Positions 1 to 58,116 of a DNA stretch of 58,116 nucleotides are shown piece by piece. Origin of the DNA: a virus. The notes below the pieces were generated by a model that was not told where the DNA came from, did not search any database, and worked only from the letters and a program-made list of their open reading frames with translations. The DNA is taken from UHGV virus genome UHGV-0195737. One strand, given 5' to 3'. The position numbers and the translations under genes are program-made. Positions within the stretch are counted from its first letter, which is position 1. Each line of letters opens with the position of its first letter.

Positions 1-61
1 AGATAAAATATATTGAGATAAAACATGATGTTACGAATGATTTTTCACCTTTAATCTTTGA

Positions 62-83
62 TTTGGTCACAATTTGGTACACA
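62..83. repeat. Left copy of imperfect 22-bp direct repeat (putative att-associated)
   Basis: TTTGGTCACAATTTGGTACACA matches 56196-56217 at 20/22 positions. Confidence 0.3.
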
Positions 84-110
84 AAAAGAAACGAGGCGTT
101 AGCCTCGTTT
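81..110 (-). terminator. Rho-independent terminator after tail-fibre gene
   Basis: 9-bp GC-rich stem AAACGAGGC/GCCTCGTTT followed on minus strand by CTTTTTGT. Confidence 0.5.
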
Positions 111-140
111 CGCGCGGCGATGTTCTTCGCACATCACCTC

Positions 141-1643
141 TTATTCTTCGCTTCCGGTTAACTGCTTAACAAGCGCAACCAGTTCGCTAACCTGATTTTC
201 AAGATTGGTGATGCGTTCATCCATGACAGCCGCGCTAGCGCGTAAGTTGGCGTTTTCTTCCTCCAGTGCGGTAACGCGATCATCTGTTTCGCGTGCCACC
301 TGGACAAGCAGACCAGTTACTGCGGCATAGTCTACGTTAAGGTAGCGTGTTTCTTCTCGCAGTTCATGACCGCTTTGTGTCGGGCCTGCCAGTTCTTCAC
401 CGTACTGAATAAACGATCCTACCGCTTCCGGGATGGCCTCCATACATTCCTGAGCGATAACACCAGCGTAAGGCAGGCCGTTTTCTTTCAGGGTGTAGGT
501 GTAACCATTCATTTTGCGGATCGCTGCGGTGGCGTCGCTAATGACCTGGATGTTATCTTTCAAGTCGCGGTCTGAGGATTGAGATAGCGAAGTGCAAGCA
601 ACGCTACCGTTAACATTAAGGGTCTGCGATGTGTCGCTTTGACGTTGAGCGTAAAACAGATAGCCTGTTGAAAGTTTTACCTCAAAGACGCTATAGCGAT
701 CCGAACCTTCGTAACCATCACCCCAGCATTGTACATACATGTCATGGTAAGCGTTACCGCTATTCTGGAGAACAAAAGATTTACCGGACATTCCACTAGG
801 TTGCACCAAATGCAAATCACAGGTAGATGTTAAGCCGCTATCACTAAGCGTTAAAGTCTGCGATGTGCCAGTTTGCCCGCCACTGTAAAGCTGTACAGAT
901 CCGTCGTCGCCATTCAGCATTACACCTTCGCTACCTAAATAATCTTCAAACCATACCTTATACGTCTGGCTCTTATATGTGCCAAGATACCAGCCCATGT
1001 TTTTTCCGGTGGAGTCGTAACCAGTAAGGCCGCAATTCATCGCACTGCGTTTCGACGTGTCGCCGATGATATGCAAATCGCCACCACCAGATCTAACCGC
1101 TGATGTGGTAGTCAGGCTGTTGACTGTTAAGTCAGTGGATGTGCTTAGGTCGTCTGTGGTTAATAAACGCTTCCAGCCATTATCCGTGCCAGCCTCAAAA
1201 GTCCTGGCCCAAAATTGGGATAAGCGCCCGGCAAACTGAACAGCATAGTTACCGCTGAATTGAACATGAAAACCACCGAACACGGTCGGATCTGATGGCC
1301 CATTAGTGCTGCCAGCCATAGGCTTAAATTTGTTTACGTTATCGGATATTTGCCCGCTCCAATCCGCGCCAGTGTGGGTAACGTGACCGCCAGGCGAGTG
1401 AAACGTGCCGTCTTTGTTAAAGTTAAAGAATTTATGTGCGGCGGCGGTTGTGAGATCGCGAACAATTACTTGGCCCTGGTTTTCTCCTGATCTGAATTCA
1501 GCCTGGCCGATTACTGCGCCAGTCGAATCTTTGAGCTTGGAATAAAATGTATTATTAACAACATCAACCCCTTGCGCCGTGAATGAATAACCGGAAAAAA
1601 CACCCTTTTCGGCGGTCACTTTACCTTCTGTTGTAATGCTCAT
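141..1643 (-). CDS. Tail fibre protein with C-terminal intramolecular chaperone (peptidase S74-like) domain
   Basis: 500 aa; SDRDLKDNI autoproteolysis-type motif and C-terminal coiled coil; strong SD AGGGGG upstream. Confidence 0.65.
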   Translation of the reverse strand: MSITTEGKVTAEKGVFSGYSFTAQGVDVVNNTFYSKLKDSTGAVIGQAEFRSGENQGQVIVRDLTTAAAHKFFNFNKDGTFHSPGGHVTHTGADWSGQISDNVNKFKPMAGSTNGPSDPTVFGGFHVQFSGNYAVQFAGRLSQFWARTFEAGTDNGWKRLLTTDDLSTSTDLTVNSLTTTSAVRSGGGDLHIIGDTSKRSAMNCGLTGYDSTGKNMGWYLGTYKSQTYKVWFEDYLGSEGVMLNGDDGSVQLYSGGQTGTSQTLTLSDSGLTSTCDLHLVQPSGMSGKSFVLQNSGNAYHDMYVQCWGDGYEGSDRYSVFEVKLSTGYLFYAQRQSDTSQTLNVNGSVACTSLSQSSDRDLKDNIQVISDATAAIRKMNGYTYTLKENGLPYAGVIAQECMEAIPEAVGSFIQYGEELAGPTQSGHELREETRYLNVDYAAVTGLLVQVARETDDRVTALEEENANLRASAAVMDERITNLENQVSELVALVKQLTGSEE

Positions 1644-1655
1644 TACTACCCCCTA

Positions 1656-1922
1656 TTAAGCCCATGCGCGGACGCCCGGATCTGGAACAATAAAGTCTTC
1701 CAGCGGGGCAATATCAATGTTGTCACTGGTTATGCGCATGTTGACGTAATACCCTTTGCGCTCGATTAAAACCGGGTTTTCACTTTCTGGATCGTCGAAT
1801 ACCAAAACAAAACCAATATCATCAATAAATACGGTTGACGGCTGGGCGTCCAGCCAGCCGCTATTAATCACAATGTCGTTATATTGTTGTTTATCAGTAA
1901 ACTGTAAGCTAATATCTCGCAT
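1656..1922 (-). CDS. Hypothetical protein between fibre genes
   Basis: 88-aa ORF with SD AAGGTGA, ATG start, packed between two fibre genes. Confidence 0.4.
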   Translation of the reverse strand: MRDISLQFTDKQQYNDIVINSGWLDAQPSTVFIDDIGFVLVFDDPESENPVLIERKGYYVNMRITSDNIDIAPLEDFIVPDPGVRAWA

Positions 1923-1931
1923 GTTATCACC

Positions 1932-4900
1932 TTAAACCTTTTCGAATAATTGCCCGTCGGTTAGCGCTTTGTGCCAGATACGGAAATTGCGGATGTGTCC
2001 GAATAAGTGGCGCTCACCTGTTGATGTTTGACCGCCGAATCTGATGTTTTTGTCCTGAGTTACTCCACCGTAAGAACATGTTGCATCTGCAACGGCTACA
2101 CCATTCATGATTACATGGAAAGTATCATCATCTTTAACTACCGCACCAATAATGGCCTTATTTGGCAATACGGAAGCGGCGGCGGAATTGATATAAGCTC
2201 CGTCACTTTTGGATAGAGACATGTAATACTTATCGCTACCACGGTTAACCGCAGCGATAACGCCCTGCCCCGTATTAGCGTTGGCAATATCAAAAACACG
2301 CGGCGCGGCGTTTGGCGCTCTGAACCAGTCCTTGTGAAGCTCGATCAGGAAACTGAACGGAGGACGCGCAAGGTTGTTTTTAGTCGTAATGCTTACTAGA
2401 TCGCTCGCACGGGTAGAAGGAGTTGAACCTGAGCAAATATACGATGATGCATTCGGGCCAAGCTCGACTTGAGGTGTCGCTAGTTCCATGTAGTCGCCGG
2501 ACACGAACGCGCTAACCGGAGCAAGCTGAATTTGTGCAGTAACCAGCGTTACGGTTGATTTATACGTCACCACTGCGCGATTCCATCCGGTGATGTTGTC
2601 TGTTGTTACACTAACAGTGATATTGTCTGCACCGCCGCCTGCTTTCGTTACAGTCATGTCGCTTAGTTTGATATACGCATCACACAGGAATGCCAGGCTG
2701 GAAGTATCTTCACCACCAGCAAAACGGATACGCAACCGGACGTCGCTTGACGAACGAAAACGACAAGAAACCGTGACGTACTGTTCATCGTGCTGAGTAG
2801 TGTCGATAACGTTAGCAGTGATCACTGATGCCATGTTGCAAGCACCAGTACCGCCAACTGCACTGTCGTCGATCACGAATTTTCCGTACAGGAAACCGTA
2901 GCTGTCAGTTTCTGCTGTAGCGGTGATATTAGTTGATCGGCCCCAACTTGCAGGAACGCTACCGTTAATAAAGAAGTTTGTGCGAGTACCTTCAATTAAT
3001 AATCCCTCGCGTTCGAAACGTGGCTCATCAATATCAGCAATGGTTAAAACACCGGATTTATTAATATAAGTCGCAGTGCTGGCGCGGGCGAAGCCCACCA
3101 CTTTATCCGACGGGATGGATGTGGTTTCGTCGTTAACCGTTACTTTCTTATAGCCAGGAGCGAAGCCTGCCAGCATATCAAGTGAATCGTTAAACGGTAT
3201 CCATACGTCAGGAAATGGTGCTTCTTCATGAATAAGTGGATCGGATTCGAATTTAGCCCAATCCGTCCAGGTTTCCAAATTGGCGTAATAGGTGCGCATG
3301 TAATACAAACCCGTCGAATTGTACGGGTAATATAATTGCGTGGCCCCGTTTGTATAGTTGCCGTTTTTCAGTACAACCAGTGCACCACCATATTTGCATG
3401 GGTAATGCAGTTCGGTTGTTGCTTTTGATGATGCGCCCTGCCAGTAAACACCGGAATAAGCGGCGGTAAGCGTATCCAGATCGGTGTCAGCTAGTGAGCT
3501 TTTTTGTTCGTGCATAGCGGCAAGGTTGGTGCGGGCCGTGGCTGCATCGTTTGCACCTGTACCACCATGTGATAAATCAAGCGGAATCCATTTTGATTGA
3601 GTGTCGCTATAACAGCCCCACGATGTTCCAGTAAGCCCTAAACGCATAGATGAATCTGCGTTATATACCCAGGTTTCACTACCCCATTGAGCAAGGCGAT
3701 CTACTTTTAAGTTTTCTCTTGCTTCGTCGACTGTTACAGCCCCTGTGCCGCCCTGTTCAATAGCTAACGCCTTCCAGCAATTATCAACCGGACTGTAATA
3801 ACCCCAGCGGCCCGTCGCGTCGAGCTGAAGATAGCACCCTGCTGTCGAGTCGTCCATAGAATAAACTACTGTCCGATTGCTGCCGCTTTGATTAAATCGA
3901 CTAACCTCATTTTTTCTTGCGTGTCGCGTCCATTGTGGGCCAGTGCTTTCACTCCAACGATAAGTATAAAGCGAGCGTGTCCCCCACCCCTGGAAAATGC
4001 CTGTATATGATGGCGAACCATCGTTTACGCTAATGAAGCCTGTTAGATATGCTTCACCGTCCGCGACGTCTTCGGGCCATCCGGTGACGCCTTCGCGAAT
4101 ACGAATAAAGCCAATGTAAGCGGCGGGATTGCCGGAAATATCGGCGCAATCGCGCGGGGCGTTAGTTAGACCAATGTCACCCAATAACACACCAGAACTA
4201 AGAAAACGCGCCCATTCTGACCATGTGAAAGTTGCCGCATCAAAACTACGAAGATAAAACGAAGCATTATAGTTATAAGGGTAATAAATTTGCGTGCATC
4301 CAGAATCAGTATTAGCACTATTCCCAATCACAACAAGCGCACCCGCATTATTGCACGGATAATGGCGATCAGTAGTAGCTTGCGCGTTGAGTTTTTGGCG
4401 ATAAAAACCGGAATACTCGCCCGTGAGCGTATCCAGATCCGTGTCAGCAAGATCGGTTTTTTGCTCGTACATTACTTGTAAATTTGTGCGGGCTTGTCCG
4501 GCGTTACCGCCGCCCGTACCACCATAATTGATGCCTAACTTAATTGCCCCATCAACTGAATAAGCACCCCACCCCGTATTATTCACGAAGATGTAATTTT
4601 GGCCCACGCCGTCCCATAACTGCGTTTCGCCTGTTGAGTTACTCGTCTGCAATAAGCGGCTTACTTCATCCTTCCGGGCGTGACGTGTCCAGCCGTAAGT
4701 CCCATCGGCATTGTTATACATGTATGTATAAAGTGAGCGCGTGTTAGTTCCCACAAAACAGCCGTTAATGATCAGGCCGTCACCGCGTGCCAGCCAGCCT
4801 ACCAAGTAGACTTCACCGGAAGCGATAGACGGGAAACCCGTTGCGGTCGCCTCTTCCAGACGAACAAAGCCAATATAGGCTGATGGGTTAACTGTGCAAT

Positions 4901-5909
4901 CAGGCCAATCACGGCGATCAGCACCCAGGCCAATAAGAGATAGTGAATCTTCTGATAGTGATTTTGCTTGCTCCATGTAGGTTTTGGCGTTCGCTTCCGA
5001 AAGTGCGGCGGCGGTGGCTGATTCTGCGGCGGCGGCGGCATTAGCTGCAATTTCTTGTTCGTCTTCTGCAACATTGGCGGCGCTTGTTTCGGCAGCAGTG
5101 GCGGCTTCTGTAGCGATGGTGGCTTGTTCGGTTGCTGTGGTCGCTGATTCTGCGGCGTTATTCATCCAGATGTACGCCGTGCCGCGATGATCTTTTGCCT
5201 CTGCGGCGGCGGCCGCGGCGGCGGTGGCTTGTTCGGTCGCTACGGCTGCCTGTTCAGTTGCGACGGTTGCTTGCGCGGCGGCTTCGTCACGGGCCGTTTC
5301 GGTAGCGGTCTGCGCGGTCTGCGCGGCGCTGGCGGCATTAGTGGCGATGGTGGCTTGTTCGGTTGCCGTGGTCGCCTGCGTGGTGGCGGTGGCGGCATGT
5401 TTCCCAGCCAGTACGCTGTAATCTTCTGCGGCATTTTTCGCGGTAATAGCTTCATCCCGCGCGGCGGCGGTTGTTTCAACGTCTGCGGCGGTCGCGGCGG
5501 CGTTGGCGTTTGATTGCGCTGTTTCTGCCTGAATAGCGGCTAACAGTGCTTCAACCTGCGCGGCATCACCATAATTTTTCCAGTATTCGACGGCAGCATA
5601 GATCTCTGATTCTTGTCCGGTGAAATAGCGCAATGCCTCCGCTACGTCCTGGGCCAGCCCGTCAACCGAGATCGAATCGCACAGCAAAATACTGTAAGCA
5701 GTACCCGCCGGAATATCCGGTGATGCTGCCGGGGTTACAGACAATTCCGTTTCACTGACAATTTCAGTGATAGAAAAGATCTGAATGGGGTTACTTTTTA
5801 CGATAACAGTACACCCCACGCGGATCATGGATAGCGGCGCTTTAAAATTCGTACCCGTCCCGGTCAGCGTGTTACCGGATACGGCAATGCTTCCAATGGT
5901 GTAGATCAT
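1932..5909 (-). CDS. Long tail fibre protein, repeat-rich
   Basis: 1325 aa; Ala/Thr/Gln-rich low-complexity segment; two tandem copies of a ~250-aa module (TRHARK-EVSR, HYPC-GALVV-YYPYN). Confidence 0.65.
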   Translation of the reverse strand: MIYTIGSIAVSGNTLTGTGTNFKAPLSMIRVGCTVIVKSNPIQIFSITEIVSETELSVTPAASPDIPAGTAYSILLCDSISVDGLAQDVAEALRYFTGQESEIYAAVEYWKNYGDAAQVEALLAAIQAETAQSNANAAATAADVETTAAARDEAITAKNAAEDYSVLAGKHAATATTQATTATEQATIATNAASAAQTAQTATETARDEAAAQATVATEQAAVATEQATAAAAAAAEAKDHRGTAYIWMNNAAESATTATEQATIATEAATAAETSAANVAEDEQEIAANAAAAAESATAAALSEANAKTYMEQAKSLSEDSLSLIGLGADRRDWPDCTVNPSAYIGFVRLEEATATGFPSIASGEVYLVGWLARGDGLIINGCFVGTNTRSLYTYMYNNADGTYGWTRHARKDEVSRLLQTSNSTGETQLWDGVGQNYIFVNNTGWGAYSVDGAIKLGINYGGTGGGNAGQARTNLQVMYEQKTDLADTDLDTLTGEYSGFYRQKLNAQATTDRHYPCNNAGALVVIGNSANTDSGCTQIYYPYNYNASFYLRSFDAATFTWSEWARFLSSGVLLGDIGLTNAPRDCADISGNPAAYIGFIRIREGVTGWPEDVADGEAYLTGFISVNDGSPSYTGIFQGWGTRSLYTYRWSESTGPQWTRHARKNEVSRFNQSGSNRTVVYSMDDSTAGCYLQLDATGRWGYYSPVDNCWKALAIEQGGTGAVTVDEARENLKVDRLAQWGSETWVYNADSSMRLGLTGTSWGCYSDTQSKWIPLDLSHGGTGANDAATARTNLAAMHEQKSSLADTDLDTLTAAYSGVYWQGASSKATTELHYPCKYGGALVVLKNGNYTNGATQLYYPYNSTGLYYMRTYYANLETWTDWAKFESDPLIHEEAPFPDVWIPFNDSLDMLAGFAPGYKKVTVNDETTSIPSDKVVGFARASTATYINKSGVLTIADIDEPRFEREGLLIEGTRTNFFINGSVPASWGRSTNITATAETDSYGFLYGKFVIDDSAVGGTGACNMASVITANVIDTTQHDEQYVTVSCRFRSSSDVRLRIRFAGGEDTSSLAFLCDAYIKLSDMTVTKAGGGADNITVSVTTDNITGWNRAVVTYKSTVTLVTAQIQLAPVSAFVSGDYMELATPQVELGPNASSYICSGSTPSTRASDLVSITTKNNLARPPFSFLIELHKDWFRAPNAAPRVFDIANANTGQGVIAAVNRGSDKYYMSLSKSDGAYINSAAASVLPNKAIIGAVVKDDDTFHVIMNGVAVADATCSYGGVTQDKNIRFGGQTSTGERHLFGHIRNFRIWHKALTDGQLFEKV
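4990..5520. repeat. GC-rich tandem coding repeats inside fibre gene
   Basis: Repeated GGTGGCTTGTTCGGT-type units encoding AT(E/A)QAT-like repeats. Confidence 0.5.
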
Positions 5910-5952
5910 TGCAATGACTCCATTATGTTAATTAACGGAATAATTCTACCAT

Positions 5953-5968
5953 TTTGTGATCTATGTTA
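5953..5968. promoter_or_regulatory. CRP-like palindrome upstream of lipoprotein gene
   Basis: TGTGA-N6-TTACA about 100 bp upstream of the 6069 start, next to CCATTTTGT/ACAAAATG inverted repeat. Confidence 0.25.
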
Positions 5969-6068
5969 CATTTCTGGTTTATACAAAATGTGTTTGTTGA
6001 TTTACATCAATGTTGTAAAAATGCGGTTTATGGATACTACAACCAACGAAACAACGGAGGGTAAGACA

Positions 6069-6308
6069 ATGAAAGGTTTAAAAAATATCGCTATCGCTGC
6101 AATGGTTGCTGGTCTGGTTGGTTGTGCTGATATGCCAAAACGTGAATGTACAGCAATCTATCAAACTGGCGGTAATGAATATGCGGTTGCAGTCTTTGGC
6201 GTTGCAGATGTTGGCGGTCACAAAATGGTTAAGGCCGGGTATCCGTTCAATTTCCAATGGGTGAGCGTTGACCACTTCAAGAAAACGGATTGCCCGGAAC
6301 TGAATTAA
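6069..6308 (+). CDS. Small lipoprotein (moron; possible superinfection-exclusion lipoprotein)
   Basis: Start moved to internal ATG with SD GGAGGG; signal peptide with lipobox LVGC; opposite strand to flanking tail genes. Confidence 0.5.
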   Translation: MKGLKNIAIAAMVAGLVGCADMPKRECTAIYQTGGNEYAVAVFGVADVGGHKMVKAGYPFNFQWVSVDHFKKTDCPELN

Positions 6309-6904
6309 TCATAGGCGTCGGTTTTAATGGCGGTGATAGCGTTCCCGTGGTTAATGTAGCTGTAAGCCTGCTGCAAGCTACCAACCTGTTTTCCGCGAAT
6401 TCGTGTAGTGCTGCCGTTGTAGTATGCCTCTGTATATATTGTTGCAGAACCCATACCTACAACGGCCCCTAATATCTGAGGCACTACCGCATAAGATCCT
6501 GATAATGTTTGATCGATATAAATCCCCCCGCTCGATCCCGCCGTGCCTACTGTAACAAGGTCGGTTAATATTTTTGATTCATTGGTCAGTACCAATTCCC
6601 CGGAAGCGTTCCAGATAGCCATCCCCCATCTCGGCAGCGATGGCGGGAAGATGCTGAATATATACGCATACCCGTTACCAGGCGGGATCACTACCGTAGA
6701 TGATGATGCGCGATAAGCAAGCCCCGTGGCGGTGTCGTCGGTGTTTTTGATGAATACCATTACAGGCTTGCCGTCGGGTACAGCGATCGTTTGTTGCTGG
6801 CTGGAATTTAAGGCCACCCGCGAATATAAACACATCGGGGTAGAATCCGGCGTCACAAAAATATTGCCATTATCCAGGCGTAAATAAGCGCCAAAAGTAG
6901 CCAT
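6305..6904 (-). CDS. Hypothetical tail-associated protein (MATFG family)
   Basis: 199 aa; shares N-terminal MATFG with the next gene; SD ACGGAG. Confidence 0.4.
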   Translation of the reverse strand: MATFGAYLRLDNGNIFVTPDSTPMCLYSRVALNSSQQQTIAVPDGKPVMVFIKNTDDTATGLAYRASSSTVVIPPGNGYAYIFSIFPPSLPRWGMAIWNASGELVLTNESKILTDLVTVGTAGSSGGIYIDQTLSGSYAVVPQILGAVVGMGSATIYTEAYYNGSTTRIRGKQVGSLQQAYSYINHGNAITAIKTDAYD

Positions 6905-7215
6905 TATGCAATCTCCGTAAAAATAATCAGGTCACATTGTGATGCGGGCCATATATCAGCCCCTACCGTATCCCCTGCTGAGGAAATGGAAACAGTGCCG
7001 CCGGAAATACTAATCTTTCTGCGCGTTGACGATGTTGTACCATAATCAAGCGCCACGCCATAAGATAATTTGCACCCGGTTGGAACGGTAAAAGAATATG
7101 TGCCGGATACTTGCCCGGAAGACAAGGAAATATAGCCAACCACGACGGAAGGTTTGATTCCATAGTTATTAGGATTGCCGTTGGCGTCCCAGGTCGCTAT
7201 GCCGAAAGTAGCCAT
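6904..7215 (-). CDS. Hypothetical tail-associated protein (MATFG family)
   Basis: 103 aa; strong SD AAGGAGGTGA; paralogous N-terminus to 6305-6904. Confidence 0.4.
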   Translation of the reverse strand: MATFGIATWDANGNPNNYGIKPSVVVGYISLSSGQVSGTYSFTVPTGCKLSYGVALDYGTTSSTRRKISISGGTVSISSAGDTVGADIWPASQCDLIIFTEIA

Positions 7216-7265
7216 AATTTCACCTCCTTAATAAAACTGAGGCCGAACAAGTCGGCCCCTTGATT

Positions 7266-10200
7266 TTACCATGATCCGGTAATTCGCCCAATCTGGACGC
7301 GTAACACGCTATTTCCATCTCTGACAGAGATTGTTGTGTTCGTCCATTTCATCGCTCCTTCACCGCTTACTGATCCGTAGTTTTCGAATGTACCGGATTT
7401 ATCCAGCTTCCAGCCAGTACTACCGGAAACATAGTTATTTGACTGGATGTAAGATCCAATTTTCGCGTTAGTGATTGAGGCGTCTTTAATAAACGCTTCG
7501 CGCACATACATTGCACCATTTGTGACATAGAAAGGCGTTGTATATGTGCCGTTTGCCGCTGTCATTAATACAAAGCGGTCAGCAAGGAAAATACATTGCG
7601 ATTGCGTACTCGTACCGCTGCCAGTCAAGCCAAGCGAGATCCCGGAAAAATATTTCATGCCGTTGTTGTCTGCGGCGATCTTAACGCTCCACGTTGCCGA
7701 CATGTCGGTTTCAAGGCCAGCGATGGCGGTTTTATTTTCCTCAATTGATACCGATTGCCCCTCGATTGACGCCGTAATACTTTCAATCTGCGTGGCGGTC
7801 GATTCCTTATAGGTTGTAAACGCTTCGCTCCACTCCGTGATCGACGCCTCGTTTGCTTCCAGCGATGCGCTAATTTCCGCAAACTGAGTAGCATTAGCTT
7901 GTTCATGGGTGGCAAGCGCGGATTGCATTTCGGTAATAGCTGCCGCCACATCGTCGTCTATTTGCGCCTGTAGTTGCTCCAGCTTCTGCGCGGTTGCTTG
8001 TTCATTGGTTGCGATCGTCTGATTAGTTTCAGTGATTGCAGCCTCATTCTCATCAATCTGACTTTGCAGGCTATTAAACTGCGTAGCGTTGGCTTTTTCG
8101 TGGGTAGCGAGTGCTTGCTCCATGTTGCTTATTGCTGACGATATATCACCATCTACTTTAGCCTCAAGGTTGCTAATAGATTCAGATGTGGATGATTCCA
8201 GATCGGTGATCGTCTGGTTAATCTCCGTTATGCTTGCCTGAATATCTTCGTTGACCTGGCTTTCTAATTTTTCGATCGACTGGCTTGTCGAACTTTCAAG
8301 CGTTGCAATGGTTTGTTGCAGTTCGGTTACGTTGGCGCTGATTTCGTCATTGACCTTGCTTTCGAGTGTCGTAAGCGCCTGCGCGGTCGCTTCTTTCTCT
8401 GTAGCGATCACAGTGTCGATGCGCTCAATCTCCGCCTTCGTTTCTGCTTTCTGGTTTTTATACTGTGCCGTCAACGTGGTGCGCGTGCTGGTGTTAGCCA
8501 GTGAGTTATTCATAAGCGCAATAGCTGCGTTTTGCAGGCTGGCGCGTGTCTGGATTAGTTCATTTTCCTGTTCAGTTAACTCGACGCTGATTTCGTTGAT
8601 CTGGCTTTCATGTTCTCCAATTCCATCCTCATTGTTTTTCACGCGTTCTTCCAGGTCTGCGGTCGATTCTTTCAGATCGGTAACAGCCTGGTCAATATCT
8701 ACCGTGGTTTGTTTCAGTTCTTCCACATCGCCCATCAAGCCGCCTGTTACCTCGTCGATGGTTTCTTTAATCATGTCCTGAAATTGCTCACCCTCCATAA
8801 CTTCATTCAGCACGGCATCCGTGATTTCTTCGAAGTTTTCGGACGGCTTACCACTGGCTTCGATAAAGTCAGATACGCCGAAAGCGTTTTTTGTGCGCAC
8901 GTAAACGTAATACGTGTGGCCCGTTGCCATCCCGCCAAAAGTCCACTGATAGCCGCGCCCGGAAAATTGCGCTGATGTTGTTACCAGTGAGAAGTCAGTA
9001 ATCTGGTTTTCTCCAGCGTAATAGAATTCGTAAGTAGTATCAGTCGTTAGCGTGCTGTTGCTGATCGGGTAAACAGTCGCCTGAAAAACACCTGGCACCC
9101 AATTAACACCAGTCGGCGCGGCAGGCGCACCAACAATAAGATCTACCAGTGTTTCCGCTCCCTTCATCCCGGTGTCATTGCGCCCACGAATACCAAGCGA
9201 ATAATTACCGCACTCAAGGCCGAAAAAGTCATACCGGTAATTTTGCGTTTCGTAGCTCGCCACCACGCGCCCGTCGGTGTCATAAATGCGGATCTCAAAG
9301 GTTAATGCGCGGGTAGTGGTTTGAGTTTCCCAGGTGGCGCGGCATTGAACTGTTTCCGATCCAATGTTTATCACTTTCAGGTTTTCGATGTTCGGTACAC
9401 GGAAGTGATTCAGCGTGTCGCTGTTAACCTCAAAGATTGCGCCCTCATCGACAACCGCTTGCTTGTTCGGATCGTGCTGCGCGGCCTCAATGGTGTATAC
9501 GCTGTTATTTTCGGTTTCGGCTACGCTAGTGATTCGACATAAAACGGGTTTTGCCGCTTCGGTTGATACAGCAAATACAGTACCGTTCCGAATCCATGCC
9601 GGGGCCGCCGCTAAGGTGATCTCGTTTCCATTCACTCCGGTGATCTGGTGTTTTTTAAATTTACCATCGCTATCGAGCAAGCTGATGGTGTCGCCTGCCG
9701 TAATGTACTCGCTATCAACCTTATCAACCGTTATCACGTTCCCGTTATTCGCCACGATACGACCGCCTAAACGCGCGCCAGCACGGTTATTATCGAGAAT
9801 CTCGATAATATCCCCTGGTGTAAAGTGAATCGCGTCACGGGCCATTTTAAACGTGAATTTCGACGGCTCGCGTTTTGCTGTTTCTATCAGCCATTTGCCC
9901 GCGCGGTACGCTTGCCCGCGTGATGTACAGCCGAACGCCTCCAGTGTGGTTTCATTGTAACCATCGCGGGCGATTAGCTCATCATCCGCTACATACTCTT
10001 TTGATTGCTCCCAGCCGTTTTCCGGATCAGTCCAGGATACAATCACGGCGTTGTAACATTCCGCACGCGCAATGCTTGAACGGGTGAATGCACCATCAAC
10101 GACGTTTGCGTTTGTGATGGTTGCAATCGGATCTTGCGGTGCATCGAGCATTACAGTAAGTGTTTGACCGTCCCATAACGCAATCCCCCGGAACATTCCG

Positions 10201-11243
10201 GCAATGTTGTCCAGTAAGTCGCGGGCGCTCATTTGCTCCGTAATGTATGCATTAAGCGTCACGCGCGGCTCAAGGCCGCCATAACCATCGTCAACCAACT
10301 GATCGCAGTATTGGGAAAGCGTGTATAATGCGCCGTCGTCAACGTCAATATAACCAGCATGGCGGGCAAGGCCAAAACGCTCGTTTTTAACCAGATACCG
10401 GAAGATCCACGCTGGGTTATTGGTGTACACCTGTTTCATCCCGCCCAGCCATAAACCGGAATAAGTGCGCGTTTCCGGATCGTAGTTATCCGGTACATCA
10501 ACAATCAGGCCACGCATGTGATAAGTGCGTGTCGGCGTGTCGGTATACTGGTCATGATCAATCACCGCGCCCGCTACAGCGGTGTGAGGATAAGACAAGT
10601 TATCGTCGATAATTTCACTGTAGCTATTCCAGCGGGTATCATTCTGCAATAGATCGCCCGTGCTGTCAGGTGTTATGCGGCGAACGCGAATATCGAACGG
10701 TTTTTCGTCCGGCGCATCAATGATGTGTGATTCCAGATATTCACCGCTAATCTTACCCGGACCGATTTGCACGGCCTTAATCGCCGACCAGATTGATGAT
10801 GATGATGGTTTTACATCAATCGCCATAAAAACTGATGTTTCATGCTGGTTTGATTCGCTGTCACTTTCCACCAGTGAATCCACGCCAATATTCAACCGGA
10901 CGCGCGTCACGTTCGGATCTGATACCGTCCTTACCAGTGGCGTGTCATATTTCACCTGCGCGTTAACCATTACCGTAGATTCAATGGCGTTGAAGCCGTT
11001 GATCGGTGACTGGTCGGCAGTACCCGGACGCCAGGCGACGCTAACGCCTGGGATACTGGTATTACCCACGGCATCCGTAACAGGTGTGTCATTAAGCATT
11101 ACGCAGTTTAACGGGGCAGCGGTATTGACCGGACCGTAAATCGGCCCTTCACTCAATATATCCAGAACCCGGTAAAATTGCTTATGAAATAAATTGTCGT
11201 TTATTAATGTTGGTGTTTTTGCTTTACCACCGCCGCCGCCCAT
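7266..11243 (-). CDS. J: Host specificity / tail tip protein J-like
   Basis: N-terminus matches lambda J as recalled (DxxSEGPIxGPV, NDTPV); long central coiled-coil repeat region; position after I. Confidence 0.8.
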   Translation of the reverse strand: MGGGGGKAKTPTLINDNLFHKQFYRVLDILSEGPIYGPVNTAAPLNCVMLNDTPVTDAVGNTSIPGVSVAWRPGTADQSPINGFNAIESTVMVNAQVKYDTPLVRTVSDPNVTRVRLNIGVDSLVESDSESNQHETSVFMAIDVKPSSSSIWSAIKAVQIGPGKISGEYLESHIIDAPDEKPFDIRVRRITPDSTGDLLQNDTRWNSYSEIIDDNLSYPHTAVAGAVIDHDQYTDTPTRTYHMRGLIVDVPDNYDPETRTYSGLWLGGMKQVYTNNPAWIFRYLVKNERFGLARHAGYIDVDDGALYTLSQYCDQLVDDGYGGLEPRVTLNAYITEQMSARDLLDNIAGMFRGIALWDGQTLTVMLDAPQDPIATITNANVVDGAFTRSSIARAECYNAVIVSWTDPENGWEQSKEYVADDELIARDGYNETTLEAFGCTSRGQAYRAGKWLIETAKREPSKFTFKMARDAIHFTPGDIIEILDNNRAGARLGGRIVANNGNVITVDKVDSEYITAGDTISLLDSDGKFKKHQITGVNGNEITLAAAPAWIRNGTVFAVSTEAAKPVLCRITSVAETENNSVYTIEAAQHDPNKQAVVDEGAIFEVNSDTLNHFRVPNIENLKVINIGSETVQCRATWETQTTTRALTFEIRIYDTDGRVVASYETQNYRYDFFGLECGNYSLGIRGRNDTGMKGAETLVDLIVGAPAAPTGVNWVPGVFQATVYPISNSTLTTDTTYEFYYAGENQITDFSLVTTSAQFSGRGYQWTFGGMATGHTYYVYVRTKNAFGVSDFIEASGKPSENFEEITDAVLNEVMEGEQFQDMIKETIDEVTGGLMGDVEELKQTTVDIDQAVTDLKESTADLEERVKNNEDGIGEHESQINEISVELTEQENELIQTRASLQNAAIALMNNSLANTSTRTTLTAQYKNQKAETKAEIERIDTVIATEKEATAQALTTLESKVNDEISANVTELQQTIATLESSTSQSIEKLESQVNEDIQASITEINQTITDLESSTSESISNLEAKVDGDISSAISNMEQALATHEKANATQFNSLQSQIDENEAAITETNQTIATNEQATAQKLEQLQAQIDDDVAAAITEMQSALATHEQANATQFAEISASLEANEASITEWSEAFTTYKESTATQIESITASIEGQSVSIEENKTAIAGLETDMSATWSVKIAADNNGMKYFSGISLGLTGSGTSTQSQCIFLADRFVLMTAANGTYTTPFYVTNGAMYVREAFIKDASITNAKIGSYIQSNNYVSGSTGWKLDKSGTFENYGSVSGEGAMKWTNTTISVRDGNSVLRVQIGRITGSW

Positions 11244-11255
11244 AATAACCCCCTA

Positions 11256-11786
11256 TTAACTTACAACGTCTAAGGCGTCTTTATTGTTGGTTGTATCAAT
11301 ACCCAACGATCCAACGTTCGACCCGATTTTCATTTCGCCAAGTAAAATTGGTACGGGTCGGCCTTGCCCTACTCTGTTTTCTACACTGGTGTAACTGTTG
11401 TTTGTAATGCTGTTATCCTGCGCACTTTCTGCTGATGTTTTCACTTTCATGTTTCGGGCCATAAAAATTGAAAACGCAATACTCGCAACGGAAAGGCCAA
11501 TTAACAGCCAGCCAACCACCCCAATCCCTGCAATACCACCTTCTACCACTGGCGCAACAATAATTGTTGTTCCGTCGGGATATTCATTATTAACGGCGGC
11601 TGGCGCGGTTTTCGCGTCGTAATCCTTTCCGGCAATCCGTAACCGTAATGGCGTACTTAAAAACGCCCGTTTAAATTCCTGATTCTGCGCGGTCAATAAG
11701 CGAAGCCCCTGCGCAGGTGTATTGACGTTTAAACACACCTTGCTGAAATATCTTCGAAGATTGCCCGTAAATCTAAATTTGAGCAT
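11256..11786 (-). CDS. I: Tail assembly protein I
   Basis: 176 aa, hydrophobic glycine-rich centre, overlaps K 3' end as in lambda; position between K and J. Confidence 0.55.
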   Translation of the reverse strand: MLKFRFTGNLRRYFSKVCLNVNTPAQGLRLLTAQNQEFKRAFLSTPLRLRIAGKDYDAKTAPAAVNNEYPDGTTIIVAPVVEGGIAGIGVVGWLLIGLSVASIAFSIFMARNMKVKTSAESAQDNSITNNSYTSVENRVGQGRPVPILLGEMKIGSNVGSLGIDTTNNKDALDVVS

Positions 11787-12460
11787 TTATCAGATCTCCA
11801 TATTGAATGCGTTTGTCGAACATATGCGGGCCGCATTTGCTCGCGGCGGCTCAATAGTCCGGCATGGTCATGATGCAAAACCGTGTTATCACCCAGGTAA
11901 ACCATCGCGTGACATGGGTCCGCGCCTTTAAATGGTTGCCTGATAATCACATCACCCGGCTGGATGTTTTGCGCGTCAACCTGGAAAAACCCGTTTAGCG
12001 GCAAGTTTTTTAAATACAGGTTTTCACCGCGCAACCACCAGCCATCAAGGCGCTCGAAGTCCGGTAGATCCACACCACAAAGGTGATAGGCATCCCGGAA
12101 AAGCGTGTAACAATCCGTTACGCCGTGCACAAACTTACGGCCTAACAGGTGCGCCACCGGGCGAAATCTTTTAATCCTGCCGCCGGAACACAAAAACCAG
12201 GGTAGCCCGGAAATAACTTGCTGTTGTCGATCCCGTGCCGACAATACCGGAATATCATCAACGTGGGAGTGGAAAACGGCGGTTATAACGCCCAATTCGT
12301 CCGCTTTGATGTAATCGTCCGGCGAAATCTTAAAGCTGTTGTACGGCGTTTCAGACACGTTAGCGCACGAAAAAAAATATTCATCATCTATCACCAGTCC
12401 GCATACTTCCTCAAGCGGGTGTGCGGCGGCATAACGCAACATTTTGTCTTCCATCGCCAT
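11729..12460 (-). CDS. K: Tail assembly protein K (MPN/JAMM plus NlpC/P60-like)
   Basis: HSHV JAMM-like motif and DCYTL cysteine motif; position between L and I. Confidence 0.7.
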   Translation of the reverse strand: MAMEDKMLRYAAAHPLEEVCGLVIDDEYFFSCANVSETPYNSFKISPDDYIKADELGVITAVFHSHVDDIPVLSARDRQQQVISGLPWFLCSGGRIKRFRPVAHLLGRKFVHGVTDCYTLFRDAYHLCGVDLPDFERLDGWWLRGENLYLKNLPLNGFFQVDAQNIQPGDVIIRQPFKGADPCHAMVYLGDNTVLHHDHAGLLSRREQMRPAYVRQTHSIWRSDKCSNLDLRAIFEDISARCV

Positions 12461-12462
12461 GA

Positions 12463-13167
12463 TTAACCTACCTTACTGGACCCCGGAAAACAGGAGATTG
12501 GCAGTGCCGCCGGGCGCGGGAAACGTAAACGGCAACCGCTCAAGCGGTGGCTGCACCGATCTAATGTTGGATCATTAGTCGGAACGTCTTTGTCTGTTGC
12601 AACTGGCCCGCCAGCGTAACCACATCCATCACCTTTGTATTGCCACTGGCAAACGTCCGCAAGAATGGTGCGGCCAGGGATAATGGCTTTATCTTCATCA
12701 ATTGGCGTTGCCAGTTCATATTGCACCTGGTCGGCGGTTTCTTCGCTCATAGCTTCAATGACGTAAACCGATACCGCTTCAATAGATGGATCTGCATCGG
12801 GATTGCCATTAGGGAAGTTAATGGCATCCAGATATTTTACCTCCACCTGGCGGCGCGTTACCTTCATCCCCCGAAGGTCGTTGTAATCGGTGTTCATTCC
12901 GGTAATAAGCCCTTCAATGTTGGCTACAGCCATTTGGGGCCGTGAATAAACACCCTCGTTTTTCATTTCGAAGCCTGTCGCCTCGATCGGGTAGCTGTTG
13001 TAAGCTACGCCCTTCCAGATAACCGGGCCGTAATAGCCGTTCGCGCCGGAATGGAAGCGGATAACCTCGCCTCCCAGGGGCGTAAGGTCCAGTTCGAACA
13101 AGTCAATGATTGCGCCGACTCCCGCATCGACGGAATCAATAATCATCTCTGTAGGTATATTGCGCAT
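12463..13167 (-). CDS. L: Minor tail protein L
   Basis: Matches lambda L as recalled (IDLTxxGGE, GDxCGYxG, RCSxxLSGCxxR); start set at ATG with SD instead of track TTG. Confidence 0.75.
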   Translation of the reverse strand: MRNIPTEMIIDSVDAGVGAIIDLFELDLTPLGGEVIRFHSGANGYYGPVIWKGVAYNSYPIEATGFEMKNEGVYSRPQMAVANIEGLITGMNTDYNDLRGMKVTRRQVEVKYLDAINFPNGNPDADPSIEAVSVYVIEAMSEETADQVQYELATPIDEDKAIIPGRTILADVCQWQYKGDGCGYAGGPVATDKDVPTNDPTLDRCSHRLSGCRLRFPRPAALPISCFPGSSKVG

Positions 13168-13299
13168 TTTCTCACCTTTCGATTTTGTGATCTGCGTCAC
13201 GCTAAATCGCGCCAAAATGGATTGATCGCGATTTTTACAATATGTATATTTTACTCAAACGAAGGGGAAGTTAACAAAACGGCATAAAAGGGGTACGGG

Positions 13300-13467
13300 A
13301 TGAACGATAAGCTATGGCGGCTAACCTTGTTTATGAGTAGCGGGCGTGATGTTGAGGCTGAATTCGATAATCCCAGCGACGCATTGGAAACAGCTCTCGA
13401 CCTGTCAGAAAAAGATGATCGCGTCCTGGGCTACCGGATTAAACCGATTAAAAACGGGGATCAGTAG
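13300..13467 (+). CDS. Hypothetical small protein (moron cassette b)
   Basis: 55-aa ORF, not in ORF track; SD AAAGGGG; first gene of plus-strand cassette. Confidence 0.4.
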   Translation: MNDKLWRLTLFMSSGRDVEAEFDNPSDALETALDLSEKDDRVLGYRIKPIKNGDQ

Positions 13468-13468
13468 G

Positions 13469-13819
13469 ATGCAAAAATATAAGCTCGAAGTGTTTACGGA
13501 TCGGTGCAATTGGGAATGTATAGGTTTATATGACACAGACGTTAAAGCACATACGGAAGGGCGAGAACTGCTGCGATGTTGGTCTAATGCCCGCGACTAT
13601 GTGGTCACTCCAGTACAAATAGCGGAAAAGGTGGAAGATATGAAATACGATATTGATAACAATGCTTGTTTTAAAGAAAACCTTGCGGATTCTATGGATC
13701 AATCTTGCCCGGAAATACACGCGCACGGTTTCCCGGCAGACGACCCGAAAGCAAAACAGGAATACGAAAAAGCGGCAAAAGATTTCTGCATCGATAACCT
13801 GGGCGCTTTCAATAAATAA
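13469..13819 (+). CDS. Hypothetical protein (moron cassette b)
   Basis: 116 aa from internal ATG of track ORF 13346-13819; coupled to upstream ORF. Confidence 0.5.
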   Translation: MQKYKLEVFTDRCNWECIGLYDTDVKAHTEGRELLRCWSNARDYVVTPVQIAEKVEDMKYDIDNNACFKENLADSMDQSCPEIHAHGFPADDPKAKQEYEKAAKDFCIDNLGAFNK

Positions 13820-13828
13820 GGTGGCAGT

Positions 13829-14077
13829 ATGGCGCGGCGTAATCACGGAGACTATGTATACACGTTGAAACAAGCCGCCCGCCTTATCGGTTATCATGAG
13901 CACGAATTTATTGATTTGCTGATTGAGCGCGGGATTTTGTACCAGGTCTGTTTAACGCTGTACCCGAAAGCGAAATATTTGCAGGAAAAGTTATTCATCA
14001 TCATGACGGATGAAAACCAGGTTAATCATTCATTCGTCACTGACAAGGGCGTTAATTATCTGCGTGATAACCTGTAG
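13829..14077 (+). CDS. Putative small DNA-binding protein (excisionase/HTH_17-like)
   Basis: 82 aa; YTLKQAARLIGYHEHEFIDLLIERGIL resembles Xis/AlpA-type HTH. Confidence 0.4.
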   Translation: MARRNHGDYVYTLKQAARLIGYHEHEFIDLLIERGILYQVCLTLYPKAKYLQEKLFIIMTDENQVNHSFVTDKGVNYLRDNL

Positions 14078-14085
14078 GACCGCAT

Positions 14086-14289
14086 ATGTTAAAGTACGAC
14101 GGGCAAGAAACAGTCAGGTTTACTGGTTTTACTAAGGGGAACAATAAGGAGCTAACAGAATATTTTAGCTTAGATATTGGCGATGTTTACCGAGTAGAAA
14201 AATACTTACCCTCAATTAATTCTTTCATAATCATTAACAAAGAAAATCAAGGGGTGCTTGTTACATTCAACGAAGTGGAGTTGCCTTAA
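14086..14289 (+). CDS. Hypothetical protein (moron cassette b)
   Basis: 67-aa ORF in operon-like spacing. Confidence 0.4.
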   Translation: MLKYDGQETVRFTGFTKGNNKELTEYFSLDIGDVYRVEKYLPSINSFIIINKENQGVLVTFNEVELP

Positions 14290-14370
14290 ATGAATAGAGT
14301 GGACGAAGTAATTGAAAATGTTCTGGTAGTGGCTGGCGCAATCGCCATTGTTTATGCCTTTCTGAATTAA
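14290..14370 (+). CDS. Putative hydrophobic microprotein (26 aa)
   Basis: ATG overlaps upstream stop (TAAATG); single predicted TM helix. Confidence 0.25.
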   Translation: MNRVDEVIENVLVVAGAIAIVYAFLN

Positions 14371-14381
14371 CGGAGTGAATC

Positions 14382-14519
14382 ATGAAAATCGAAGTTTTAG
14401 CACTAATAGCAATGGGATTGATAGTATTTGGCGTACACGCTGCGGATTTGGACTGGTGCGCAATAGCTGAGAATATGGCACACGCTCACCCAATGGGATT
14501 GATGCACATGAACTTCTAA
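14382..14519 (+). CDS. Putative secreted peptide (45 aa)
   Basis: SD GGAG; N-terminal signal peptide ending VHA-AD; His-rich C-terminus. Confidence 0.35.
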   Translation: MKIEVLALIAMGLIVFGVHAADLDWCAIAENMAHAHPMGLMHMNF

Positions 14520-14528
14520 CACGAAAAA

Positions 14529-14557
14529 CCCCGCTCCGGCGGGGTGTTATTTTATTT
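14529..14557 (+). terminator. Rho-independent terminator of cassette b
   Basis: CCCCGC-TCCG-GCGGGG stem-loop followed by TGTTATTTTATTT. Confidence 0.6.
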
Positions 14558-14639
14558 GTCGTTCCGGCTATCGATTTCGTAAAAAATAGCCATACCTACC
14601 GCGATAATGAATACCATTACTAAACCATCAATCAGCATA

Positions 14640-14825
14640 TTAAACGCCCTCAATCAGAAATAAATACTCCTTCCCTTCGTATGATCTGCATCCCACATAC
14701 CCGTCGCCGTAGTCATGCAGATACCAGGTGTCGCCCTTGTCACTCACTACCGTGAGGTTATCGATCTGATAGTCTTCGAATAGCGTAAATGATTCATCGC
14801 CCGTCTTAACGCACATCCCGTACAT
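14640..14825 (-). CDS. Hypothetical small protein
   Basis: 61-aa ORF immediately downstream of M. Confidence 0.35.
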   Translation of the reverse strand: MYGMCVKTGDESFTLFEDYQIDNLTVVSDKGDTWYLHDYGDGYVGCRSYEGKEYLFLIEGV

Positions 14826-14834
14826 GTTGCCCCC

Positions 14835-15188
14835 TTAATTGATAACTTGTTCAAATGTCGCGGTTAGCGTGTATACAGGGCCGTCTTTCGTCATGTTCCA
14901 TTTTCGGCAGACAAAAAGCCTTTGCTCCCCATCCATTGATGGTGTCCAGTAAAACGCCTCGACCGCGCCGCGCGCCCGTAAAAACGCCTCTGCCTGGACC
15001 GCTGGATTGCCAGCGTCACCACATCCGGCGCTCGAACCTTTAAAAACCACGCTGTAGTCGTCGAGCAAGGGATTAATCCCCTTAACCTGGCGTTGCTCAT
15101 AACCATCACCCAGCTTGACGACCGATACGTTTGGCTCCCTGGTTACGCTGTAGCTTCGCTGCGGCGTCCAGGTAAACACTTCCGGCAT
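14835..15188 (-). CDS. M: Minor tail protein M
   Basis: Matches lambda M as recalled (GDGYxQR, YSV, C-terminal FEQVIN); SD GGGGGAAG. Confidence 0.8.
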   Translation of the reverse strand: MPEVFTWTPQRSYSVTREPNVSVVKLGDGYEQRQVKGINPLLDDYSVVFKGSSAGCGDAGNPAVQAEAFLRARGAVEAFYWTPSMDGEQRLFVCRKWNMTKDGPVYTLTATFEQVIN

Positions 15189-15216
15189 ACTTCCCCCTAT
15201 AAGTTACATTTTGTGT

Positions 15217-15245
15217 ACATCTTTACGCGTTGCTACGCGAAAAAT
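15217..15245. repeat. 29-bp conserved hairpin element, copy 1
   Basis: ACATCTTTACGCGTTGCTACGCGAAAAAT; 28/29 identical to 27307-27335; upstream of M. Confidence 0.5.
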
Positions 15246-15356
15246 GAGATATTCATCACAAGAATTATAACCAGTTTACAAAATGGCTTCACACAGGACG
15301 CAACAAGATGTATATAGAAAGCAAGAAGAAAGCAGTACCAACAAAGGAGGCCCAAG

Positions 15357-15524
15357 ATGAAAGGCAACGATAAACACTACGCAGTCGTAATGCTTAACGA
15401 CGCATTCGAACAAGTAGAAGTAGCGATTGTTAAAGGCTTCGATGATGCGTTCAAAATGGGCCAGTTCTACATGAACGTGAAAGCAAACGAATATCGGGAT
15501 TTCTACCTGAAAGCGGTCAACTAA
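15357..15524 (+). CDS. Hypothetical small protein (moron cassette c)
   Basis: 55-aa ORF with strong SD AAGGAGG; not in ORF track. Confidence 0.45.
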   Translation: MKGNDKHYAVVMLNDAFEQVEVAIVKGFDDAFKMGQFYMNVKANEYRDFYLKAVN

Positions 15525-15542
15525 GGATGATGGGGGTGGGCT

Positions 15543-15797
15543 ATGAAACTGGTAGCGATTGATAAAAACCTGAAAGCACAGAAAAACGCACAGGACCGGA
15601 TCATCAAAAAAGGTAAGGCTTTATTAAACGCTTTCCTGAGAAAAGAAGCCTACCCCAAAAAATTACGCGATGGATACGGCTACAAAATGGATATTAACCC
15701 CGACTGGCGGCTTTACAGTCAGGACTTAAAGGTTTGGTTAATTGTTGAACACCACAAATACAATGAATTATGCGGCGTGCGCGGTTGCCATAAGTGA
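15543..15797 (+). CDS. Hypothetical basic protein (moron cassette c)
   Basis: 84 aa, Lys-rich, C-terminal HHKYNELCGVRGCHK; SD GGGGGTGGG. Confidence 0.45.
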   Translation: MKLVAIDKNLKAQKNAQDRIIKKGKALLNAFLRKEAYPKKLRDGYGYKMDINPDWRLYSQDLKVWLIVEHHKYNELCGVRGCHK

Positions 15798-15805
15798 GGT
15801 GGGAT

Positions 15806-15898
15806 ATGGAAGATGATAAATTTACATGGCGGGAGATCTGGAATATTTGGCAGGTGATTTTCGGAAGGGGATATGTCGCGCGGAATGGTCGATTATAG
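15806..15898 (+). CDS. Putative microprotein (30 aa)
   Basis: SD GAGGTGGG then ATG; Trp-rich. Confidence 0.25.
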   Translation: MEDDKFTWREIWNIWQVIFGRGYVARNGRL

Positions 15899-15904
15899 GG
15901 GTAA

Positions 15905-16087
15905 ATGATGATTATTAATGAAACGGAAGAATGTAGGCGAATCACTCTTAGCATTGAGTATGACGAAAGATTATGGCTTGAAAGCGACTGCGAACTTATC
16001 GTAATAGACAAAAAGCAAGCCGCCGAACTAATAAAAGCATTACAGCTTTATGTAAACAACGAATTTAAAAACGACGAAGTTGAATAA
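15905..16087 (+). CDS. Hypothetical acidic protein (moron cassette c)
   Basis: 60-aa ORF, AT-rich codon usage unlike flanking tail genes. Confidence 0.4.
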   Translation: MMIINETEECRRITLSIEYDERLWLESDCELIVIDKKQAAELIKALQLYVNNEFKNDEVE

Positions 16088-16094
16088 AAGATAA

Positions 16095-16125
16095 CCCCGG
16101 CATTGTACCGGGGTTTTGTTTATTT
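16095..16125 (+). terminator. Bidirectional rho-independent terminator (cassette c / H)
   Basis: CCCCGG-CATTGTA-CCGGGG followed by TTTTGTTTATTT; T-rich on the other strand as well. Confidence 0.6.
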
Positions 16126-18462
16126 GCGGCGTGGTTGCAATATGCCGCCAGGACGCGTGCTTTGTTCTCTGACTACACTCATAGCTACGCGCTTCATTGT
16201 GTCTTCAAGTCTGCGGCTATCATCATCACTAAAACCGTTTGTCGTTTGAACTGTGATACTGACAGGCATGTTGATGCCACCGCTGCCGCCCAGGTCGCGG
16301 CCTGGTGTAACACGCCCACCTTCACCGGGGATCATGTACTGTTTCCCGCCAGTGGTAGTAAACAGTTCTGGTATACCGTGCTCACCAACCCTGTAAAGAT
16401 TGCCACCGTTAACCGCGCCGCCGTTGTAGCGCCCGCCGCCGAAAATCGACGTCGCCAGTGACATGATCGCGGATAGTGCCGCCGCGCCAGCCGCCGCCCA
16501 GCTACCGCCAGTTGACGCCGCTGTCGCCGCTGCCGCCGGGGCCGCTGCCGCTGCAATCTGACCTTGCGCCGCTACCGCGCCAGCCGTGGTGCTGGCTTGC
16601 GTTGCCTTACTCTGACTTTCCATCATGATTTGATCGGCTATCCAGTTCCCGGCAATGTCGGCAAGCCTGTTACCCACCGTACCGAGTATATTGCTTCCCA
16701 GGTTAGCAAACATCTCACTGAGGGATTGCGTACCGTTCAATAATCCGGTGATAGCGTTGCTCATGCCGCCTTTTAAGCCGCTGACGCAATCGCCTATTAG
16801 GGCGTTAGTATCGCTTTGCGCCTGCCATTGTTCCCACTTCAGGTTGGCGATGGTTTGCTCATGCTGGAGTTGTTCAGCCCGGATTTGTGCCTCTGAGGCG
16901 TTCAGATCTAACAACATTTGCTTACGGATGGCCCATTCATTTTGCGCCTGCTGAATGGGATCTACTTGCCCTTTGAGTTTATCCATAGGATTAATCATGT
17001 TATCCCATTTATCTTGCAAGGCTTCGGCTTCAAGTCCAGCCAGCGTGCGATCCCTTTCTTCTCTTATGCCCTTCATAGCGCCTTTGTATTCAAGGAGCGT
17101 GATTTTGCCCTGGGCGAAGGCAGCATCAATGGCCATGCCGCTCTTTAATGCTTTGCGCATGGCGGCGGCGTCTTTGTTGTACTGGTCGGAAACACTGATA
17201 CCCTGATCGCCTAAGCGGTCATAGTCTGATTTTTTCGCTTTCTTCTGTTTTTTCGGCTTGCCAACTGGTTTGTCAAATCCGGTGATACTGCCATCATTAT
17301 TTGAGGCTTGTTCTTCCTTCTGCGCTTCTTCTGTGCGTTTAAGCATTCCTTGATGGTCTTCCCATGCTAACATCGCCCAACCTAAGCGTTTACCGTATTT
17401 CTTGAACGGATCGCTGTTATATTCATCCTTGCTTTTTCCGACCAATTCCTTCGCCCACTTATAAGCATCCATCATTGCCTTAATTGGCGTCACCATTTCG
17501 ATGATCTTGTCGGCAACCTCCTTAGCCTTAACCGCAACATCATCAAACATGTCGATAAACTCACCTCCAGCGCGCTTCAATGTATTAAAGCAGTTAGCTG
17601 CAAAACTCACTTTTTCGCCCAGCCATCGTCCACCAGTGGCAGTATTATCCAGGATAGTGACCACTCTGTCTGACACGCCTAATAGATCATCGAGTTTTTC
17701 AACCAGTCCCATGACTTCGATTTTTAGCGAATTGAACGCAACGCCGGACGTGCGCGGGAGTTGTTCAAATTGCTCGTTTGTTTCTTTCGTTGCCGCCTGG
17801 ATAGCGTTGACCATTCTTTCAGCGGTGATCTTACCTTCCAGCATTTCGGCGCGGAACTGGCCCATTGATAACCCCATTTGTTTTGCCATTGTTTGTACGA
17901 TGGTTGGGGTGTTTTCCAGTAAACTGTTAAATTCTTCCGCACGCAGTACGCCGCCGTCAACCGCCTGCCGGAATTGGCGCATGGAGTTAGACATTTGTTC
18001 GGCTGATGCCCCGCCTAACGCCCCCATTTTTTGAAGCGTGCCTACCAGATTAAGGATCTGCCCTTCGGTGGCAGATGTATTTTTTAATGAGATGGCTAAA
18101 CCTTGCCATAGGTCGGTTGTATCTTTAATACTTTGCCCGGTCTGGTGAGCGATAGATTTAAGGCCATCAAAAACCCGGTTTGCGCTTTCTGCGTCACCTG
18201 TCAGCATTTTGATTTTTATGCGTAGCTGTTTTGCCTGCTCTGCCATGTCAATAAACTGGCGCACGGCCTCCGCTGCGACTAACAGGTGGATAACCCTGGT
18301 CAGTGCTTTGATTGATGTTTTCAGTGTATTAACCTGGCGGTCAGCACGTTTTGCGCCGCGCTCGATACTGTCGAATGTCTGATCGGCCTGTCGCTGTACG
18401 ACAAGGAGTTGCCCTGTTTTGGCGTCGATCTCGTAATAAATTGTACCTAAACTGGTAGCCAT
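16120..18462 (-). CDS. H: Tail tape measure protein
   Basis: 780 aa, long alpha-helical protein with Ala/Gly-rich C-terminal segment; sits between chaperone and M. Confidence 0.85.
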   Translation of the reverse strand: MATSLGTIYYEIDAKTGQLLVVQRQADQTFDSIERGAKRADRQVNTLKTSIKALTRVIHLLVAAEAVRQFIDMAEQAKQLRIKIKMLTGDAESANRVFDGLKSIAHQTGQSIKDTTDLWQGLAISLKNTSATEGQILNLVGTLQKMGALGGASAEQMSNSMRQFRQAVDGGVLRAEEFNSLLENTPTIVQTMAKQMGLSMGQFRAEMLEGKITAERMVNAIQAATKETNEQFEQLPRTSGVAFNSLKIEVMGLVEKLDDLLGVSDRVVTILDNTATGGRWLGEKVSFAANCFNTLKRAGGEFIDMFDDVAVKAKEVADKIIEMVTPIKAMMDAYKWAKELVGKSKDEYNSDPFKKYGKRLGWAMLAWEDHQGMLKRTEEAQKEEQASNNDGSITGFDKPVGKPKKQKKAKKSDYDRLGDQGISVSDQYNKDAAAMRKALKSGMAIDAAFAQGKITLLEYKGAMKGIREERDRTLAGLEAEALQDKWDNMINPMDKLKGQVDPIQQAQNEWAIRKQMLLDLNASEAQIRAEQLQHEQTIANLKWEQWQAQSDTNALIGDCVSGLKGGMSNAITGLLNGTQSLSEMFANLGSNILGTVGNRLADIAGNWIADQIMMESQSKATQASTTAGAVAAQGQIAAAAAPAAAATAASTGGSWAAAGAAALSAIMSLATSIFGGGRYNGGAVNGGNLYRVGEHGIPELFTTTGGKQYMIPGEGGRVTPGRDLGGSGGINMPVSITVQTTNGFSDDDSRRLEDTMKRVAMSVVREQSTRPGGILQPRRK

Positions 18463-18500
18463 GATTTAACCTCATACAAAATGTGATCTGTGCCTCTATT

Positions 18501-18542
18501 TTATACAAAATGGCTTTACTTTACCGACTCCATTTTGTATAA
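18501..18542. promoter_or_regulatory. Perfect 13-bp inverted repeat (putative regulator binding site)
   Basis: TTATACAAAATGG-N16-CCATTTTGTATAA upstream of plus-strand cassette d. Confidence 0.4.
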
Positions 18543-18593
18543 GGAAGTCAAAGGAAAAGATAGTTAAACAAAACAATTAAGTGGGGGTGTTTT

Positions 18594-18818
18594 ATGAAAC
18601 GTTATGATGGTATCTATGAAAAAATTGGTGGCTTCCACAAAGGCGAACAATTTAAAATCATCGACGGCGAAGTGTACGCCGGGAGAAACAATAACAAGGA
18701 ATGGGAGCACATTGATCACCCAGCACAAAAGGAAGCCTGGTTGAGATTAGTTAAAGGGTTTCAAGTCGGCAATAGAATCATTAAAGACAAAAACATTGTA
18801 AAAATTGCTGATATTTAA
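18594..18818 (+). CDS. Hypothetical protein (moron cassette d)
   Basis: 74-aa ORF with SD GTGGGGG. Confidence 0.45.
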   Translation: MKRYDGIYEKIGGFHKGEQFKIIDGEVYAGRNNNKEWEHIDHPAQKEAWLRLVKGFQVGNRIIKDKNIVKIADI

Positions 18819-18829
18819 CGGGGTGTTTT

Positions 18830-19183
18830 ATGAAACGGTTAGCGAAAGTAGTAATGATGGTGGCGCTGGTTGGTTTTGCATTTAACGCCCACGCCGACGA
18901 TAAAATGGATAAGGCTATTTATGAATGCGCTCACGCCGCGCACCTGTACGACATAAGACACGGTGACGGTACGGGGTATAAAGAAATTATTTTTGACATG
19001 GCGTGTAAACAAAAAGCCTTAATACCATTTCTTGACAAGGAAATAGTTAAAGCAAGAAAAATACACGAAAAATACGAAGCATTGAAAGCGGAAAATAAAG
19101 ATCCCGAAGTCGCGGAAGTGTTCAGACATGGAGAAATAAAGGGGCACGCAATCCATAACAGAATCAACGCTGGCGCGGCCTAA
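18830..19183 (+). CDS. Secreted/periplasmic protein of unknown function
   Basis: 117 aa; signal peptide ending AFNAHA-DD; conserved Cys pair. Confidence 0.5.
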   Translation: MKRLAKVVMMVALVGFAFNAHADDKMDKAIYECAHAAHLYDIRHGDGTGYKEIIFDMACKQKALIPFLDKEIVKARKIHEKYEALKAENKDPEVAEVFRHGEIKGHAIHNRINAGAA

Positions 19184-19193
19184 TAAACAAAAC

Positions 19194-19216
19194 GCCCGGA
19201 TCTACCGGGCTTTTTT
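19194..19216 (+). terminator. Bidirectional rho-independent terminator
   Basis: GCCCGGA-TCTA-CCGGGC followed by TTTTTT; T-tract on the other strand too. Confidence 0.6.
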
Positions 19217-19879
19217 CTGCCTGCGATTTTTCATTCTTTCCAGTGCCTTTCTAGCGGCCTCCATTCGCTCGTCATAAACCTGTTTATTTATCTGAACGTT
19301 TGGTTTAGCTTTCTCGTTTTTCGCGTCTGGCGGCATTTTAGCGCGTACAGCGGCCCTATATCCGGTCATGGTCATGGCCCATGCTTCCGATTCAGATAAT
19401 CCCAGGTGAGCAACGGCAGAATAAACGAATTCCAGCACGTTAAAGGCTGGCTTATATTCCCCTTCCGGGATCTCTCCGGCGTCTTCTTCCGGCCCGTCAC
19501 CGATTAGACCGTGGTACATGCAATGCTGTGCCAGCGTGATAATATCTTCGGTTGGCATTAATCCGGGTTTCTGTCGTAGCTTGCCCGCAGGAGTAAATCG
19601 ACATTCGCCCACCAGGTCTGTTATATCGTCGTCAGAGCAACATTTCAGGATATGGATGGACGATTGCACTATCTCACCATAACACCGCGCCAGAATGCGA
19701 TTACGGAGGTCTGGATCGTTAGGCAGGCGGGAGGGATACTTGCTACCGTGAATGGTTGCGAATAACTGGACAAGCTCACGATCGCCGCCAATTTTCGCCA
19801 TTGCAGCGAAGCAGGGGTTAAACACGTAGCGTTTATTATCCACCACCGCCGCAAATTGTCCGGTACGAACATGAATCAT
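19202..19879 (-). CDS. Putative tail assembly chaperone
   Basis: Position between major tail gene and tape measure; start set at ATG with SD GGTGA; no frameshift partner seen. Confidence 0.4.
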   Translation of the reverse strand: MIHVRTGQFAAVVDNKRYVFNPCFAAMAKIGGDRELVQLFATIHGSKYPSRLPNDPDLRNRILARCYGEIVQSSIHILKCCSDDDITDLVGECRFTPAGKLRQKPGLMPTEDIITLAQHCMYHGLIGDGPEEDAGEIPEGEYKPAFNVLEFVYSAVAHLGLSESEAWAMTMTGYRAAVRAKMPPDAKNEKAKPNVQINKQVYDERMEAARKALERMKNRRQKKAR

Positions 19880-19890
19880 AATTATCACCC

Positions 19891-19915
19891 TAAAAGAAAG
19901 GGGCCGGATGGCCCC
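19891..19915 (-). terminator. Terminator/attenuator after major tail gene
   Basis: GGGGCC-GGAT-GGCCCC stem followed by TTTCTTTTA on minus strand. Confidence 0.55.
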
Positions 19916-19923
19916 ATCAAATG

Positions 19924-20436
19924 TTATTCGGTTTGCTGTTCTTCTTCTGTTCCGGCGTCTTCTTCTACCGGAAGATCATCAACGCCTACTTGTCCGGCGC
20001 TTGAACATTCAATAGACCAGGTAGAAACATCATCGTGAGGATTTTCCTCTTCAAAGCTGGTGCAAAGAAATGGGCCTTCGGTCACATCAAGCGGGGAAAC
20101 AATTTTCAACCACACATACGGCTGATTACCAGTGGCCTCGCCTGGCGTCATTACGTGACGTTTTAGTGCCTTCTGGTTATGGATTTCTTCGGTACGGGAT
20201 ACGCCATCACCGGAGAAGGTAACAGATTTGTAAGTTACCATTGATTCCTTTGTGTAATCTGCTGATTTATCAGCGGTGGCGTCGGCAGTTTCCCATTCAA
20301 CGGAAAGCGTTTTACCGCGCATCATGCCTAATGCCTGGTATTCCTCATCGGCTGGCTTCGCATTCGGGCAAGCAATAGCGAAGAATACCGCGACGTCGCG
20401 GCCTGTAAATGTGCCTTTTTCGCAAGTTTGAGACAT
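19924..20436 (-). CDS. Putative major tail tube protein
   Basis: 170 aa with acidic C-terminal tail; strong SD AGAGG; followed by terminator, position upstream of chaperone. Confidence 0.5.
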   Translation of the reverse strand: MSQTCEKGTFTGRDVAVFFAIACPNAKPADEEYQALGMMRGKTLSVEWETADATADKSADYTKESMVTYKSVTFSGDGVSRTEEIHNQKALKRHVMTPGEATGNQPYVWLKIVSPLDVTEGPFLCTSFEEENPHDDVSTWSIECSSAGQVGVDDLPVEEDAGTEEEQQTE

Positions 20437-20449
20437 GTTATTTTACCTC

Positions 20450-20836
20450 TTATCTAGATATGATGGTCTGAAAAGCTACTGTGAAAATAAAGCGCCCTTC
20501 CCTTGTCTGCATCACCGGAATAGCGCCTGTTGGCTTCATGAGTGTAATTTTATCAGTTTTAAATTCACTTAACATACTTTGCCGGATGGCGTCCGCCAGG
20601 TCTTCCACTTCACTGATATTTGCGTCATTACGCGCAGAAATAACCAGTATGCGAAAATAGTCGCGGGTAATGGCTTCCTCTCCCGGTGCGCCGCCGTTCT
20701 GTTGGATTACGATGTATCTGTCATTATTCGAATTACTTCGCTCATTCCAGAAACGGGCCTGCAAAATATAGCCCTCATCGTATCCGTGGGATTGTATCCA
20801 ATCCCTTACATTGTCGTAGACTTCGCTGCGCTTCAT
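20450..20836 (-). CDS. Putative tail completion / tail terminator protein
   Basis: 128 aa; position in head-tail joining block. Confidence 0.4.
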   Translation of the reverse strand: MKRSEVYDNVRDWIQSHGYDEGYILQARFWNERSNSNNDRYIVIQQNGGAPGEEAITRDYFRILVISARNDANISEVEDLADAIRQSMLSEFKTDKITLMKPTGAIPVMQTREGRFIFTVAFQTIISR

Positions 20837-21297
20837 ACTTTGTAACCTTCTACAATCTCTTTATAAATATCATCAGCGTGGTTAGGATCTTCGAATGCCT
20901 TACGCAAAAATCCAGGCTCCGCGTTTGGGTCCCAATATTTATCCTTGCCAGTACCGCCGCCGAAACTAATTACCTGTTTCGGTCCGAAATCTGAAAGGTT
21001 ATTTGTTTTACCGAAATCTTCGCGCGGCTGGCCTTTTAATGTGCCCGGCATATCATGCACCCATTCGGCGTAGCGGGCCGTATACCCCAGGCGCAATTGC
21101 AAGCCTTCCGCCGTCTTGCCTATATATTGGAACTGGCTGTTGATTAAAAAACCCGTATCGACTGGCGTCATATTCGCAGCAAAGCCACCAGCCAGCATAC
21201 CGACACGCCATAAAACCTCATGCGTCTTCTTGTCGGTTATTTCCTTTAATTCCTGCTTCAATCGCTCCCTTACGCGCTTCACTCCCTTAATCGGCAT
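20833..21297 (-). CDS. Head-tail joining protein (HK97 gp10-like)
   Basis: 154 aa; resembles HK97 gp10 family by position and size. Confidence 0.5.
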   Translation of the reverse strand: MPIKGVKRVRERLKQELKEITDKKTHEVLWRVGMLAGGFAANMTPVDTGFLINSQFQYIGKTAEGLQLRLGYTARYAEWVHDMPGTLKGQPREDFGKTNNLSDFGPKQVISFGGGTGKDKYWDPNAEPGFLRKAFEDPNHADDIYKEIVEGYKV

Positions 21298-21299
21298 AA

Positions 21300-21674
21300 T
21301 TAACCCCCTGTCACAATTTTATAATCCGGTGTGTCGTTAAACATGCTCATGTCCCATTCAACAATTCCGGTAATAATATTGGCCCCAGCCGCCAGCGGAT
21401 CGAGAATATCAGTAGTGTCGCCAGTGGCAATCATCCAGCCTTTTTCCGGGCGCTGTACTGGCTGCATATTGTAAAGCAGTTCGGTAAACACGGTTATCGT
21501 ATTGCTAACCTCGTTGCCGTTTGAGTCAGTCGCTGTGCCGTCGGTGCGCTCCCATGCACAGTTAACCAGGTACGGCTCACCGTATACATCGGAGTTTGTC
21601 CAGTCGTCATGCGTCACGGGGTAAATGGTGGCTAATGCCTTGTAGCTGAATCGCGCGATCTTACTCATAACCAT
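21300..21674 (-). CDS. Putative head closure / head-tail connector protein
   Basis: Start set at first ATG (track start is TTG); position after capsid genes. Confidence 0.4.
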   Translation of the reverse strand: MVMSKIARFSYKALATIYPVTHDDWTNSDVYGEPYLVNCAWERTDGTATDSNGNEVSNTITVFTELLYNMQPVQRPEKGWMIATGDTTDILDPLAAGANIITGIVEWDMSMFNDTPDYKIVTGG

Positions 21675-21846
21675 AGCTCCACTTAACAATTTTTGGATGG
21701 GTTTTCGCCACGCGCGGGCAAAGAATTACCCACTGACCAGCATCATTGAGGTAGGCCGCCACCTGTCGCCCGGTGTCAGTCTTCACCCATACGCGGGTAA
21801 ACAGCTTCGGTAATACCGGATTCGGTAACGTTAGGTCATTCCACAT
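21661..21846 (-). CDS. Hypothetical small protein
   Basis: 61-aa ORF in head-tail block. Confidence 0.35.
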   Translation of the reverse strand: MWNDLTLPNPVLPKLFTRVWVKTDTGRQVAAYLNDAGQWVILCPRVAKTHPKIVKWSYGYE

Positions 21847-21848
21847 GG

Positions 21849-22235
21849 TTACATCCTCCCGCTTTTACCAATCCATAGTCCGGCGTGCGCGGTAGCTTCG
21901 GGATCTGCCGGGATTAGTTCGGCTGTGCAATTATGTTTGTCAATTGAGCGAAGCAACGAGCAAGCTGCCTTCCATTTTTTATTGAAATCAACGTAGCGGT
22001 AAGACTGGCTTGCGCCGTTCGGGCCTGTGTGTGAGGAAACGTATTTATTCGCCTGCGTGAGTCCTAACAGGCCAATCAGGTAAAGTTGGATCAATGTTGC
22101 AGTGGAGGCCGGATAATTGGCATCAAGGCATTCATTAACGCTGTTAGCCTGCTCCACCATCAAAGACAAGATAATGTCTGGCAGGTCAATACCCTGGCTT
22201 TCAAGATATTCCCGCGCCTGTTCTGTAGTGACCAT
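21849..22235 (-). CDS. Putative head-tail connector (gp6-like)
   Basis: Start set to ATG with SD GGAG; track start lies inside the upstream terminator hairpin. Confidence 0.45.
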   Translation of the reverse strand: MVTTEQAREYLESQGIDLPDIILSLMVEQANSVNECLDANYPASTATLIQLYLIGLLGLTQANKYVSSHTGPNGASQSYRYVDFNKKWKAACSLLRSIDKHNCTAELIPADPEATAHAGLWIGKSGRM

Positions 22236-22252
22236 TTTGTTTGCTCCACATA

Positions 22253-22281
22253 CAAAAAAAATCCCCGGCATCGCGCCGGGG
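22253..22281 (-). terminator. Terminator after major capsid gene
   Basis: CCCCGG-loop-CCGGGG stem followed by ATTTTTTTTG on minus strand. Confidence 0.55.
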
Positions 22282-22301
22282 AGTTACAGGAAACAGATAG
22301 A

Positions 22302-23351
22302 TTATTCGTGACCGTAAACGACACCGGAACGGCCCAGCATGTCGGAAGTGATTTGTAAACCTTCTGCTGACATGATGCGGAAGTTATAGTTGTCGGTCGG
22401 CATCATACGCGGCAGCGGTACTACACCAGTAGTCATACCGATCAGTGGGGTAACTACATCTTTACGGCGTTGATAGCCGAGAATTTCGTTGCCTTTCAGG
22501 GCGAAGGTCTGAGTAATTTCACCAACCGGGGCAAACGGTTTGATAATATCCAGAACACTACCAACGATAGCACCGTTAACGATGTGCGGACGTGCCAGGT
22601 TAGCCATGATTTCCGGGGATACCCACAGACGATCGTATTTAGCAACGAAGTTGTTGCGGGCCAGTACACCGAATTCACCAACGGTGAAGAAATCGATAAT
22701 CTCTTCAAAGCCTGCGGTAGTCAGGTCAATGGTCAAAGTAAGCTGTTGAGTGTTTTTGTGGTTTTTCAGGCCCATTGCTTTATGACCATCAACAACCATG
22801 CGTTCATTGCCGTTCAGATAAAAATCGACGCGTGCTTTGTTGAATTTTTTCAGTTTCAGGCGCTGGCTATCCAGTGCAAGGTCAATGCCTACGGTATTCA
22901 GGCCAGCGGCATGACGCCAGTTAACACCGTAACCCGCTGCGAACATCGGGATCGGGTCGCCATCGCTACCGTATTCGGTGTGGTCGAAGCCATGCGGAAC
23001 TTGACCGTCCATAGACATTACGACCTCATCGTTAATATCGCCAGCCACGCTGTACATTTTCAGCGTTTTACCGATAGGCAGTACGGTTTGTACAGCCATC
23101 AGGTCGTTGACGATCTCGATACCGATTTCTTCGGTGTTCAGTTCGATGATCTGGTTATCGATTTCTTTCCAGAATTCTTTCTCGAAGCCGCCGACGGCGT
23201 TACATGCCAACATTTCAGTGGTCATGTTTGCTTTGTTAGCTGCAATCATGGCGTTATGCTGAACGTTGAAGATATTACGTTGCGCCCACAGTTCAGCCCA
23301 ATGCGCTTGAAGGCGGCTATTAGCGGCTAAATTTTCTTTAGTAAAGTACAT
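22302..23351 (-). CDS. Major capsid protein
   Basis: 349 aa; follows decoration gene, followed by terminator; SD AAAGGGG. Confidence 0.75.
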   Translation of the reverse strand: MYFTKENLAANSRLQAHWAELWAQRNIFNVQHNAMIAANKANMTTEMLACNAVGGFEKEFWKEIDNQIIELNTEEIGIEIVNDLMAVQTVLPIGKTLKMYSVAGDINDEVVMSMDGQVPHGFDHTEYGSDGDPIPMFAAGYGVNWRHAAGLNTVGIDLALDSQRLKLKKFNKARVDFYLNGNERMVVDGHKAMGLKNHKNTQQLTLTIDLTTAGFEEIIDFFTVGEFGVLARNNFVAKYDRLWVSPEIMANLARPHIVNGAIVGSVLDIIKPFAPVGEITQTFALKGNEILGYQRRKDVVTPLIGMTTGVVPLPRMMPTDNYNFRIMSAEGLQITSDMLGRSGVVYGHE

Positions 23352-23368
23352 GTTTTTCCCCTTTTAAA

Positions 23369-23740
23369 TTAAGCAATGCGGACGCGGACGAAATCAACGT
23401 CTTCTAAGGTGACGTTTTCCTGGCAGAAAGCAACGGTTACTTCACCCAGCTTGATAGCCTGGTCTTTCACGTATTCACCAGCATCAAGGCGCATAGCGAA
23501 CTCGCGACCTTCTTCCACGTAATCAGCTACAACCGTTTCACCTGCTGCGATGGCGTCACCAATACCTTTTCCTTCATGGTATGCAGGGTTAACGATATAC
23601 AGGCGGCCCGTTGCGTCAGTAGCGTTTACGAACACACCATCAACCAGGGCAACCAGTTTTCCCGGCAATACTTCTTCGCCTGCTGCGTAGGTTTCGGTAA
23701 TGGATTTACCATCAATATTTACACGACGAAAACGAAACAT
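23369..23740 (-). CDS. Head decoration protein (D-like)
   Basis: 123 aa immediately upstream of capsid gene. Confidence 0.5.
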   Translation of the reverse strand: MFRFRRVNIDGKSITETYAAGEEVLPGKLVALVDGVFVNATDATGRLYIVNPAYHEGKGIGDAIAAGETVVADYVEEGREFAMRLDAGEYVKDQAIKLGEVTVAFCQENVTLEDVDFVRVRIA

Positions 23741-23756
23741 TGTGATCCCCTCTTAA

Positions 23757-25040
23757 TTAGAAATAAGTGTTAAAGTCTGGTACTTCGCCTTTTTTGCCTT
23801 CATCAGCGGCATTGGTTGCCAGCGGCGCGGCTTTGCCCAGGTTTTTAAACATTTCCTCTAACGCTTCACCACTCAAAGCGTTAGCAACAATTTCGCCGTG
23901 AACTTTTGCTACTGCGGCGCGTTTTTCTTCGACTTCTTTATTTGCGTTGGCTGCAATTTCTTCTTTAATTGCTTTCTGATTGGTCTGTAATTCTTCTACG
24001 CTTGCCTGTACTGGTTTTAATGCTTCTGCTACTGCATTAGCGATATTAGCGGCTAAACCTTCGTTAATTTCTTTTACCAGTTCGGCGCGTTCTTCTTTGG
24101 TCAAAGGCATGTCGAGATCCTCTTTTTTGTTGGCCTGGATTTTTTCTTTCAGGATGAATAAATCAGATAGGTGTTCAGCGAATTGAGTAAACCAGGATTT
24201 CGATTCCTCGTTAGTTTGCAGTTCGCCATCATTGAGAATTATTTTATCAGCCTGTTTTTCGTAGTTGTATCTTTCCGCACAGTTTTCATTGGTGGCGATT
24301 GTCACCTCTTTATCAGTGAAGTCCACCACGTATACGTAATCAGCATCAGGGAACATTTCCCGCGCGGCGGCGGTTAACTGTTTTTCAAGCGTGCGATAGC
24401 TGTTTTCTTTCATTGCCACTGCCATTAATGGTGTAGCTTGTTCAGTATTAACCATCAGGCCGACACCTTGTTCCGGCGATGCGGCTGGCGGCTCATGCAG
24501 TAAAATAGCGTCATGGTCGATCGACATGATTTTCACTACATGGTCAGCACCCTGGGCTTTCATTTCTTCGGTAGCTGGCATACGTTGACGATATACAGCA
24601 ACGGAGGACCAGATCGGATCTTTGCTTTCTCCTTTCTCCAGTGCTTCCAGTCGGGTTAATAATTCGCGGCCCTGTTCTGAATGGCTGGCGGTTTCTACGT
24701 CCACCCATTTTTCCACATAAACACGGTTGCCGCGTAATTCCACATTTCTATTCCACGCCCCACAAAAACCCGTGTTTAATCCTTCCGGGCTAAATGCGGA
24801 AACGAATTTACCATCAACGGTGGGATGGCCCAGCGGGGCAAGTGTTCCCTCCAGTGACTGATAGTTAGCGATAATTTCAGTTTCCGGGTAATACTCCCGA
24901 TTCATAACGATATTGAATGGCAACGTGTAGGACGGAACGACAATATGTTCGCGCCCGTTATACGTTTCCCGGCGAATGGTATTAGCGGTTAATTTGGTGT
25001 TAACCTGAATCAATTCTTTTTCCACGGTTATTACTCCCAA
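23757..25040 (-). CDS. Putative prohead scaffolding/protease protein
   Basis: 427 aa; C-terminal third is Ala/Glu/Lys-rich coiled coil typical of scaffolds; track start is TTG, a GTG with SD GGGAG lies 15 nt downstream. Confidence 0.45.
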   Translation of the reverse strand: MGVITVEKELIQVNTKLTANTIRRETYNGREHIVVPSYTLPFNIVMNREYYPETEIIANYQSLEGTLAPLGHPTVDGKFVSAFSPEGLNTGFCGAWNRNVELRGNRVYVEKWVDVETASHSEQGRELLTRLEALEKGESKDPIWSSVAVYRQRMPATEEMKAQGADHVVKIMSIDHDAILLHEPPAASPEQGVGLMVNTEQATPLMAVAMKENSYRTLEKQLTAAAREMFPDADYVYVVDFTDKEVTIATNENCAERYNYEKQADKIILNDGELQTNEESKSWFTQFAEHLSDLFILKEKIQANKKEDLDMPLTKEERAELVKEINEGLAANIANAVAEALKPVQASVEELQTNQKAIKEEIAANANKEVEEKRAAVAKVHGEIVANALSGEALEEMFKNLGKAAPLATNAADEGKKGEVPDFNTYF

Positions 25041-25978
25041 TCATTACCATATTTAGCGTGCGCTACCTTATAGTTTTCTTGCGCCCGTTCTAAAATTCGT
25101 TTGTTTAATATATTACCGTCTTCATCCACCAATACGGTAATCGTGCTGCATTTACAGTTAATTGAGTTAGGAGATCTGCTCCACCATTCGCGCTGCTCAT
25201 CTATGGTGTATGTCTTTCCGTGCCGCTGTGCGTGTGATAGCCTGGTTGTCGGTGATAATGCCGAGATATGCATTTGCTTAGTGCGGAGGTTGAATTCTTC
25301 CGTCGCCGCTTCAGCCTCATCCATACGCGCTGTGCGTAACGCTGTGCATATTTCCGTTCGGGCAATACGTTTGCACCTGTACAGGGGCAATTGCGTTTCC
25401 TGCTGCAATGTGCGCGCTATTTCTAGTGGATTTAAGCCACGGGCCATCCCTTCCGTTAGCCGTCGGGCCATATCCTTTTTGATCTGTGCGGTCAGCCCGC
25501 GCATTTCCTCAAATACACGTGTCCGGACCAGGGCAAGGCGTATGCGATAAGGTGTACTGGATAACACCGCCGACACTTCCGGGTAAGCCCTGGCGTATGT
25601 AACCGACTGGTTGGCAAGGTTGGCATATTCCTGTGCCGTGCCGCGCTGATAGGCGACCTTCACGTAATCCTGCCAAAACCAGAATGAATCAGGATCTGAC
25701 AGTTCGAATATCTCGTCAATCATTCGACCAGCATCATCCAGGAGATCATGCAGTTCATCCATGTAAATCTGGAATGAGTATTTCTTATTCACCGAAAGGC
25801 TGTGCGGTATCTTGTCCAGTATATCGACATAAGGTTGGGCCACCTTCTTTAAGCACGCCTTAAATCGCTTGTTAGCGCCCGACCGTAACTTACCTGTCAT
25901 GGTCGGGTCTTCGGTGTTATTTGGCATTATTGCGGACGGCGGAATCTTTTTGATTATTCTCTTTACCTTCATCTTCAT
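25031..25978 (-). CDS. Head morphogenesis protein (SPP1 gp7 / Mu F-like)
   Basis: 315 aa; position after portal, overlaps portal 3' end. Confidence 0.55.
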   Translation of the reverse strand: MKMKVKRIIKKIPPSAIMPNNTEDPTMTGKLRSGANKRFKACLKKVAQPYVDILDKIPHSLSVNKKYSFQIYMDELHDLLDDAGRMIDEIFELSDPDSFWFWQDYVKVAYQRGTAQEYANLANQSVTYARAYPEVSAVLSSTPYRIRLALVRTRVFEEMRGLTAQIKKDMARRLTEGMARGLNPLEIARTLQQETQLPLYRCKRIARTEICTALRTARMDEAEAATEEFNLRTKQMHISALSPTTRLSHAQRHGKTYTIDEQREWWSRSPNSINCKCSTITVLVDEDGNILNKRILERAQENYKVAHAKYGNDWE

Positions 25979-27290
25979 CGTCCTCGTCTTCCAGTTCTAC
26001 TTCCTGCGTCGGGCCTTCGTATCCGGCAGCTTCGCGGATTTCTTCACCGTCGAATATTTGCTCCCCGGTGGCTAAACATGCCTGGTTAATCTGTGCCATC
26101 TTATGTGCCGCTTCCAACATTTCGGCTTTCGTCATGGCGTTAAGATCATCCCATATCACTGATATATCGATCGGCATTGCAATCAGACGAAGATCAGCCA
26201 GCTTACGGAACAGAATTTCAATCTCCCCGCCGATTTCCTCGCGTCTGGTCATACAGCGGTTATTGAAGTAGCGGAGGTCTTCGGTTGATGCGCGTTCACC
26301 CTGTTGATTCCCAACAAGAATACGCGTTGGAATGTCAATCCCGGCGGCGGCGGTTTGCAGGTTGACGTCATAGGTTGCCGATGGATCGGCTACGGTAGTG
26401 ACCAGTGGGTTAACGGTAGCGCCTTGTAACGCCATCATCACGTCATTACCCCTGTTCATTTCAGCGGTGGCCTCGTTGAATTTCTCGCGTAGCTCTGTAA
26501 CATCGCAATCATACGTCGCGGCCAAGGAACGGAAATCAATTTCCTTATCGAATGAGATAGCCAGTTGGCGTGCTGCGTTTTTCAGGAAAGATTCACCGCT
26601 ACCGCCTTCCACTTTCTCCAGTGAAACAAAGGCGTTATAGGACGGCTCAAGGAATGCAATGGCGTCTTCGGAATAGTCACCGAAGATGAAAATACGGTCA
26701 GCGTGGATCTTCCGGTTTATGGTTTTCCCGTTGATACGCTCCTTGTACTCCCACCAGGTAGGCAGGCCATAGGTTTCGCTATCCGGGTTTTCATCGAAGT
26801 CTTTCGGTGTCAGTGCGCCCGCCCATACAGGTGAAAACTTCTCGATCGCCGTTCCCTTAGTCACTGGTTTTTCCCACGGCTGATTATCTTTGACGTGGAT
26901 TAACAGGCCAGCATAACGACCAATCAGGCGGCGGCGGTCGCATTCTGAGATAGTGCGCCAGAAACGATTGTCAAATTGCTTTTTAATTGCCCTTTCCCAT
27001 GCCGTTTCCTTTTCAGCACGCTCGTCTTCTGTACCCTCGATAATAACCGGGGGAGTGCGCCAGCAAGTACCTACTATCTTCTCGATGGCCCCGTGAGCGA
27101 TACCACCGCGACGATACAGCTTATATAAATCGCTGTAGGTAATTTCTTCTTTAAATCCGTATTCACTCCATGCTGCGTGGCGTTTTGCATCAATACCCAT
27201 TGAGAATGGATGTGCGGCAGCGTAGCGGGTCATTGCTGCGTGGCGTTGTTCCATTGCAGCATTAACCGCCAATTCTAAATTGGATGGCAT
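25917..27290 (-). CDS. Portal protein
   Basis: Position directly after terminase large subunit; start set to second ATG with SD AGGAG. Confidence 0.7.
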   Translation of the reverse strand: MPSNLELAVNAAMEQRHAAMTRYAAAHPFSMGIDAKRHAAWSEYGFKEEITYSDLYKLYRRGGIAHGAIEKIVGTCWRTPPVIIEGTEDERAEKETAWERAIKKQFDNRFWRTISECDRRRLIGRYAGLLIHVKDNQPWEKPVTKGTAIEKFSPVWAGALTPKDFDENPDSETYGLPTWWEYKERINGKTINRKIHADRIFIFGDYSEDAIAFLEPSYNAFVSLEKVEGGSGESFLKNAARQLAISFDKEIDFRSLAATYDCDVTELREKFNEATAEMNRGNDVMMALQGATVNPLVTTVADPSATYDVNLQTAAAGIDIPTRILVGNQQGERASTEDLRYFNNRCMTRREEIGGEIEILFRKLADLRLIAMPIDISVIWDDLNAMTKAEMLEAAHKMAQINQACLATGEQIFDGEEIREAAGYEGPTQEVELEDEDDEDEGKENNQKDSAVRNNAK

Positions 27291-27306
27291 AATGTTTACT
27301 CCTGAA

Positions 27307-27335
27307 TACATGTTTACGCGTTGCTACGCGAAAAA
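27307..27335. repeat. 29-bp conserved hairpin element, copy 2
   Basis: ACATGTTTACGCGTTGCTACGCGAAAAAT between terminase and portal genes. Confidence 0.5.
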
Positions 27336-27368
27336 TAGAAAAATTTGTGGGGGATTGTGAGGCAGATT

Positions 27369-28853
27369 TTAAAATCCACGCAGGCGCTTAGGTAACATAA
27401 GGCCCATAGCCTGTGGCTGGCTTAATTCAGTGATACCCCATACCATTGCGTCGAGTCGGTCCGGGGATTTTTTAGCGGTAGCTGGCACGTATTCCATCAT
27501 TTGGTTTTCCAGCGTGTACAGTTCGCCAGTGTGAGCGACCTTACCTTGCGCATACAGTGCTGATATTGGCTCTGCACGGGCGAATTTACCCTTACTGGCG
27601 TGCACCTTAACGATGCGACCATCGAAGCGGGCGTTGCGTAAGGTTGCCTCCGCCATCTCCCCGCCCTGGTTGGTTTCGATAACTATCGCATCAGCTTCGT
27701 GGATCTTGTAAGCGCGTATTGCAGTTTGTGCCCAATCGTTAGGCGACATGCGGCCTGAGTAGTCACCATCGACCGAGTACTGCGCATACTTCCCGCCACC
27801 ATAAGCGGAACACGCCACAATTCCGGTTTCGTCCGATTCTTCCGATGATGTTGTCGCCGGGTCGATAGCAATTACCGTGCGGATCTTGTCCTGCGTTATC
27901 TGCATCCGGTGCGCAGCGGTTATCATCGCTTCCGTCCATAATGCGCCTTCCTCGTCGAATTTACGCGGGCGCTGCATATATTGGGCTTCGAATGATCTGC
28001 GGTGCGCTCTTAGTCCGGCTTCATGGCTATCATTGTGCTTCTTAGGCCATAGCCAGCCATCCGGCAGGTTGTGAGCAATAGGAATGGCGAATTCGTTTTC
28101 AGGGTACAGATCCCAATAACCCAGGCTGTTGTCAATCTTCACGGGCAGATTAAGGTGATGCCACTTCTCACCACTCCCGCCGCGTAGCAGGTAGCCGGAT
28201 AAATCATCGTAATGGATACGCTGCATAATGACGATAACGGGCGTCGCTTGCACTGCCAGACGTGATGCCAGTGTGTCGTTGTAGTTGGTGTTAACCTGCG
28301 TCCTGACCACATCAGAGTAAGCGTCAGCGGGTTTTAATGGGTCGTCAATGATTAACGCACCGTTAAAGCCGGACTCCATATATCCGGCCCTGAATCCTGT
28401 CACCTGCCCTAACGAAGACGTTGCATATACACCGCCGCCGTGTTCCGTCCACCACATCGATTTGGAATTGGCATCATTGCGGATCTTCATAGGCCACATC
28501 GCCTGATATTCCGGCGTACAAATCATACTTCTGACTGTCGATGAATTGAGTAATGCCAGGTTGTTGGAATAGGAAACATGAAGGAAGCGTGTGCGGGGAT
28601 TTATTGCGAGGGAACGCGCCATCATATTGATGGTCGCAATCATGGTTTTACCGTACCCTGGGGGAATGTTAACGATAAGCCGGGTAATCTCACCGTTAAT
28701 AACGCGTTGCAGTGCATCACGGATAGCTAAATGATGGCCTGCGATAAACATCTTCGTTCCGTTGGCCTGCTTATAGAAATAGCGGTTGAAGAACAGGCCG
28801 TCGTTTTCACATTTGGATTGGATAACCCTTTCTTTAATCGTCAACACAATCAC
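27369..28853 (-). CDS. Terminase large subunit
   Basis: 494 aa; Walker A-like PPGYGKT; GTG start overlapping small-subunit stop. Confidence 0.8.
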   Translation of the reverse strand: MIVLTIKERVIQSKCENDGLFFNRYFYKQANGTKMFIAGHHLAIRDALQRVINGEITRLIVNIPPGYGKTMIATINMMARSLAINPRTRFLHVSYSNNLALLNSSTVRSMICTPEYQAMWPMKIRNDANSKSMWWTEHGGGVYATSSLGQVTGFRAGYMESGFNGALIIDDPLKPADAYSDVVRTQVNTNYNDTLASRLAVQATPVIVIMQRIHYDDLSGYLLRGGSGEKWHHLNLPVKIDNSLGYWDLYPENEFAIPIAHNLPDGWLWPKKHNDSHEAGLRAHRRSFEAQYMQRPRKFDEEGALWTEAMITAAHRMQITQDKIRTVIAIDPATTSSEESDETGIVACSAYGGGKYAQYSVDGDYSGRMSPNDWAQTAIRAYKIHEADAIVIETNQGGEMAEATLRNARFDGRIVKVHASKGKFARAEPISALYAQGKVAHTGELYTLENQMMEYVPATAKKSPDRLDAMVWGITELSQPQAMGLMLPKRLRGF

Positions 28854-29335
28854 ACCTCGTCTTCCACTTCCTGGACGATGCGGGCGATCTCTTCTTTCGA
28901 TACCTCCGCTACCTGAACGGGCGCTTCTTCCTTGTTGCCGACGATCTCCTGTGTGACGCGTTCACCGTATTTGCGCGGCTGGAGTTTTGCCAGTAGCCAC
29001 TTGCGGGTATCAATCATCAGTTGATGGCGGCGCAATTCCTCCGCTTTGATGTTTTCTGCGGCGTCAGAAAGATCGATAATTTCATCAGCCAATACCTCAA
29101 AGCCGATCTCCTTCGCGTGCGCGTACATGACCGAGAATTCTGGTATATCTCTAAACCATTTCAAGATTGTGGAACGGGTAGGCATACCGGGCATTTTCGA
29201 AATTTTATTAATGCTCTGACCGTCCGCCACCAGTTCGCAGATCTCTAACGCTTTTTCTTCGGTATAACCATGCGGACGGCCCACCTTTTTAACGGCAGGC
29301 TCTTTATCAACCTTTGCCTTTTTAGTGCGGGCCAT
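28850..29335 (-). CDS. Terminase small subunit
   Basis: 161 aa; N-terminal HTH, acidic C-terminus; SD GAGAGGTGA. Confidence 0.7.
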   Translation of the reverse strand: MARTKKAKVDKEPAVKKVGRPHGYTEEKALEICELVADGQSINKISKMPGMPTRSTILKWFRDIPEFSVMYAHAKEIGFEVLADEIIDLSDAAENIKAEELRRHQLMIDTRKWLLAKLQPRKYGERVTQEIVGNKEEAPVQVAEVSKEEIARIVQEVEDEV

Positions 29336-29345
29336 ATTTCACCTC

Positions 29346-30108
29346 TCAATATTTATTGATGATATATACGCAAGCAACAAAACTTGCACAGTATGTAAAC
29401 ACTTCCAACCAGTCGAATAATTCTTTCATTGTTTACCCTTAAATCTCTGTTTTACTTCTTTGTGAATGAGCGCACCAATCATTACAATCACGTATGCGCA
29501 TAACATTATCGCGACAATAAGCAGACCAGAACAAAGCAAGAACATAAGCAGATCAAGAAACTCGAACATGATATTCCCCTACTGGCTATTTAATATCGTT
29601 AATTCTTGGAAGCGCATAAAATGCGCGTCCGGGCTAAATGGCGAAAGCCAGGGCGATAATGACAATAGCTAAAACCATGCACCAAAAATCTGATTCTTTC
29701 ATTCTTTAAGCTCCCGGTAAACATCCACAGCAATAACCACAACGACTGCCACCAGTAATAACATTTCATATGCGTTCATGCTTTCACCTATACGACGTTT
29801 TTCCACCAGAAATACAGGACACAGGCAAAGGCCACACACGCTATAATTTCGTGAAGCTCCATTGCGTCACCATAATCTATAAATATTCACGCCAATACCC
29901 ACGATAAGCACCAACAACCAGATGAGATCGTAGGCGTTCATAATTTACCTCGTTATAACATCGAACAATGCAAGGCCAACAAACAACAAAACTATCAGTA
30001 ACAGGAAGTCGCCCATAATTACCTCTGCATAGACATGACTACCAGAAACAGGCAAAGAATAAATCCAGCCGCCATACCGCCAATGAATGTTAATATCGAT
30101 GCAACCAT
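29346..30108 (-). other. Tandem array of 8 small hydrophobic ORFs (22-47 aa)
   Basis: Starts near 30108, 30016, 29941, 29862, 29779, 29702, 29569, 29429; each one predicted TM helix; several ATGA overlaps or AGAGGTAA-nn-ATG junctions; two begin MNAY. Confidence 0.35.
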
Positions 30109-30110
30109 AA

Positions 30111-30665
30111 TCAGCCTCGTTTAAAGCTCATAACGCGCGGTACAAGCGCTTCTTTTGCTTTTGCCTTACGTTTCCCTTTCTTCGTGGGTTTTTCTTCTTC
30201 CTGCGGTTGTTCTGCCTGTTCTAACGCCTGTTCTAACGCTTGCTCCACCACTTCTGCTGCCTGTTGTGCTGCAATTTCCGCTTCGTTTGATTCAGCCAGG
30301 ATAGGGAAGAAAGTGTCAAACATGCGCCCGATCATGTAGGCGTAAGTTTCATTCGCCGGATGTTCTGGACTGGTAGTTGCCAACACACCGACGTCACTTA
30401 GGCAATGGAATGTCGCATGAGCAATTTCATGGACCAGCGTACCCATCTCATGATCGAATACAGCTACAACATAGAAGTTGCCGCCGTTCTCACCAGTACA
30501 GGTTAACGTCAGGCCGCCAGCCAGTTCGAAATCAGGCTCGATTGGAATATGTGCACGCTCGCAGAAGTCATAAAAGATTTCGCGGGTCGGGCAAAAGAAA
30601 ACGGTTGTATGCTCAAAGAGCGGGATCTTGAAGTGAGGCAATTTTAAGCCTTTACCCTTAGCCAT
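30111..30665 (-). CDS. Putative zinc metallopeptidase-like protein (HExxH)
   Basis: 184 aa; LVHEIAHATFH motif; Gln/Glu/Ala-rich and Lys-rich C-terminus; SD AGGAG. Confidence 0.45.
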   Translation of the reverse strand: MAKGKGLKLPHFKIPLFEHTTVFFCPTREIFYDFCERAHIPIEPDFELAGGLTLTCTGENGGNFYVVAVFDHEMGTLVHEIAHATFHCLSDVGVLATTSPEHPANETYAYMIGRMFDTFFPILAESNEAEIAAQQAAEVVEQALEQALEQAEQPQEEEKPTKKGKRKAKAKEALVPRVMSFKRG

Positions 30666-30941
30666 CAGAATATTCTCCTACGTTGGAAAATATAACCCCC
30701 GTAAATTTTGATACCATCGGGGAGTAAAACAGATATAAAACACTGAAAACGGCGCTTATCAGTACCGTTTCCAGAATTTTATAAATTGGTGGATGGCGCT
30801 TTCTTCTACCCAGGTAGCGCCGACCTGTTAATGGGATGGATGATCCGGTATTACGTGTTTTTGACTATTCCGCCGTCGCTCGCGGGAAGGATTGGCCCGG
30901 TTATGGCTGGCTGGCGGAAACGGCGACACGTCCACGCGCTG

Positions 30942-31424
30942 TTATTCTTTGCGTAAGCACTGCGTATTAATGTAGTCCTGCAATCCGGTGATCTTCGCGT
31001 CTTTCTCTTTTAGCTGCTCTCTGAGGGATAGATAAGCCGATTCAGCGTCGGGAGTGAGTCTACAGGCGGTTCCATCAATGGTGCTGGCGGTGGCGGTGGC
31101 GTCGGACACTCGCACGGGTATTGCGTTGACGTGCAACCGGATAGCACCGCTATTAATACCGCTACGCAGATCGGCAATGTCAGACCTGATAGCTTTAATT
31201 TCATCGTGATACCTCTTATCAAGTTTTGACAGTTCGGCGTTTCGCTCCTTCATTTGCTGTATGGTGTTACTTGCGGTTTTTAAAGCGCCTTGCGTTGTCG
31301 TTAGTTCAGTCTGTAACGTGTTTACAGTTGACTGGTAGTGACAAAGCGCGGCGGTGAGTCCGGCAACAATGCAAACAACCACGGCGATGATTAACGCCTT
31401 TATCTTGTCCACGTTTCCCCCCAT
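30942..31424 (-). CDS. Rz: Rz-like i-spanin
   Basis: N-terminal TM helix then coiled coil; directly after endolysin. Confidence 0.65.
31010..31204 (-). CDS. Rz1: Rz1-like o-spanin (embedded, +1 frame)
   Basis: Embedded in Rz; lipobox LSGC; proline-rich mature region. Confidence 0.55.
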   Translation of the reverse strand: MKLKLSGLTLPICVAVLIAVLSGCTSTQYPCECPTPPPPPAPLMEPPVDSLPTLNRLIYPSESS

Positions 31425-31891
31425 TCGCAGACGGCATATTCAACATCACGGCGGTTAATTAAACCTTGCCATTTCTGACCACCAGCATATATCCAGCGTT
31501 TAAGCTGGGCGCACGCCTCTGATTTCTTGCCGTCATTGAGTAGTTTTAGTAAGGTTGATGTTTTGAAGTTGGTAGCGCCTACGTTATAGGCGAATGAGTA
31601 AAGCGCGGCGCGGGTAAAGTCGGAGATCTCGACCTTGATATATGGGTCAATAGCTTTCGCCACTTTGTGAAGATCTTTATTGAGTAATGCCTCGCATTCC
31701 GCAGGGGTGTAAGCCTTACCCAACATAATGTCTTTTCCGGTGTGACCATAACAAACGGTCCAGACACCGATAACATCACGATAGGGATCGTACTCCACGC
31801 CCTCCAGCGGTTTAATCATCACGGCAGCAATTGCTATTGCCCCACCCGCCGCTGCCGCCAGAATCTGGCGCTTTAGCGTTTTGCTGATCAT
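31400..31891 (-). CDS. SAR endolysin (T4-lysozyme-like, GH24)
   Basis: N-terminal Ala/Gly-rich SAR helix; lysozyme-type EG...D...T...GHT signature. Confidence 0.8.
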
Positions 31892-32100
31892 AATTTTTTC
31901 ATCTCCAGGTTGTGCCTTTCCTGCTCCCGCTTATTCTCCTGTCGCTTGTAATACCAGTTAACCGCGAAAGTGCCTATCGTGCACCCGATACCAACTATCA
32001 CGGCTATGTCATTCAGGGATAAACCGCCAATTATGGTTGTCAGAATACCAGCTACATAGCTTGCGGCCTCCCTTGTTCGCGTAATTAACGTGGCGATCAT
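31888..32100 (-). CDS. Holin (pinholin-like, class II)
   Basis: 70 aa, two TM helices, charged C-terminus; overlaps endolysin start. Confidence 0.65.
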
Positions 32101-32110
32101 TTATTCCCCC

Positions 32111-32140
32111 AACAAAGCAAAAACCCGGCGCGGGGCCGGG
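32111..32140 (-). terminator. Late-leader terminator (tR'-like)
   Basis: CCCGGCCCCGCGCCGGG stem followed by TTTTTGCTTTGTT, just upstream of holin. Confidence 0.55.
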
Positions 32141-32379
32141 TGAATACAATTTCGCATTGTTAGGAAATATTTTAATCCGTTTGTTTAACCTATACAAACA
32201 CGGCTTATAGCTACAAATCACCAACCTTGCGCCAGGTCCGCTTCGATGCCTTTGATGGTGTTTACATATTCGCGTTTCATTTTCTTATCTCCCCTTCCGT
32301 CTTTCCTTGACTTATATATAACAAAACGGCACTGCCGGAACAATGCCATTTTGTAAACTTTGCGGGGTAGATCACGCTT
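32141..32379 (-). promoter_or_regulatory. Putative late promoter / Q-utilisation region
   Basis: Only sizeable non-coding gap between Q and holin; contains CCATTTTGT motif and a 20-aa SD-preceded mini-ORF. Confidence 0.3.
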
Positions 32380-32604
32380 TTATTCATCCTGCTTAAAGGC
32401 CACTACAACCGCGCGATCGTCATTCTGAATCAGCCACCAGCCACGCGCCTTGCTGGGCGCTGCATACCATAAGTGACCGTAAGCATCTGTGACGACTAAA
32501 AACGGATTTTTCGGTAATCCGCCTGGCTTTTCCGCTTCGTACTGGCAACCGTCCTCGAAACAATCAAGATCAGATCCGTGACACGTTAAAATAGTCATTA
32601 TCAT
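32380..32604 (-). CDS. Small protein, paralogue family member 1
   Basis: PKNPFLVVTDAYGHLWYA matches family motif; start at internal ATG. Confidence 0.4.
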   Translation of the reverse strand: MIMTILTCHGSDLDCFEDGCQYEAEKPGGLPKNPFLVVTDAYGHLWYAAPSKARGWWLIQNDDRAVVVAFKQDE

Positions 32605-32849
32605 ACCCCCACATACGAAAATGCAGCAAAAGCGCCGCCACCAGTACGCGCATAAACAAGCGCCGTGCCACACCCCATCTTATAAAAGCGCCATAGCTGG
32701 CCCTGGTCGTCAGTAATGGCGTGGATATATTCCTGATCCTTCGCGTCAACCAATGCCGCGCTGACTTCGTAGATCTTGCCATTCTTAAAAAACGCGCTGC
32801 ATCGTGAATACGTGCATTGATACCTGTGATTCCGACTCATAACAACCAC
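32601..32849 (-). CDS. Small protein, paralogue family member 2
   Basis: FFKNGKIYEV...AITDDQGQLWRF. Confidence 0.45.
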   Translation of the reverse strand: MVVMSRNHRYQCTYSRCSAFFKNGKIYEVSAALVDAKDQEYIHAITDDQGQLWRFYKMGCGTALVYARTGGGAFAAFSYVGV

Positions 32850-33101
32850 CTATTCCGGTTTACTGCCTTCGCGGTCACAAAATACAGCTACGCCCTGGAA
32901 GTCATGCACGATGCGATAATAAACCTTGTCAGTGTGTGGAAAGCGTGTGACATAAGCAAAATAAACCTTATCATCATCGCCAGTTATCGCCATCGCCTCA
33001 CCGCCCGGTGCACCGTGGATTTGAACGCCGCAATAAATCTTTCCTTCTTCGAATATGTCGCGATCGCGCGTCTGTACTACCTCAAAATATAAATGTTTCA
33101 T
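32850..33101 (-). CDS. Small protein, paralogue family member 3
   Basis: FEEGKIYCGV...AITGDDDKVYFAY; SD AAAGGGG. Confidence 0.45.
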   Translation of the reverse strand: MKHLYFEVVQTRDRDIFEEGKIYCGVQIHGAPGGEAMAITGDDDKVYFAYVTRFPHTDKVYYRIVHDFQGVAVFCDREGSKPE

Positions 33102-33111
33102 GGTTACCCCT

Positions 33112-33324
33112 TTAATAACGTTCGAAGCTGGCAACAAAACCCACGCCGGATATTTCGCCGCCCTGATAGCTTGGCCTGAACATCCAGATCTCATCATGGT
33201 TATCAATTAAGGCGAGGCAGTTATTCATTGTGTGATTTTCATTGCCATAAACGATGTGAACGTCATAAATTCGCCCAATCGTGAAAACGCTGTCATTGCT
33301 TGAGTATGAACATTTAACCTGCAT
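33112..33324 (-). CDS. Small protein, paralogue family member 4
   Basis: FTIGRIYDV...ALIDNHDEIWMF. Confidence 0.45.
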   Translation of the reverse strand: MQVKCSYSSNDSVFTIGRIYDVHIVYGNENHTMNNCLALIDNHDEIWMFRPSYQGGEISGVGFVASFERY

Positions 33325-33598
33325 TATCAGCCACCTTTAAATAATTTTTTACATCAACATCAGCCGGGTATCTGGAAAATTGCGCTAACCATTGTCCGGT
33401 AATGTTTTTCACCAGTGCATAATCAAGATCGCCGCAGTAGAATACCTGATACATTACCCCTTCGTTATCACTCGCAACGAATACCATCGGGTCAGTAGTC
33501 GCATTGCGCAATCTGTGAATTGTGTACGCCTGCCCCGTGGTAAATTTATATTCGTTACAAGTTGTGCGGCAAAACATCCGATCAAAATAGCTTTCCAT
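33314..33598 (-). CDS. Small protein, paralogue family member 5
   Basis: FTTGQAYTI...VASDNEGVMYQVFY. Confidence 0.45.
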   Translation of the reverse strand: MESYFDRMFCRTTCNEYKFTTGQAYTIHRLRNATTDPMVFVASDNEGVMYQVFYCGDLDYALVKNITGQWLAQFSRYPADVDVKNYLKVADNAG

Positions 33599-33849
33599 CA
33601 GAATATTCCCTTATAATCGACCGTGTATTTTGCTATCAGATTCCAGTCGCAATAATTAAGCATGTCGCGCGGTTGCCAACCTTTCATCCCGACCGCGCCG
33701 CGCGCAGCGTGACGACGATAATCATCGTTATAGTCAGCCATGCACCACGGCTGGAGAACAAACATATAATTTGCTTCATTAACCAGGATAGCCACACGCT
33801 TTCCTGTTGCTTTATCTTTCGCTCTGAAATAATTCACTTTCATTTTCAT
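33598..33849 (-). CDS. Hypothetical small protein
   Basis: 83-aa ORF, start overlaps upstream stop. Confidence 0.4.
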   Translation of the reverse strand: MKMKVNYFRAKDKATGKRVAILVNEANYMFVLQPWCMADYNDDYRRHAARGAVGMKGWQPRDMLNYCDWNLIAKYTVDYKGIF

Positions 33850-34061
33850 TTCAATACCTCGTCGATCAACATTTCTTCTTCCAGGTTAGCCGGACGTTTA
33901 CGGAATATCCCGGCAAAAACCAGATCATCAAGTAGGTCTTTACGCTTGAATAACCACTCCTTCATTATCACCCCGTCGTCACTGCGGCATACGACGCCGT
34001 TTTTCAGAAAATAAAAGGTGTGGGTATTCGTCTGTAGGTATAAATCCTCGTAAACGTCCAT
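33846..34061 (-). CDS. Hypothetical small protein
   Basis: 71-aa ORF in compact same-strand array. Confidence 0.4.
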   Translation of the reverse strand: MDVYEDLYLQTNTHTFYFLKNGVVCRSDDGVIMKEWLFKRKDLLDDLVFAGIFRKRPANLEEEMLIDEVLK

Positions 34062-34065
34062 GATA

Positions 34066-34293
34066 TTAACCCTCGACTACTTGCAGGCCGCGCCCCTTAT
34101 CACCTACGAAATCCCCCAGGCTGAATGTATACGACCACGCCGGGTTAATGTAGTGATCATCAGCACCATGAGCGATGAGGTCTTTACCCATAATGACGCA
34201 GGTCACATCATCAGAATGAACTACGTCTACCACTTCCCCTACTACGCGTTTTAATGATGGGTATCCGTGGTCATGCAGGAATTTAACTTTCAT
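34066..34293 (-). CDS. Hypothetical small protein
   Basis: Start set at internal ATG (MKVKF). Confidence 0.4.
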   Translation of the reverse strand: MKVKFLHDHGYPSLKRVVGEVVDVVHSDDVTCVIMGKDLIAHGADDHYINPAWSYTFSLGDFVGDKGRGLQVVEG

Positions 34294-34576
34294 ATTTTTT
34301 ACCCTTATAAGTAACAGCATCAGCGATCAACAATACCGCCAACATTTCACCGTCATGTAACGGATCTGGAATAGCAAAAAATATGTCGCTGTTTTTGTCC
34401 GGCACTACGACACGCATATTTCCCTGTTTATCTTCATGAACAAACCACGGCTTTTCGTGTGGTTCAAACATACCAAAAAGCAATTTAAGATCTATTTCTT
34501 CACCCTTCGTGAATAACGATACATCCGTTGTGGCGATAACCAACGCTTTCTTATCTGCTGCTTTCTTCGTTTTCAT
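34283..34576 (-). CDS. Hypothetical small protein
   Basis: 97-aa ORF. Confidence 0.4.
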   Translation of the reverse strand: MKTKKAADKKALVIATTDVSLFTKGEEIDLKLLFGMFEPHEKPWFVHEDKQGNMRVVVPDKNSDIFFAIPDPLHDGEMLAVLLIADAVTYKGKKYES

Positions 34577-34806
34577 TCCTCTGCCTCCCAGCGGTCAATG
34601 CTGATTAAAAAATCACGGATAGCGTGGCGCTCGTCGTGCGTCGGTTTGCGCTTCCGGTAAATCTTGAAATCAAACCACTCCTTTTCTTGCTCGAAATCCA
34701 GGTCGTAAGCAAGCGCCTCAATATACCCGCAGTCGTGATACTGGTACGCCACGCCAGCACGAACAAAAAAGCGGGTTTTATCCCGCTTGTGCTCATAGAT
34801 ACGCAT
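34573..34806 (-). CDS. Hypothetical small protein
   Basis: ATG with SD GGGGTGA; track start is GTG. Confidence 0.4.
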   Translation of the reverse strand: MRIYEHKRDKTRFFVRAGVAYQYHDCGYIEALAYDLDFEQEKEWFDFKIYRKRKPTHDERHAIRDFLISIDRWEAEE

Positions 34807-34816
34807 ATTCACCCCG

Positions 34817-35047
34817 CTATGCAGTTGTGTAGCTGTCGGTTAATATTTCATCTTTCATTCTGGCAAGCTGGGCGATGTTCATCGTGTAGCCATCGTCAGA
34901 GAAAAGCCACTCCGCAGCTTTGCGACGAAAAACAATATCATCATGGTTATGCGTCCATGTAGCGATCACTACGCGCTTTCCATCAGTGGCAAACATACTT
35001 AACTCATTGTCAACTACGTCGATAGCACGCCAGATCTTTAGCTCCAT
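34817..35047 (-). CDS. Hypothetical small protein
   Basis: 76-aa ORF with SD GGAGG. Confidence 0.4.
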   Translation of the reverse strand: MELKIWRAIDVVDNELSMFATDGKRVVIATWTHNHDDIVFRRKAAEWLFSDDGYTMNIAQLARMKDEILTDSYTTA

Positions 35048-35403
35048 GATTTACCTCCGTAAATTTTAAATAATTCCCGTGCTTCCTGGTCTTCAAAGAG
35101 ATTCATATGCAGGTTATGCAGGCGGCGCATTGTGCGGAAGCGTGGTCGGAATTCTTGACCCCTTTTAATGTATTTATCGCCAATTGAATAAATATGACCG
35201 TATGCATACCATCTATTCCCGACCCAAATTAGATAAATTTCACCCTCATAATTAAATTTGATTGTAAGCTCGTCAACCTCCATTATTAATCCTTTATCGA
35301 GAATATCGTTTAGCATCGAATCCCATTCTTTAAGAAATGGTTGTTGATAAAAGCCAAAAATTGTATTGAATACATGGCAAAGGTAATCAATGATTATTTG
35401 CAT
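35038..35403 (-). CDS. Hypothetical protein
   Basis: 121-aa ORF. Confidence 0.4.
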   Translation of the reverse strand: MQIIIDYLCHVFNTIFGFYQQPFLKEWDSMLNDILDKGLIMEVDELTIKFNYEGEIYLIWVGNRWYAYGHIYSIGDKYIKRGQEFRPRFRTMRRLHNLHMNLFEDQEARELFKIYGGKSWS

Positions 35404-35407
35404 ATTA

Positions 35408-35620
35408 TCACCACATCATATAGTAAATGTTATCATCAGCTAATGCGTCGGCGTCTTCCTGCGTCATATGCCGCGCTTCCAGGAAGAAATCATCATCATG
35501 CCATTCACTAACAAAAAATCGCGCCCACTTGCGGCGCTGGCGCTTATTGTGTCGCAGATCATCAAAAGCCTTTAACGCTTTGTCATACGCCCTTACCAGG
35601 CGTTTACGGTTACTTTTCAT
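35408..35620 (-). CDS. Hypothetical basic small protein
   Basis: 70 aa, Arg/Lys-rich N-terminus. Confidence 0.4.
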   Translation of the reverse strand: MKSNRKRLVRAYDKALKAFDDLRHNKRQRRKWARFFVSEWHDDDFFLEARHMTQEDADALADDNIYYMMW

Positions 35621-35924
35621 CGCTCCCCCACCTTAACATCCAATTCACATCACATTTAATTGCGAATACTTTCACCGGATCAGGGCCGAATAATGGATGT
35701 GTGATAATTTTCACTTCATACCCAAAATAAGGAAGGTTTATGATCCGGTGCGCTTCGTGGCTGGCTGGATACCCCAGCTTAATAATCAGGCGTTCATATT
35801 CCCGCCCCTCCAGGCGCTTGCGCCAATAGTCATTATAAAGCCGGTATTCCTCCACCTTCTTTCCCGCCCGGATGGCGTAAAAGTATTCTCCTTTCAGGTT
35901 TAAATGTAGATCTTTACTTGCCAT
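35610..35924 (-). CDS. ASCH/PUA-like domain protein
   Basis: LKGEYFYAIRAGKKVEEYR pattern typical of ASCH-like folds; first ATG (track start is TTG). Confidence 0.4.
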   Translation of the reverse strand: MASKDLHLNLKGEYFYAIRAGKKVEEYRLYNDYWRKRLEGREYERLIIKLGYPASHEAHRIINLPYFGYEVKIITHPLFGPDPVKVFAIKCDVNWMLRWGSDEK

Positions 35925-36186
35925 CGCTATGATCCTGTAAACAGTCGTTATAGCCTTCAATATATCCGGTTAATCCGGTATTACTTACTGACCATTCAGC
36001 AGTCCGGCGCTTGATGGCCTTGTCCATCGTCATTTCGTCACCCGGCCCGCCAGGCTCAATATATTTTTTCAAATCCCTTGCTATCCACGCCCGTAATTGT
36101 TGTGTATCACCACACAACCGCGCTGATAACGTCAGGTCATTAACAAGTTTTGCAAAAAGATGTTCTTTTAATTTAGGCTTCATCAT
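35914..36186 (-). CDS. Hypothetical protein
   Basis: ATG with SD GGGGTGA; track start is GTG. Confidence 0.4.
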   Translation of the reverse strand: MMKPKLKEHLFAKLVNDLTLSARLCGDTQQLRAWIARDLKKYIEPGGPGDEMTMDKAIKRRTAEWSVSNTGLTGYIEGYNDCLQDHSDGK

Positions 36187-36373
36187 CGTCACCCCGTTTG
36201 TAAATATGGACTGGCTTAACAGGGATGGCAGGTAACTCGCCGTCGTGTAACGCGCTTGCTATTTTCAAAATTAAATGCGCTTCTGTACCAGTGACTTTCT
36301 TACACCATGCGCCGCCTGTTTTATCTTCGAACAAGATAACAGCGAACTGATCGTTTATTTCCAGCTTATCCAT
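36173..36373 (-). CDS. Hypothetical small protein
   Basis: 66 aa; start overlaps Q stop. Confidence 0.4.
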   Translation of the reverse strand: MDKLEINDQFAVILFEDKTGGAWCKKVTGTEAHLILKIASALHDGELPAIPVKPVHIYKRGDDDEA

Positions 36374-37095
36374 TATTCACCCCGTGTCACTCGCTTGATT
36401 TCGCTTTCCGCGCGGGCTTCCTCTTTGAATAGCTCCGCTATGGCGTCCTCATAGAAAACCCGATATTTTTTCCACCACGTTGATCGGCTTACCGGAAAAA
36501 CAAGCTGATTAACCGCCTGCCGAACAAGATCTACCGGGAAACGTGAGTACCCACGCCCGCCGCAGTGCTGGCACGTTTTGAAAACTGGCATTTCCGCCGC
36601 GTTGCTGGCTGCTTTATCCGGTATCTCGCCGCGCCCTTTGCATTGTTTACAATGGTTGCGAACTTTCCCATGCCCCTTGCATTTTTTGCAAAGGTGTTTT
36701 TCCCCGTAGTCGTCAAACGTAAATTTATATCCGCCGCACTCCATACAAGTTTTTTCCGTAGCGGCGCTTTGGCAATAATCCCTAAACGCGAAAACGGCAA
36801 CAAGAATAATAAGTCCATTGCGCTGATCCTCGTTTAACTCCATGACGTATTCGTAATCTTTTGCCATAGCCCTTAAACGCTCTGTAAGCAATACTACGGC
36901 CTTGTGTTTTTCGGCTTGCGATAGTTCCATCTTCCCTAAAAAAGCGCTATAGCCAAGCTCTACGCGCGATTGCGCCATACCAGCGGCGGTAAGTGCATCC
37001 GTCGTATTAAGCGCATCCGGGGATGTTCCCCGGCTTTCGTCTGACAATCGCGGTGATTTAGGAAAGTGGAATTTTAGAATGGATTCTAAATTCAT
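36373..37095 (-). CDS. Q: Late-gene antiterminator Q
   Basis: N-terminus close to lambda Q as recalled (LESxxKFHxPKSPxxSD, AxGMAQS); CxxCxGxG zinc-finger repeats. Confidence 0.75.
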   Translation of the reverse strand: MNLESILKFHFPKSPRLSDESRGTSPDALNTTDALTAAGMAQSRVELGYSAFLGKMELSQAEKHKAVVLLTERLRAMAKDYEYVMELNEDQRNGLIILVAVFAFRDYCQSAATEKTCMECGGYKFTFDDYGEKHLCKKCKGHGKVRNHCKQCKGRGEIPDKAASNAAEMPVFKTCQHCGGRGYSRFPVDLVRQAVNQLVFPVSRSTWWKKYRVFYEDAIAELFKEEARAESEIKRVTRGE

Positions 37096-37277
37096 TATTT
37101 ACCCCCGTAACGCGCCGCCAGGTGTTTACGGTCAGAAATGGATTGCACCATCTTTCGCTCAAGCTCTTTTAGCGCAAGCAATTCGCGCATATGAAAAGCC
37201 TGGATTTGTCGGATTGTTTCTAAATCATGTTCCTCACGCTGAATATCTATTTGCAGATCTTTAATTTCGTTTTTCAT
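37095..37277 (-). CDS. Hypothetical coiled-coil small protein
   Basis: 60 aa; overlaps Q start. Confidence 0.35.
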   Translation of the reverse strand: MKNEIKDLQIDIQREEHDLETIRQIQAFHMRELLALKELERKMVQSISDRKHLAARYGGK

Positions 37278-37681
37278 TGCTCACCCCACATATTAGTCGC
37301 GTATTCGTCAATATCCGGTAGCAGGTCGCCGCGTTCGCGTACCTTAATAAACAATCGCCCGCCTTTTACCTTCCGGCAGCGTACAATTTTTATTGCGTCG
37401 ATTTGTCCATCATCTTTCCAGAATCCGGCATAAGTAAGGCTATCAAAAAGGCATTTAGGGAGATTATCGAGATCCCTGGTCCGGTTATCCGGCGGCGCGG
37501 CATAAATGGCGATTGCCAGTCGGCAAGATAGGTTAATATTTAAATTCAATAGCTCGATAATGTCTTTTACTTGCTCCCGGTACTCCTTCCCCACTTTGCT
37601 GATATAGTGAAAACCGCGCGAATGCCTGTAATAGCGGTTATTGGATGGCGGGTAAGGCAGGCTAAAAGTATATTCATTCAT
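37274..37681 (-). CDS. rusA: Holliday junction resolvase RusA
   Basis: LPYPPSNNRYYRHSRG and RDLDNL motifs. Confidence 0.8.
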   Translation of the reverse strand: MNEYTFSLPYPPSNNRYYRHSRGFHYISKVGKEYREQVKDIIELLNLNINLSCRLAIAIYAAPPDNRTRDLDNLPKCLFDSLTYAGFWKDDGQIDAIKIVRCRKVKGGRLFIKVRERGDLLPDIDEYATNMWGEQ

Positions 37682-38283
37682 GCTGCCTTTCTCCTTAAGG
37701 CGTCCAATTTCGCCTGATAGATGTTTATTAACTCCTTACATTCTGCGATCGTCCATTTATGCGTATCGTTGTTGTTCTCCAGTGCTACCACCCTAGCGAG
37801 GCCAATTTTTCGAATCAGTGCCGGGCGATACCCTCCTATGTTTCCGTCTAATGTCTGGTTGCAGTGCCTGCATTGTTTATGGCAATTATCCTCGTTAAAG
37901 CGAAGGTGTCCGGCGGCGGCAACCGTTCTGTAGTGGCCTGCATCCCACCCGCATTGCTCACCGTAGTAAGTCCCGCAGGATATACACGGCAACCGCGCAT
38001 CACGTTCGCGGATATAGGCATTGAATACATTTTGAACTTGTTTGATCCAATAACTACGCGGATTTAACTGTTTACGCTTCCGGTTGCGTTCTTCCCGCTG
38101 GCTATCACGGCGTTTCTTCCGTTCCATAGCCTTCATAGCCTTCTCACGGTCGCGGCATAGCTGGTCAAATTTCAATTCTTCCAGGCATTCGTCACTGCAC
38201 CACGTCTGGTTGTGATATTTAGGCTCAAAAAAAACGCCGCAGCACTTGCAACGGCGTCTTATGGGTTTTTTAGGGTTTTGCAT
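37678..38283 (-). CDS. ninG: NinG/Rap-like recombination protein
   Basis: RRRCKCCGxxF start and CISCG, NEDNCHKQCRHCN Cys motifs; start at internal ATG with SD GGGGTGGA. Confidence 0.7.
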   Translation of the reverse strand: MQNPKKPIRRRCKCCGVFFEPKYHNQTWCSDECLEELKFDQLCRDREKAMKAMERKKRRDSQREERNRKRKQLNPRSYWIKQVQNVFNAYIRERDARLPCISCGTYYGEQCGWDAGHYRTVAAAGHLRFNEDNCHKQCRHCNQTLDGNIGGYRPALIRKIGLARVVALENNNDTHKWTIAECKELINIYQAKLDALRRKAA

Positions 38284-38297
38284 AAAGTCCACCCCAA

Positions 38298-38474
38298 TTA
38301 TTTTCGATATTCGATTTCGTTCGGCTTTGCGGCGGCTCCGGCCCTTAGCCAATGATCTACGCATTTGTTGCACTCGTTACAATCTCCTTTGTCGGGGTTA
38401 CATAAATTGCACATTGCCCGCATTACGCATTCGCGCTCGTAGTCGTCATGCCACGCGTACCTATCATCGTTCAT
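38298..38474 (-). CDS. Small Cys-rich protein (putative zinc-binding)
   Basis: 58 aa, not in track; strong SD AAGGAG; CxxC-type cysteines. Confidence 0.4.
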   Translation of the reverse strand: MNDDRYAWHDDYERECVMRAMCNLCNPDKGDCNECNKCVDHWLRAGAAAKPNEIEYRK

Positions 38475-38556
38475 GATTTATTCTCCTTCTGTCAGGTGAT
38501 ATATTTCCGCATTTCAGCGGGGCCAGGTTTTTAAAGAGCATTTCGTTTGATTGCAG

Positions 38557-38635
38557 TATACAAAATGGATACGCCCGGACAAGATGAAAAGCGCCATTAT
38601 GTGACGCTCATCACACAATGACGCCATTTTGTAAA
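38557..38635. promoter_or_regulatory. Intergenic element A with CRP-consensus palindrome
   Basis: TACAAAATGG...TGTGACGCTCATCACA...CCATTTTGTA; ~80% identical to element at 42417-42475. Confidence 0.4.
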
Positions 38636-38637
38636 CA

Positions 38638-39402
38638 TCAATCCGGTAAAACACGGTTAAGCGTAGTGCGAGTGATTGCCCGGTCGTTAGCCAGGAATAC
38701 AGCACGGGCAAAGCCGCGCGGCGTTAGTGAGCGGATCATCTTAGTGCGCTTCGACTTTCCGCCCAACTTCGCGTGCTGCTTACTATCTTCCCATTCATCC
38801 GGCATCGGTACAGGCCGGAATAGCGGCTGTTTAAATCCATTCCCACACCAGATACATGTTTTCTTCGTGTAGGCGTCGCGGTCGGCGATGTATTCCGGGA
38901 AAGCAGGATGTTTATCATCTTCCGGCAGGTAGCCACCGTAAGCGCACGGATTAAAGATAAAATCCGGTTTACGCCATAACGTTGACAGTGCGCCTACCGG
39001 ATTTTCCACCATCCACGGGACGTTATACATACTCGCCAGCATTTCTACTAACTTTGCGTTGTACGCTGCTTTCTGCTGAAAGTAAGGATCTTTCTTCCGC
39101 TTATCAGCAAACCAGCGAGCGCCGGATACCGCGAGATCGTCGCACGGAGGAAAGCCCAGGATAATGTCAGGATCTGGATAAACAGACAATTCAGGGGAGA
39201 ACATTACCAGGAAATGGCTGTCAATCCATACGTTAACGTATTCGATATTCGGATGAATGATTTTTACGCCTTCGTAATCGCCGTGATTAGCGCCGTCATA
39301 GTTGAAGCAATAGCACTTATATCCAGCTTCCGCCCAATCCTTAACGGCGTACCCGCTGCCGTCGTACAGCGACCACACAACCCAATTTCTAAGCCCTTTC
39401 AT
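38638..39402 (-). CDS. Atypical C5-cytosine methyltransferase-like protein
   Basis: C5-MTase-like motifs in order: LYDGSGY (I), GFPPCDD (IV-like, PCD not PCQ), ENPVG (VI-like); only 254 aa, no obvious target-recognition domain. Confidence 0.45.
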   Translation of the reverse strand: MKGLRNWVVWSLYDGSGYAVKDWAEAGYKCYCFNYDGANHGDYEGVKIIHPNIEYVNVWIDSHFLVMFSPELSVYPDPDIILGFPPCDDLAVSGARWFADKRKKDPYFQQKAAYNAKLVEMLASMYNVPWMVENPVGALSTLWRKPDFIFNPCAYGGYLPEDDKHPAFPEYIADRDAYTKKTCIWCGNGFKQPLFRPVPMPDEWEDSKQHAKLGGKSKRTKMIRSLTPRGFARAVFLANDRAITRTTLNRVLPD

Positions 39403-39902
39403 TTCCTGCCCTCAAACGTAAAATAGCGGCGCATGATGATAGTAATCACCGTTACCGCTGCCATTTTTGAGATGAATTGCATAGCTGATATTTCCGGCAT
39501 AAATGCCACAAACGATAGCGTAGGAAAAATTAACGCATCACCAATGGCGGACGCTATATTTGCAGGCCAGCGTTTAGAATCGAAATCACCAGGTAAAACC
39601 CGGTAAACGCCGCCAGAAATAAGCGCACCGGAAACAACCGCGACAAACGACGCGATCGCCACCATTCCGGCGTCGTAATTTATCAGCACCGTGATCGCGC
39701 CAGCTATAGCGCATGTTGTAGCCGACCATTTCAGGCCGCCGTCATATAACAGGAAGTCACGGATCATCATATTGACACACACAGCGGCTACCGTGGTGAC
39801 TGGAATTACCCACGGGCCGCAATGGTTAACAATAAGATTGATGATCACAAAAACGGCGACATAAACGCAGGCTAATAACCTGTCAATTGTCACCCTTTTC
39901 AT
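39399..39902 (-). CDS. Multi-pass inner membrane protein
   Basis: 4-5 predicted TM helices; start at internal ATG with SD GAAGGA. Confidence 0.45.
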   Translation of the reverse strand: MKRVTIDRLLACVYVAVFVIINLIVNHCGPWVIPVTTVAAVCVNMMIRDFLLYDGGLKWSATTCAIAGAITVLINYDAGMVAIASFVAVVSGALISGGVYRVLPGDFDSKRWPANIASAIGDALIFPTLSFVAFMPEISAMQFISKMAAVTVITIIMRRYFTFEGRK

Positions 39903-40374
39903 TTTTATGATCCTTCGGTGAATACAATAAAGCCTCTTTATTAAACCGCCAGCCGTTACCAAGCTGGAGGCTACCATTCATTATTACTTCGCCACTAGCG
40001 ATCAGGTCGCCTGGTATCGAGGTTTTTTTACAGCCGCAATTTAACGGCATATCAAAAACAGCCTGTTTCTTACTTTGTTCTTCCTCCCGATCCGTTAATA
40101 TTTGCTCTGCTTTTAGCGCGTTATAGCTAATCAAATCAATCAACGTGTCTGTCGGATCTGTTCCGTTGCTTAAAATGGCCCCTAAACGCGCTTCTTTGAG
40201 GCAAATCAGTAGATCCCATACATCAAGCGGGGTTAAATCGGCTCCCTTCTTAGCGTTGTAAATAGTGGCTATTTTTGGCGCTGATTTTTCCTCTTTTTTG
40301 TCGTAGCCGTTTTGCTTACCTCTTTGCTCTATGGTTTCCGCTGCGAGTCTTAATAAATCTGCTGCCTTAGTCAT
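39883..40374 (-). CDS. Hypothetical protein
   Basis: 163-aa ORF between membrane protein and Dam genes. Confidence 0.4.
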   Translation of the reverse strand: MTKAADLLRLAAETIEQRGKQNGYDKKEEKSAPKIATIYNAKKGADLTPLDVWDLLICLKEARLGAILSNGTDPTDTLIDLISYNALKAEQILTDREEEQSKKQAVFDMPLNCGCKKTSIPGDLIASGEVIMNGSLQLGNGWRFNKEALLYSPKDHKNEKGDN

Positions 40375-40907
40375 TATTCTGCACCTCTTGCATATAGCTC
40401 TTTACGTGTTATCTGCGTGAAAATACATTCATGCCTGCATCGTGGATGCCAGATCAAGAACAAGCTACCCTTATTGTTCCCGCTCGCTGGCTTACCAGTC
40501 GCAGCATTAATAAACGCCAGCCGCCCGCGCGTGATCAAGCGACATTCGTTTGCCGTTTCCAGGCCGTTCATAAACCAGTTAACAGAAATATCAGCGGGCA
40601 ATAACATTACACATCCGATATGATTTTGATGGTGCTCAAGTGCCGCCTTATCAACGAATGGCCCCGGATTAGAATATGGTGGATTCATCCAGACATACTC
40701 ACCAGGCATCGCCACCGCTCCCCACGGATAATGTAGTGTGTTCATTTCTTCGGTTATATATCGCGGAACTAATGCGTTTGCCTTGTTTGCCGCCACATCG
40801 GCGACGAATTCGAATTCCCGATCCATTCCTCTAAATACGGGCTTCGGCGTTTGCCAGAGATCCTTAATTTCCTTCGGCGTGTGGCTGCCGCCGTAATCAT
40901 TTTTCAT
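40374..40907 (-). CDS. DNA N6-adenine methyltransferase (phage Dam-type)
   Basis: 177 aa; NPPY catalytic motif; size typical of small phage Dam family. Confidence 0.7.
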   Translation of the reverse strand: MKNDYGGSHTPKEIKDLWQTPKPVFRGMDREFEFVADVAANKANALVPRYITEEMNTLHYPWGAVAMPGEYVWMNPPYSNPGPFVDKAALEHHQNHIGCVMLLPADISVNWFMNGLETANECRLITRGRLAFINAATGKPASGNNKGSLFLIWHPRCRHECIFTQITRKELYARGAE

Positions 40908-40916
40908 TATACCCCC

Positions 40917-41150
40917 TTAAAAATAATCCTGTTCCGTCCCCCAGCGGTTGTTTAAATACCCCACCAACCACACAAACCGCTCAATACTGATTAGCGGGGC
41001 GACCTTGCGATAATGCCTATCGAGTATCAGCCGCGTGGCTTTATCGCTATAGCCGTTTCTTTCTACCTCCGCTTTGCAGGCAGAAAGCGCCGCGCGGGCA
41101 GCAGTTTTAACGGCGTTAAATTGCGGCTCTGACAGGTTGAATAAAGCCAT
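40917..41150 (-). CDS. Hypothetical protein
   Basis: Start set at internal ATG with SD GGTGA. Confidence 0.35.
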   Translation of the reverse strand: MALFNLSEPQFNAVKTAARAALSACKAEVERNGYSDKATRLILDRHYRKVAPLISIERFVWLVGYLNNRWGTEQDYF

Positions 41151-41154
41151 ATAA

Positions 41155-41391
41155 TCACCACGGATCATCCCAATCAGGTGCGGCAGCCCAACAAAAACCC
41201 ATGAAAACACTAAAAGCGATTAGCACGCGTACACCAAAAAACAATTCCGCCCACGGTCGAATATCAGGAAGCGACCATGTGATAAACATTGCACCGACAA
41301 TCAAAACAGCAATAATGACAGTGCACCCCAGGAAAACAAAAAGCGCGGCTAAAAGCCACGCCCCCAAGAAATGAAACAGTTCTCTTAACAT
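41155..41391 (-). CDS. Small membrane protein (2 TM)
   Basis: 78 aa, two hydrophobic helices. Confidence 0.4.
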   Translation of the reverse strand: MLRELFHFLGAWLLAALFVFLGCTVIIAVLIVGAMFITWSLPDIRPWAELFFGVRVLIAFSVFMGFCWAAAPDWDDPW

Positions 41392-41595
41392 TTAAACGTC
41401 CTCAATCACCCCGCCTTTCACGCGCTCTTTAATATCCCACACATGAGGCATACACATTTCCTGATAATAGTGATCCGGCCTGCTGCCGAAATACCATTTG
41501 CCATCCATGTAAAAATAAACGCCCGAAAAATTACCAGGTGCGGCCTTTGTTGCTGCTTCTGGAATTTTCCATTCTCTGTAATGTTTAAACCGCAT
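41392..41595 (-). CDS. Hypothetical small protein
   Basis: 67-aa ORF. Confidence 0.4.
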   Translation of the reverse strand: MRFKHYREWKIPEAATKAAPGNFSGVYFYMDGKWYFGSRPDHYYQEMCMPHVWDIKERVKGGVIEDV

Positions 41596-41779
41596 GTAAC
41601 GATACCTCCCGGATAAGTTTGCTCAATTCAACATCTGGTAGCCTGCGAAAATGCTGTACACCATCGACAAAGCGCACGCAATAAACATCGCCTATATTGT
41701 TGTAGTAATAACAGCCACTAAAACCAATCCCGGCTAATTTGGCGTTGTCCGGTAATGTATAGCCACCAACCTTTTTCAT
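41585..41779 (-). CDS. Hypothetical small protein
   Basis: ATG start (track start is GTG). Confidence 0.4.
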   Translation of the reverse strand: MKKVGGYTLPDNAKLAGIGFSGCYYYNNIGDVYCVRFVDGVQHFRRLPDVELSKLIREVSLHAV

Positions 41780-41797
41780 ATTCAGCCTCACAAATAT

Positions 41798-41965
41798 TTT
41801 TCAATCACCCAGCGGAGAAACAAACCGACCATTACGATCCCCCAGCAACAAGCCATAAACATCAATTCAGCGTCCATTGTGTTTTCCTTCTTCCCAGGCG
41901 AAATAACAAACAAAGCCAACCAGGGCGAACAACCAACAACCCAGGATTAAATCAATCAGCCACAT
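41798..41965 (-). other. Two coupled hydrophobic microprotein ORFs (about 29 and 32 aa)
   Basis: MWLIDLILGCWLFALVGFVCYFAW with SD GGAGG; overlapping start of MDAELMFMACCWGIVMVGLFLRW. Confidence 0.3.
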
Positions 41966-41967
41966 AA

Positions 41968-42186
41968 TCACGCCTCCAGTAAGCCATAATCGAATTTTCC
42001 AAGATATTGCTCGATACCAATCATCTCGACACCCTGGACTTCCGCGCCCCATACAGTTACGTGATAAGCGTCCTCCCGCCATTGTTCGTGGCTTAACACT
42101 TCGTTTGCCGGATATTTCCGCCCGGCGACGTAAGCGCCCGGACCTACGCCACCCTCTACGCAATGCAGCATGATTTGGTTTTCCAT
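41968..42186 (-). CDS. Hypothetical protein
   Basis: ATG with SD GGGGTGGA; the overlapping Arg-rich track ORF 41867-42163 is judged spurious. Confidence 0.4.
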   Translation of the reverse strand: MENQIMLHCVEGGVGPGAYVAGRKYPANEVLSHEQWREDAYHVTVWGAEVQGVEMIGIEQYLGKFDYGLLEA

Positions 42187-42196
42187 ATCCACCCCG

Positions 42197-42379
42197 CTAA
42201 TAGCAAACCGCGTACATACAGATCCCGTTGTTGAAGGCTTTGATAATCAGGTCAATGATCATGTAAACGAGCATTACAGCCGCCGCCGGGACCAGAATCG
42301 CGAATAGTCCGCCTAACGTGCGCTCAATGATGAAGTGCGGGTTTAGTTTGCTTTTGTGGTTACGTTCAAAGTTTGTCAT
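42197..42379 (-). CDS. Small membrane protein
   Basis: About 60 aa from internal ATG; one TM helix. Confidence 0.35.
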   Translation of the reverse strand: MTNFERNHKSKLNPHFIIERTLGGLFAILVPAAAVMLVYMIIDLIIKAFNNGICMYAVCY

Positions 42380-42416
42380 TTTCCCGCCCTCCGTTCTGTA
42401 TACCTTTCGATTTAAG

Positions 42417-42475
42417 TTTACAAAACGGATACAGCAGGACAAGACAAAATGTATATTTATGTGATCGCAATCACG
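42417..42475. promoter_or_regulatory. Intergenic element B (homologue of element A)
   Basis: TACAAAACGGATAC...TGTGATCGCAATCACG; near-CRP palindrome. Confidence 0.4.
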
Positions 42476-42478
42476 CTG

Positions 42479-43099
42479 TTAATGAAGTACGCGTTTTTCC
42501 GGCTCATGAATAGGCTGTGCGTTTTTCCGTGCATCATTAAGCACAGCGATAGCCGCCTGTACGCCTAATTCATTAGCTCGCATATCATCGCCAACGAAAT
42601 TTCCGTAAAGCACCGGAATAAACGCCTTAACGTTCACTTCTTCGTGTCCTTCCTCAACAAATTTCTGTAACATCTTAACCTCAAAGATGCCTTTCATCAG
42701 TTCGCGCATACAATGCAGTGAAGCACTACCGAACTGATCCTTACTTAACGGGAAAATAACAGCACTTCCGAACGCGAGCGGATCAACTTCCTCCGGTACT
42801 GGTACGCGTCCGAATTCTTCCTCCATGCGTTTTACAAAAGAAAGGCAGAACACATAACGCGCAATATCTGTTTTTTCTTCCAGGCTTAAATCAACGTAAT
42901 CGCGGATTGATGCATCCATCATAATATCAACAATCTGTAGCGCCAGGTTTAAATCGGCGTCATACGCGCCAGCGTTCATATCTTTTAATACTTCGTGATA
43001 ATCCTTCGTTTCCACTTCATGAAAACTTGCGTCCTCCGCGTAGCGAGTGATTAACATGCCGTCGCTGCCGAGTGAATAAGCTGTTTTGATATTGTTCAT
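42479..43099 (-). CDS. Hypothetical protein (early operon)
   Basis: 206 aa from ATG with SD AAGGA. Confidence 0.45.
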   Translation of the reverse strand: MNNIKTAYSLGSDGMLITRYAEDASFHEVETKDYHEVLKDMNAGAYDADLNLALQIVDIMMDASIRDYVDLSLEEKTDIARYVFCLSFVKRMEEEFGRVPVPEEVDPLAFGSAVIFPLSKDQFGSASLHCMRELMKGIFEVKMLQKFVEEGHEEVNVKAFIPVLYGNFVGDDMRANELGVQAAIAVLNDARKNAQPIHEPEKRVLH

Positions 43100-43110
43100 A
43101 ATATTTATCC

Positions 43111-43443
43111 TTATAGTGGATGATGCCATTTCATTTCAGTTTCTGGATTGAACGGGTTTCCTTCGCTTGAAAGGAATAAATCACGCTCCCGTTTCAGTTC
43201 TTCCGGGCTTATTTCCATTTCGTCAATCTGACCGAACGATCCCGGCATCATTCGTTTTAAATCAGATAGCGGACGCATAAGGCCACAGCCACGTAACAGC
43301 ATATCTACCGCAAATTGTCGCCGCCCGCCAGCATCATTGAAGCGACGCGCCCACGGCACACACACGATCCGGCGTTCGAATTCAATGAATAGAGATAGCT
43401 TGTTTGTGTTAGCGTCATACGCTTTGTGGAATTTAATTTTCAT
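43111..43443 (-). CDS. Hypothetical protein
   Basis: 110-aa ORF. Confidence 0.4.
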   Translation of the reverse strand: MKIKFHKAYDANTNKLSLFIEFERRIVCVPWARRFNDAGGRRQFAVDMLLRGCGLMRPLSDLKRMMPGSFGQIDEMEISPEELKRERDLFLSSEGNPFNPETEMKWHHPL

Positions 43444-43626
43444 TTATAACACCTCGACATATTGTTCAAGATGCCATTGGCCTACCTCGTCGTAATCTTC
43501 ATCGAATATTGTTACCTGACCCCCTGGCCCGAAATAAAAGGCAGTAGCAATAAATTCATATCCCCACCACGCGCGGATCTTCTCACCGCCTTTCAGGTCT
43601 TTAACCTTCACCAATTTTATAGCCAT
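43444..43626 (-). CDS. Hypothetical small protein
   Basis: 60-aa ORF. Confidence 0.35.
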   Translation of the reverse strand: MAIKLVKVKDLKGGEKIRAWWGYEFIATAFYFGPGGQVTIFDEDYDEVGQWHLEQYVEVL

Positions 43627-43889
43627 ACGCCGAACATCCCATTTAGACCAGCGAACAACCGCCGCCAGTGGTTTTCAACATAAGCCCGGAACGGCTTAAC
43701 ACGAACATTGCGGGCCGTTAGTACGATACTATCGAAGTAGCGCGGCTCGATCAGCGTGCCATCTAAATATTGAACAAGTAACGGTCGTTCAAGATCGCTA
43801 CATGTTTTATTCAGCACGACCAGGCCAGGATCACTACGATATGCAGGCAAAACAACGAGATCACCCGCCTTTGCATCCCAAATCATCAT
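43617..43889 (-). CDS. Hypothetical protein
   Basis: First ATG (track start is GTG). Confidence 0.4.
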   Translation of the reverse strand: MMIWDAKAGDLVVLPAYRSDPGLVVLNKTCSDLERPLLVQYLDGTLIEPRYFDSIVLTARNVRVKPFRAYVENHWRRLFAGLNGMFGVWL

Positions 43890-44130
43890 CACATTAACCC
43901 CTTACCAATAAAGCTAATCACCGCCGCCAGTGCGCCGCAAAACACAACCGTAAACAGGAAGCAAATAACGCAAAACGCAACCCTTACAATATCCTTACCG
44001 ACTTTCATAATTGGCCTCACATATTAGTAATCAGTTTGATGATCGCCACCGTGATATAAAGCGAAACACTGAGATACAGCACCGCCACTGCTACCGCCGC
44101 GAGCAATGCGGCAATTTTTGCGAGATTCAT
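43889..44130 (-). other. Two coupled hydrophobic microprotein ORFs (about 37 and 39 aa)
   Basis: MNLAKIAALLAAVAVAVLYLSVSLYITVAIIKLITNM and MKVGKDIVRVAFCVICFLFTVVFCGALAAVISFIGKGLM; ATGA overlap with upstream gene. Confidence 0.3.
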
Positions 44131-44393
44131 TTGCCACCCTCCGCAATGAATTTATCAAGCCATTTATTATTCGCCAGACGTTCGGCGTCTTCGCCAAATG
44201 ATTTACGGTTACTTAATTCCTGGCGAGTAGGGAAAGGCCATTTATCCACCCACCCCGCAGACGTTTCGAATTCATAGTTACCGCCGCCGAAATCAATAAA
44301 GACGTCACTATCATCAAGACTTTCCGCAGTCCTCTGAAAACCTCTGCCGTTATTTTCGCTTAATGTTGTAGCTGTCATGATTCGATACCTCAT
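44127..44393 (-). CDS. Hypothetical protein
   Basis: 88-aa ORF. Confidence 0.4.
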   Translation of the reverse strand: MRYRIMTATTLSENNGRGFQRTAESLDDSDVFIDFGGGNYEFETSAGWVDKWPFPTRQELSNRKSFGEDAERLANNKWLDKFIAEGGK

Positions 44394-44671
44394 TAATCGT
44401 TAATAACCTGGCCCATACGCCCGCGATATTTGCGCATACGTGGATCGACATATTCAGGCCACTGCATATCCGGTTTTCTTTGCAGCGGGTAAAAACTCGC
44501 TTGCCAGTTGTCAAACCAGATTTGCTTTGCGTACAGGTCACTAAATCTTTTCGCCATTCGTTCCGCTGCCGTGCCACATAAAAAAAGCCCCCGATCGATT
44601 TGATCGCGGGCTTCTTTTAATACTTGCTCTTTTGTTCGTGGCGGCGGTGGCGGTTTTAAATAATCACCCAT
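44393..44671 (-). CDS. Hypothetical protein
   Basis: 92-aa ORF; Pro-rich N-terminus. Confidence 0.4.
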   Translation of the reverse strand: MGDYLKPPPPPRTKEQVLKEARDQIDRGLFLCGTAAERMAKRFSDLYAKQIWFDNWQASFYPLQRKPDMQWPEYVDPRMRKYRGRMGQVIND

Positions 44672-44687
44672 CGCTAACCTATTGATT

Positions 44688-45107
44688 CTAAAAAGGAATA
44701 TCGTCGTCGAAGTCCATCGGCGGAGGATTGTTCCCGTTATTATTCTGCTGCTGCGGCGGCGCTTTCTGCTGCTGGCCTTGCTGCTGGCCCTGCTGGTTAA
44801 CGTTCATGAATTCGAATTCACTGACCGCTACTTCTACAGCCGTTCCCTTCGTGCCGTCGTTCCGGTCATATTGCCGAACATCCAGGCGACCGCTTACCAC
44901 TATCTTTCCGCCCTTGCGGATATGCGGCGCTAATTTTTCCGCACGCTCACCAAATACCAGGCAAGTGATCCACATTGTCCGCTTATTATCGCCGTAGCCA
45001 TTCGTTACAGCTAACGAGAAACTACCAATCGCTTTTCCGTTTTGCGTGTAGCGAATTTCCATGTCGTTTCCGATATTTCCGCCCAGCGTGATTGAATTTA
45101 AACTCAT
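44688..45107 (-). CDS. ssb: Single-stranded DNA-binding protein
   Basis: OB-fold-sized N-terminus, Gln/Gly-rich linker, canonical acidic tail DFDDDIPF. Confidence 0.85.
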   Translation of the reverse strand: MSLNSITLGGNIGNDMEIRYTQNGKAIGSFSLAVTNGYGDNKRTMWITCLVFGERAEKLAPHIRKGGKIVVSGRLDVRQYDRNDGTKGTAVEVAVSEFEFMNVNQQGQQQGQQQKAPPQQQNNNGNNPPPMDFDDDIPF

Positions 45108-45748
45108 TAATTAATCTCCCCGTTAAGCTCTTTTAAGCGAATGTCATAAACGTCTTTCGCTTTTTGTTGTTGTTCTGAATCTTTAGGCAGTAGCTTCCAG
45201 CACTTGCCGAAGATCTCGCGCAATTTGTTCGCGTCCGGCGCTTTCGCTGCCGCATCACAGAAACGTGCTAACACTTCATCAGGATTTGGTGGCGCTTTCT
45301 GCTGCTGCGGTTGTTGTTTTGGCGGGTTTTTCTGCTGGCGTGGCTGTTGATTTGTCTGTTTAGCATAAGCATCAGTATCAGCGTCTTTCGCGTCGTCTAT
45401 GCAGAATAAACCGTTCAAGGCATATTTCCGCGCGTAACTTGATGTTGCTCCTGTTAGCTGGCTTGCATCCATACCGCGCTTGTTTTCTTCCTCCCTTGCG
45501 TAAGCAGTTACCGCTATTGCGTCCTCGCCGTCGCTTAATGTCGCAGTGGCTTTAACGTAATAACGCTCACCAATCAGGATAATTTCATCATTCAGCGTTA
45601 GTGTGACATTTTGAAGTAGCGGTTTAACCGCTTCCAGAATATCCTCCGCTGAACGATAGCTATAACCCCCGAAGTTATTACGCTGATTCTTAGGCGCGTT
45701 AAGCGTCTGCTGAATCGTCCACAGTTTCTTGTGTAGCTCTGTTTTCAC
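45107..45748 (-). CDS. erf: Erf-family single-strand annealing protein
   Basis: GGYSYRSAEDI-type ERF signature; Gln/Pro-rich linker; GTG start with SD AAGGAG. Confidence 0.65.
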   Translation of the reverse strand: MKTELHKKLWTIQQTLNAPKNQRNNFGGYSYRSAEDILEAVKPLLQNVTLTLNDEIILIGERYYVKATATLSDGEDAIAVTAYAREEENKRGMDASQLTGATSSYARKYALNGLFCIDDAKDADTDAYAKQTNQQPRQQKNPPKQQPQQQKAPPNPDEVLARFCDAAAKAPDANKLREIFGKCWKLLPKDSEQQQKAKDVYDIRLKELNGEIN

Positions 45749-45858
45749 CCTTTAATCTCCTTCGCTGTTAATACCACATACAAGGCTTTATTCGCGGCGC
45801 TCCACATTTCGGCATCGTGAAGCATTTCCGCTACCGCCAGTTTGAATTGAAGCGCCTG
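45736..45858 (-). CDS. Hypothetical small protein (40 aa)
   Basis: Strong SD AGGAGGTGA; not in track. Confidence 0.35.
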
Positions 45859-45897
45859 GATAACCATAATGTCACCTCCTGTTGTTTACGTTATGTA

Positions 45898-46188
45898 TTA
45901 ATGGTATCGGACTTTATCGAGGGGTTTTTCCCCAAGCTGGCGCGGCTGCGTTGCGTGAAAGTAGTTGCCGCTTTCATTTTCCTGATACCATTTTGTTGCT
46001 CCCTTGCGACGTCCTTTAACGCTATTTGGTTCGCATTTTTCCTCATTTGCAAAGCGAATAGCTTTTTCCACTCTATCAACCTTCTGTATGTGCGGGCCTT
46101 CATCTTGCTCTGCTGCCCGTTTCATCCGTCGGCGGGCGCGGGCGTTAAGTTTGCTCTCACAGTTACCGTAAGTAATTTTCGCATTCAT
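45898..46188 (-). CDS. N: N-like transcription antiterminator
   Basis: Arg-rich motif ARARRRMKRAAEQ near N-terminus; resembles P22 gp24 as recalled; nut-like site upstream. Confidence 0.5.
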   Translation of the reverse strand: MNAKITYGNCESKLNARARRRMKRAAEQDEGPHIQKVDRVEKAIRFANEEKCEPNSVKGRRKGATKWYQENESGNYFHATQPRQLGEKPLDKVRYH

Positions 46189-46218
46189 AATCTTATTTCC
46201 TTAGTTGAAATTTATGTC

Positions 46219-46252
46219 TGCACATTTCAGTGCAACCGGATTGTTAAAGAGC
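46219..46252 (-). promoter_or_regulatory. nutL-like site (boxA + boxB hairpin)
   Basis: Minus strand reads GCTCTTTAACAAT (rrn/lambda boxA-like), then hairpin TGCAC-TGAAAT-GTGCA, about 30 nt before N start. Confidence 0.45.
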
Positions 46253-46417
46253 ATTTTCAAACTTCCTTTTTTCTACTGCCTTCCCTCCTTTGACTCGCAA
46301 TATACGCCCCGTGATATGTTGAGTCAATCCATTTTGTATACTTTTTTAAAATATTTTCTATCTCATTGATATTCAAACAATAAAAACTGTTTTCGGTTTA
46401 CGTTTTGGTGCTTTCCG

Positions 46418-46444
46418 GGCAAAGAAAAGCCGCCATCCGGCGGC
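46418..46444 (-). terminator. Terminator after repressor gene
   Basis: GCCGCC-GGAT-GGCGGC stem followed by TTTTCTTT on minus strand. Confidence 0.55.
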
Positions 46445-46450
46445 TAATGT

Positions 46451-47098
46451 TTATGGCAGGTTTACGATCTTTGCATCCACCACCACGCCAATAATTTTTG
46501 ATTCAGGGTTTAGCGGGATTGGTGGGTACAGCGGATTAAGCGAACGTAAAAGCCTTTGACCTCCATCAATGATTAACTGTTTAAACGTCGGCGTTTGCCC
46601 TTCCTCCAGTTGGGCTATAACCAGTTTGCCGTCAATAGCTGGCGCGTGCGGATCGACAAGTATCATCGTCCCTGCCGGGATACTTAATCCCTGCGGTGCG
46701 TTCATTGACTCACCTTTTGCGACCAGCCAATAACTATCATCCGAACAAATCACGCTCGTGTTAACGTGTGGTAGTAATGCGCGTTTTGCTTCTTCCATGT
46801 AGTTTCCTGCGTCTTTCCAGTCAATAACCGGATAACGTCCCACGTCGAGCGGCGGCGCTCCCGGCAACGTATTTGAAACTGAATCATCGATAACCATCCC
46901 GTCATGAGTGACCGTAAACTGCCGACGACCAAGCGCCCGCATAATCCGCGCAATATCTTCAAGATTTGGCTCGCGGCGACCATTCAGCCAGTGAGATAAG
47001 CCGCCTTTTGTGATCCCCATGAGATCCGCCAATGAATCCTGGCTCATGCCTTGCGCCCGCATGAGTTGTTTTGCTAAGTCATACCATTTTGTTTTCAT
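46451..47098 (-). CDS. CI-like repressor (HTH plus LexA-type S24 peptidase domain)
   Basis: N-terminal HTH (QDSLADLMGITKGGLSHWLNG); C-terminal AKGESM serine motif and downstream Lys. Confidence 0.75.
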   Translation of the reverse strand: MKTKWYDLAKQLMRAQGMSQDSLADLMGITKGGLSHWLNGRREPNLEDIARIMRALGRRQFTVTHDGMVIDDSVSNTLPGAPPLDVGRYPVIDWKDAGNYMEEAKRALLPHVNTSVICSDDSYWLVAKGESMNAPQGLSIPAGTMILVDPHAPAIDGKLVIAQLEEGQTPTFKQLIIDGGQRLLRSLNPLYPPIPLNPESKIIGVVVDAKIVNLP

Positions 47099-47126
47099 AT
47101 CGCTACCCTATCGCCCTAAAAAGTTT

Positions 47127-47222
47127 GATGCAAGTCACAAAATGTATTTTTCAAGCCTTGACCGAAAAACACCATTCTGTAAACTTGCAGACAAGGTAAA
47201 GCCGGACTTGCAAAGACGCAAG
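47127..47222. promoter_or_regulatory. Operator/divergent promoter region
   Basis: Inverted repeats TCAAGcCTTGA, CTTGcagaCAAG, CTTGCaaagacGCAAG, plus TGCAAGTCA/GACTTGCA pair. Confidence 0.4.
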
Positions 47223-47265
47223 AAAAAAGATGAGGGAATAGCACAAAAAGGCGCATACCTTAAAA

Positions 47266-47298
47266 GCTCTTTAAAAACCTGGTGTCGCTGCGAAGCGA
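47266..47298 (+). promoter_or_regulatory. nutR-like site (boxA + boxB hairpin)
   Basis: GCTCTTTAA then 10 nt then TCGCT-GCGA-AGCGA hairpin, upstream of the first plus-strand gene. Confidence 0.4.
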
Positions 47299-47405
47299 AA
47301 AACAAATATCACGCAACGGCGGGATCTGTTGAGCGGTCAATCACTGCTACCTAATGCTAATGGGATACCCGCCCGCGCGTTCATTTTAACCATAGGAGAA
47401 ACACA

Positions 47406-47660
47406 ATGAGTATGCACATGATGAATGAGGCTTGGAAAGTGGAACTTAACAGCCCGATTCAAAAACTTGTCTTAATGGCTCTGGCTGAAAAGGCAGATAA
47501 TCGCCGCCACGCCAGGGTATCACACCAAGAAATCGCAAAAATGTGTGAAATTCCTGTAAGTACGGTGATACTTGCTATCAACGGATTAACACACAAAGGA
47601 TTTATTTGTAACCCTTACCCGGTAAATGACGTTTACCTGGTAATGCTGCCGGAGGAATAG
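47406..47660 (+). CDS. Winged-helix regulatory protein (Cro/CII position)
   Basis: 84 aa; HTH-like segment SHQEIAKMCEIPVSTVILAINGL; first gene of rightward operon. Confidence 0.45.
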   Translation: MSMHMMNEAWKVELNSPIQKLVLMALAEKADNRRHARVSHQEIAKMCEIPVSTVILAINGLTHKGFICNPYPVNDVYLVMLPEE

Positions 47661-47662
47661 AA

Positions 47663-48775
47663 ATGAAGTGGTTTAAGCATGATAGCGATGCGAACCGCGA
47701 TGAAAAACTTCAAAACGTTTTGCTTGATTATGGCCTGGAAGGATACGGGCTTTATTGGTATTGCATCGAGTTAATAGCCTACGAAGTAGATCAACATAAT
47801 CTGACATTCGAACTAAAACACGATGCAAGAATCATTGCCCGGAACGTAGGATCAAGTCCGAAACGTGTAGAAGAAATGATGAGATACTTCATCGAAGTTG
47901 GCTTGTTCGACTGCTCACATGGCGTTGTAAGATGCCTGTCGTTAGCAAAAAGACTTGATCAATCAATGGCTTCGTCAAAAAGCGAATTTAGAGAGGCAAT
48001 TAAAAGGCTAAACGTCAAAAAAAATAAAAAGTTAGATAATCCTTTAGTGGAAGTAAATAATTCACCAGATACAGAAAAAGAAAAACCATGGCACAACCAT
48101 GATGCAGCCATGGCACAACCATGGCACAACCATGGATTAGAAGTAGAAGTAGAAGAAGAAATAGAAACAGAAGAAGAAAAGAAAAATATAAAAAGAAAAG
48201 AAGTCAATCAGGACGGTGACTTTCAGATAAGCGAATCTGCATTGCGTTGCCTGGCTTTCTACAACGAAAAGGCAGGATGCAAATGTCGTGATACTAAGCC
48301 ATTCATCGAACTACTGACAGAAACAAAAACACGTAAGGCATACACGGAGGATGAGATCACATTAGTAATTGAGTGGGCTTTGACGCAATGGCGTAGCCGT
48401 GGTGGAGTGCCTAAGCCTGTTAACATTTGCCGGGTAACTAAGTTTGATGGGTATCTGGCTGATGCTGAACAATGGCGCAAGCTGTCAGCTACTGTAAACG
48501 CTGCCGACGTGGTGGAAGCATTTAACAGCACGTTTGACGGCCTGTTACCACCTGCCGAACTGGATCGGGATATTGAACGTAAGATCCATTCGCTATCTGA
48601 CTACCTGAAAGACAAAAGCGTTGACAGCTTTATTGCTTACTTCCAGAAATTTAAAGCTGATGCGCCGAACTTCTATTTCGGTGAGAATGAAAGCGGCTGG
48701 CTGGCTGATATAGATTTTCTGTTGAAGCCGGAAACGCTCCGCAAGACGCGTAACTTCCAACATATACCATCATGA
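47663..48775 (+). CDS. Replication initiation protein (replisome organiser-like)
   Basis: 370 aa; N-terminal phage replisome-organiser-like region; iterons plus AT-rich tract inside the gene; upstream of DnaB. Confidence 0.6.
   Translation: MKWFKHDSDANRDEKLQNVLLDYGLEGYGLYWYCIELIAYEVDQHNLTFELKHDARIIARNVGSSPKRVEEMMRYFIEVGLFDCSHGVVRCLSLAKRLDQSMASSKSEFREAIKRLNVKKNKKLDNPLVEVNNSPDTEKEKPWHNHDAAMAQPWHNHGLEVEVEEEIETEEEKKNIKRKEVNQDGDFQISESALRCLAFYNEKAGCKCRDTKPFIELLTETKTRKAYTEDEITLVIEWALTQWRSRGGVPKPVNICRVTKFDGYLADAEQWRKLSATVNAADVVEAFNSTFDGLLPPAELDRDIERKIHSLSDYLKDKSVDSFIAYFQKFKADAPNFYFGENESGWLADIDFLLKPETLRKTRNFQHIPS
48086..48200. repeat. Putative origin: iterons plus AT/purine-rich tract
   Basis: CCATGGCACAA x3 plus degenerate copy, then GAAGTAGAAG...AAAAATATAAAAAG. 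Confidence 0.45.
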
Positions 48776-48899
48776 ATTACCAAAAATCCAAAATTACCCA
48801 CAAAACAAGCTCACCAGCGAGCTAAATCGCATTGGGTGCTACACTTGCTTACCTTTTTGCGATTAGCTCGTCAGAGAGCGTTACAGAGAGGATTTTAAA

Positions 48900-49001
48900 A
48901 TGGACGGTAAACACGTTTTCGCCCTGGCTTTTGCCATCGCTGCGGCAATCGCTGTTAACGTCGCCTTGTTCGGCGGTTTGTTCCTTCTAGTCAATCCATA
49001 A
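48900..49001 (+). CDS. Putative hydrophobic microprotein (33 aa)
   Basis: MDGKHVFALAFAIAAAIAVNVALFGGLFLLVNP; SD GAGAGG. Confidence 0.3.
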   Translation: MDGKHVFALAFAIAAAIAVNVALFGGLFLLVNP

Positions 49002-49133
49002 CCTACCTACCAGTCTGTAAATCGAAAATTAGCCACCTGATAGCGTTTCTGACGCAATAAGACACTGCAACCTGTGCAAACGGGTTACGCGGTGGGATTT
49101 TTGCGTTGTAGCGCGTTTTACGGAGAAATTACA

Positions 49134-49904
49134 ATGTCTGAATTAATGGTTTTTGATAACGTTAAAATGAATAGTATTGAAATTTCAGAGTTGGTTGGTA
49201 AGCGTCATGATAACGTAAAACGCACTATCGAGACGCTTGCTAATAATGGGATTATCCGACTTCCTCAAATTGAGGTTTTCGGAAAAATCAATAACTTAGG
49301 ATTGATTCGTGGCGTGGACGCTTACGTTTTTGAAGGGGAGGAAGGCAAGCGAGATAGTATTATTGTGGTCGCACAGCTTTGCCCTGAACTTACGGCGCGG
49401 ATCGTTGACCGCTGGCAGGAACTTGAAAACGCAGTCCGGCAAAATGCTGTTCCAAATTACGGTAACACACAGATCAGTAATGTTCTTGCTTTTGCTGAAA
49501 CGGCGGGCCGAATGCTGAATATGAGTAATTCAGGTAAGTTAGGTATGCTACAGAAGATTGAGAAGGAATATAATATTCCTCCTATCCTTCCGCATTACGC
49601 TATTGACGCTCCTTCTGATGCTGTGGACGGATCAAGCCGCGTGACCAAATCACTGACAGCATTGTTAGAAGAAAATAACGTTGGCATGACTGCGCGTGAA
49701 GTTTACCCAATCCTTGAACGCAAAGGCATTGTCGATCGCAAGTATCGTAAAGCAAAATGCGGAGAAAAAAGATTCTGGAATGTAACTGTGTATGGTCTGC
49801 GATACGGAAAAAATATAACCAACCCATCTAATCAGAGAGAAACACAGCCGCATTTTTATGAATCAAGATTTAAAGAGTTATTGAATATTATTTTTTCTGA
49901 ATGA
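49134..49904 (+). CDS. Rha-family phage regulatory protein
   Basis: N-terminal SELVGKRHDNVKRTIETL matches Rha family signature; SD GGAGAA. Confidence 0.6.
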   Translation: MSELMVFDNVKMNSIEISELVGKRHDNVKRTIETLANNGIIRLPQIEVFGKINNLGLIRGVDAYVFEGEEGKRDSIIVVAQLCPELTARIVDRWQELENAVRQNAVPNYGNTQISNVLAFAETAGRMLNMSNSGKLGMLQKIEKEYNIPPILPHYAIDAPSDAVDGSSRVTKSLTALLEENNVGMTAREVYPILERKGIVDRKYRKAKCGEKRFWNVTVYGLRYGKNITNPSNQRETQPHFYESRFKELLNIIFSE

Positions 49905-49937
49905 GTATACATTCCGTAAACCGGAGGAAATAACGTT

Positions 49938-51056
49938 ATGTCACAGAGAAAGATCAGCGATGAGCAACTGATCGCTGAGTACAACAAGGGGAAGACTTAC
50001 AAGCAAATAGCCGAAGAATATGGAATGGCAAAACGCAACGTCGAACGCCTGGGCGCACGGCTGGCTAAGCGCGGTTTAATATCCACGCGCCGCGCTCCTG
50101 GCTTCGGTGTTAACGGTGAATCATTGCTCGTTGATAAGGATGGCAATGTAATCATGCGCTGGATTAAAACGGCCCGTGACCGTGAGGAAATGGAAAGGCT
50201 AACGCAAGCGGCTTGCGACGCATTCACGGAAGAAATACCACGCGCGGAGGTAGTGCCAGTGCCGGAAATTGATTTCCAAAAAAGCCTGGCCCTTTATCCG
50301 GTATTCGATCTGCATATCGGGGCGCTTGCACATAAAGCTGAATGCGGAGAAAGCTACGACACCGGGATCGCCGAACGCGTGCTAAATGACTTCTTCGACT
50401 ACGCGGTAGGCGCTGCACCAACGTCTGAGAAGGCTGTTTTGCTTCTCGGAGGCGATCTACTTCACTCTGACGGGATGATCCCGGTTACACCGACAAGCGG
50501 GCATATTCTTGATCAGGATAGCCGCTACGCAAAACTTGTTTATGTGGCGATCCGGTCGGTCCGGCGTGCGGTGGGGAAAATGTTGTTAAACCATAAGGAC
50601 GTCGAGATACAAGTGTTATCCGGCAATCACGATCAGTCGGGGATGATCTGGCTACGTGCGGCGCTGGCGGCTTTTTACGAGGATGAACCGCGCGTAACGG
50701 TTGATGTATCACCTGCTATCGTCCACCACACGCAGTACGGTAAAACATTCCTTGCTTATCATCACGGGCACACCATCAAAAAACCCGAAAATTTGTTAGC
50801 TGCCTGTGTTTCTGACTGGCGGGAGGACTTCGGCAAGTCGGCGGCGGTTTACGCTCACACGGGGCATCTGCATCATCAATCTGTCGTAGAAACATCATTA
50901 GGGATCGTTGAGCACCACGGCACGTTAGCGGGTAAAGACGCTTATTCAACGAATGGCGGTTGGCGGTCGCGGCGGCTGGCGGCGGTGATAATTTACAGCC
51001 CGGATTATGGGGAAATCGGGCGCTTTGTTTATTACCCTGAATATTCCATTTTGTAA
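49938..51056 (+). CDS. HTH - metallophosphoesterase fusion protein
   Basis: N-terminal HTH (YKQIAEEYGMAKRNVERL); calcineurin-like phosphoesterase motifs DLH, GGDLLH, GNHD, HHGH, GHLHH. Confidence 0.55.
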   Translation: MSQRKISDEQLIAEYNKGKTYKQIAEEYGMAKRNVERLGARLAKRGLISTRRAPGFGVNGESLLVDKDGNVIMRWIKTARDREEMERLTQAACDAFTEEIPRAEVVPVPEIDFQKSLALYPVFDLHIGALAHKAECGESYDTGIAERVLNDFFDYAVGAAPTSEKAVLLLGGDLLHSDGMIPVTPTSGHILDQDSRYAKLVYVAIRSVRRAVGKMLLNHKDVEIQVLSGNHDQSGMIWLRAALAAFYEDEPRVTVDVSPAIVHHTQYGKTFLAYHHGHTIKKPENLLAACVSDWREDFGKSAAVYAHTGHLHHQSVVETSLGIVEHHGTLAGKDAYSTNGGWRSRRLAAVIIYSPDYGEIGRFVYYPEYSIL

Positions 51057-51074
51057 ACCGGAGGCGACGCCATA

Positions 51075-52496
51075 ATGATAACTGAGCAAGTAAACTCATT
51101 GCGGCAAGAAAGGGAATCGGCGGTTATTGGTGGACTTCTGTTAGGCGGGCTTACCCCTAACGCGCAAGATGTTCTTGCTACACTCGATCCAGAAGTTTTC
51201 ACTATTCCGCTATACAGACGGGCGTTCGAAATTATCCGGGCGCAAGCCAGAAACAGAAATCTCATCGATGCGTTATTGGTTGGCGATGAAATCGGTAACG
51301 AAAACTTCATACCGCTGATGCAAACGGCGCGATCGTGTCCTTCGGCTGCCAACCTGAAAGGGTATGCCGAATTATTGCAGGAAGAACACCAGCGGCGGCA
51401 AATGTTGGACCTGATAGAAGATATTCGCTACAAACTGGAAACGGGTACGCTTGAAGTTGTCAGGGAAACGATGAAAGATTTTGATTCCCGGTATTCAAAA
51501 TTAAAAGTAACGAAAGGCGAAATCCTCCCGGTGCTGTTGCGCGACGCGGTGCAGGAATACACGGAAGTGCTAAGTAAGCGCATGGAATGCGGCGTAAACT
51601 CCGACAACATCAAAACAGGGATTGACCCACTCGACGAAATGTTAGGCGGCATTAACGCCACTGATTTAGTGCTCATCGCCGGACGTCCGGGATCTGGTAA
51701 ATCGGCGTTAGCGTTGGCAATTGCCCGCGCGGCGGCTGAGAGACCTTACCCTGGCGGCGAAGGAAATCGTGTCGGTGTTTTGCTCTTTACGCTTGAAATG
51801 TCGCTCGATCAAATAACTGAGCGGGCCATCGCTGGTGCGGGGAATTTATCAACGGATTGTTTGCGTAATCCGGTAAAACTTGACGATGAGGGGTGGGCGC
51901 ACGTCGCCCAGGGTATGAGCGCCCTCGCCGATCTCGACGTATGGATTGTTGACGCATCGCAGTTAACGGTCGAGGAAATACGCGCCACCACCGAACGTAT
52001 GAAACAGGACCATCCCAACCTGGGAATGGTAATGATTGACTACATCGGGTTAATGAAGCTGGCTAAGGCCGAACGTCATGATCTTGCCGTAGGGCAATTG
52101 TCGCGGTCATTGAAAATGATGGCGAAGGAATTGCGCGTACCAGTGGCGGCGCTGGCGCAATTATCCCGCCGCGTTGAGGAACGACCGAACAAGCGCCCGA
52201 ACAATTCTGATCTGCGTGATTCCGGTAATCTGGAGCAAGATGCGGACCGGATCATCATGGTCTACCGTGATGGCTACTACAACGAACAATCTGTTGCCCG
52301 CGAATATATGGAGATCATCGTTTCAAAAAACCGTCACGGGAAAACGGGCACTGTTTACCAGCGGTTTGACGACAACGGCAATATCTTACCATGTGACCAG
52401 GCCCGCGCGGCGTCCGCTTGCATCCAGTCAATGCAACAACGTCCGGCGGCAAGCCGATTCTCCCCACGAAACAACCAGAATAACTCATCCTTTTAA
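51075..52496 (+). CDS. dnaB: Replicative DNA helicase (DnaB family)
   Basis: Walker A GRPGSGKS, Walker B LGMVMIDY; 473 aa. Confidence 0.85.
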   Translation: MITEQVNSLRQERESAVIGGLLLGGLTPNAQDVLATLDPEVFTIPLYRRAFEIIRAQARNRNLIDALLVGDEIGNENFIPLMQTARSCPSAANLKGYAELLQEEHQRRQMLDLIEDIRYKLETGTLEVVRETMKDFDSRYSKLKVTKGEILPVLLRDAVQEYTEVLSKRMECGVNSDNIKTGIDPLDEMLGGINATDLVLIAGRPGSGKSALALAIARAAAERPYPGGEGNRVGVLLFTLEMSLDQITERAIAGAGNLSTDCLRNPVKLDDEGWAHVAQGMSALADLDVWIVDASQLTVEEIRATTERMKQDHPNLGMVMIDYIGLMKLAKAERHDLAVGQLSRSLKMMAKELRVPVAALAQLSRRVEERPNKRPNNSDLRDSGNLEQDADRIIMVYRDGYYNEQSVAREYMEIIVSKNRHGKTGTVYQRFDDNGNILPCDQARAASACIQSMQQRPAASRFSPRNNQNNSSF

Positions 52497-52575
52497 TTAA
52501 CTTGAGTAAACGGCTTACCGGAAAGCTGACCGCTTTCTGGTGGCTGTTTTCGCGCTTAAATCGAGGCTAAAAACA

Positions 52576-53103
52576 ATGAAAACCACTTATAAAACACAAA
52601 TAGCGAATTTTTTACAGGATGCTACTGTCGCGGGTGAAGCAACAATCATTAAATCTATTCCAGGTCCTGAAATCGAGATTGTTAACAGTTTGCGTGATAT
52701 GGTTTCTGACGGCGCTATTATTCCTGTGGAAATGGGAGGACCACGGTTATCATATTGCTTGAAGTCAGTGCGCGAAATGGCAATAAAAAAAATCATGCCT
52801 TTATTTCTGAATAGTAGCGATTATTTTTCTGCTGAGGATGTTAAGAAGAAATTAAAACTCGAAATAAAACAGAGAAAAATCTGTCGGGTTTTAAAGATGT
52901 TAGGTAGTGAAAATTTATTAACTGTCAATAAATTTGACGGGAAATATTTTTTTAGATCAGCTCGCTTCTATGGTTGTTCAAGTCCTATCGTATTTGAATT
53001 TAACAGCCGCCTGAACGAATACCGGAAAAATAACGGCTTGTTACCGGATAAACCAGCATTTGAAATCGAAAAACTTAACGGTGAAACGGGGTTAGAATTA
53101 TGA
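52576..53103 (+). CDS. Hypothetical protein (AT-rich accessory gene)
   Basis: 176 aa from first ATG; markedly AT-rich relative to flanking replication genes. Confidence 0.4.
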   Translation: MKTTYKTQIANFLQDATVAGEATIIKSIPGPEIEIVNSLRDMVSDGAIIPVEMGGPRLSYCLKSVREMAIKKIMPLFLNSSDYFSAEDVKKKLKLEIKQRKICRVLKMLGSENLLTVNKFDGKYFFRSARFYGCSSPIVFEFNSRLNEYRKNNGLLPDKPAFEIEKLNGETGLEL

Positions 53104-53306
53104 GACGGGTAATCTTTTATTCAGTTGAAACATTCATTGATGAATCACATTTCCGTTTTCCATGCAATTCTTGTGGCGCAATGGTTTATACACCTCCGCT
53201 AATGCGCAAATACAGACACGTAAGATTTAGCTGGGCTTTCGTTCCAATTCGTGAGGCGTTGCGGGCGCTGCGTGGGGAATTAAGAAACACAATGCGGATT
53301 GTGTAA
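53100..53306 (+). CDS. Hypothetical small protein
   Basis: 68 aa; start overlaps upstream stop. Confidence 0.35.
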   Translation: MRRVIFYSVETFIDESHFRFPCNSCGAMVYTPPLMRKYRHVRFSWAFVPIREALRALRGELRNTMRIV

Positions 53307-53315
53307 GGGGGAGTT

Positions 53316-53513
53316 ATGAACAAGGATTTAGAATTGACCGTGGAGGATTTAAGCACTATTGCGGAATACAAGCGCCGCGGTGATCCTGATATGCCTGTTA
53401 CGGTTGATATGGAATATTTAAAAGGCGCTTTTATGACAAGCTCGCGGCTAATTTCTTTGCAGGCGATTATGTACGCGCGCGCACAATGGAAAAATAGCAA
53501 CGGTGTATTATGA
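53316..53513 (+). CDS. Hypothetical small protein
   Basis: 65 aa; SD GGGGAG. Confidence 0.4.
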   Translation: MNKDLELTVEDLSTIAEYKRRGDPDMPVTVDMEYLKGAFMTSSRLISLQAIMYARAQWKNSNGVL

Positions 53514-53941
53514 GGCAAATTAGATTTGAGATAGTTAACGACGCCGTGAAAGAAAATGCTATCAGGCAGATAAGGGAGATCCAGCCTGATAGCAAAAGCC
53601 CGCTGATAATTACCATTCAGGAGAAAACCCGCTCACTGAGTCAAAATGCGTTGTTATGGGCGCTACTAACCGATGTTAGCGATCAGGTTAACTGGTACGG
53701 CAAGAAGCTGTCGCCGGAAGACTGGAAAGCAGTATTTACTGCCGGGCTTAAGAAATATGGCGTCGTCCCCAATCTGGATAAATCCGGCTTCGTTGTATTG
53801 GGAACATCCACCAGTCGAATGAGTAAATCAGAATTCAGCGAACTAATCGAATTGATTTATTCGTTCGGCGCGGAGCATGGCGTTCAGTGGTCAGGTGATA
53901 CGAAATTAAACGAGGAATTTATAAAACGCTGGGGGCAATAA
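53510..53941 (+). CDS. ninB: NinB/Orf-family recombination mediator
   Basis: RSLSQNALLWALLTDVSDQ and SPEDWK motifs typical of NinB. Confidence 0.65.
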   Translation: MRQIRFEIVNDAVKENAIRQIREIQPDSKSPLIITIQEKTRSLSQNALLWALLTDVSDQVNWYGKKLSPEDWKAVFTAGLKKYGVVPNLDKSGFVVLGTSTSRMSKSEFSELIELIYSFGAEHGVQWSGDTKLNEEFIKRWGQ

Positions 53942-54117
53942 TGGTTAGTTATTACAAAGCTAAGGTTACTGGTATCCTGTACAAAATAGAAAACCATACA
54001 GTTTATTATTTTAGTAGACCAGCAAATGAATGGCGTGAATGTTTTTCTAAGTTTAAATCTGAAATAGAAAACAACCCTGAATATTATATCAAGGTTGACA
54101 ATGTAACCGTGGCGTGA
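53941..54117 (+). CDS. Hypothetical small protein (58 aa)
   Basis: ATG overlaps NinB stop; not in track. Confidence 0.3.
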   Translation: MVSYYKAKVTGILYKIENHTVYYFSRPANEWRECFSKFKSEIENNPEYYIKVDNVTVA

Positions 54118-54131
54118 CTGAGGATAAGCAA

Positions 54132-54788
54132 ATGAATAAATCAAAAGTAATCGGTATAATTAGCCATCGCACTAACCCTGAATGCTACCCATCGTTCGAA
54201 GTATCGACATGCAGGGAAGAATATAATTTTGGATCATGCTATTTAGTTGGTGTCCGCGCTGATACTCGCGGCACTTATTCTGTTATGGCGGCAAGCTGGA
54301 AGTTTGATAAATATGCCAATTTATCTAATAAAGATGATGATGGCATGAATAAAGAAAGTGAAATCATTGACGAATTAATCGAAGATGAGCGGCATGATTG
54401 CGATACGCCAGAAGTTACGGAATGGATGGCAGGAGAAAAGCCGCCATGCGGAGTATGGCTTGAGCTTCTAGATCCTGTCGATGGTCGGAAATATGTTATT
54501 CTGAAATACAAGTATATAAGTGATCGCCTTGCTCTTTTTGTAGAAATGGATGCGCCTGATTTTGAACAAGCCGGGGAATGGAAGCCTTTCGCTCATAAGT
54601 TGTATGTAGATCCGAAAGAAAAAATACTGGCTGAAATTGCGTTTGCACTTGCCACTAAGGTTATCGGTGAAGACGCAGCAAAAGAAATTAATTTTAACCG
54701 CGACAATGAGTTTTCACACGATTATCGCAACATGGCGCAAGCTATTATTGATGGATGTATCGGACACGTCGAATACACGGGGAAATGA
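54132..54788 (+). CDS. Hypothetical protein near int
   Basis: 218 aa from ATG with SD GAGGA; acidic. Confidence 0.4.
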   Translation: MNKSKVIGIISHRTNPECYPSFEVSTCREEYNFGSCYLVGVRADTRGTYSVMAASWKFDKYANLSNKDDDGMNKESEIIDELIEDERHDCDTPEVTEWMAGEKPPCGVWLELLDPVDGRKYVILKYKYISDRLALFVEMDAPDFEQAGEWKPFAHKLYVDPKEKILAEIAFALATKVIGEDAAKEINFNRDNEFSHDYRNMAQAIIDGCIGHVEYTGK

Positions 54789-55027
54789 ATATGATCAGCG
54801 ATAAGGAAACGACGATACTAATCACGACGGAAAATATCTGTAAGATGTTAGGTGGCATTAGCCGGGGAACGTTTTACAAGTGGCGTAAAGCGTGGAAGAA
54901 CAGCGGAACACCATTCCCCGCGCCCGCTGCTCTCCCCTTCCCCGGATGTAACCACCTTTACCGCTATCAGGACGTTATGCGGTTTTTTCATGAGCGCGGC
55001 TTAATCTCAACCAGGGATAAAACATAA
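54785..55027 (+). CDS. xis: Excisionase / AlpA-like DNA-binding protein
   Basis: ICKMLGGISRGTFYKWRK HTH typical of Xis/AlpA; convergent overlap with int. Confidence 0.6.
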   Translation: MNMISDKETTILITTENICKMLGGISRGTFYKWRKAWKNSGTPFPAPAALPFPGCNHLYRYQDVMRFFHERGLISTRDKT

Positions 55028-56181
55028 TCAGCCCACTTATTCATCGCTTCTTTTTGCTCATCAATGTAGTCATATTTATCATAAACGGCTAACACGCCTG
55101 ATAGGGCGTGGCCTAATACTTTCTCCGCTATGTGCGGTGCTACTCCTATAGCTGCTAAATGAGTGCGGCATGTCCGGCGCAAGTCATGACATGACCATGC
55201 CTCACAATTCATTATGCTGTAAACGGATAGCGCCGCTTTCTTGATTACGGTTTTACACGCTGGCTTATCTTCCTGTGATCTCGCAGGGGGTAACAGGTGC
55301 TCTTTATCATGCGCCGCCATAATTTCACGCAATAAAGAGACGGCGTAATCAGATAATCCCCTTCTAATCAGTCGCCGGGTTTTTGATATTTCAGCCGGGA
55401 CCGTCCACACACCATTGTCTAAATCAAAATGCGATCTCTTTGCATCCCTCAATTCAATGACACGGCAACCAGTAAGTAACAGCAATTTAAGCGCGTACTT
55501 ATGCAGGCTGTAGATCCTCGACCTTTCCACGGCACGCCAGAACTCCACAATTTCATCCGTTGATAAATACCGCTCACCGACGCCGGGCGTGTTTCCAATA
55601 TCAATAACGCGAACATTTTTTATTGACTGGCTTGTAACCATATCTCGCCTGATGGCGTTATCAATTACGATCTTCATTCGCTTTAACACTATTCCGGCCT
55701 GTACGGGGTAGCCCGCCTCCGTTATCTTCGAAAATATATCCATCCATTGACGCGTCGTTATATCGTCAACGATATAAAAACCGTAGTCTTTCACTACATA
55801 GCGTTGTAGAAAACTTTTAATATCCCTGTAGTTAACAAGTTTTTTGACGTTGGTCATTGAGAGATAATCATCAATCACATCACTGATCGTCTTCTTCTCC
55901 TTCTCCCCTTCTATCCGCTGCTTCAATACTGTTGCCGGATTCTTCCCCTCCGCGAGTATCTCCTTGCATTCTGCCACCGCCGCGCGGGCTTCTTTTAGCG
56001 ACATGATGCCATAGTCGCCCAGCTTCAAGCGCACTGGTTTACCATTGAAACGATAGCGGTACTGGAATGTAATTTTCCCCTTCGCACTTACCCTGGCTGA
56101 TAGTCCGCCAGCGTCCGCCAGTTCATCCGGCCCGGTGTACGCCTTCCCGGCGATGGCTCGTAATTTCGTATCAGACAACAT
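54988..56181 (-). CDS. int: Tyrosine integrase (phage integrase family, arm-binding N-domain)
   Basis: C-terminal HDLRRT, LGH and Tyr motif; N-terminal arm-binding-like domain. Confidence 0.85.
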   Translation of the reverse strand: MLSDTKLRAIAGKAYTGPDELADAGGLSARVSAKGKITFQYRYRFNGKPVRLKLGDYGIMSLKEARAAVAECKEILAEGKNPATVLKQRIEGEKEKKTISDVIDDYLSMTNVKKLVNYRDIKSFLQRYVVKDYGFYIVDDITTRQWMDIFSKITEAGYPVQAGIVLKRMKIVIDNAIRRDMVTSQSIKNVRVIDIGNTPGVGERYLSTDEIVEFWRAVERSRIYSLHKYALKLLLLTGCRVIELRDAKRSHFDLDNGVWTVPAEISKTRRLIRRGLSDYAVSLLREIMAAHDKEHLLPPARSQEDKPACKTVIKKAALSVYSIMNCEAWSCHDLRRTCRTHLAAIGVAPHIAEKVLGHALSGVLAVYDKYDYIDEQKEAMNKWADYVLSLVEIKPRS

Positions 56182-56195
56182 GTTTCCCCCTTCGT

Positions 56196-56217
56196 TTTGG
56201 TCACGTTTTGGTACACA
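56196..56217. repeat. Right copy of imperfect 22-bp direct repeat (putative att-associated)
   Basis: TTTGGTCACGTTTTGGTACACA, 15 bp from int start. Confidence 0.3.
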
Positions 56218-56329
56218 CTTTTCGTTAAACGGATATTAACAGCAATGTACGTAAGAAGACACACTACGGCTAAAAAATAATCTAAGCTGTTGTTTTTGAT
56301 AGGGATTAGTGAACAGGGATGAACGCGAA

Positions 56330-56503
56330 TGAACGCGAATAAACAAGGCGAGATCCTTTTTGGCGAAGTGGTATCAGCAGCGGCAGACGCACGGGTATTT
56401 GTCGAAGGCCGCTGGCAGTTTGATGATGATAAGCTCAATACGTTGCATCATTTAGGTGCTGGCACGTTTGTTACCAGTGGTAAGCGAGTTACCGCGGGCT
56501 AAA
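56330..56503 (+). CDS. Hypothetical small protein (flank)
   Basis: 57-aa ORF MNANKQGEILFGEVV...; outside prophage. Confidence 0.25.
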
Positions 56504-56567
56504 GAATCATATGCAGCAACCAAGTTGTTTAAGCAATGTTTCCATATGAGTTAAAGCATATTTTATC

Positions 56568-57034
56568 TCACGATTGCATATTTTTAGTGAAGATTAATTT
56601 ATCCTCACCAACATCATAGTAATTGCGTATTATCGCCTCATTGATAAAGCCCTGTTTTGTATAAAATGCGCGGGCGGCACTAAAATCGATATGGCTGGCG
56701 GTCTCTACTAATAGTAGTCTTGCCTGTTTAATTGTGAGCTCTTTTCTATTTCGTTAATCAGCAGATGTCTCACTCCCTGGCGCTGATGGGAAGGACTGAT
56801 CCAGAGCATTAATAAATTTCAGACATCATTTGTCATCATTTCAGAAGCACAGTAGGCAATCCCTGCCAGTCCCAAGTGTTCTGCACTAAACCATAAATCG
56901 GCAGATTGACCTGAGAAATAATGTGTTAGTGTTTTTTGTACATGATGAAGGCCATCTTGATCAAATTGATCCCTGTCAAGCAGCATATCCATTAATGGTT
57001 CAACATCTGAAGGTTTGACTGGTCGTATAAACAT
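56568..57034 (-). pseudogene. GNAT-family acetyltransferase, frameshifted
   Basis: N-terminal fragment (track ORF 56819-57034) and C-terminal fragment with ARAFYTKQGF motif in a different frame. Confidence 0.45.
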
Positions 57035-57111
57035 GGAACTCCTTATTTATTGATGAATATTTGAAAATTGTTTGCATGGAACGCGGTTAATCTGAATTTT
57101 CAGCGGAAGTT

Positions 57112-57255
57112 TCACTCAAAGGCTTTATTAATCCGCTCCTTATGTCCTTTTACAGCAAATAAATAATTACCTCCCTGTTTTTGTATCTTCTCTGCAATAT
57201 CTTTCTGGCAACCCATCGCATCAGTTGTGATAATTTCACCTTTAATATCCAACAT
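57112..57255 (-). pseudogene. ISAs1-family (H-repeat-associated) transposase remnant
   Basis: 48-aa fragment [27 protein letters not shown] matches conserved ISAs1 transposase core. Confidence 0.5.
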
Positions 57256-57493
57256 GTTAGTATCAATTATTGAACATAAAATGTAAATTATTTAGTGCAA
57301 AAAATCGGCGCACCGTGTTCTTTCCCATATTCCTAATATGGCAACTTTAAGTTATCGCCGTCTATACTTATAGAAATTTCATCAGGGGTGACGTAAATAG
57401 AATTTTTTTCATCCTCAATTGCCCATAACTGATTAATAAAAAAGTGTTTTTTCATCTAATAACAAATTATTACATGTAGTAAAATTATTAATA

Positions 57494-57961
57494 TCAAAAA
57501 AAATCATCAGCACAATTAATTTTTAAATTTAAAAAATAAAGAAAAATATTATTGATTGATTTGAGTGTAAACCACTTGTCATTAACAAATTTATAGCCAG
57601 ATGGTTTTATAAAATAATAATTATCTCCTGGTATAAAGGCATACATATCATTTAAGGTTATACTCAACAAAAAACTACGACCTGGTTTAATAGTATTCCA
57701 CCGTTCAGGATTCGTATTAATTTCAAAAGGACATGAACCACCTAAGTAGTCCAACGTGATATTCCCAGAGTTGATTCTGAATGGTTTTTTGCATATCGCA
57801 TCATATTCATCTCCTTTTCCATCTTTTACTTTCATAGGTAGATAATATTTAGAAAAAAAATACGTGGTAGAGCTATTGTTAGTAAAGGTTATGTTAGCAA
57901 AAATCCTGTTATTTTTTTTACTCATAGCTAATTGAGCATTGACATCCGCTATATAATTCAT
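57494..57961 (-). CDS. Hypothetical protein in AT-rich flank
   Basis: 155-aa ORF, very AT-rich, Asn/Lys/Phe-rich. Confidence 0.35.
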   Translation of the reverse strand: MNYIADVNAQLAMSKKNNRIFANITFTNNSSTTYFFSKYYLPMKVKDGKGDEYDAICKKPFRINSGNITLDYLGGSCPFEINTNPERWNTIKPGRSFLLSITLNDMYAFIPGDNYYFIKPSGYKFVNDKWFTLKSINNIFLYFLNLKINCADDFF

Positions 57962-58116
57962 ATGATTGTATTTTTTCTTACACTCATCATAATTTTCGAT
58001 AGGATAAATTAATGGCCTTCCTTTGATATCTCTCTCAAGCCCAAACCCGTATTTTTTATTAAAACCATTTCATCCGCAGTCGATTGAAAGGAATAGAAAA
58101 ATATAATATTTACGAT

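Follow-up and report, generated by a model that had tools for sequence, protein, structure and literature searches.

A probable opposite-strand cassette with exchangeable envelope-targeted cargo, headed by opposed copies of a phage-wide word, in the tail operon of an mEp021-related coliphage

Short operators that are dispersed over a genome and overlap its promoters are familiar from the OR/OL logic of lambda and from the asymmetric C1 operators of phage P1. Among small units inserted into phage tail operons, HK97 gene 15 was the first moron to be described; its product is an exclusion protein of the inner membrane, its neighbours are the tail-assembly chaperone and tape-measure genes, and a promoter and a terminator of its own as well as a deviant base composition were described for it (PMC3594210). 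Phages of the mEpimmI group, which according to one report match lambdoid phages in frequency among human faecal isolates, carry lipoproteins in their structural cluster that exclude phages experimentally (PMC11893012).

The window analysed here is the whole 58,116-nucleotide stretch of virus genome UHGV-0195737, which, judging from its sequence, is a temperate coliphage of the mEpimmI group and a relative of mEp021, its immunity region being 82-88% identical to those of mEp021, mEp515 and their relatives. The phage encodes a Q antiterminator (PF03589) and a prophage repressor of the CI type (helix-turn-helix plus S24 peptidase). In its tail module two plus-strand ORFs stand between minus-strand genes, the tape-measure gene on one side and a DUF6246 gene on the other (Table 1). 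For the region as a whole, the best explanation, and to us a fairly probable one, is an autonomous opposite-strand cassette ("moron") within the tail operon that fills the DUF6246/tape-measure slot, and whose inverted repeat consists of two opposed copies of CCATTTTGTA(W)A belonging to a phage-wide promoter/regulator code. A preliminary description of this DNA had placed the two genes between a tail chaperone gene and H; H is indeed the tape-measure gene, but "tail chaperone" is a label given by position only, as the DUF6246 gene, which has no assigned function, appears to take the place usually held by the tail-assembly chaperone gene.

Table 1. Features of the cassette and its surroundings (positions in the window).
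Feature	Position	Strand	Remarks
Lipoprotein gene	6069..6308		in another slot, near the tail-fibre genes
Tape-measure gene	16120..18462	-	PF20155, E=2e-51
Regulatory intergenic region	18463..18593		131 nt; from tape-measure start codon to first cassette gene
TGTGAT	18483..18488	+	invariant in 38/38 distinct relatives
Left arm of inverted repeat	18501..18513	-	copy of CCATTTTGTATAA on the minus strand; abuts candidate -35; faces tape-measure gene
Candidate -35, TTTACT	18515..18520	+	17 nt before candidate -10
Right arm of inverted repeat	18530..18542	+	forward copy of the word over spacer and -10, positioned as at PR
Candidate -10, TATAAG	18538..18543	+	TATAAA in most relatives
Direct repeat GGGGTGTTTTATGAAACG, copy 1	18584..18601	+	18 nt; spans ribosome-binding site and start of gene 1
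Gene 1	18594..18818	+	74 aa; basic, pI 9.3; no hydrophobic segment
Direct repeat GGGGTGTTTTATGAAACG, copy 2	18820-18837		ahead of gene 2
Gene 2	18830..19183	+	117-aa preprotein
Signal peptide of 117-aa protein	18830-18895		residues 1-22; predicted cleavage after AHA
Intrinsic terminator	hairpin 19194-19210, T-run 19211-19216	both	stem GCCCGG/CCGGGC
DUF6246 gene	19202..19888	-	PF19759, E=3e-54
Tail-tube gene	19924..20436		ahead of DUF6246 gene in gene order

The cassette resembles HK97 gene 15 in being an independent unit of a tail operon, at the same junction and with a small envelope-located product. However, HK97 gp15 is an uncleaved inner-membrane protein whereas the product in the window is predicted to be cleaved and periplasmic, and no sequence similarity between the two was found. 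Further, unlike gene 15, the unit lies on the opposite strand, its slot is filled in every relative, and its cargo is swapped behind a shared promoter. The two-gene plus-strand unit was confirmed, and the claim that it is an autonomous element was supported: besides the two ORFs there are a promoter-like region and a terminator, and GC content is 37-43% across 18400-19300 as opposed to 48-53% in the flanks (48-52% in the comparison made for that claim), an AT-rich island of a base composition unlike its neighbours, as is expected of morons. The same holds for the terminator of its own, a GC-rich stem-loop with a U-run on each strand, which was called in both directions as had been proposed. 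The hairpin is followed by TTTTTT on the plus strand and by GTTTTGTTT on the minus strand, where termination is probably weaker because this tail is interrupted. It shares sequence with the 3' end of the DUF6246 gene (final codons and stop codon), and in the relatives the same hairpin or a variant of it ends the slot. Late, Q-antiterminated transcription would traverse the cassette in antisense.

The 117-aa protein begins with MKRLAK, VVMMVALVGFAF and NAHA, with DD following the predicted cleavage site, and thus has the three regions (n, h and c) that mark substrates of signal peptidase I. The n-region has a charge of +3 and the h-region a mean hydropathy of about 2.1. The call was made with a heuristic check of hydropathy and sequence features, which found a positively charged n-region, an h-region with 10-15 hydrophobic residues, and small side chains at positions -3 and -1; these features of the signal peptide named in the preliminary description are conserved in nine of nine aligned family members. 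Export and cleavage after AHA would leave a helical periplasmic protein of 95 aa, in which two invariant cysteines (C33 and C59) probably form one disulfide. Structure modelling, which had been proposed earlier, was carried out with AlphaFold2 on shallow alignments and yielded low-confidence models, all helix for the 117-aa protein (pLDDT 52) and beta strands plus one helix for the 74-aa protein (pLDDT 65). Both are too poor for use, and fold searches with either gave no match.

The family of the 117-aa protein is rare: a set of 5.8 billion proteins contains 16 clusters of it, which come without exception from E. coli or phage sources and retain both cysteines and the signal peptide. By an exhaustive profile search only four true relatives were gained, along with one spurious match to a repeat protein. 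In all 16 places whose surroundings were read (11 by contig look-up and five IMG/VR loci) the gene is located in the DUF6246/tape-measure slot, and in mEp515 a tblastn match lies right beside the tape-measure start. No occurrence outside this phage slot and no plasmid homologue was found. Proteins of 137-139 aa, joined to the family by single-linkage clustering, were set apart again since their mature domains do not align. Searches of Pfam, PHROGs, NCBIfam and PADLOC with both cassette proteins returned nothing significant, and a profile search of PDB sequences returned only chance matches to GAPDH; taken together with the fold searches, they revealed no sequence or structural homology to a characterised superinfection-exclusion, defence, immunity or inhibitor protein.

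The 74-aa ORF differs from its copy in a related locus (L008) by 4/4/28 substitutions by codon position, a pattern that identifies it as a real gene, and its product is presumably cytoplasmic, given the lack of a hydrophobic segment. This gene is present in only three cargo variants. The 18-nt direct repeat on either side of it is the likely recombination joint for its gain or loss, and in two relatives (L006 and L007) a 129-aa homologue follows straight behind the same leader without gene 1.

To compare slots, we compiled 54 related loci (46 from IMG/VR and eight others). The flanking genes are conserved and the slot, 646-1275 nt long, is filled in 54 of 54 by cargo that is non-orthologous among the relatives; it is never empty, and in none are the DUF6246 and tape-measure genes adjacent, as the strict sense of a moron, DNA added between genes that are neighbours in related phages, would require. 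A scan of genome contigs with the DUF6246 protein found no relative. Among the 46 IMG/VR loci the cargo comprises at least 12 protein families in 14 arrangements, with high allelic diversity, and each of the 14 includes at least one Sec-signal, lipobox or membrane protein; by comparison, then, the envelope-directed function suggested in the preliminary description has become more plausible. For example, a 219-aa lipoprotein matches VasI/TagO, and the RefSeq label "TagO" appears in the slot of an E. coli prophage. The cargo type follows the tape-measure type only loosely, as the tape-measure type of ~780 aa accompanies at least seven different arrangements.

In mEp021 the equivalent slot holds mEp021_63, a 138-aa hypothetical protein. 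This protein and the 137-139-aa family share with the window the slot, the promoter region with its inverted repeat, the position of the terminator and a homologous signal peptide. However, no relationship is detectable between their mature domain and that of the 117-aa protein, the profile-profile alignment of the 117-aa and 137-aa families being limited to residues 1-27, and their loci carry a leader ORF of 27-29 aa where the window has the 74-aa gene. Most exported cargo genes (those for the 117-, 137-, 138- and 165-aa proteins and the 203/219-aa lipoproteins) have in common their ribosome-binding site and the opening ~20 nt of the signal-peptide coding sequence, whereas the 124- and 245-aa lipoproteins are without the shared start. 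Whatever the cargo, the terminator is kept, and so is the promoter region together with its inverted repeat. Between these conserved elements the cargo is swapped among unrelated families. We also considered whether the slot product might be Ipe of mEp021, whose reported sizes of 72-83 aa (PMC6379469) fit neither cassette protein nor the 138-aa mEp021_63.

The first ~95 nt of the intergenic region upstream of gene 1 are conserved in all relatives with any cargo (38 distinct versions from 54 loci; 22-sequence alignment). The candidate promoter, TTTACT-17-TATAAG, has the layout found at PR, PL and other promoters of the phage, and this layout is kept in the relatives, where the -35 reads TTCACT, TTCATT or TTTGCT. 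A simple consensus promoter scan called nothing at this position because the -10 does not have a T as its sixth base. By analogy with PR, where TAAACT follows the word, and from the sequence itself, we place the probable start of cassette transcription near 18550. The invariant TGTGAT, some 60 nt upstream of this start as measured from the centre of the site, could possibly be the left half of a CRP-like site (TGTGA-N6-CCTCT) by its consensus.

The two arms of the repeat, TTATACAAAATGG and CCATTTTGTATAA, are 100% complementary over 13 bp with 16 nt between them, exactly as the preliminary description had it. No other perfect inverted repeat in the 58-kb window is as long, for loops of 3-40 nt, and of 5000 shuffled versions of the 131-nt intergenic region a single one reached 13 bp. 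The relatives differ in the spacer but all have the core TATACAAAATG / C(A/G)TTTTGTATA; in 22 distinct sequences ten of the 13 repeat pairs never vary and none is compensated, and a core of 11-12 bp is conserved. At its exact spacing the repeat has 44 matches among 2.9 million viral contigs, all of them in this phage group and one per contig.

The word contained in both arms, CCATTTTGTA, is the top over-represented 10-mer of the window, with nine exact copies against 0.19 expected, and with up to one mismatch it has 22 matches, compared with 6.2 ± 2.4 in shuffles. Seven of the nine exact copies are intergenic, although intergenic DNA makes up 9% of the window (P ~1.4e-6). Promoters that carry the word are PR, PL and the one preceding the nut site after the methyltransferase gene (nutR2 in the mEp021 layout), and the word also heads other opposite-strand cassettes of the phage; single copies are found at PR, PL, 32346, 46329, 47172, 51046 and elsewhere, and other pairings exist too. 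It lies over the -10 and spacer or beside the -35, sometimes as opposed pairs, and it is kept at the matching promoters of MagusPhagus and mEp021 and in every PR region examined. In the cassette, the left arm abuts the candidate -35 in the same way as the copy at PL does, while also pointing at the tape-measure gene. A full-text literature search for the word found unrelated primer sequences only and no relevant paper, and neither the DUF6246/tape-measure slot nor the word is discussed in the paper on the mEpimmI lipoproteins (PMC11893012).

Several readings of these sequences compete with that of a phage-wide code. The preliminary description regarded the repeat as a strong candidate binding site for a dimeric regulator; in this reading it would be a private palindromic operator, bound across both arms as one site and controlling the cassette alone. 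The 13-bp symmetry is perfect and statistically unusual, the arms are two inverted half-sites (13/13 complementary in the window) that stay invariant while the spacer varies, and their spacing is constant in 44 of 44 exact matches. However, the arm centres are 29 bp apart, ~2.8 helical turns, rather than the one or two turns typical of the half-sites of a helix-turn-helix dimer, and the half-sites are not always paired, since the word occurs singly at PR, PL, 32346, 46329 and 51046 as well as in other pairings. The innermost pair is broken in 13 of the 22 distinct relatives. Nor does a conserved regulator gene go with the slot: the 74-aa gene, the sole candidate regulator encoded in the cassette, is restricted to the three cargo variants mentioned above and thus absent from nearly all relatives that bear the repeat. 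We regard a private operator as very unlikely. A further possibility, which we consider highly improbable, is that the late minus-strand transcript forms a hairpin from the repeat just upstream of the tape-measure gene and uses it as a stabiliser, processing site or translational switch. Folding does predict a stable hairpin on either strand (-14.5 and -13.4 kcal/mol, z = -3.9 and -3.3); a 98-nt minus-strand fold brings together 18531-18544 and 18470-18483, with the GAGG ribosome-binding site covered, and in the window the 5' arm can alternatively pair with the Shine-Dalgarno region of the tape-measure gene. Yet compensatory substitutions, expected of a regulatory RNA, are absent (0 of 13 pairs changed on both sides), the changes that are seen break or wobble pairs, and the score is below that of every shuffle control. 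The third copy required for a switch is not kept in the relatives, the lone copies of the word elsewhere are incapable of forming hairpins, and Rfam has no family match for the repeat region.

It is somewhat less improbable, though in our judgement still unlikely, that the word is an intrinsic promoter module read without any trans-acting factor, serving as spacer plus -10 or, in reverse, as an A-tract of the UP type, in which case the repeat would represent back-to-back sigma-70 promoters, one for the cassette and one restarting tail-gene transcription beyond the terminator, towards and into the tape-measure gene. Forward-facing copies do occur upstream of the tail gene after each plus-strand island (5982-, 13233- (weak), 15277- and 18504-), a leftward TAAAAT is invariant, and at PR and 38559- the word lies in the promoter and a nut site follows. 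In addition, the reversed word, ACAAAATGG, resembles a proximal UP-element subsite. Against it, the leftward -35 is poor (2-3 of 6), re-initiation is unneeded in a phage with a Q antiterminator, and sigma-70 needs no fixed 8-nt word at -20 to -13, whereas the word is exact at unrelated promoters and in diverged relatives while neighbouring bases drift. In the phage-wide promoter/regulator code that we favour instead, a single trans-acting factor common to the whole immunity group would read each copy of the word, which would couple expression of the cassette to the lysis/lysogeny programme of the phage.

As in the systems of lambda and P1, many promoters of a single phage share a short word, but in the window phage it is non-palindromic even though the repressor is of the CI type. 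The CI protein is a doubtful reader of the word, given this asymmetry and the separate CTTGC..GCAAG repeats at PR, which look more like operators of a CI-type repressor than the word does; no conserved CI-like operator was evident at the cassette promoter. Were the prophage repressor nevertheless to use the word as its operator, lysogens would keep the cassette silent, pointing to a role early in infection rather than to a lysogenic-conversion gene. The case for an 84-aa winged-helix protein, encoded first after PR, was weakened by its identity of 54-100% among contigs in which the word is unchanged. By eye, the word fits the consensus of IHF, Fis, LexA, PhoP, OmpR and CpxR sites poorly.

The likeliest role of the exported protein is superinfection exclusion or envelope protection of the lysogen, judged from its position and by analogy with HK97 gene 15 and with the Lpp lipoproteins of the mEpimmI phages. 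The receptor masking and enzyme inhibition given as examples in the preliminary description are conjectural. Lpp021, Lpp010 and the Cor/Llp-type lipoproteins are likewise envelope-targeted, encoded inside the structural cluster and of several sequence types, and the Lpps come from the same phage group (PMC11893012). However, Lpp-type proteins carry a lipobox, their sequences are unrelated to the 117-aa protein, and the lipoprotein gene of the window, which may be the Lpp equivalent of this phage, is in a different slot. Rather than excluding phages, the slot proteins might serve the host in the periplasm as immunity proteins or as inhibitors, directed for instance at type VI effectors, colicins or lysozymes. 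The cargo proteins are small and periplasmic or lipoproteins, often with conserved cysteine pairs, and the slot has high allelic diversity as well as a common VasI/TagO-like lipoprotein cargo, associated with type VI secretion, and the "TagO" label noted above. We nevertheless consider this unlikely, because no sequence match to a solved immunity or inhibitor protein, no plasmid homologue and no occurrence outside the slot was found.

More tentatively, the slot might be seen as a phage-borne "secretion cassette", a rapidly diversifying periplasmic defence/immunity locus beside the tape-measure gene, with CCATTTTGTA as a dispersed asymmetric operator through which the cassettes would be switched in concert with PR, PL and the promoter ahead of the nutR2-position site. 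Here a fixed, regulated promoter and a (mostly) shared signal peptide would be joined by recombination to interchangeable mature domains, and the regulator would be common to the whole mEpimmI immunity group, which would amount to logic of the P1 C1 type in a lambda-like phage with CI, N and Q. Mature domains exchanged behind a common promoter and signal peptide would be a clear case of modular exchange at a sub-gene boundary. Should the cargo proteins serve in exclusion or protection, the slot would provide an inventory of at least 12 protein families that act at the envelope and influence how phages compete with one another and with their hosts in gut E. coli. Finding the reader of CCATTTTGTA would define the transcription circuit of the whole phage group, of which mEp021 and mEp515 are culturable.

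The tail module of the window phage contains four plus-strand islands in all, and whether the cassette is the "third" opposite-strand unit, as it was first numbered, depends on how these are counted.

The cassette consists of two ORFs on the plus strand within a minus-strand module, and it separates the tape-measure gene from a DUF6246 gene (Table). The DUF6246 gene occupies the usual place of tail-assembly chaperone genes, and it carries the chaperone label by position only. The two ORFs that the preliminary description had placed between 18463 and 19216, the perfect 13-bp inverted repeat with N16 ahead of them, and the bidirectional terminator behind them were all recovered. The terminator hairpin is followed by TTTTTT on the plus strand and by GTTTTGTTT on the minus strand, it was called in both directions, and the DUF6246 stop codon lies inside its loop. 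With a GC content of 37–43%, compared with 48–53% in the flanks, the cassette forms an AT-rich island. Plus-strand transcription would start near 18550 from a candidate promoter, TTTACT-17-TATAAG, and end at the hairpin.

Table. Positions of the cassette, control and immunity-region features in the phage genome
Feature	Position	Strand	Remark
Gene 1, 74 aa	18594..18818	+	
Gene 2, 117 aa	18830..19183	+	
Tape-measure protein gene, 780 aa	16120..18462	-	left of cassette; PF20155, E=2e-51
DUF6246 gene, 228 aa	19202..19888	-	right of cassette; PF19759, E=3e-54
Tail-tube gene	19924..20436	-	precedes DUF6246 gene
Terminator hairpin, GC-rich	19194-19210	both	
Inverted repeat, left arm TTATACAAAATGG	18501-13		
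Inverted repeat, right arm CCATTTTGTATAA	18530-42		after N16
Geometry 1 site, PR	47172		boxA follows at 47266
Geometry 1 site	42419	-	
Geometry 1 site	38559	-	boxA follows at 38539-28
Geometry 2 site, PL-like promoter	46341	-	before nut and N-like gene
Geometry 2 site	32358	-	
Geometry 2 site	15274	+	ParE-like cassette promoter
Forward word copies	5982, 13233 (weak), 15277, 18504	-	facing tail gene after each plus-strand island
CRP-like site TTTTGTGATCTATGTTACATTT	5949-5970		upstream of opposite-strand cassette
CRP-like site TGAGA-N6-TCACA	15245-15260		centre near -70.5 of ParE-cassette promoter
CRP-like site TGTGA-N6-CCTCT	18483-18498		centre near -60 of gene 1/2 cassette promoter
CI-type repressor	46451..47098		
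N-like arginine-rich protein ORF	45898..46188		
boxA/nut-like site	46241-52	-	
boxA/nut-like site	47266-77	+	
boxA/nut-like site	38528-39	-	downstream of methyltransferase gene

Judged by how they vary among relatives, both ORFs look like real genes. Gene 1 differs from its copy at a related locus (L008) by 4, 4, and 28 substitutions at codon positions 1, 2, and 3, and the relatives of gene 2 keep the reading frame, the signal peptide, and two cysteines. The N-terminus of gene 2, MKRLAK-VVMMVALVGFAF-NAHA/DD, shows the tripartite organization of a signal peptidase I substrate, and its product would be exported and then cleaved to a mature part of 95 amino acids (pI 6.7), which is modeled, at low confidence, as all-helical. 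An exact 18-nt direct repeat, GGGGTGTTTTATGAAACG, at 18584-18601 and 18820-18837, spans, in both genes, the ribosome-binding site and the opening codons. This repeat is likely a recombination joint for the gain or loss of gene 1, since at two related loci (L006 and L007) the gene 2 homolog comes straight after the leader, without gene 1.

The 117-aa family is rare. An indexed search returned five clusters and a profile search run exhaustively over 1.84 billion representatives four more, and a second profile search brought the total to 16, all of them from E. coli or phage and none annotated (0/16). At all 16 places where the surroundings were read (11 by contig look-up and five IMG/VR loci), the family occupies the same slot between the DUF6246 and tape-measure genes, and in the cultured phage mEp515 a tblastn match that is 37% identical adjoins the tape-measure start; a search of plasmids gave no match to the family. 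Identity within the family falls to ~35%, compared with 65–93% for DUF6246 and the tape-measure N-terminus at the same loci. The protein has no match in Pfam, PHROG, NCBIfam, PADLOC, or PDB, and no fold could be assigned from the structure models, given their uncertainty.

Related loci were gathered through the cassette proteins (eight) and through the DUF6246 protein (49 from IMG/VR, 46 of them with both flanks). The slot was never empty: at every locus with both flanks, 646–1275 nt of plus-strand cargo parts the flanking genes. This cargo clusters into 12 families in 14 arrangements, including a 27–29-aa leader ORF, the 116–119-aa family of gene 2, a secreted 137–139-aa family that contains mEp021_63, a 203–219-aa lipoprotein with a VasI/TagO domain (PF11319, E=1e-15), a 124-aa lipoprotein with a weak BamE-like match, a membrane-protein pair (35 aa and 100–107 aa), a 106-aa protein, a 165-aa secreted protein, and 245-aa lipoproteins. 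In each of the 14 arrangements at least one product has the sequence features of a Sec signal, a lipobox, or transmembrane helices. Around this cargo the scaffold stays the same: the terminator overlapping the DUF6246 stop codon and, beside the tape-measure start, approximately the first 95 nt are conserved, and the ribosome-binding site with roughly the first 20 nt of signal-peptide coding sequence is common to the 117-, 137-, 138-, and 165-aa proteins and the 203/219-aa lipoproteins, whereas the 124- and 245-aa lipoproteins have another N-terminus (MKN...). In profile-profile comparison of the 117- and 137-aa families, residues 1–27, the signal peptide, are the only part that aligns, and therefore a homologous export signal is joined to unrelated mature domains. 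The type of cargo tracks the type of tape-measure protein only loosely. By these comparisons, the slot is an exchange hot spot for envelope proteins. The leader ORF (MKNVNYRPNEHERYADFIEEMLKALKNKN) is conserved, opens the slot in most relatives (L001 at 3300-3390; ahead of the secreted-protein gene in L009, L010, and L013), and is absent from the window; it could encode a leader peptide or serve as an attenuator. A hairpin, GGCCGGATTAACCGG, lies upstream of it.

The immunity region (45800-47700) is 82–88% identical to those of mEp021, mEp515, mEp010, and other mEpimmI phages, and by this resemblance the window belongs to that immunity group; it also matches the published mEpimmI layout (nutR1/nutL/nutR2 in mEp021; PMC11893012). 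A Q antiterminator is encoded (PF03589, E=1e-28), and therefore late transcription should pass the terminators of the tail operon. Such Q-modified transcription would run through the cassette in antisense.

The inverted repeat (18501-18542) is the longest perfect one in the window for loops of 3–40 nt, and shuffling the intergenic sequence 5000 times gave 13 bp only once. The left arm CTATTTTATACAAAATG, the right arm TTTTGTATA, and a TGTGAT upstream are invariant among the 38 different versions present at 54 loci; the 16-nt spacer and a partial third copy (18472-84) vary. Across 22 distinct sequences, ten of the 13 arm base pairs are invariant, compensating changes occur at none, and 13 of the sequences break the innermost pair. 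With invariant arms and no compensated pairs, it is therefore the sequence that is conserved and not the pairing. Stable RNA hairpins are predicted on both strands, but a hairpin role finds no support in pair conservation. Among 2.9 million IMG/VR contigs, TATACAAAATG-N12-24-CATTTTGTATA occurs 44 times, always with identical spacing, once per contig, and in this phage group only. On minus-strand RNA, the outer arm (18531-18544) can pair with the partial third copy at 18470-18483 (14 nt, 93% complementary), which includes the tape-measure Shine-Dalgarno sequence; this pairing is probably incidental, because the third copy is not conserved among relatives. At 11 bp or longer and with loops of up to 40 nt, the window has just one further perfect inverted repeat, TGCTATCAGGC-N16-GCCTGATAGCA at 53557-53594.

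The preliminary description took the repeat for a strong candidate binding site of a dimeric regulator. Its arms are copies of a genome-wide word, CCATTTTGTA, that is associated with promoters. This is the most over-represented 10-mer of the window (nine exact copies, 0.19 expected), and with up to one mismatch it occurs 22 times, against 6.2 ± 2.4 in shuffles; seven of the nine exact copies are intergenic, though intergenic sequence makes up 9% of the window (P about 1.4e-6). The word takes two geometries. In geometry 1 a forward copy covers the spacer and the start of the -10 element, as CTTG(A/T)CC-N8-CC(A/G)TT(T/C)TGTA(A/T)ACT, and in geometry 2 a reversed copy stands 1–2 nt before the -35 element, as GT(A/T)TACAAAATGG-N1-2-(-35)-N17-TATAWW. 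The cassette promoter combines both, with the left arm adjoining TTTACT and the right arm overlying both TATAAG and the spacer. MagusPhagus and mEp021 keep the word at their matching sites, as do 18 of 18 distinct PR regions, while the bases beside it drift.

We propose that the word is read by one factor throughout the immunity group, which would couple the cassette to the phage programme. The CI-type repressor is a possible though doubtful candidate, as CTTGC..GCAAG repeats in the PR region resemble CI sites more than the word does. The 84-aa winged-helix protein encoded by the first gene after PR is a weak candidate, being too variable compared with the unchanged word. The main rival to a dedicated factor is that the word is itself an intrinsic promoter or UP-like element. 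In addition to the word, the three CRP-like sites suggest cAMP-CRP input to three opposite-strand cassettes; the TGTGAT that is invariant in 38 distinct relatives belongs to the site at 18483-18498.

As to function, the original moron, HK97 gene 15, is found at the chaperone/tape-measure junction, as the cassette is here. Its product is an exclusion protein of the inner membrane, and how it affects an incoming phage depends on that phage's tail (PMC3594210). Lipoproteins from the structural cluster of mEpimmI phages were found by experiment to exclude phages (PMC11893012). By analogy, the cassette product most likely acts in the envelope, excluding superinfecting phages; it is also possible that the slot products are periplasmic immunity or inhibitor proteins. 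Taken together, the cassette is of moron type, a known kind, and its cargo is an uncharacterised family of predicted periplasmic proteins. The earlier observation is confirmed, and its interpretation is supported in part: a terminated unit with a predicted-secreted product is upheld, but the repeat, built from a phage-wide control word, is unlikely to be a private operator. What is new is the conserved scaffold with swapped cargo and a previously undescribed control word, both of which are testable in the culturable phages mEp021 and mEp515.

Other plus-strand islands interrupt the minus-strand genes. Amid the tail-fibre genes, 6069-6308 encodes a 79-aa lipoprotein (MKGLKNIAIAAMVAGLVGC...) with no Pfam match, which probably corresponds to the Lpp lipoproteins whose exclusion activity was tested in mEpimmI phages. 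In the tail module, the island at 13300-14519 holds five small genes, including those for an ANT/KilAC-like 82-aa protein and a 45-aa product with a signal-peptide-like N-terminus, and in the island at 15357-16087 a gene for 55 aa comes before one for a ParE-like toxin (PF24732), and the two probably form a toxin-antitoxin pair. The tail-fibre region also contains two minus-strand ORFs, 1932-5909 and 7266-11243, each exactly 1325 aa long.

Follow-up and report, generated by a model that had tools for sequence, protein, structure and literature searches.

The locus considered here raises the question of whether a row of very short, closely spaced ORFs in a phage late region consists of genes at all and, if so, what so many hydrophobic peptides might do. 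The window, the whole 58,116-nt stretch of viral DNA analysed (UHGV-0195737), is an E. coli prophage belonging to the mEpimmI (mEp021-like) phages. Between its genes for an HExxH zincin-like protein and the small terminase subunit (terS), eight minus-strand ORFs of 22–47 aa cover 690 of 775 nt, each encoding little more than one hydrophobic helix and each with a Shine-Dalgarno (SD)-like motif. A first-pass annotation had pointed out these eight same-strand ORFs, two of them (C and G below) beginning MNAY, together with the ATGA overlaps and AGAGGTAAttATG or ACGAGGTAAattATG junctions that join several of them and the identities of the flanking genes. All were found as described, and the phenomenon extends further than was described there.

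Layout and coding status of the array

The features are listed from the upstream to the downstream anchor, with the number of related loci carrying each microgene and its pN/pS.

30111–30665, minus strand: upstream anchor, conserved HExxH zincin-like gene (184-aa soluble protein; HEIAHxxxH...NETYAYM)
30019–30108, minus strand: microgene A, 29 aa, MVASILTF..., MVASILTFIGGMAAGFILCLFLVVMSMQR (13 loci; pN/pS 0.33)
29945–30016, minus strand: microgene Bx, 23 aa, MGDFLLL..., MGDFLLLIVLLFVGLALFDVITR (junction AGAGGTAAttATG)
29867–29941, minus strand: microgene C, 24 aa, MNAYDLIW..., MNAYDLIWLLVLIVGIGVNIYRLW (9 loci; pN/pS 0.15)
29788–29862, minus strand: microgene E2, 24 aa, MELHEII..., MELHEIIACVAFACVLYFWWKNVV (pN/pS 0.15 against its one ortholog)
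29699–29779, minus strand: microgene G, 26 aa, MNAYEMLL..., MNAYEMLLLVAVVVVIAVDVYRELKE (42 of 44 loci; pN/pS 0.26)
29634–29702, minus strand: microgene H3-type, 22 aa, MKESDFW..., MKESDFWCMVLAIVIIALAFAI (15 loci; pN/pS 0.29)
29608–29630, minus strand: conserved palindromic hairpin, 23 nt, GGACGCGCATTTTATGCGCTTCC, in the gap 29570–29633
29426–29569, minus strand: microgene K, 47 aa, MFEFLDLL...HKEVKQRFKGKQ (12 loci; pN/pS 0.30)
29346–29429, minus strand: microgene L, 27 aa, MKELFDWL..., MKELFDWLEVFTYCASFVACVYIINKY (42 of 44 loci; pN/pS 0.21)
28850–29335, minus strand: downstream anchor, conserved small terminase subunit gene terS (Sf6-type; PF20901, E = 3e-35; PHROG 1482)
27369–28853: large terminase gene, after terS

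The HExxH(x3)H...NE motif of the upstream gene is invariant. Microgene A starts 2 nt past the stop codon of this gene, with its SD motif (GAGG) inside the gene's end, and L, the last cassette, ends 10 nt short of terS. From the HExxH gene to terS the successive gaps are 2, 2, 3, 4, 8, −4, 64, −4, and 10 nt, the negative values being ATGA overlaps in which the stops of G and K overlap the starts of the next ORFs (29699–29702 and 29426–29429). Stop/start overlap or very short spacing, together with an SD, is the arrangement of a translationally coupled polycistron. The 64-nt gap is the only sizeable non-coding one in the window array. The identical 23-mer hairpin is also present in loci L002 (mEp044), L025, L029, and L045, which hold four of the 12 largest array gaps (68–166 nt). 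Two starts are internal ATG codons, those of G and of Bx, the latter within a longer TTG ORF.

The array is on the same strand as its neighbours, all of them lysis or terminase genes apart from the HExxH gene, and the stretch from the lysis genes to the portal gene contains no transporter gene. Between the spanin and the array lie the HExxH gene and a 275-nt spacer in which there is a terminator-like hairpin. The class II holin (PF16080) is a separate gene immediately 5′ of the endolysin, and the phage has a full holin, endolysin, and spanin set. Elsewhere in the window, two 1325-aa ORFs were compared and are not duplicates.

It could be supposed that the ORFs are not genes but arose by chance in a T-rich spacer of low GC content, or that the stretch is a non-coding packaging or regulatory region. 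The GC content is indeed low (0.39–0.43 vs. ~0.49–0.55 in the flanks), hydrophobic ORFs arise readily from T-rich sequence, and neither PGAP nor the mEp021 curators placed any annotation here. Against this, the first-pass annotation had argued that a coupled chain of eight is not easily obtained at random, and the counts bear it out. When chains of transmembrane (TM)-like ATG ORFs were counted in 2000 dinucleotide-preserving shuffles, the longest was four (seen once) and the mean below one, compared to the eight observed. The antisense strand gave a chain of zero, and same-sized windows wholly outside the array region gave chains of at most three on either strand.

Comparison with related phages, which the same annotation had proposed as a check on the reading frames, did not refute the chain either. 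Starts, stops, and frames are conserved in 44 loci, with lengths also kept and an ATG start in 398 of 409 microgene copies, and the frames are under purifying selection. Pooled pN/pS is 0.27 in frame vs. 0.97 and 1.31 in the shifted frames; the true frame has the lowest value in 19 of 20 families, and values for single families range from 0.03 to 0.42. Variable sites show codon periodicity, both pooled (149:105:269 at first, second, and third positions) and for individual microgenes (C, 6:2:13; E2, 2:1:6; G, 6:5:16; H3-type, 9:5:13; L, 13:16:24), as they do in a frame-blind blastn control (78:66:128, p = 7e-6). A lone antisense frame that mirrors the selection signal is interrupted by ~12 stop codons, and Rfam gave no matches. 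The array member with the least support is Bx, resting on a single ortholog (in locus L026): its pN/pS of 0.36 comes from few differences, one shifted frame is lower, and the frame-blind codon-position test is uninformative for it. These comparative data show the array, at the level of coding sequence, to be a polycistron of eight genuine protein-coding microgenes, and effectively refute the supposition that they are not genes.

Cassette turnover and exchange

All 44 related loci have a collinear array at the same site, with 3–12 microgenes that vary in presence and absence. These are drawn from ~20 families, with a median of 10 distinct families per phage, and occur in 34 different compositions. 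Some slots are occupied by mutually exclusive alternative alleles (A vs. A2, I vs. I2), and there are family-specific invariant Gly, Cys, Asn, and Asp positions. The 5′ 25 nt of C are paralogous to families E and G, while E2 looks like a chimera, its C-terminal half (YFWWKNVV) being common to the widespread family E. The comparison shows that the E. coli phages of the mEpimmI (mEp021-like) group have a pan-array of ~20 families at precisely this position, and that it evolves as cassettes are gained, lost, replaced by other alleles, duplicated, or fused into chimeras.

Searches for the array elsewhere gave little. Matches from a “distant” blastn search with a 12-cassette array were confined to mEpimmI phages and prophages, and no such array was found upstream of distant TerS relatives in other bacteria. 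A tblastn search of phage genomes with the concatenated peptides found only cassettes A and L. It also overlooked cassettes in mEp044, which has several of those families; the BLAST low-complexity filter and the weak E-values of short peptides are the suspected causes. No microgene family was matched in Pfam (scanned with the eight window peptides), NCBIfam (all 21 family consensus peptides), PHROGs, or Rfam.

Cassette A is the exception to this restricted distribution. A unit of ~110 bp with the 29-aa cassette is common to the prophage array and to virulent Vequintavirus phages, with matches in 96 phage records of Vequintavirus-type genomes, in the great majority of which it is a single 29-aa gene. 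The peptides are 71–75% identical, rising to 97% against the L011 allele of A, and 13–14 of 23 nucleotide differences are at third codon positions. The surrounding genome is unrelated and the neighbourhood different, with the lysis genes located elsewhere. A scan of IMG/VR with a degenerate DNA version of this cassette found no contigs beyond those already in the set. The shared unit shows that at least one ~110-bp cassette has been exchanged with unrelated virulent phages, so that a unit of one SD plus a 29-codon ORF is sufficient to move between them.

Most of this has escaped annotation. In the mEp021 archetype the array has no annotation, and in most of 35 positive RefSeq E. coli genomes the stretch is annotated as empty or nearly so. 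Six of the eight window peptides are missing from a 15-billion-protein collection, A being one of only two present, and K is rare, with ~10 clusters among 5.8 billion proteins and two representative clusters among 1.84 billion. No description of the array was found in the literature: a phage small-protein review and a study of the Enterobacteriaceae microproteome do not discuss it, and the words “transmembrane” and “terminase” occur zero times in the mEpimmI paper. Some 0.5–1.1 kb of a common gut coliphage group, annotated as empty or nearly empty, holds up to 12 selected genes, a concrete gauge of what a 30-codon gene-calling floor conceals.

Expression, topology, and possible roles of the peptides

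No promoter-like or terminator-like site was predicted on the sense strand between 29336 and 30110, by a method that is crude. The map order in mEp021 is Q-like regulator, terminator, holin, array region, and dependence on the Q-like regulator and on Nus has been stated (PMC11893012). From its position, the array would be transcribed solely within a Q-antiterminated late transcript running through the holin, endolysin, spanin, HExxH gene, array, terS, and terL, although given the crudeness of the promoter prediction it may also be expressed in the lysogen. Translation would proceed by coupling or re-initiation at junctions of −4 to +10 nt, each with an SD-like motif. Across loci, the median gap over 453 junctions is 7 nt (with 112 overlaps and 323 gaps of 0–15 nt), and an SD of at least 4 nt is found in 338 of 409 copies.

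All eight peptides are uniformly hydrophobic, with a maximum 15-residue Kyte-Doolittle mean of 2.1–3.3. In most of the 20 hydrophobic families the N-terminal flank (2–9 residues, acidic, typically M-x3-[DE]) is net negative, and in all but one the C-terminal flank is neutral or positive. Because of this combination of acidic N-flank and neutral or basic C-flank, the peptides should lie N-out/C-in in the inner membrane, as the positive-inside rule predicts and the example of the Pf3 coat protein suggests. Some helices are short, with 15–16 hydrophobic residues, and marginal for spanning a bilayer. At ≤50 aa, with a single TM helix and topology-compatible flank charges, the peptides match small inner-membrane regulatory proteins in size and predicted architecture. 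A comparison of residue invariance gave 58% for Gly/Cys/polar residues and 58% for aliphatic ones, with no difference and hence no signal of a helix-packing interface. Ipe, the mEp021 membrane-phenotype protein, was considered as an array member and rejected; it is a soluble 77-aa early protein with a homolog at ~40917–41150.

The reading favoured here, with a probability of about 0.6, takes the peptides to be real microproteins of the late operon that cross the inner membrane once and modulate specific targets through their TM helices. Each peptide would be a bare transmembrane helix, present late in infection as a free-standing ligand, and would bind and modulate a particular inner-membrane protein of the host, of a defence system, or of a competing phage. 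AcrZ, MgrB, MgtS, and BPV E5 work in the manner proposed. Target-specific action is favoured over generic pore formation because ~10 families co-exist in one phage, each under purifying selection; because alternative alleles exclude each other at a slot; because each family has its own invariant Gly, Cys, Asn, and Asp; and because cassette A persists alone in Vequintavirus. The likeness to small membrane modulators suggested in the first-pass annotation is compatible with all of the observations, and we infer a role of that kind in preference to others.

The position of the array could also point to the timing of lysis. Generic membrane-perturbing peptides might tune it by dissipating the proton-motive force or by contacting the class II holin, so setting or sharpening the triggering time. 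On the late transcript the array would follow closely after holin, endolysin, and spanin, and its members are as small and as hydrophobic as Ibs, ShoB, or DinQ-type toxins; K has in addition a hydrophobic stretch of ~30 residues and a basic tail (+4) that resemble a holin C-terminus. The holin HMM matches are nevertheless below significance (PHROG 920, a marginal E = 0.0024 for K; PHROG 263, E = 0.18; Pfam Holin_SPP1, 15.7 bits vs. a cutoff of 27), and the set of lysis genes is already complete. Nor is the position that of a holin, with the spanin, the 275-nt spacer and its hairpin, and the HExxH gene all intervening. A generic function requires neither ~10 selected families per phage nor slot-specific alleles, and in Vequintavirus cassette A is not near the lysis genes. 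Tuning of lysis is consequently regarded as unlikely.

Two further proposals account for the tandem arrangement itself. In a translational relay, ribosome traffic through functionless peptides would protect the late mRNA from Rho-dependent polarity or feed terS. Coupling does reach terS, 10 nt after the last stop, and single cassettes are dispensable in arrays of 3–12. Such a relay predicts only open frames, with pN/pS near 1, not the 0.03–0.42 observed per family; deletion of the spacer would be simple for phages; and an unrelated phage has retained the peptide of a 29-aa cassette, whose nucleotide differences are mostly at third positions. It is thus very improbable. Still less credence is given to type I toxin-antitoxin modules, in which an antisense or overlapping small RNA would restrain each peptide, as at the tandem ldr, ibs, and zor loci. 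The first-pass annotation had been reminded of such toxins, and small, hydrophobic, single-TM ORFs of 22–47 aa in tandem do recall them. There is also one weak antisense promoter-like site inside K (29460–29488, plus strand), and over the 44 loci antisense promoter-like hexamers outnumber sense ones by 93 to 21. This excess looks composition-driven, however, as the common −10-like hexamers, GATAAT and AATAAT, are the complement of Ile codon pairs and the antisense strand is A-rich, and promoter-like sites in the array region are fewer than expected from shuffled sequence (2 vs. 6.9). No toxin model was matched in Pfam (eight peptides) or NCBIfam, where the best E-value was 0.29 for one member, nor any RNA in Rfam; no sense promoter was predicted; and with the ORFs joined at −4 to +10 nt there is no apparent room for individual promoters, structured 5′ UTRs, or separate antitoxin RNAs. 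Membership in the suggested toxin families is not supported.

Target-specific modulation might be taken further, to a new kind of phage accessory system: a toolkit of recombining, free TM-helix microproteins (20–47 aa), each of which would neutralize or hijack a separate protein of the inner membrane (for example a defence effector acting there, the route by which a rival phage's DNA enters, or host complexes for transport or energy), while temperate and virulent phages would trade them as ~100-bp cassettes bounded by stop/SD/start junction repeats. This extension is tentative and perhaps doubtful. If true, it would add to the phage-host arms race a layer inside the bilayer, unseen by current gene callers, and if membrane proteins are the targets, the peptides would amount to ready-made inhibitors, in the form of transmembrane helices, of inner-membrane functions in E. 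coli. The system is tractable for phage microprotein work, as E. coli K-12 is a host for both mEp021 and mEp044, and it offers a natural allelic series, presence/absence variants, and a cassette common to Vequintavirus phages of the Bas collection.

Comparison with known systems

The small single-pass inner-membrane proteins of enterobacteria include AcrZ, MgrB, MgtS, KdpF, CydX, and PmrR, along with YohP, YpdK, and YobI (21–27 aa). The regulators among them are single chromosomal genes, individually regulated, with known partners, and act by binding a larger membrane protein. The array peptides resemble this class in being 20–50 aa long, nearly all one TM helix with positive-inside flanks, and missed by gene callers, and differ in that a single late operon of a phage strings together 3–12 sequence-unrelated peptides, with turnover of cassettes; no sequence homology between the two was found in Pfam or NCBIfam. 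Holins, antiholins, and the lysis proteins E, L, and LysM of ssDNA and ssRNA phages are usually 35–100 aa or more, single or paired, and located in or constituting the lysis system. They share with the array that they are short, late (in the case of the array, judging from position), membrane-directed phage TM proteins, but the array occurs in a phage already equipped with holin, endolysin, and spanin, and its matches to holin HMMs are not significant.

Classical morons, of which lambda bor is an example, each come with a promoter and a terminator and are active in the prophage state. Like morons, or the lysis-packaging hot spot, the array is additional DNA of lower GC content between conserved late genes and variable among relatives. 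In contrast, neither promoter nor terminator of its own was predicted by the crude method used, and its units are microgenes of ~75–140 bp, not ordinary genes. The staphylococcal psm-alpha operon and aureocin A70 have a similar row of 20–30-aa ORFs, each with an SD, on one transcript, but these Gram-positive systems encode amphipathic or cationic peptides with a dedicated ABC transporter, whereas the array peptides are uniformly hydrophobic and have no transporter gene nearby, which places them outside this class.

Type I toxins (Ibs/Sib, Ldr/Rdl, ZorO/OrzO, ShoB, DinQ, TisB, Hok) are likewise small, hydrophobic, membrane-targeted, and often present in multiple tandem copies, but each has its own transcription unit, structured 5′ UTR, and antisense RNA, compared to a single operon of ORFs that overlap or are 0–10 nt apart. 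DinQ is described as a toxic single-TM inner-membrane peptide (PMC3567139). Among actinobacteriophages rich in small TM proteins, cluster AU Arthrobacter phages have many small single-TM proteins of unknown function with a mean of 137 aa (PMC5679793), which that paper does not present as a tandem, coupled array; those of the mEpimmI phages are 20–47 aa long, contiguous, coupled, and recombining.

An array of microgenes between the HExxH gene and terS

The array occupies most of the space between two anchor genes, with eight minus-strand ORFs (window 29346–30108; A, Bx, C, E2, G, H3, K, and L from 5' to 3', the letters denoting families) filling 690 of 775 bases. The anchors are:

30111–30665, minus strand: HExxH-motif gene, 184 aa, upstream of the array
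28850–29335, minus strand: small terminase gene (terS), PF20901 Sf6_terminase, E = 3e-35

In array order the ORFs are 29, 23, 24, 24, 26, 22, 47, and 27 aa long, and two of the eight start at ATGs internal to longer TTG or GTG ORFs. Successive gene gaps, read 5' to 3' on the sense strand, are 2, 2, 3, 4, 8, -4 (ATGA), 64, -4 (ATGA), and 10 nt, the last of these coming before terS. An SD-like motif is found 5–8 nt upstream of every start. The first-pass annotation had described a coupled chain of eight hydrophobic ORFs of 22–47 aa, with ATGA overlaps, AGAGGTAA-nn-ATG junctions, and two MNAY starts, and these details all proved correct. So did its view that a chain of eight is not spurious: when the region was shuffled 2000 times with dinucleotides preserved, chains of non-overlapping ATG ORFs (20–60 aa, with a hydrophobic 15-mer) reached four at most, once, and the mean was below one. 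The observed chain exceeds chance. By the same criterion the antisense strand of the region has zero such ORFs, and same-sized windows wholly outside it have chains of at most three on either strand.

A comparison set of 44 loci having both anchor genes was gathered using TerS as anchor, and all 44 have a same-strand chain of hydrophobic micro-ORFs between them. Together they provide strong evidence that the ORFs are genes. The start codon is ATG in 398 of 409 copies and a non-start codon (ACG or ATA) in only five, an SD of at least 4 nt is present at 338 of the 409 starts, and lengths are conserved within families. With all families pooled, the proposed frames have a Nei-Gojobori pN/pS of 0.27, compared to 0.97 and 1.31 in the shifted ones, with the proposed frame lowest in 19 of 20 families; no family is near neutrality (range 0.03–0.42). 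Bx, with a single ortholog, is an exception in lacking a clear signal. Variable sites are distributed 149:105:269 by codon position, but since similarity of the peptides had been used to assemble these families, a possible source of bias in a test of frame, the test was rerun frame-blind on blastn alignments to the window, giving 78:66:128 (chi-square p = 7e-6). A low ratio (0.36) is also seen in one antisense frame, as expected from geometry, but that frame is interrupted by about 12 stop codons, where the sense frames have none. The reading frames are thus maintained in homologous regions, a point on which the earlier proposal had been left to stand or fall.

Composition and exchange of cassettes

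The ORFs of the 44 loci sort into about 20 hydrophobic families and one soluble 47-aa family, and each microgene can be regarded as a cassette. The order is fixed (A/A2, B2/Bx, B, C, D, E/E2, F2, F, G, H2, H, I/I2, J, H3, K, L, (N)) while presence varies by phage, with 3–12 cassettes per array (median 10) and 34 distinct compositions. Anchor-to-anchor distances are 320–1130 bp, and 670–1130 bp in 43 of the loci. The 453 junctions have a median gap of 7 nt, and 112 are overlaps. A and A2 never occur together, nor do I and I2, so a single slot can have different families as its alternative alleles. The array in the window is an unusual variant without the near-universal B, D, and H. It also lacks the soluble ORF (pN/pS 0.32), which is found in five loci of the set:

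Between cassette L and terS, last before terS, in L007, L032, L035, L036, and L045: charged, non-hydrophobic 47-aa ORF, e.g., MNDEELKIADEIRKTLDSAENNETIYLSEQEVEKMMNEFKLRFGKDD

Several observations bear on how this variety arose. C, E, and G have a common 25-nt 5' segment (72–84% identity), showing that some cassettes arose by duplication, and E2 of the window holds the C-terminal half of E, a sign that it is a chimera. In one divergent relative (L068) nucleotide identity to the other loci is only about 71% for the HExxH gene and up to 94% for the array, indicating mosaic exchange around the array. The same relative has an HNH/AP2-domain gene inserted between endolysin and spanin (2252–2773).

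Cassette A is the most informative case. A lone 29-aa peptide 71–75% identical to that of the window is found in virulent myoviruses of the rV5-like type (Vequintavirus), the source of the great majority of 96 phage records matching A; the window and Vequintavirus genes differ at 23 of 90 nt, 7:3:13 by codon position. Much closer is the A allele of locus L011, with 87 of 90 nt identical to bas55_0158 of Escherichia phage JeffSchatz (L055 2501–2590), whose neighbors are small hypothetical genes of rV5-like phages. Homology is limited to about -15 to +97 from the ATG, including the SD, the ORF, and a TGA-tt-ATG junction, and the flanks are unrelated. The pattern points to a ~110-bp microgene cassette that moved horizontally between the temperate siphovirus group and virulent myoviruses. 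In mEpimmI phages a direct repeat, CGAGGCTGAttATG, brackets A, one copy closing the HExxH gene (...KRG*) and the other closing A (...MRG*), a trace to be expected if cassettes are gained or lost through short-homology recombination where genes join. In a nucleotide search, cassettes other than A had no relatives outside the mEpimmI group, and K has only two representative clusters among 1.84 billion protein representatives.

The one sizeable non-coding gap in the array (64 nt, 29570–29633) contains a 23-nt palindromic hairpin:

29608–29630, minus strand: GGACGCGCATTTTATGCGCTTCC

The identical 23-mer is found in mEp044 (L002) and loci L025, L029, and L045, which have four of the twelve largest array gaps (68–166 nt). 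It lacks the T-run of a classical terminator, and may instead serve in RNA stability or processing, or be the scar of a recombination event.

Genomic setting and transcription

The right end of the window (56400–58116) is chromosomal E. coli DNA, with yddH (flavin reductase) and a region of ISAs1 transposase; it matches several strains at 99.8% identity and fixes the host as E. coli. There are no tRNA genes anywhere in the window. Its phage genes have about 80–87% nucleotide identity to those of the mEpimmI temperate coliphages mEp021, mEp044, and MagusPhagus, a group described as relying on Nus factors together with N-like and Q-like proteins (PMC11893012). The mEp021 map runs from a Q-like late regulator through a small-gene block, terminator, class II holin, lysozyme, spanin, second terminator-like hairpin, HExxH gene, and array region to terS and terL. 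Both hairpins have counterparts here:

32123–32141, minus strand: strong GC-rich intrinsic terminator, ACCCGGCCCCGCGCCGGGT with T-run, directly upstream of the holin (position of mEp021 TERM_5)
~30725–30774, minus strand: terminator-like hairpin, CTGGAAACGG...CCGTTTTCAG with T-rich tail, in the spanin-HExxH spacer

The former is reminiscent of lambda tR', as a target on which the Q-like late regulator would act. The spacer (275 nt, 30666–30941), which in mEp021 holds the annotated TERM_6, folds better than shuffles (z = -2.96), and its hairpin implies that transcription enters the HExxH-array-terminase block through antiterminated read-through. Inside the array no promoter-like or terminator-like sites are predicted on the sense strand, and an Rfam search gave no match. 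With the map position, this makes the array most simply part of an antiterminated late transcript, and its expression would then be late only.

Other small genes lie in the early region:

41155–41391, 41788–41919, 42197–42442, 43889–44020, and 44017–44130, minus strand: small predicted membrane proteins
~40917–41150, minus strand: homolog of mEp021 Ipe ("inducer of pleiotropic effects"), 77 aa, soluble

The membrane ORFs, which include one of 78 aa with two hydrophobic stretches and single-stretch ORFs of 29–60 aa (counted from internal ATGs), are isolated among soluble small genes, not chained as in the array. Ipe, which mediates the haemolytic phenotype of mEp021 lysogens (PMC11893012), has no relation to the array.

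Possible roles and relation to known small proteins

Each peptide is essentially a single helix of transmembrane type. An N-flank of 2–9 residues, nearly always ending in Asp or Glu and most often M-x3-[DE], is followed by 15–30 hydrophobic and then 0–11 C-terminal residues. The N-flank is net negative in most of the 20 hydrophobic families and the C-flank neutral or basic in all but one (+4 in K), so that by the positive-inside rule single-pass N-out/C-in insertion is predicted. Particular Gly, Cys, Asn, and Asp positions are invariant within each family (e.g., GGxAxGF in A, GMMLG...GL in F), although such residues show no higher conservation than aliphatic ones (58% invariant positions in either class).

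No peptide of 22–29 residues can be an enzyme, and such peptides must act by binding other membrane proteins or perturbing the bilayer. Target-specific binding to other membrane proteins is favored here, since some ten distinct families coexist per phage, each with a pN/pS of 0.03–0.42, slots carry mutually exclusive alleles, and A is kept alone in an unrelated virulent phage with other neighbors. The main rival is a role in lysis timing or depolarization, as might be suggested by the position of the array after the lysis cassette and the holin-like basic tail of K; redundant pore-formers, however, would not stay under such per-family purifying selection, and the solitary A argues for a function independent of the lysis genes of this phage. 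A pure translational relay is contradicted by selection on the amino acid sequence. The suggested likeness to type I toxin families is not supported: neither their architecture of own promoter and UTR nor any match of the 21 family consensus peptides to NCBIfam type I toxin models was found, and as to an antisense RNA, Rfam gave no match and one weak antisense promoter-like site lies in K.

The same 21 peptides had no PHROGs match at E <= 0.001, and no Pfam family scored above its cutoff with the eight window peptides, six of which are missing from a 15-billion-protein collection. Metagenome gene callers find only K, plus one spurious 35-aa ORF. Such an array is carried by 35 of 5426 complete E. 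coli genomes, most of the 35 with no PGAP feature beneath it, and in the mEp021 archetype record the array, 485 bp long and made up of D, G, H2, H, and an L that has diverged, is without annotation. PHANOTATE and Pharokka-style records (mEp044, MagusPhagus) list some of the ORFs as "hypothetical protein." The region is not discussed in the mEpimmI paper, and neither a review of phage small proteins nor a survey of the Enterobacteriaceae microproteome describes such an array. It is a real, conserved, and essentially undescribed feature, in phages that are experimentally tractable. The Pf3 coat protein, small and Sec-independent, also has an acidic N-tail that is translocated, and by analogy the array peptides may insert N-out in a similar way. 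Among known small phage or bacterial membrane proteins, these arrayed 20–47-aa microgenes, coupled and recombining, can be classed as a new architectural variant.

Follow-up and report, generated by a model that had tools for sequence, protein, structure and literature searches.

Between the Q gene and the lysis genes of the window (the whole stretch of DNA analyzed, 58,116 nucleotides of virus genome UHGV-0195737) lies an island of 16 small genes, here numbered g01 to g16 in minus-strand order, the last five of which are diverged copies of one ancestral gene. The explanation that, on balance and with moderate confidence, we favor for the island as a whole is that it represents flexible cargo of the early operon and that the five paralogues are modules that bind host proteins. 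The island occupies window positions 36373-32380 on the minus strand, where the gene order is NinG, RusA, a 60 amino acid ORF, Q (37095-36373), the 16 small ORFs ending at 32380, a 279-nt gap, and then holin (32100-31888), lysozyme, and Rz. Coordinates and properties of the individual features are given in Table 1.

Table 1. Features of the island and its flanks in window coordinates, in minus-strand order (LOO E, E-value of the gene in a profile search with its own subfamily left out).
Feature	Position	Strand	Remarks
Q, lambda-type late-gene antiterminator, 240 aa	36373..37095	-	Pfam PF03589 Antiterm
g01, 66 aa, flexible	36173..36373	-	phrog_35000; 8 orthologues; dN/dS 0.16
g02, 89 aa	35914..36183	-	phrog_29262; dN/dS 0.10
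g03, 104 aa, possibly ASCH/PUA-like	35610..35924	-	phrog_625; dN/dS 0.07
g04, 70 aa, basic	35408..35620	-	phrog_8758; dN/dS 0.19
g05, 121 aa	35038..35403	-	phrog_16975; dN/dS 0.07; identical protein on two metagenome contigs
g06, 76 aa	34817..35047	-	In every relative examined, mEp021 included
g07, 77 aa	34573..34806	-	In every relative; conserved terminator-like hairpin inside
Intrinsic-terminator-like hairpin with T-run, within g07 coding sequence	34769..34788	-	-11.2 kcal/mol
g08, 97 aa, flexible	34283..34576	-	
g09, 75 aa	34066..34293	-	phrog_5009; dN/dS 0.05; in every relative
g10, 71 aa	33846..34061	-	In every relative
g11, 83 aa	33598..33849	-	phrog_38609; dN/dS 0.07; in every relative
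g12, subfamily G, 94 aa	33314..33598	-	LOO E 0.005, top non-training ORF
g13, subfamily F, 70 aa	33112..33324	-	LOO E 5e-6; pairwise z 8.4 with g15
g14, subfamily E, 83 aa	32850..33101	-	LOO E 9e-4
g15, subfamily A, 79 aa	32601..32840	-	LOO E 5e-9; modelled as six-stranded beta-barrel
g16, subfamily B, 72 aa, weakest member	32380..32598	-	LOO E 0.1, still top non-training match
Hairpin directly after g16, 11-bp stem, weak T-run	32317..32350	-	-13.3 kcal/mol, z -3.6
20-aa ORF	32218..32280	-	At recombination or deletion joint
Late-promoter-like block	32112..32197	-	-35, -10, pause-like element, terminator stem, T-run
Holin, first lysis-cassette gene	31888..32100	-	PF16080, 67 bits

Start codons were picked by ribosome-binding sites, which are present at all 16 island starts and set the range of protein lengths at 66-121 amino acids; a preliminary description of this DNA, which had recognized 16 compact small genes between Q and the holin, was right as to the genes; it gave their size range as 60-121 amino acids. 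The packing is tight: neighboring genes overlap by 1-11 nt at 10 of the 16 junctions (counting that of Q with g01), and the remaining six are gaps of 2-10 nt. Two metagenome contigs have the same island, and gene calls made on them independently give the same 16 genes. Each gene has orthologues in 2-11 of the related loci that were fetched, and median dN/dS is 0.05-0.19 (at dS of 0.4-1.2) across all 16, every one of which is thus under purifying selection. The expectation that these sequences are conserved as coding in related phages was therefore borne out, and the 16 ORFs are real genes. No island protein matched any family in Pfam, NCBIfam, or PADLOC; the window contains neither a tRNA nor an Rfam RNA, and no toxin-like genes.

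By genome-wide nucleotide similarity and synteny, the window derives from a temperate E. coli phage of the mEpimmI (mEp021) group, being 80-88% identical in nucleotide sequence to mEp021-group phages and prophages and sharing with them the order NinG-RusA-Q-small genes-holin. Related prophages occur in 35 of 5426 complete E. coli genomes, and the island together with 25 kb of structural genes matched solely seven mEp/MagusPhagus records (80-88% identity). All 16 island genes have orthologues in published mEpimmI members, and the relatives carry from 8 to ~30 small genes at the same site; the island is therefore a known but unanalyzed variable region of these phages. The paper describing the group distinguishes core from flexible genes and reports "variable regions", but it analyzes neither the island nor its paralogues, nor where the late promoter lies (Negrete-Mendez et al. 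2025, PMC11893012). Five genes (g06, g07, g09, g10, and g11) are shared by all relatives examined and show very strong conservation, whereas the other 11, all five paralogues included, occur in some close relatives and are missing from others. Most relatives also carry a second module of ~2-2.5 kb, which is missing from the window, making this the 16-gene version of the region; the 20 amino acid ORF listed in Table 1 is probably not a gene but a remnant.

The designation of this phage as lambdoid holds only in part. Judged by its sequence, Q is of the lambda type: it scores 99.8 bits against PF03589 (cut-off 26.7), and alignments spanning 99% of its length show 33.6% identity with lambda Q (E 2e-30) and 32.8% with P22 gp23. 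The mEpimmI group, however, is called Nus-dependent but non-lambdoid by its describers (Negrete-Mendez et al. 2025, PMC11893012).

Genes g12 to g16 (33598-32380) had been proposed to be diverged tandem duplicates, and both alignment and profile comparison support their being true paralogues, old and strongly diverged, that form one family of proteins of 70-94 amino acids, with the membership of g16 marginal. When each subfamily in turn was left out of the profile, the omitted gene was in all five cases the best non-training match among the 403 ORFs of the window. Pairwise z scores reach 8.4, the alignment of the five is collinear in length and motifs, and an iterative profile search converged on exactly g12-g16, whereas control seeds did not grow; seeded with g16, the search recovered the other four. 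The high hhalign score of g12 against the family (99.6%) is circular, g12 itself being in the family profile. The genes lie side by side, in an order that is unchanged in relatives, with mEp021 having no copy at all, and the family matches phrog_31142 and phrog_4927. Part of the motif pair originally described can be retained: F-x-x-G-x-x-Y is the sole invariant motif, but the motifs as first written were too narrow because g16 reads FEDGCQY. Should the five instead be small beta-rich proteins of separate origin, with short motifs in common through chance or convergence, identities as low as theirs (9-26% in all pairs) and the finding of no DNA-level repeat would be natural, as would links as marginal as the g16 leave-one-out E of 0.1 or the bridging steps of ~1e-4 in a small database. 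We give this very little credence: the omitted gene ranked ahead of ~399 other ORFs in five independent tests, the members adjoin each other in an order that is constant in relatives, they align collinearly and jointly yield one confident model, and the motif pair is absent from every other window ORF.

That model is a single confident structure from the joint alignment of g12-g16; the model of the g16 subfamily by itself is poor (pLDDT 60) and has no match to Gp54. The only solved look-alike of the family fold is Gp54 of Escherichia phage Bas11 (PDB 9AXB), whose rare six-stranded beta-barrel is the fold predicted for g15. The link between the family and Gp54 is one of predicted fold only: sequence homology was not detected between them (hhalign probability 0.2%), and their PHROG families differ (phrog_7421 for Gp54). 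A motif resemblance between the family and Gp54 was also spotted, after the fact. Gp54 is a phage protein sensed by the bacterial immune system CapRelSJ46 (Zhang et al. 2024, PMC11578894), and even close homologues of Gp54 fail in CapRel activation (PMC11578894). In Bas11, a virulent T1-like phage, Gp54 is encoded by a single-copy gene, whereas the temperate phage of the window has five diverged tandem copies.

Just upstream of the holin, a late-promoter-like block is nearly invariant across relatives; its -10, pause-like element, and strong terminator lie <90 nt from the holin start. The elements are a putative -35 (TTGTAT, 32197-32192), a -10 (TAAAAT, 32174-32169), a pause-like AACAAT (32161-32156), and a terminator stem (32141-32123) followed by a T-run. 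The arrangement TAAAAT-N7-AACAAT (32174-32156) compares with TAAATT-N6-AACGAT in lambda and P22, and a -10 with an AACRAT pause motif occurs once in the 58-kb window against 0.10 occurrences expected by chance. The -35 is weak, matching at three of six positions, and is not kept in one class of relatives. The terminator (-13.4 kcal/mol) is the strongest found and starts ~20 nt after AACAAT; the late terminator of P22 lies at +31 to +59. Overall, the layout is that of lambda PR' and of the annotated P22 P-late/qut/t-late. Because this block stands directly before the holin, the island is most likely situated ahead of PR', as part of the early operon, and is probably early-operon cargo and not late cargo of the stx kind. 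Two further hairpins lie within the region. That in g07 is unchanged in 11 of 12 related loci, and in mEp010 g07 two synonymous, compensatory changes preserve the stem; the site equivalent to the hairpin after g16 is an annotated terminator in mEp044, mEp554, and mEp010.

The opposite arrangement, with the true late promoter at the 3' end of Q or within it and with the island transcribed by Q-modified polymerase along with the lysis and virion genes, would put the promoter where lambda and P22 have theirs, <~80 nt from the Q stop codon. Late expression would also fit the mEp021 orthologue of g10 (mEp021_41, annotated "virion structural protein"), which was detected as a virion protein by mass spectrometry (PMC11893012). 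There is, however, no intergenic space for such a promoter after Q, whose stop overlaps the g01 start by 1 nt, and in relatives any gene following Q abuts it likewise. A scan found no minus-strand promoter-like site in Q or at the Q/g01 junction, and the lone lambda-like -10 and AACRAT pause motif in 58 kb adjoins the holin and the strongest terminator. In addition, a PR' after Q would meet its first strong terminator only after 1.6-4 kb, leaving the island constitutively expressed. We thus consider this arrangement quite unlikely.

Early-operon cargo invites comparison with two known arrangements. The lambda nin region is the stretch of the PR operon between P and Q, made up of small ORFs; its genes are tightly packed and partly dispensable, and they belong to an N-antiterminated early operon with terminators interspersed. 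The window is similar in its run of small packed genes with NinG and RusA immediately upstream, but the run extends 4 kb past Q (2-7 kb in relatives), whereas the early genes of lambda and P22 end with Q, and PR' follows within ~80 nt. The preliminary description had likened the site to that of stx. Cargo between Q and holin that varies among relatives is indeed shared with Stx and other lambdoid prophages (stx, tRNAs), but stx lies downstream of PR'/tR' and is Q-dependent; in the window, the PR'-like block is downstream of the cargo, so that the likeness, as read from sequence, would be one of position and not of late expression.

We therefore picture the island as a flexible cargo section in the early rightward operon of a temperate coliphage that belongs to the mEpimmI (mEp021-like) group. 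In that operon, a nin-type run of small genes (NinG, RusA, the 60 amino acid ORF, and Q) would be prolonged past Q, up to a late promoter with pause element and terminator, all of lambda/P22 type, directly before the holin. The 16 genes would be co-transcribed with Q from the early promoter, and the polymerase, modified by the phage's N-like antiterminator, would pass the terminator-like hairpins in g07 and after g16; we infer that the island would be translated as one coupled polycistronic unit ahead of late-gene switch-on. Gene content changes among relatives, on this picture via exchange at gene boundaries. Each of the g12-g16 copies may then be a stand-alone protein-binding module directed at a different host protein, in host takeover or counter-defence. 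Stand-alone binding is the most likely mode of action of the paralogues, but as Gp54's own function is not established, a binding or counter-defence role is an extrapolation from it. An anti-defence or host-takeover role of the island is plausible; the predicted fold match to Gp54 of Bas11 is the sole lead to it.

Several lambda nin genes act in the phage's own development, and since the island prolongs the NinG-RusA run, its small genes might do the same (in DNA metabolism, regulation, or assembly) and have no interaction with host defence. The five very strongly conserved genes found in every relative, and the one orthologue reported in virions, are in keeping with this possibility. We nevertheless regard it as unlikely for the island at large: the other 11 genes come and go among close relatives, mEp021 lacks the paralogues altogether, and these genes are therefore dispensable for development, while the turnover of diverged paralogues by presence and absence is what one would expect of genes that interact with the host. 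Genes that benefit the lysogen are frequent in the variable regions of temperate phages, and the site adjoins a region that may be constitutively transcribed; the genes could accordingly be prophage-expressed morons, or superinfection-exclusion or defence genes. This we judge highly improbable. Morons are usually defined as separate units flanked by a promoter and a terminator, a definition that does not describe these overlapping genes, because they lack their own promoters and terminators, there is no intergenic space to hold such elements, and promoter-like sites in the island region are no more frequent than in shuffled sequence. None of the 16 proteins matched a PADLOC defence-protein model, no membrane or lipoprotein features were noted, and the exclusion lipoproteins of the group map elsewhere (PMC11893012).

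Two other island genes were considered individually. Membership of g08 in the paralogue family was not supported (hhalign probability 6%, leave-one-out E 0.04). The suggestion that one gene is ASCH/PUA-like did not hold up at threshold: g03 scores 13.4 bits (E 0.13) against Pfam ASCH (PF04266), below the cut-off of 21.2, and its N-terminal 25 residues align with profile positions 1-25, only one quarter of the domain. Among PDB sequences, g03 is best matched by the ASCH protein PH0355 (E 0.38), and its relatives in RefSeq are named "ASCH domain-containing" or "RNA-binding".

Between the gene for Q, the lambda-type late-gene antiterminator, and that for the holin lie sixteen compact small genes, numbered here g01 to g16 from Q toward the holin. 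Their presence, already proposed in the preliminary description, is borne out by the ORF layout, by the ribosome-binding sites (RBS) used in picking the start codons, and by independent gene calls: on two metagenome contigs that encode an identical g05 protein, the source annotation agrees on all sixteen genes and their lengths, except that g02 is one codon longer. With RBS-chosen starts, the proteins are 66-121 aa long. Counting Q/g01, genes overlap by 1-11 nt at 10 of the 16 junctions, and the other gaps are 2-10 nt. An 11-nt overlap of the form ATG-N5-TAA occurs at g01/g02, g02/g03, g03/g04, g08/g09, and g12/g13, in all five with the RBS inside the end of the upstream gene, and g05/g06 has a 10-nt version; this uniformity suggests a common coupling or recombination joint. 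The G+C content of the island is 44.7%, versus 47.0% in the remainder of the window. Each gene has orthologues at 2 to 11 of the related loci fetched, with a median dN/dS of 0.05-0.19 at dS 0.4-1.2 for all 16 genes. The ORFs are therefore conserved as coding sequence in related phages and are real genes under purifying selection rather than chance ORFs.

Features of the island, its surroundings, and the loci compared with it
Feature	Sequence	Position	Strand	Remark
NinG gene	window	38373-37678	minus	
RusA gene	window	37681-37274	minus	
60-aa ORF	window	between RusA and Q	minus	
Q gene	window	37095-36373	minus	PF03589
Sixteen small ORFs (g01-g16)	window	36373 down to 32380	minus	
g04 terminator-like hairpin	window	35537-35521		dropped
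g07 terminator-like hairpin and T-run	window	34788-34769	minus	coding strand
g10	window	33846-34061		
Paralogues g12-g16	window	33598-32380	minus	
Segment aligned with relatives' segment after g16	window	32700-32276		
20-aa ORF	window	32280-32218	minus	strong RBS; at joint of the two aligned segments
Segment aligned with ~100 nt preceding relatives' holin	window	32206-32099		
Gap, 279 nt	window	between last small ORF and holin		
Holin gene	window	32100-31888	minus	lysozyme, then Rz beyond
mEp044_46	mEp044 locus	234-530		
Split g13 orthologue	E. coli PAR locus	1858-2075		two overlapping ORFs
mEp021_41	mEp021 locus	5043-5291		g10 orthologue
Motif-pair ORFs	phage Bas11	39780-39980 and 45147-45338		

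The window looks like an entire phage genome (1-58116), and no tRNA or other RNA cargo was found in it. An identical island is carried by a 57,380-bp JGI metagenome contig (sample 3300045988) and by one ENA metagenome scaffold, and no complete E. coli RefSeq genome contains it at >90% identity. Together with the structural half of the window, the island matches only seven phage records (mEp010, mEp013, mEp021, mEp044, mEp515, mEp554, and MagusPhagus) at 80-88% identity; prophage matches were found in 35 of 5426 complete E. coli genomes. These phages make up the mEpimmI group, classed by its describers as Nus-dependent but non-lambdoid; in their account roughly half of the genes are 'flexible' and cluster in variable regions, and the Q-holin island is not discussed (PMC11893012). 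The phage group is thus published and this variable region of it had been sequenced before, but the region had not been analysed.

The interval from Q to the holin holds eight small genes in mEp021, 13 in mEp013, ~24 in mEp010, 25 in MagusPhagus, and ~30 in strain KKa019. Every relative examined has orthologues of g06, g07, g09, g10, and g11; the remaining genes, all five of the paralogues g12-g16 among them, occur in only some of the relatives. In E. coli strain PAR, two overlapping ORFs take the place of an intact g13 orthologue, probably because a frameshift made it a pseudogene, which would agree with the paralogues being dispensable. In most relatives the holin is further separated from the g16 orthologue by an extra module of small genes, ~2-2.5 kb long. 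The window is without this module, and a 20-aa ORF lies where the two segments that align with the relatives meet. Its RBS and ATG are those of the 46-aa gene (MNANAKYPAWVF...) that opens the missing module, and its 3' end matches, in another reading frame, the end of the module's last gene in strain UMNK88; we interpret the ORF as a scar of deletion or recombination that marks the loss of the module.

Over its whole length, Q shares 33.6% identity with lambda Q and 32.8% with P22 gp23. In lambda and P22, the late promoter lies ~45-80 nt past the Q stop with the layout TTGACT-N17-TAAATT-N6-AACGAT, and P22 has a terminator at +31 to +59 after it. In lambda, Q loads at a sigma-dependent pause that the AACGAT element brings about. 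No such layout follows Q in the window because the Q stop overlaps the g01 start. The 90 nt directly before the holin, however, read TTGTAT-N17-TAAAAT-N7-AACAAT-N14-ACCCGGCCCCGCGCCGGGT-TTTTTGCTTTG, with the AACAAT near position 32161. All relatives share this block almost unchanged from its A-rich stretch on, whereas adjacent coding DNA is only ~85% identical. Its -10 and AACAAT align by MAFFT with their lambda and P22 counterparts, the -10/AACAAT motif occurs once in 58 kb against 0.10 expected by chance, and the pre-holin hairpin is the strongest terminator-like site of the region. The main weakness in assigning the block as late promoter is the -35 (TTGTAT), which is weak and different in one class of relatives. 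Variation in Q length showed no apparent correspondence with the two upstream classes of the block.

Most likely, then, judging from the sequence, the island is within the early rightward operon; it would be co-transcribed with Q by polymerase carrying Gp17, the group's N-like antiterminator documented for mEp021 (PMC11893012), and the late promoter would come only past the island. Whereas Q is the last early gene in lambda and P22, in this phage group a lambda-type Q and its putative promoter would stand 2-7 kb of cargo apart, an instructive regulatory layout that we infer here for the first time. Within the island, the terminator-like hairpin and T-run in g07 are unchanged in 11 of 12 related loci; mEp010 has two compensatory synonymous changes (CGG to CGC and ACC to ACG) that preserve the stem. 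RNA structure thus seems to be under selection there on top of the protein sequence. A second terminator-like hairpin on the coding strand directly follows g16; annotations of three relatives place a terminator at the corresponding site. The terminator-like hairpin in g04 was dropped because its T-run is not conserved in relatives.

The suggestion that g12-g16 are five diverged tandem paralogues held up. Smith-Waterman scores against shuffled sequences gave z 8.4 for g13-g15, 5.0 for g12-g13, and 4.7 for g14-g16, and hhalign probabilities, using profiles from few local orthologues, were 81% for g13-g15 and 46% for g14-g15. An iterative profile search of 468 ORFs (the window plus ten related loci) seeded with g16 converged on exactly g12-g16 within the window, and seeds from other island genes did not grow in the same search. 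A profile of four subfamilies was then run against all 403 window ORFs, leaving out one subfamily at a time. The omitted gene was the best non-training match each time (E-values of 5e-9 for g15, 5e-6 for g13, 9e-4 for g14, 5e-3 for g12, and 0.1 for g16); five first ranks among ~399 candidates make chance impossible, although membership of g16 taken alone is marginal on sequence. The joint alignment is collinear: F-x-x-G-x-x-Y is invariant, and the family also shares a hydrophobic-[TD]-D-x-x-G-x-[LVM]-[WY] hairpin and, at the C-terminus, A-x-F. Membership of g08 as a sixth copy is not supported by the profile tests: it scored z 5.3 with g13, but its leave-one-out E was 0.04 and its hhalign probability 6%. 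No DNA-level direct repeats >24 nt were found in the island; recent duplication of the paralogues was thus rejected, and the duplications are old.

Clustering of local profile hits gave eight subfamilies across eleven genomes, two of them, D and H, through marginal E-values alone. The array order [G or C]-F-E-A-B is kept, in which g12 to g16 represent G, F, E, A, and B, and copies per phage range from 0 in mEp021 up to 6 elsewhere, with mEp010 and MagusPhagus among the carriers. A distant member of subfamily H, mEp044_46, was included at E 1e-4; its gene precedes Q, falling between RusA and the 60-aa ORF, and the family is thus not strictly limited to the post-Q island. A word-indexed deep search returned 60 proteins. 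All were close orthologues of the five, none had a Pfam domain, and those with a source name all come from E. coli; an exhaustive search of 1.8 billion representatives gave 28 hits and only one additional true member. The extra hits were long repeat proteins whose match is confined to the D-x-x-G-x-[IL]-W hairpin. This motif matches repeat units of metagenome proteins P0062-P0072 (335 to ~2000 aa), with six such repeats in P0064; we judged the likeness to be a common beta-hairpin motif and not homology. The family, whose definition is new here, appears from these searches to be essentially absent outside this phage group.

AlphaFold2, with g15 as target and the 26-sequence family alignment, predicted a six-stranded all-beta fold (mean pLDDT 81.7, pTM 0.71). 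A g16 model from its own subfamily was poor (pLDDT 60) and had no structural match, with strands collinear with those of g15. The prediction points to fold kinship, new here, with Gp54 of Escherichia phage Bas11 (PDB 9AXB; PMC11578894). The barrel is a rare one of which Gp54 is the sole structure solved so far, and Gp54 has already been found to contact a bacterial immune protein, CapRelSJ46. A sequence bridge was sought by hhalign and PHROGs, and neither provided one (hhalign probability 0.2%; the PHROGs differ). Gp54 has F-K-K-G-I-E-I and G-L-T-W, ordered as the family motifs F-x-x-G... and G-x-[LT]-W, and its CapRel escape residue G24 sits in the first. Among 1236 ORFs, the combined motif pattern is found only in the family, Gp54, and two other Bas11 ORFs, but the pattern was composed after seeing Gp54 and is thus a lead, not a test. 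A second small Bas11 protein, bas11_0071, has the motif pair and a weak match to the family profile (E 3e-4 in a small database).

None of the 16 proteins scored above threshold against Pfam, NCBIfam, or PADLOC, and PHROGs matches were to unknown-function families only. When the PDB was searched by sequence with g02, g05, g08, g10, and the family profile, no significant match came up; a match of g08 to a siderophore-binding protein (E 0.01) was judged to be chance. The ASCH/PUA-like gene of the preliminary description, g03, is a plausible ASCH protein from the RefSeq names of its orthologues ('ASCH domain-containing' or 'RNA-binding') and its best PDB sequence match, the ASCH protein PH0355 (E 0.38), but its Pfam ASCH match covers only profile positions 1-25 and, at 13.4 bits, falls below the cut-off of 21.2.

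The dispensable genes encode small, single-domain proteins, strongly conserved where present and freely gained or lost, and are probably expressed early. Small size, probable early expression, strong conservation combined with gain and loss, a diverged tandem family, and a predicted Gp54-type fold together fit host-interaction proteins; we propose with modest confidence that g12-g16 act by binding, in takeover or counter-defence. The five genes found in every relative may serve phage development instead. Small phage genes of unknown function are the source of most new host-takeover and anti-defence proteins, and the main value of the island is as a compact, testable set of candidate host-interaction genes: 16 genes under selection, a natural presence/absence series over ~40 sequenced relatives, and a five-member family tied by predicted fold to the Gp54 barrel. 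If the family binds host factors, its diverged paralogues are ready-made specificity variants. Taken further, and in our opinion improbably, the Gp54-like barrels could form a diversifying array, in an unusual cargo bay that this group would have opened between Q and the late promoter, of decoys or inhibitors against host immune sensors, or of patterns that CapRel-type sensors detect. Were that so, the orphan Gp54 fold would gain a function, and a temperate phage would stockpile variants of one binding scaffold as hosts stockpile sensors. If none of these proposals holds, what remains is a normal accessory region in a phage group already described. Note that mEp021_41, the g10 orthologue, is annotated as a 'virion structural protein' from virion mass spectrometry, which is odd for a gene of a presumed early operon; either packaging of the protein or contamination could account for it.

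Follow-up and report, generated by a model that had tools for sequence, protein, structure and literature searches.

Two homologous intergenic elements of an mEp021-like prophage belong to a family of promoter-like cassettes

Two homologous intergenic elements, at positions 38557–38635 (el1) and 42417–42475 (el2) of the 58,116-nt stretch of DNA analysed here (the window), belong on sequence grounds to a family of promoter-like cassettes with at least nine members of about 90 bp each, pL and pR included. The window is an mEp021-like (mEpimmI) prophage, of a temperate coliphage type, with its early-right genes on the minus strand. We lean towards reading el1 and el2 as paralogues of the pL cassette that act as internal promoters of the early-right operon, controlled by the phage repressor and possibly assisted by CRP. 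The cassette, a likely repressor operator joined to a CRP-type site, is the new detail; gene control in the phage is otherwise of a known kind. The features are listed in Table 1.

Table 1. Predicted features of el1, el2 and the related early promoters, with positions in the window.
Feature	Sequence	Positions	Strand	Remarks
el1 upstream operator-like box	GTTTACAAAATGGCGTC	38620–38636	−	exact 10-mer TACAAAATGG at 38624–38633; template score 14/17
el1 RNA hairpin	GGCGUCAUUGUGUGAU-GAGC-GUCACAUAAUGGCGCU	38590–38625	−	16-bp stem, 4-nt loop; predicted intrinsic terminator t4
el1 CRP-type 22-mer	TTATGTGACGCTCATCACACAA	38597–38618		core TGTGA-N6-TCACA at 38600–38615; 16.8 bits
el1 U-tract after the hairpin	CUUUUCAU	38586–38589	−	short; 3–5 U, variable among relatives
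el1 −35-like hexamer	TTGTCC	38577–38582	−	TTGT invariant, flanks vary among relatives
el1 17-bp dyad box	GTATACAAAATGGATAC	38556–38572		putative CI-like repressor operator, overlaps −10
el1 −10-like hexamer	TATACT	38555–38560	−	predicted transcription start near 38548
nutR2	boxA TGCTCTTTAAAAA; boxB hairpin CCGCUGAAAUGCGG	38507–38540	−	boxA 38528–38540, exact match; boxB 38507–38520
el2 CRP-type 22-mer	core TGTGATCGCAATCACG	42457–42478		core at 42460–42475; 13.0 bits; overlaps stop codon of the 216-aa gene
el2 secondary box	ATATACATTTTGTCTTG (minus-strand reading)	42440–42456		abuts −35; resembles O2-type box of related repressor loci
el2 −35-like hexamer	TTGTCC	42437–42442	−	TTGTGA in most relatives
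el2 17-bp dyad box	GTTTACAAAACGGATAC	42416–42432		putative repressor operator over −10; second-best in window, 16/17
el2 −10-like hexamer	TAAACT	42415–42420	−	16-bp spacer; predicted start near 42408
pL cassette, closest paralogue	TTGACC-16-TAAACT; box CCATTCTGTAAAC	47121–47185	+	box over −10
pR	box GTATACAAAATGGATTG; TTGACT-17-TATATT	46299–46341	−	box abuts the promoter; nutR1 boxA 46241–46253

A sequence-only reading had placed the elements at these coordinates, in short gaps ahead of minus-strand genes, and this is confirmed. Both lie between co-oriented minus-strand genes, el1 in the gap from the methyltransferase stop to the ninF-like start (38475–38637) and el2 in that from the stop of the 216-aa gene to the next ATG (42380–42478); ninF-like, NinG, RusA and Q genes follow el1. 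The palindromes are also as described, a perfect TGTGA-N6-TCACA in el1 and a one-mismatch copy in el2. The homology stands, and the identity of about 80% has to be corrected: it is 68% (40/59 positions) over the span of el2, and 79.5% only across a 39-nt core (E = 1.2e-4 inside the window). The string TACAAAAYGGATACNNCNGGACAAGA has exactly two copies in the window, at 38559 and 42419, with 0 expected from 100 shuffles. Chance is not the explanation, because the same two positions carry el1 in 42 and el2 in 44 related phage contigs; in many of these the el2 query also matches el1.

The two elements are not a unique pair, since the 10-mer TACAAAATGG occurs in nine exact copies in the window. The common layout opens with a CRP-type palindrome some 48 bp before the −10, followed by the weak −35 hexamer TTGTCC, by a dyad box of 17 bp, GT(A/T)TAC-AAAA(T/C)-GGATAC, which overlaps the −10, and by a conserved start region. 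A profile built from seven other cassette copies, with el1 and el2 left out of the training, returned these two as its best non-training matches, both on the minus strand (E = 1.7e-4 and 0.015, respectively), and the nine cassettes align in register on their −10 hexamers. Six of the nine stand where a promoter is logically required, namely pR ahead of nutR1, pL ahead of nutL, and four sites in the tail region, each upstream of oppositely oriented gene islands. A family promoter precedes every nut site. At pL the CRP-type site (47121–47142) lies 48.5 bp upstream of the −10 and the nutL boxA follows at 47265; no CRP-like site was found at pR, whose start region resembles those of el1 and el2. 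The promoter scan at el1 gives TTGTCC-16-TATACT, and among 32 distinct relatives both the TTGT and the TATACT are invariant while the sequence between them varies with essentially no indels.

The "TACAAAAYGGATAC" part of the elements is best read as an operator of the phage's CI-like repressor (Rep021 family), because homologues of the repressor whose DNA-reading helix is similar have three boxes of this kind in the gap between the repressor and the divergent gene. In these homologous loci three GTATAC-N5-GTAT boxes occupy the switch region. Among 30 relatives whose repressor has the recognition helix SKGAVGHW or TKGAVSHW (TKGGLSHW in the window), the 150-nt stretches preceding the repressor gene contain 86 copies of TATAC-N5-GTAT in total, versus two elsewhere (19.1 versus 0.02 per kb). 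Where the helix is of another type, the locus has lambda-type or TGTGATTA-type repeats instead; the box type thus co-varies with the helix type of the repressor. Of all sites in the window the el1 box fits the box template best, a template in part built from that box itself. The block GTATCC(A/G)TTTTGTATACT of el1 is invariant among relatives. The −10-like hexamer forms part of an operator half-site (GTATAC or GTAAAC), and its conservation could reflect repressor binding alone. The pR box abuts the −35 and does not cover the core promoter, an unusual placement for a repressor.

The main rival, to which we give a minor but real share of belief, holds that the two elements serve the CI-like repressor as auxiliary operators inside the early-right operon and have no promoter activity. 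They would block read-through polymerase in lysogens, as mycobacteriophage stoperators do, or be anchor points of cooperative loops to pR and pL; the −10-like hexamer would be a mere half-site, and the el1 roadblock, backed by t4, would keep Q silent. About 15 box-like sites are scattered through the genome, consistent with this. Two boxes, at 49905 and 51042, occupy gaps between genes of the left operon, directly before ribosome-binding sites, and neither a −35 nor a CRP-like site was found at them, so operator-only sites exist in this genome. Five boxes are situated inside operons or over a −10, and all of them are oriented alike with respect to transcription. ATCCGTTTTGT of the el2 box is invariant in 31 distinct relatives, and in a large clade this core persists while the el2 −10 has degenerated to TAAGCC and the CRP-like site (3.1 to 15.6 bits across relatives) has decayed. 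Nevertheless, this account does not explain why TTGT is invariant exactly 16 bp upstream, why the spacing is free of indels, why the CRP-type site keeps the distance that it has in pL, or why the start region resembles that of pR. It is also compatible with a promoter function and does not exclude one.

The sequence-only reading had offered a CRP-responsive promoter or a site for a phage regulator as alternatives; each finds computational support, for a different part of the element. In the matrix scan that it proposed, the el1 and el2 palindromes score like genuine E. coli CRP sites, although the matrix was built from classic sites and its scores are a lead, not a test. The five best matches in the window, those of el1 and el2 included, all fall within cassettes, and sites of at least 16 bits number four versus 0.057 expected. 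In mEp021, 7 of the 8 best matches lie at the syntenic junctions. The palindrome centre in el1 and el2 is 47.5 bp upstream of the start of the −10-like hexamer, with a weak −35 and 16-bp spacing. The centre predicted from this, −59.5 or −60.5, is 1–2 bp off the canonical −61.5; in other cassettes it falls at −63.5, −65.5 and −70.5. The el1 site is kept at 15.3–19.3 bits in 42/42 relatives, and its conservation is inseparable from that of the hairpin around it.

That the palindromes are bound by a phage-encoded regulator instead of host CRP, the cassette being otherwise as described, seems to us unlikely. A different repressor family in related contigs does use TGTGATTA...TAATCACA operators, and the distance from palindrome to −10 differs among cassettes. 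However, the proteins of the window include no homologue of the CRP DNA-binding domain or of such TGTGAT-type repressors, and by the matrix used the sites reach the scores of genuine CRP sites. The sole weak match to a Crp-like helix-turn-helix regulator, the 84-aa product of the first gene of the left operon, is actually the N-terminal domain of an O-like replication initiator.

A point missed by the sequence-only reading is that the el1 palindrome forms the apex of the 16-bp hairpin. This hairpin is the top terminator-like match in the scan, folds at −23.3 kcal/mol (z = −4.1; −30 kcal/mol for the whole element) and is spanned by TERM_4 in the mEp021 annotation. Its three mismatches at the DNA level are all G·U wobbles when read on the transcribed strand, and the only changes seen in relatives are one-sided with the pairing kept. 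It could be argued that el1 is just the terminator t4, with flanking UACAAAAUGG and CCAUUUUGUA pairing around it, that el2 is a decayed copy, and that the palindromes are stems and not protein sites; we regard this as quite improbable. el2 has no significant RNA structure on folding (z = −0.5), yet carries its palindrome in register. At pL the palindrome precedes both predicted starts, that of pL and that of the repressor promoter, and is probably untranscribed, yet it is conserved at 15–16.8 bits in 41/41 relatives; CRP-type palindromes also occur at five divergent junctions. Within the el1 stem itself one pair is broken (C·A) in 17/31 relatives, no compensatory changes were seen among relatives, the U-tract is short and variable, and ARNold-based annotations of five sister phages call no terminator here. 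Finally, non-functional linker sequence left at module boundaries by recombination between mosaic phage genomes is hardly credible: both elements do sit at gene-cassette boundaries, and in distant methyltransferase relatives, too, the stop codon is directly followed by a CACAAAATGT- or CACTTTTTGT-like string and a hairpin, but invariant blocks alternate with freely varying ones at fixed spacing in more than 40 genomes, and the motif enrichment is genome-wide and syntenic.

If el1 and el2 are internal promoters, each would read on the minus strand as a CRP-type palindrome near −60, the weak −35 TTGTCC, a 16-bp spacer, the 17-bp box and the conserved start region, with the 3′ half of the box GTATCC(A/G)TTTTGTA(T/A)AC supplying the −10 (TATACT or TAAACT). 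In a lysogen the CI-like repressor would occupy the −10 and silence the internal promoters, and the bound repressor could also block RNA polymerase arriving from upstream. During lytic growth the elements would serve as secondary σ70 promoters within the early-right operon, probably assisted by host cAMP-CRP in a class-I-like geometry. The el1 cassette would stand between the predicted t4, whose stem is an extension of the palindrome, and nutR2, which begins about 8 nt after the predicted start, outside the span first described, and is 75–80% identical to the nutR1 and nutL regions. The el1 gap may thus be a junction where transcription terminates, re-initiates and reloads the antiterminator before the ninF-like, NinG, RusA and Q genes. 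Its upstream box directly follows the methyltransferase stop, points the opposite way to the main box, with 64 bp between the two centres, and is nearly invariant in 32 distinct relatives. el2, which has no nut site, would restart transcription before a short block of small genes ending at the predicted t3.

The nut sites and terminators of mEp021 were reportedly characterised by Valencia-Toxqui et al. in 2023. As in mEp021, where nutR2 has been placed downstream of the cytosine methyltransferase gene, el1 follows that gene and contains t4 immediately upstream of nutR2; the account of the mEp021 group mentions no promoter, operator or CRP site at the nutR2/t4 junction, nor the el2 paralogue (PMC11893012). 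The window resembles lambda in its CI-like repressor (HTH plus S24) with dyad operators, here putative, of about 17 bp over promoter hexamers, in a repressor mRNA that is here probably leaderless, in boxA/boxB nut sites downstream of the early promoters, and in having a terminator ahead of the NinG, RusA and Q genes. Lambda, however, groups its six operators in two clusters and has two nut sites, whereas here the roughly 15 box-like sites are dispersed, single or paired per promoter, and the operon includes a third nut site with a promoter-like cassette of its own. Also unlike lambda, no cro adjoins the repressor gene, which is co-oriented with pR, and CRP-type sites belong to the cassette.

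Immunity repressors with many sites are known from P1, whose C1 has 17-bp asymmetric operators at many loci, and from mycobacteriophage L5, whose gp71 binds stoperators; the sites of both are asymmetric and are bound by monomers of proteins unrelated to the CI-like repressor here. The likeness lies in one immunity repressor with many genome-wide sites, here predicted, including some in short intergenic gaps inside operons; the window differs in the dyad symmetry of its best sites, in having a CI/LexA-like repressor and in the coincidence of many sites with promoters. In class I CRP-dependent promoters, such as lac P1, the site is centred at −61.5. Like lac P1, the elements combine a 22-bp TGTGA-N6-TCACA site, some 60 bp before their predicted start, with a weak −35 and a putative σ70 −10; unlike it, the predicted centre is −59.5 or −60.5, and the el1 site is also an RNA hairpin. 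In coliphage T1 several promoters are under cAMP-CRP regulation, and at pir, dam and recE repression by CRP was shown experimentally (PMC6737242). The predicted parallel is a coliphage with several promoters under host CRP, which would tie the phage programme to host metabolism. The two phages are unrelated, and here, where sites and effects are predictions, the geometry suggests activation rather than repression.

The prophage belongs to the mEp021 group (mEpimmI), the Nus-dependent non-lambdoid coliphages. Its minus-strand genes run from ~46300 down to ~140, the early-right genes first and then Q, lysis and virion genes; the left operon, with the replication genes, lies on the plus strand and starts at ~47190. 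Two homologous intergenic elements, el1 and el2, lie among the early-right genes. As proposed in the sequence-only reading, they share a motif and each carries a palindrome, the core of which agrees with TGTGA-N6-TCACA at all 10 positions in el1 and at 9 of 10 in el2, and both sit in short gaps (163 and 98 nt) in front of minus-strand genes. The identity of about 80% given in the same reading applies to a 39-nt core (79.5%) and falls to 68% over the 59 nt assigned to el2. The surroundings of both elements are 77–88% identical to MagusPhagus, mEp010, mEp013, mEp044, mEp515, mEp554 and mEp021. Since an exact-pattern scan of IMG/VR with the shared 26-mer returned the source contig only, relatives were collected through the neighbouring proteins, whereby el1 was found in 42 and el2 in 44 related IMG/VR contigs, at the same two positions. 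In many of these contigs el1 is matched by the el2 query as well, and the paralogy is therefore old and conserved. A megablast of el1 matched 6 of 5,426 complete E. coli genomes, with the short query limiting its sensitivity. An Rfam scan of the whole window gave no match, and maximal-order Markov k-mer statistics were uninformative for the long motif.

The two elements belong to a larger family. Allowing up to 2 mismatches, TACAAAATGGAT occurs 25 times in the window against 8 expected, and none of 100 shuffles reached 25. The exact 10-mer occurs 9 times, and mEp021 has the 10-mer at syntenic places. When nine promoter-like units (cassettes) are stacked on their -10-like hexamers, one common architecture is seen, and at six of the nine places a transcription unit must start. 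When the window was searched with a profile HMM made from the seven other cassettes, the top matches outside the training set were el1 (E = 1.7e-4) and el2 (E = 0.015), both on the minus strand. The closest paralogue is the cassette of pL, whose palindrome lies 48.5 bp upstream of the -10 start versus 47.5 bp in el1 and el2.

Elements, boxes and cassettes of the prophage, with the gaps in which el1 and el2 lie
Feature	Position	Strand	Sequence or elements	Remarks
el1	38557-38635	minus
el1 gap	DNA methyltransferase gene (38638-39402) stop to ninF-like gene start 38474	minus		NinG, RusA and Q genes downstream
el1 upstream box		minus	TTTACAAAATGG	directly after methyltransferase stop codon
el1 hairpin (t4)	38625-38590	minus	16-bp stem, 4-nt loop	-23.3 kcal/mol, z = -4.1
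el1 -35 / -10		minus	TTGTCC-16-TATACT	predicted by promoter scan
el1 box			GTATAC-AAAAT-GGATAC	half-sites match 5/6
el1 invariant block		minus	GTATCCATTTTGTATACT	includes TATACT
nutR2 boxA	38528-38540	minus	TGCTCTTTAAAAA	fits rrn/lambda consensus; ~8 nt past predicted el1 start
nutR2 boxB hairpin	38507-38520	minus	CCGCUGAAAUGCGG	short hairpin with A-rich loop
el2	42417-42475	minus
el2 gap	stop (42479) of 216-aa gene, function unknown, to ATG (42379) of 60-aa gene	minus
el2 palindrome		minus	CGTGATTGCGATCACA
el2 box at -35		minus	ATACATTTTGTC	abuts TTGTCC
el2 spacer and -10		minus	16 nt, then GTATCCGTTTTGTAAACT	promoter hexamers TTGTCC-16-TAAACT
el2 box			GTTTAC-AAAAC-GGATAC	half-sites match 5/6
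pR box			GTATAC-AAAAT-GGATTG
pL box			GTTTAC-AGAAT-GGTGTT
Cassette, upstream part			ACAAAATGG	abuts -35
Cassette, box part			CCATTTTG	abuts TAWAMT hexamer
Cassette, start region			(A/G)TCAAAGGA-like
Cassettes	pR, pL, el2, el1
Cassette	~32320			upstream of lysis genes
Cassettes	~18538, 15311, 13245, 6016			before plus-strand gene islands interrupting tail genes
Cassette region	32290-32380	minus	TACAAAATGGC-ATTGTT-...-CCGTTTTGT-TATATA-AGTCAAGGAAAG	full cassette between a small gene's stop and the lysis genes; half CRP-like site; then 19-codon ORF

The region at 32290–32380 corresponds to the terminator t5 region of mEp021, and its cassette could be a Q-dependent late promoter or another internal promoter. 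At 46290–46330 (minus strand), pR is flanked by a conserved 7–8-bp inverted repeat, TTGACTC(G)...(C)GAGTCAA, of which the left arm is the -35 hexamer and the right arm covers about +1 to +8. A good -10 (TATACT) comes after the pR box on the opposite strand and points antisense into the repressor gene.

CRP recognizes the 22-bp consensus AAATGTGATCTAGATCACATTT with the core TGTGA-N6-TCACA, and at class I promoters the centre of the site lies near -61.5 (or -72.5, -82.5 and so on) from the transcription start. Our CRP matrix was built from 16 classic sites, and its scores are a lead, not a curated test; genuine CRP sites score about 10–17 bits on it. With this matrix el1 scores 16.8 bits and el2 13.0 bits. 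The matrix scan advised in the sequence-only reading thus places both among the five best matches in the window (5952, el1, pL, 13183 and el2; 13.0–17.4 bits), all of which lie in cassettes. Sites of at least 16 bits number 4, versus 0.057 expected from 300 Markov simulations. In mEp021, seven of the eight best matches fall at syntenic junctions and none at pR. The CRP-type site is kept at 15–19 bits in all relatives at both el1 and pL. At el2 it ranges from 3.1 to 15.6 bits, falling alongside the -10, which reads TAAGCC in one clade; this co-decay (Mann-Whitney p = 0.0009) is weak evidence because it comes mostly from that clade. Both elements have the hexamers of a σ70 promoter, a -10 with a weak -35 at 16-bp spacing. 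The palindrome centre precedes the -10 hexamer start by 47.5 bp, or lies at -59.5 if transcription starts 7 nt past the hexamer. The predicted centre of -59.5 or -60.5 is near the class I position and yet off it, and the distance differs in other cassettes. At pL the CRP-type site is upstream of both predicted starts, those of pL and of the repressor promoter.

Among the proteins of the window there is neither a CRP-like DNA-binding domain nor a TGTGAT-type repressor, which makes host CRP the best candidate for binding the palindromes, as judged from sequence. There is a precedent for CRP acting on phage promoters in coliphage T1 (PMC6737242). Binding of the palindromes by the phage repressor was rejected, given that they are absent at pR and in the switch regions of related repressors and that the half-sites differ. 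The 84-aa product of the first left-operon gene was likewise rejected as a Cro or CRP-like regulator: its weak Crp-like helix-turn-helix match arises because it is the N-terminal domain of an O-like replication initiator. In 47406–48775, this product matches only the N-terminal winged-helix domain of such initiators, a 370-aa ORF starts 3 nt after its gene, and the two together may represent a split initiator. Next to the repressor gene, no Cro-like gene was seen.

As judged from the region 47096–47142, the repressor gene itself appears leaderless: its ATG comes 6 nt after TAGGGT, just as related repressor loci have TATAAT-N6-ATG. In this region the O2-like box ATACATTTTGTGAC and the putative -35 (TTGCAT) of the repressor promoter are both overlapped by the CRP-type palindrome of pL, and therefore CRP and the repressor could compete at the switch.

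For the 17-bp box, relatives of the repressor were fetched from IMG/VR and the repeats before each repressor gene were compared by helix-turn-helix type; a profile search of genome contigs with the repressor alignment gave no match. The repeats vary with the helix. Three GTATAC-N5-GTAT boxes precede the genes of repressors with an SKGAVGHW or TKGAVSHW helix (TKGGLSHW in the window repressor), TATCACC...GGTGATA those with a lambda-like helix (QSAVAQLLNG), and TGTGATTA...TAATCACA those with a SRIGNYELG-type helix. Across 30 SKGAVGHW/TKGAVSHW loci, 86 copies of the pattern lie within 150 nt upstream of the gene and two lie elsewhere (19.1 versus 0.02 per kb), and the outer boxes also serve as -10 elements of the two divergent promoters. 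Since the boxes of the window are of the same type as those before repressors with similar helices, we infer that TACAAAAYGGATAC, the motif noted at the start of both elements, is the putative operator of the CI-like repressor (Rep021 family). Both elements carry dyads of the size of CI/LexA-type operators (~14–18 bp), and they are the two best dyads in the window on a scoring template partly derived from el1. At pL the box covers the -10 and a second box adjoins the putative -35 of the repressor promoter. The pR box abuts the -35 on the upstream side, which is atypical for a CI/LexA-type operator. An expression plasmid for Rep021, pRep021, has been described (PMC11893012). By eye, the box was rejected as an extended -10 (TG one position off), as a σS, σ32, σE or σ54 promoter, as an IHF, DnaA, TyrR, LexA, PhoP, OmpR or CpxR site, and as a miniature inverted-repeat element.

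The two elements differ in their RNA. The palindrome of el1 forms the apex of the el1 hairpin, and the three mismatches of the stem at the DNA level are all G·U pairs on the minus strand. The hairpin is a stable G+C-containing stem-loop, as in a terminator, and corresponds to TERM_4 in the mEp021 record (TransTermHP-style annotation, score 79) as well as to the terminator t4 predicted in the mEp group paper (PMC11893012). Its stem is followed by UUUUCAU in the window, by a variable 3–5 U in relatives and by UAUUCAC in mEp021; ARNold called no terminator at this hairpin in five sister phages. The nut site nutR2, with boxA and boxB of the lambda type, adjoins el1 outside its span and has been published as located downstream of the cytosine methyltransferase gene (PMC11893012). 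Conservation across 32 distinct relatives extends to the hairpin arms, TTGT, the invariant block and nutR2; free variation, with almost no indels, is seen in the loop, the U-tract and the stretch from the -35 to the block. The el1 hairpin and outer helix show no double or compensatory changes, which speaks neither for nor against the RNA structure, and in 17 of the 31 sequences one stem pair is C·A. In unrelated phages with a methyltransferase 45–61% identical (L050–L061), CACTTTTTGTTAAAA or CACAAAATGTTAAAA and a G+C-rich hairpin come straight after the stop, and part of the el1 upstream box and hairpin arrangement may travel with the methyltransferase cassette.

In el2 the order and register of the parts are those of el1, yet el2 has no long stem, U-tract, significant RNA structure (z = -0.5) or nut site. 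The features shared by el1 and el2 are thus best explained at the DNA level. In the el2 region (~2150–2300 per locus, L012–L069), most relatives carry a third half-site, TTGTGATCGC, at the -35. Instead of the short GTGAT/ATCAC hairpin, this half-site could form 9 bp with GCGATCACA, and in L033 and L040 an A-T pair has been exchanged for G-C in a compensatory manner. In the lineage of the window (L011, L015, L021) this half-site is replaced by TTGTCC(T/C)GCTGT. The ipe gene (40917–41210; gp29 of mEp021) is located between the two elements, on the downstream side of the predicted t3. In mEp021 it gives a phenotype in lysogens (PMC11893012), and its expression there implies some promoter activity inside the early-right operon.

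In the widest reading, one reusable cassette would run the whole mEp021-type programme, with dispersed operators, an input from host CRP and an explanation for nutR2, a combination that is possible though doubtful in its entirety. The narrower mechanism that we propose for the elements is somewhat more likely than not. In the lysogen, the repressor would sit on the 17-bp boxes that cover the -10 in pL, el1, el2 and other cassettes, and at el1 the insulation of Q would be strengthened by the t4 hairpin and by a further box located 64 bp upstream. During lytic growth, el1 and el2 would act as secondary promoters, possibly assisted by CRP, and transcripts starting at el1 would carry nutR2 very near the 5' end. 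A promoter of the family would then precede each of the three nut sites, which offers a rationale for the third. The main rival, which we consider less likely, is that el1 and el2 are operator-only sites. Their -10-like hexamer also forms part of an operator half-site, and two boxes directly before ribosome-binding sites are devoid of promoter features. The latter, GTATACATTCCGTAAAC (49905–49921) and TATTCCATTTTGTAAAC (51042–51058), lie between a stop codon and the RBS of the next left-operon gene, are each followed by CGGAGG, have neither a -35 nor a CRP-like site, and may be operator-only roadblocks. Elsewhere in the genome, dense imperfect 21-nt and 105-nt repeats rich in GCGGCGGTGGC occur at 4984–5530 inside a 1325-aa minus-strand gene (1932–5909), presumably as a repetitive tail-fibre segment.

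Phages of the mEpimmI group are reported to match lambdoid phages in frequency among human faecal isolates, and their switch is barely described: the group paper mentions no operators or promoters, and its supplements contain no nut, terminator or promoter text (PMC11893012). Each component discussed here is of a known kind, be it σ70 promoter, CRP site, CI-type operator, intrinsic terminator or nut site. Absent from that paper are the operator sequence, the internal promoter-like cassettes and the CRP-type sites. If the cassette model is true, it supplies the operator sequence for the sole immunity repressor of the group, and the puzzling, unusual third nut site would exist because it has its own repressor-controlled promoter behind terminator t4. 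About seven phage promoters would contain CRP sites, the pL/repressor-promoter switch among them, where one site overlaps the -35 of the repressor promoter while lying at about -60 of pL. This would be a concrete and testable link by which host cAMP directly biases both the choice between lysis and lysogeny and the activity of prophage accessory genes. As the -10-like hexamers would partly be operator half-sites, caution is advised for automated promoter calls in this phage group.

The widest reading would further imply a CI/LexA-type repressor with ~15 dispersed dyad operators, some of them roadblocks inside both early operons, that is, a stoperator-like logic in a Nus-dependent coliphage. 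The stoperators of mycobacteriophage L5 are asymmetric 13-bp sites bound by a monomeric repressor, whereas the best sites of the window are 17-bp dyads and the repressor is CI/LexA-like. The L5 stoperators are numerous, lie in short gaps within operons and keep one orientation relative to transcription. In the window the boxes of el1, el2, 49905, 51042 and pL are co-oriented in this sense, those upstream of -35 elements are inverted, and the majority of the sites fall in promoter-like cassettes.
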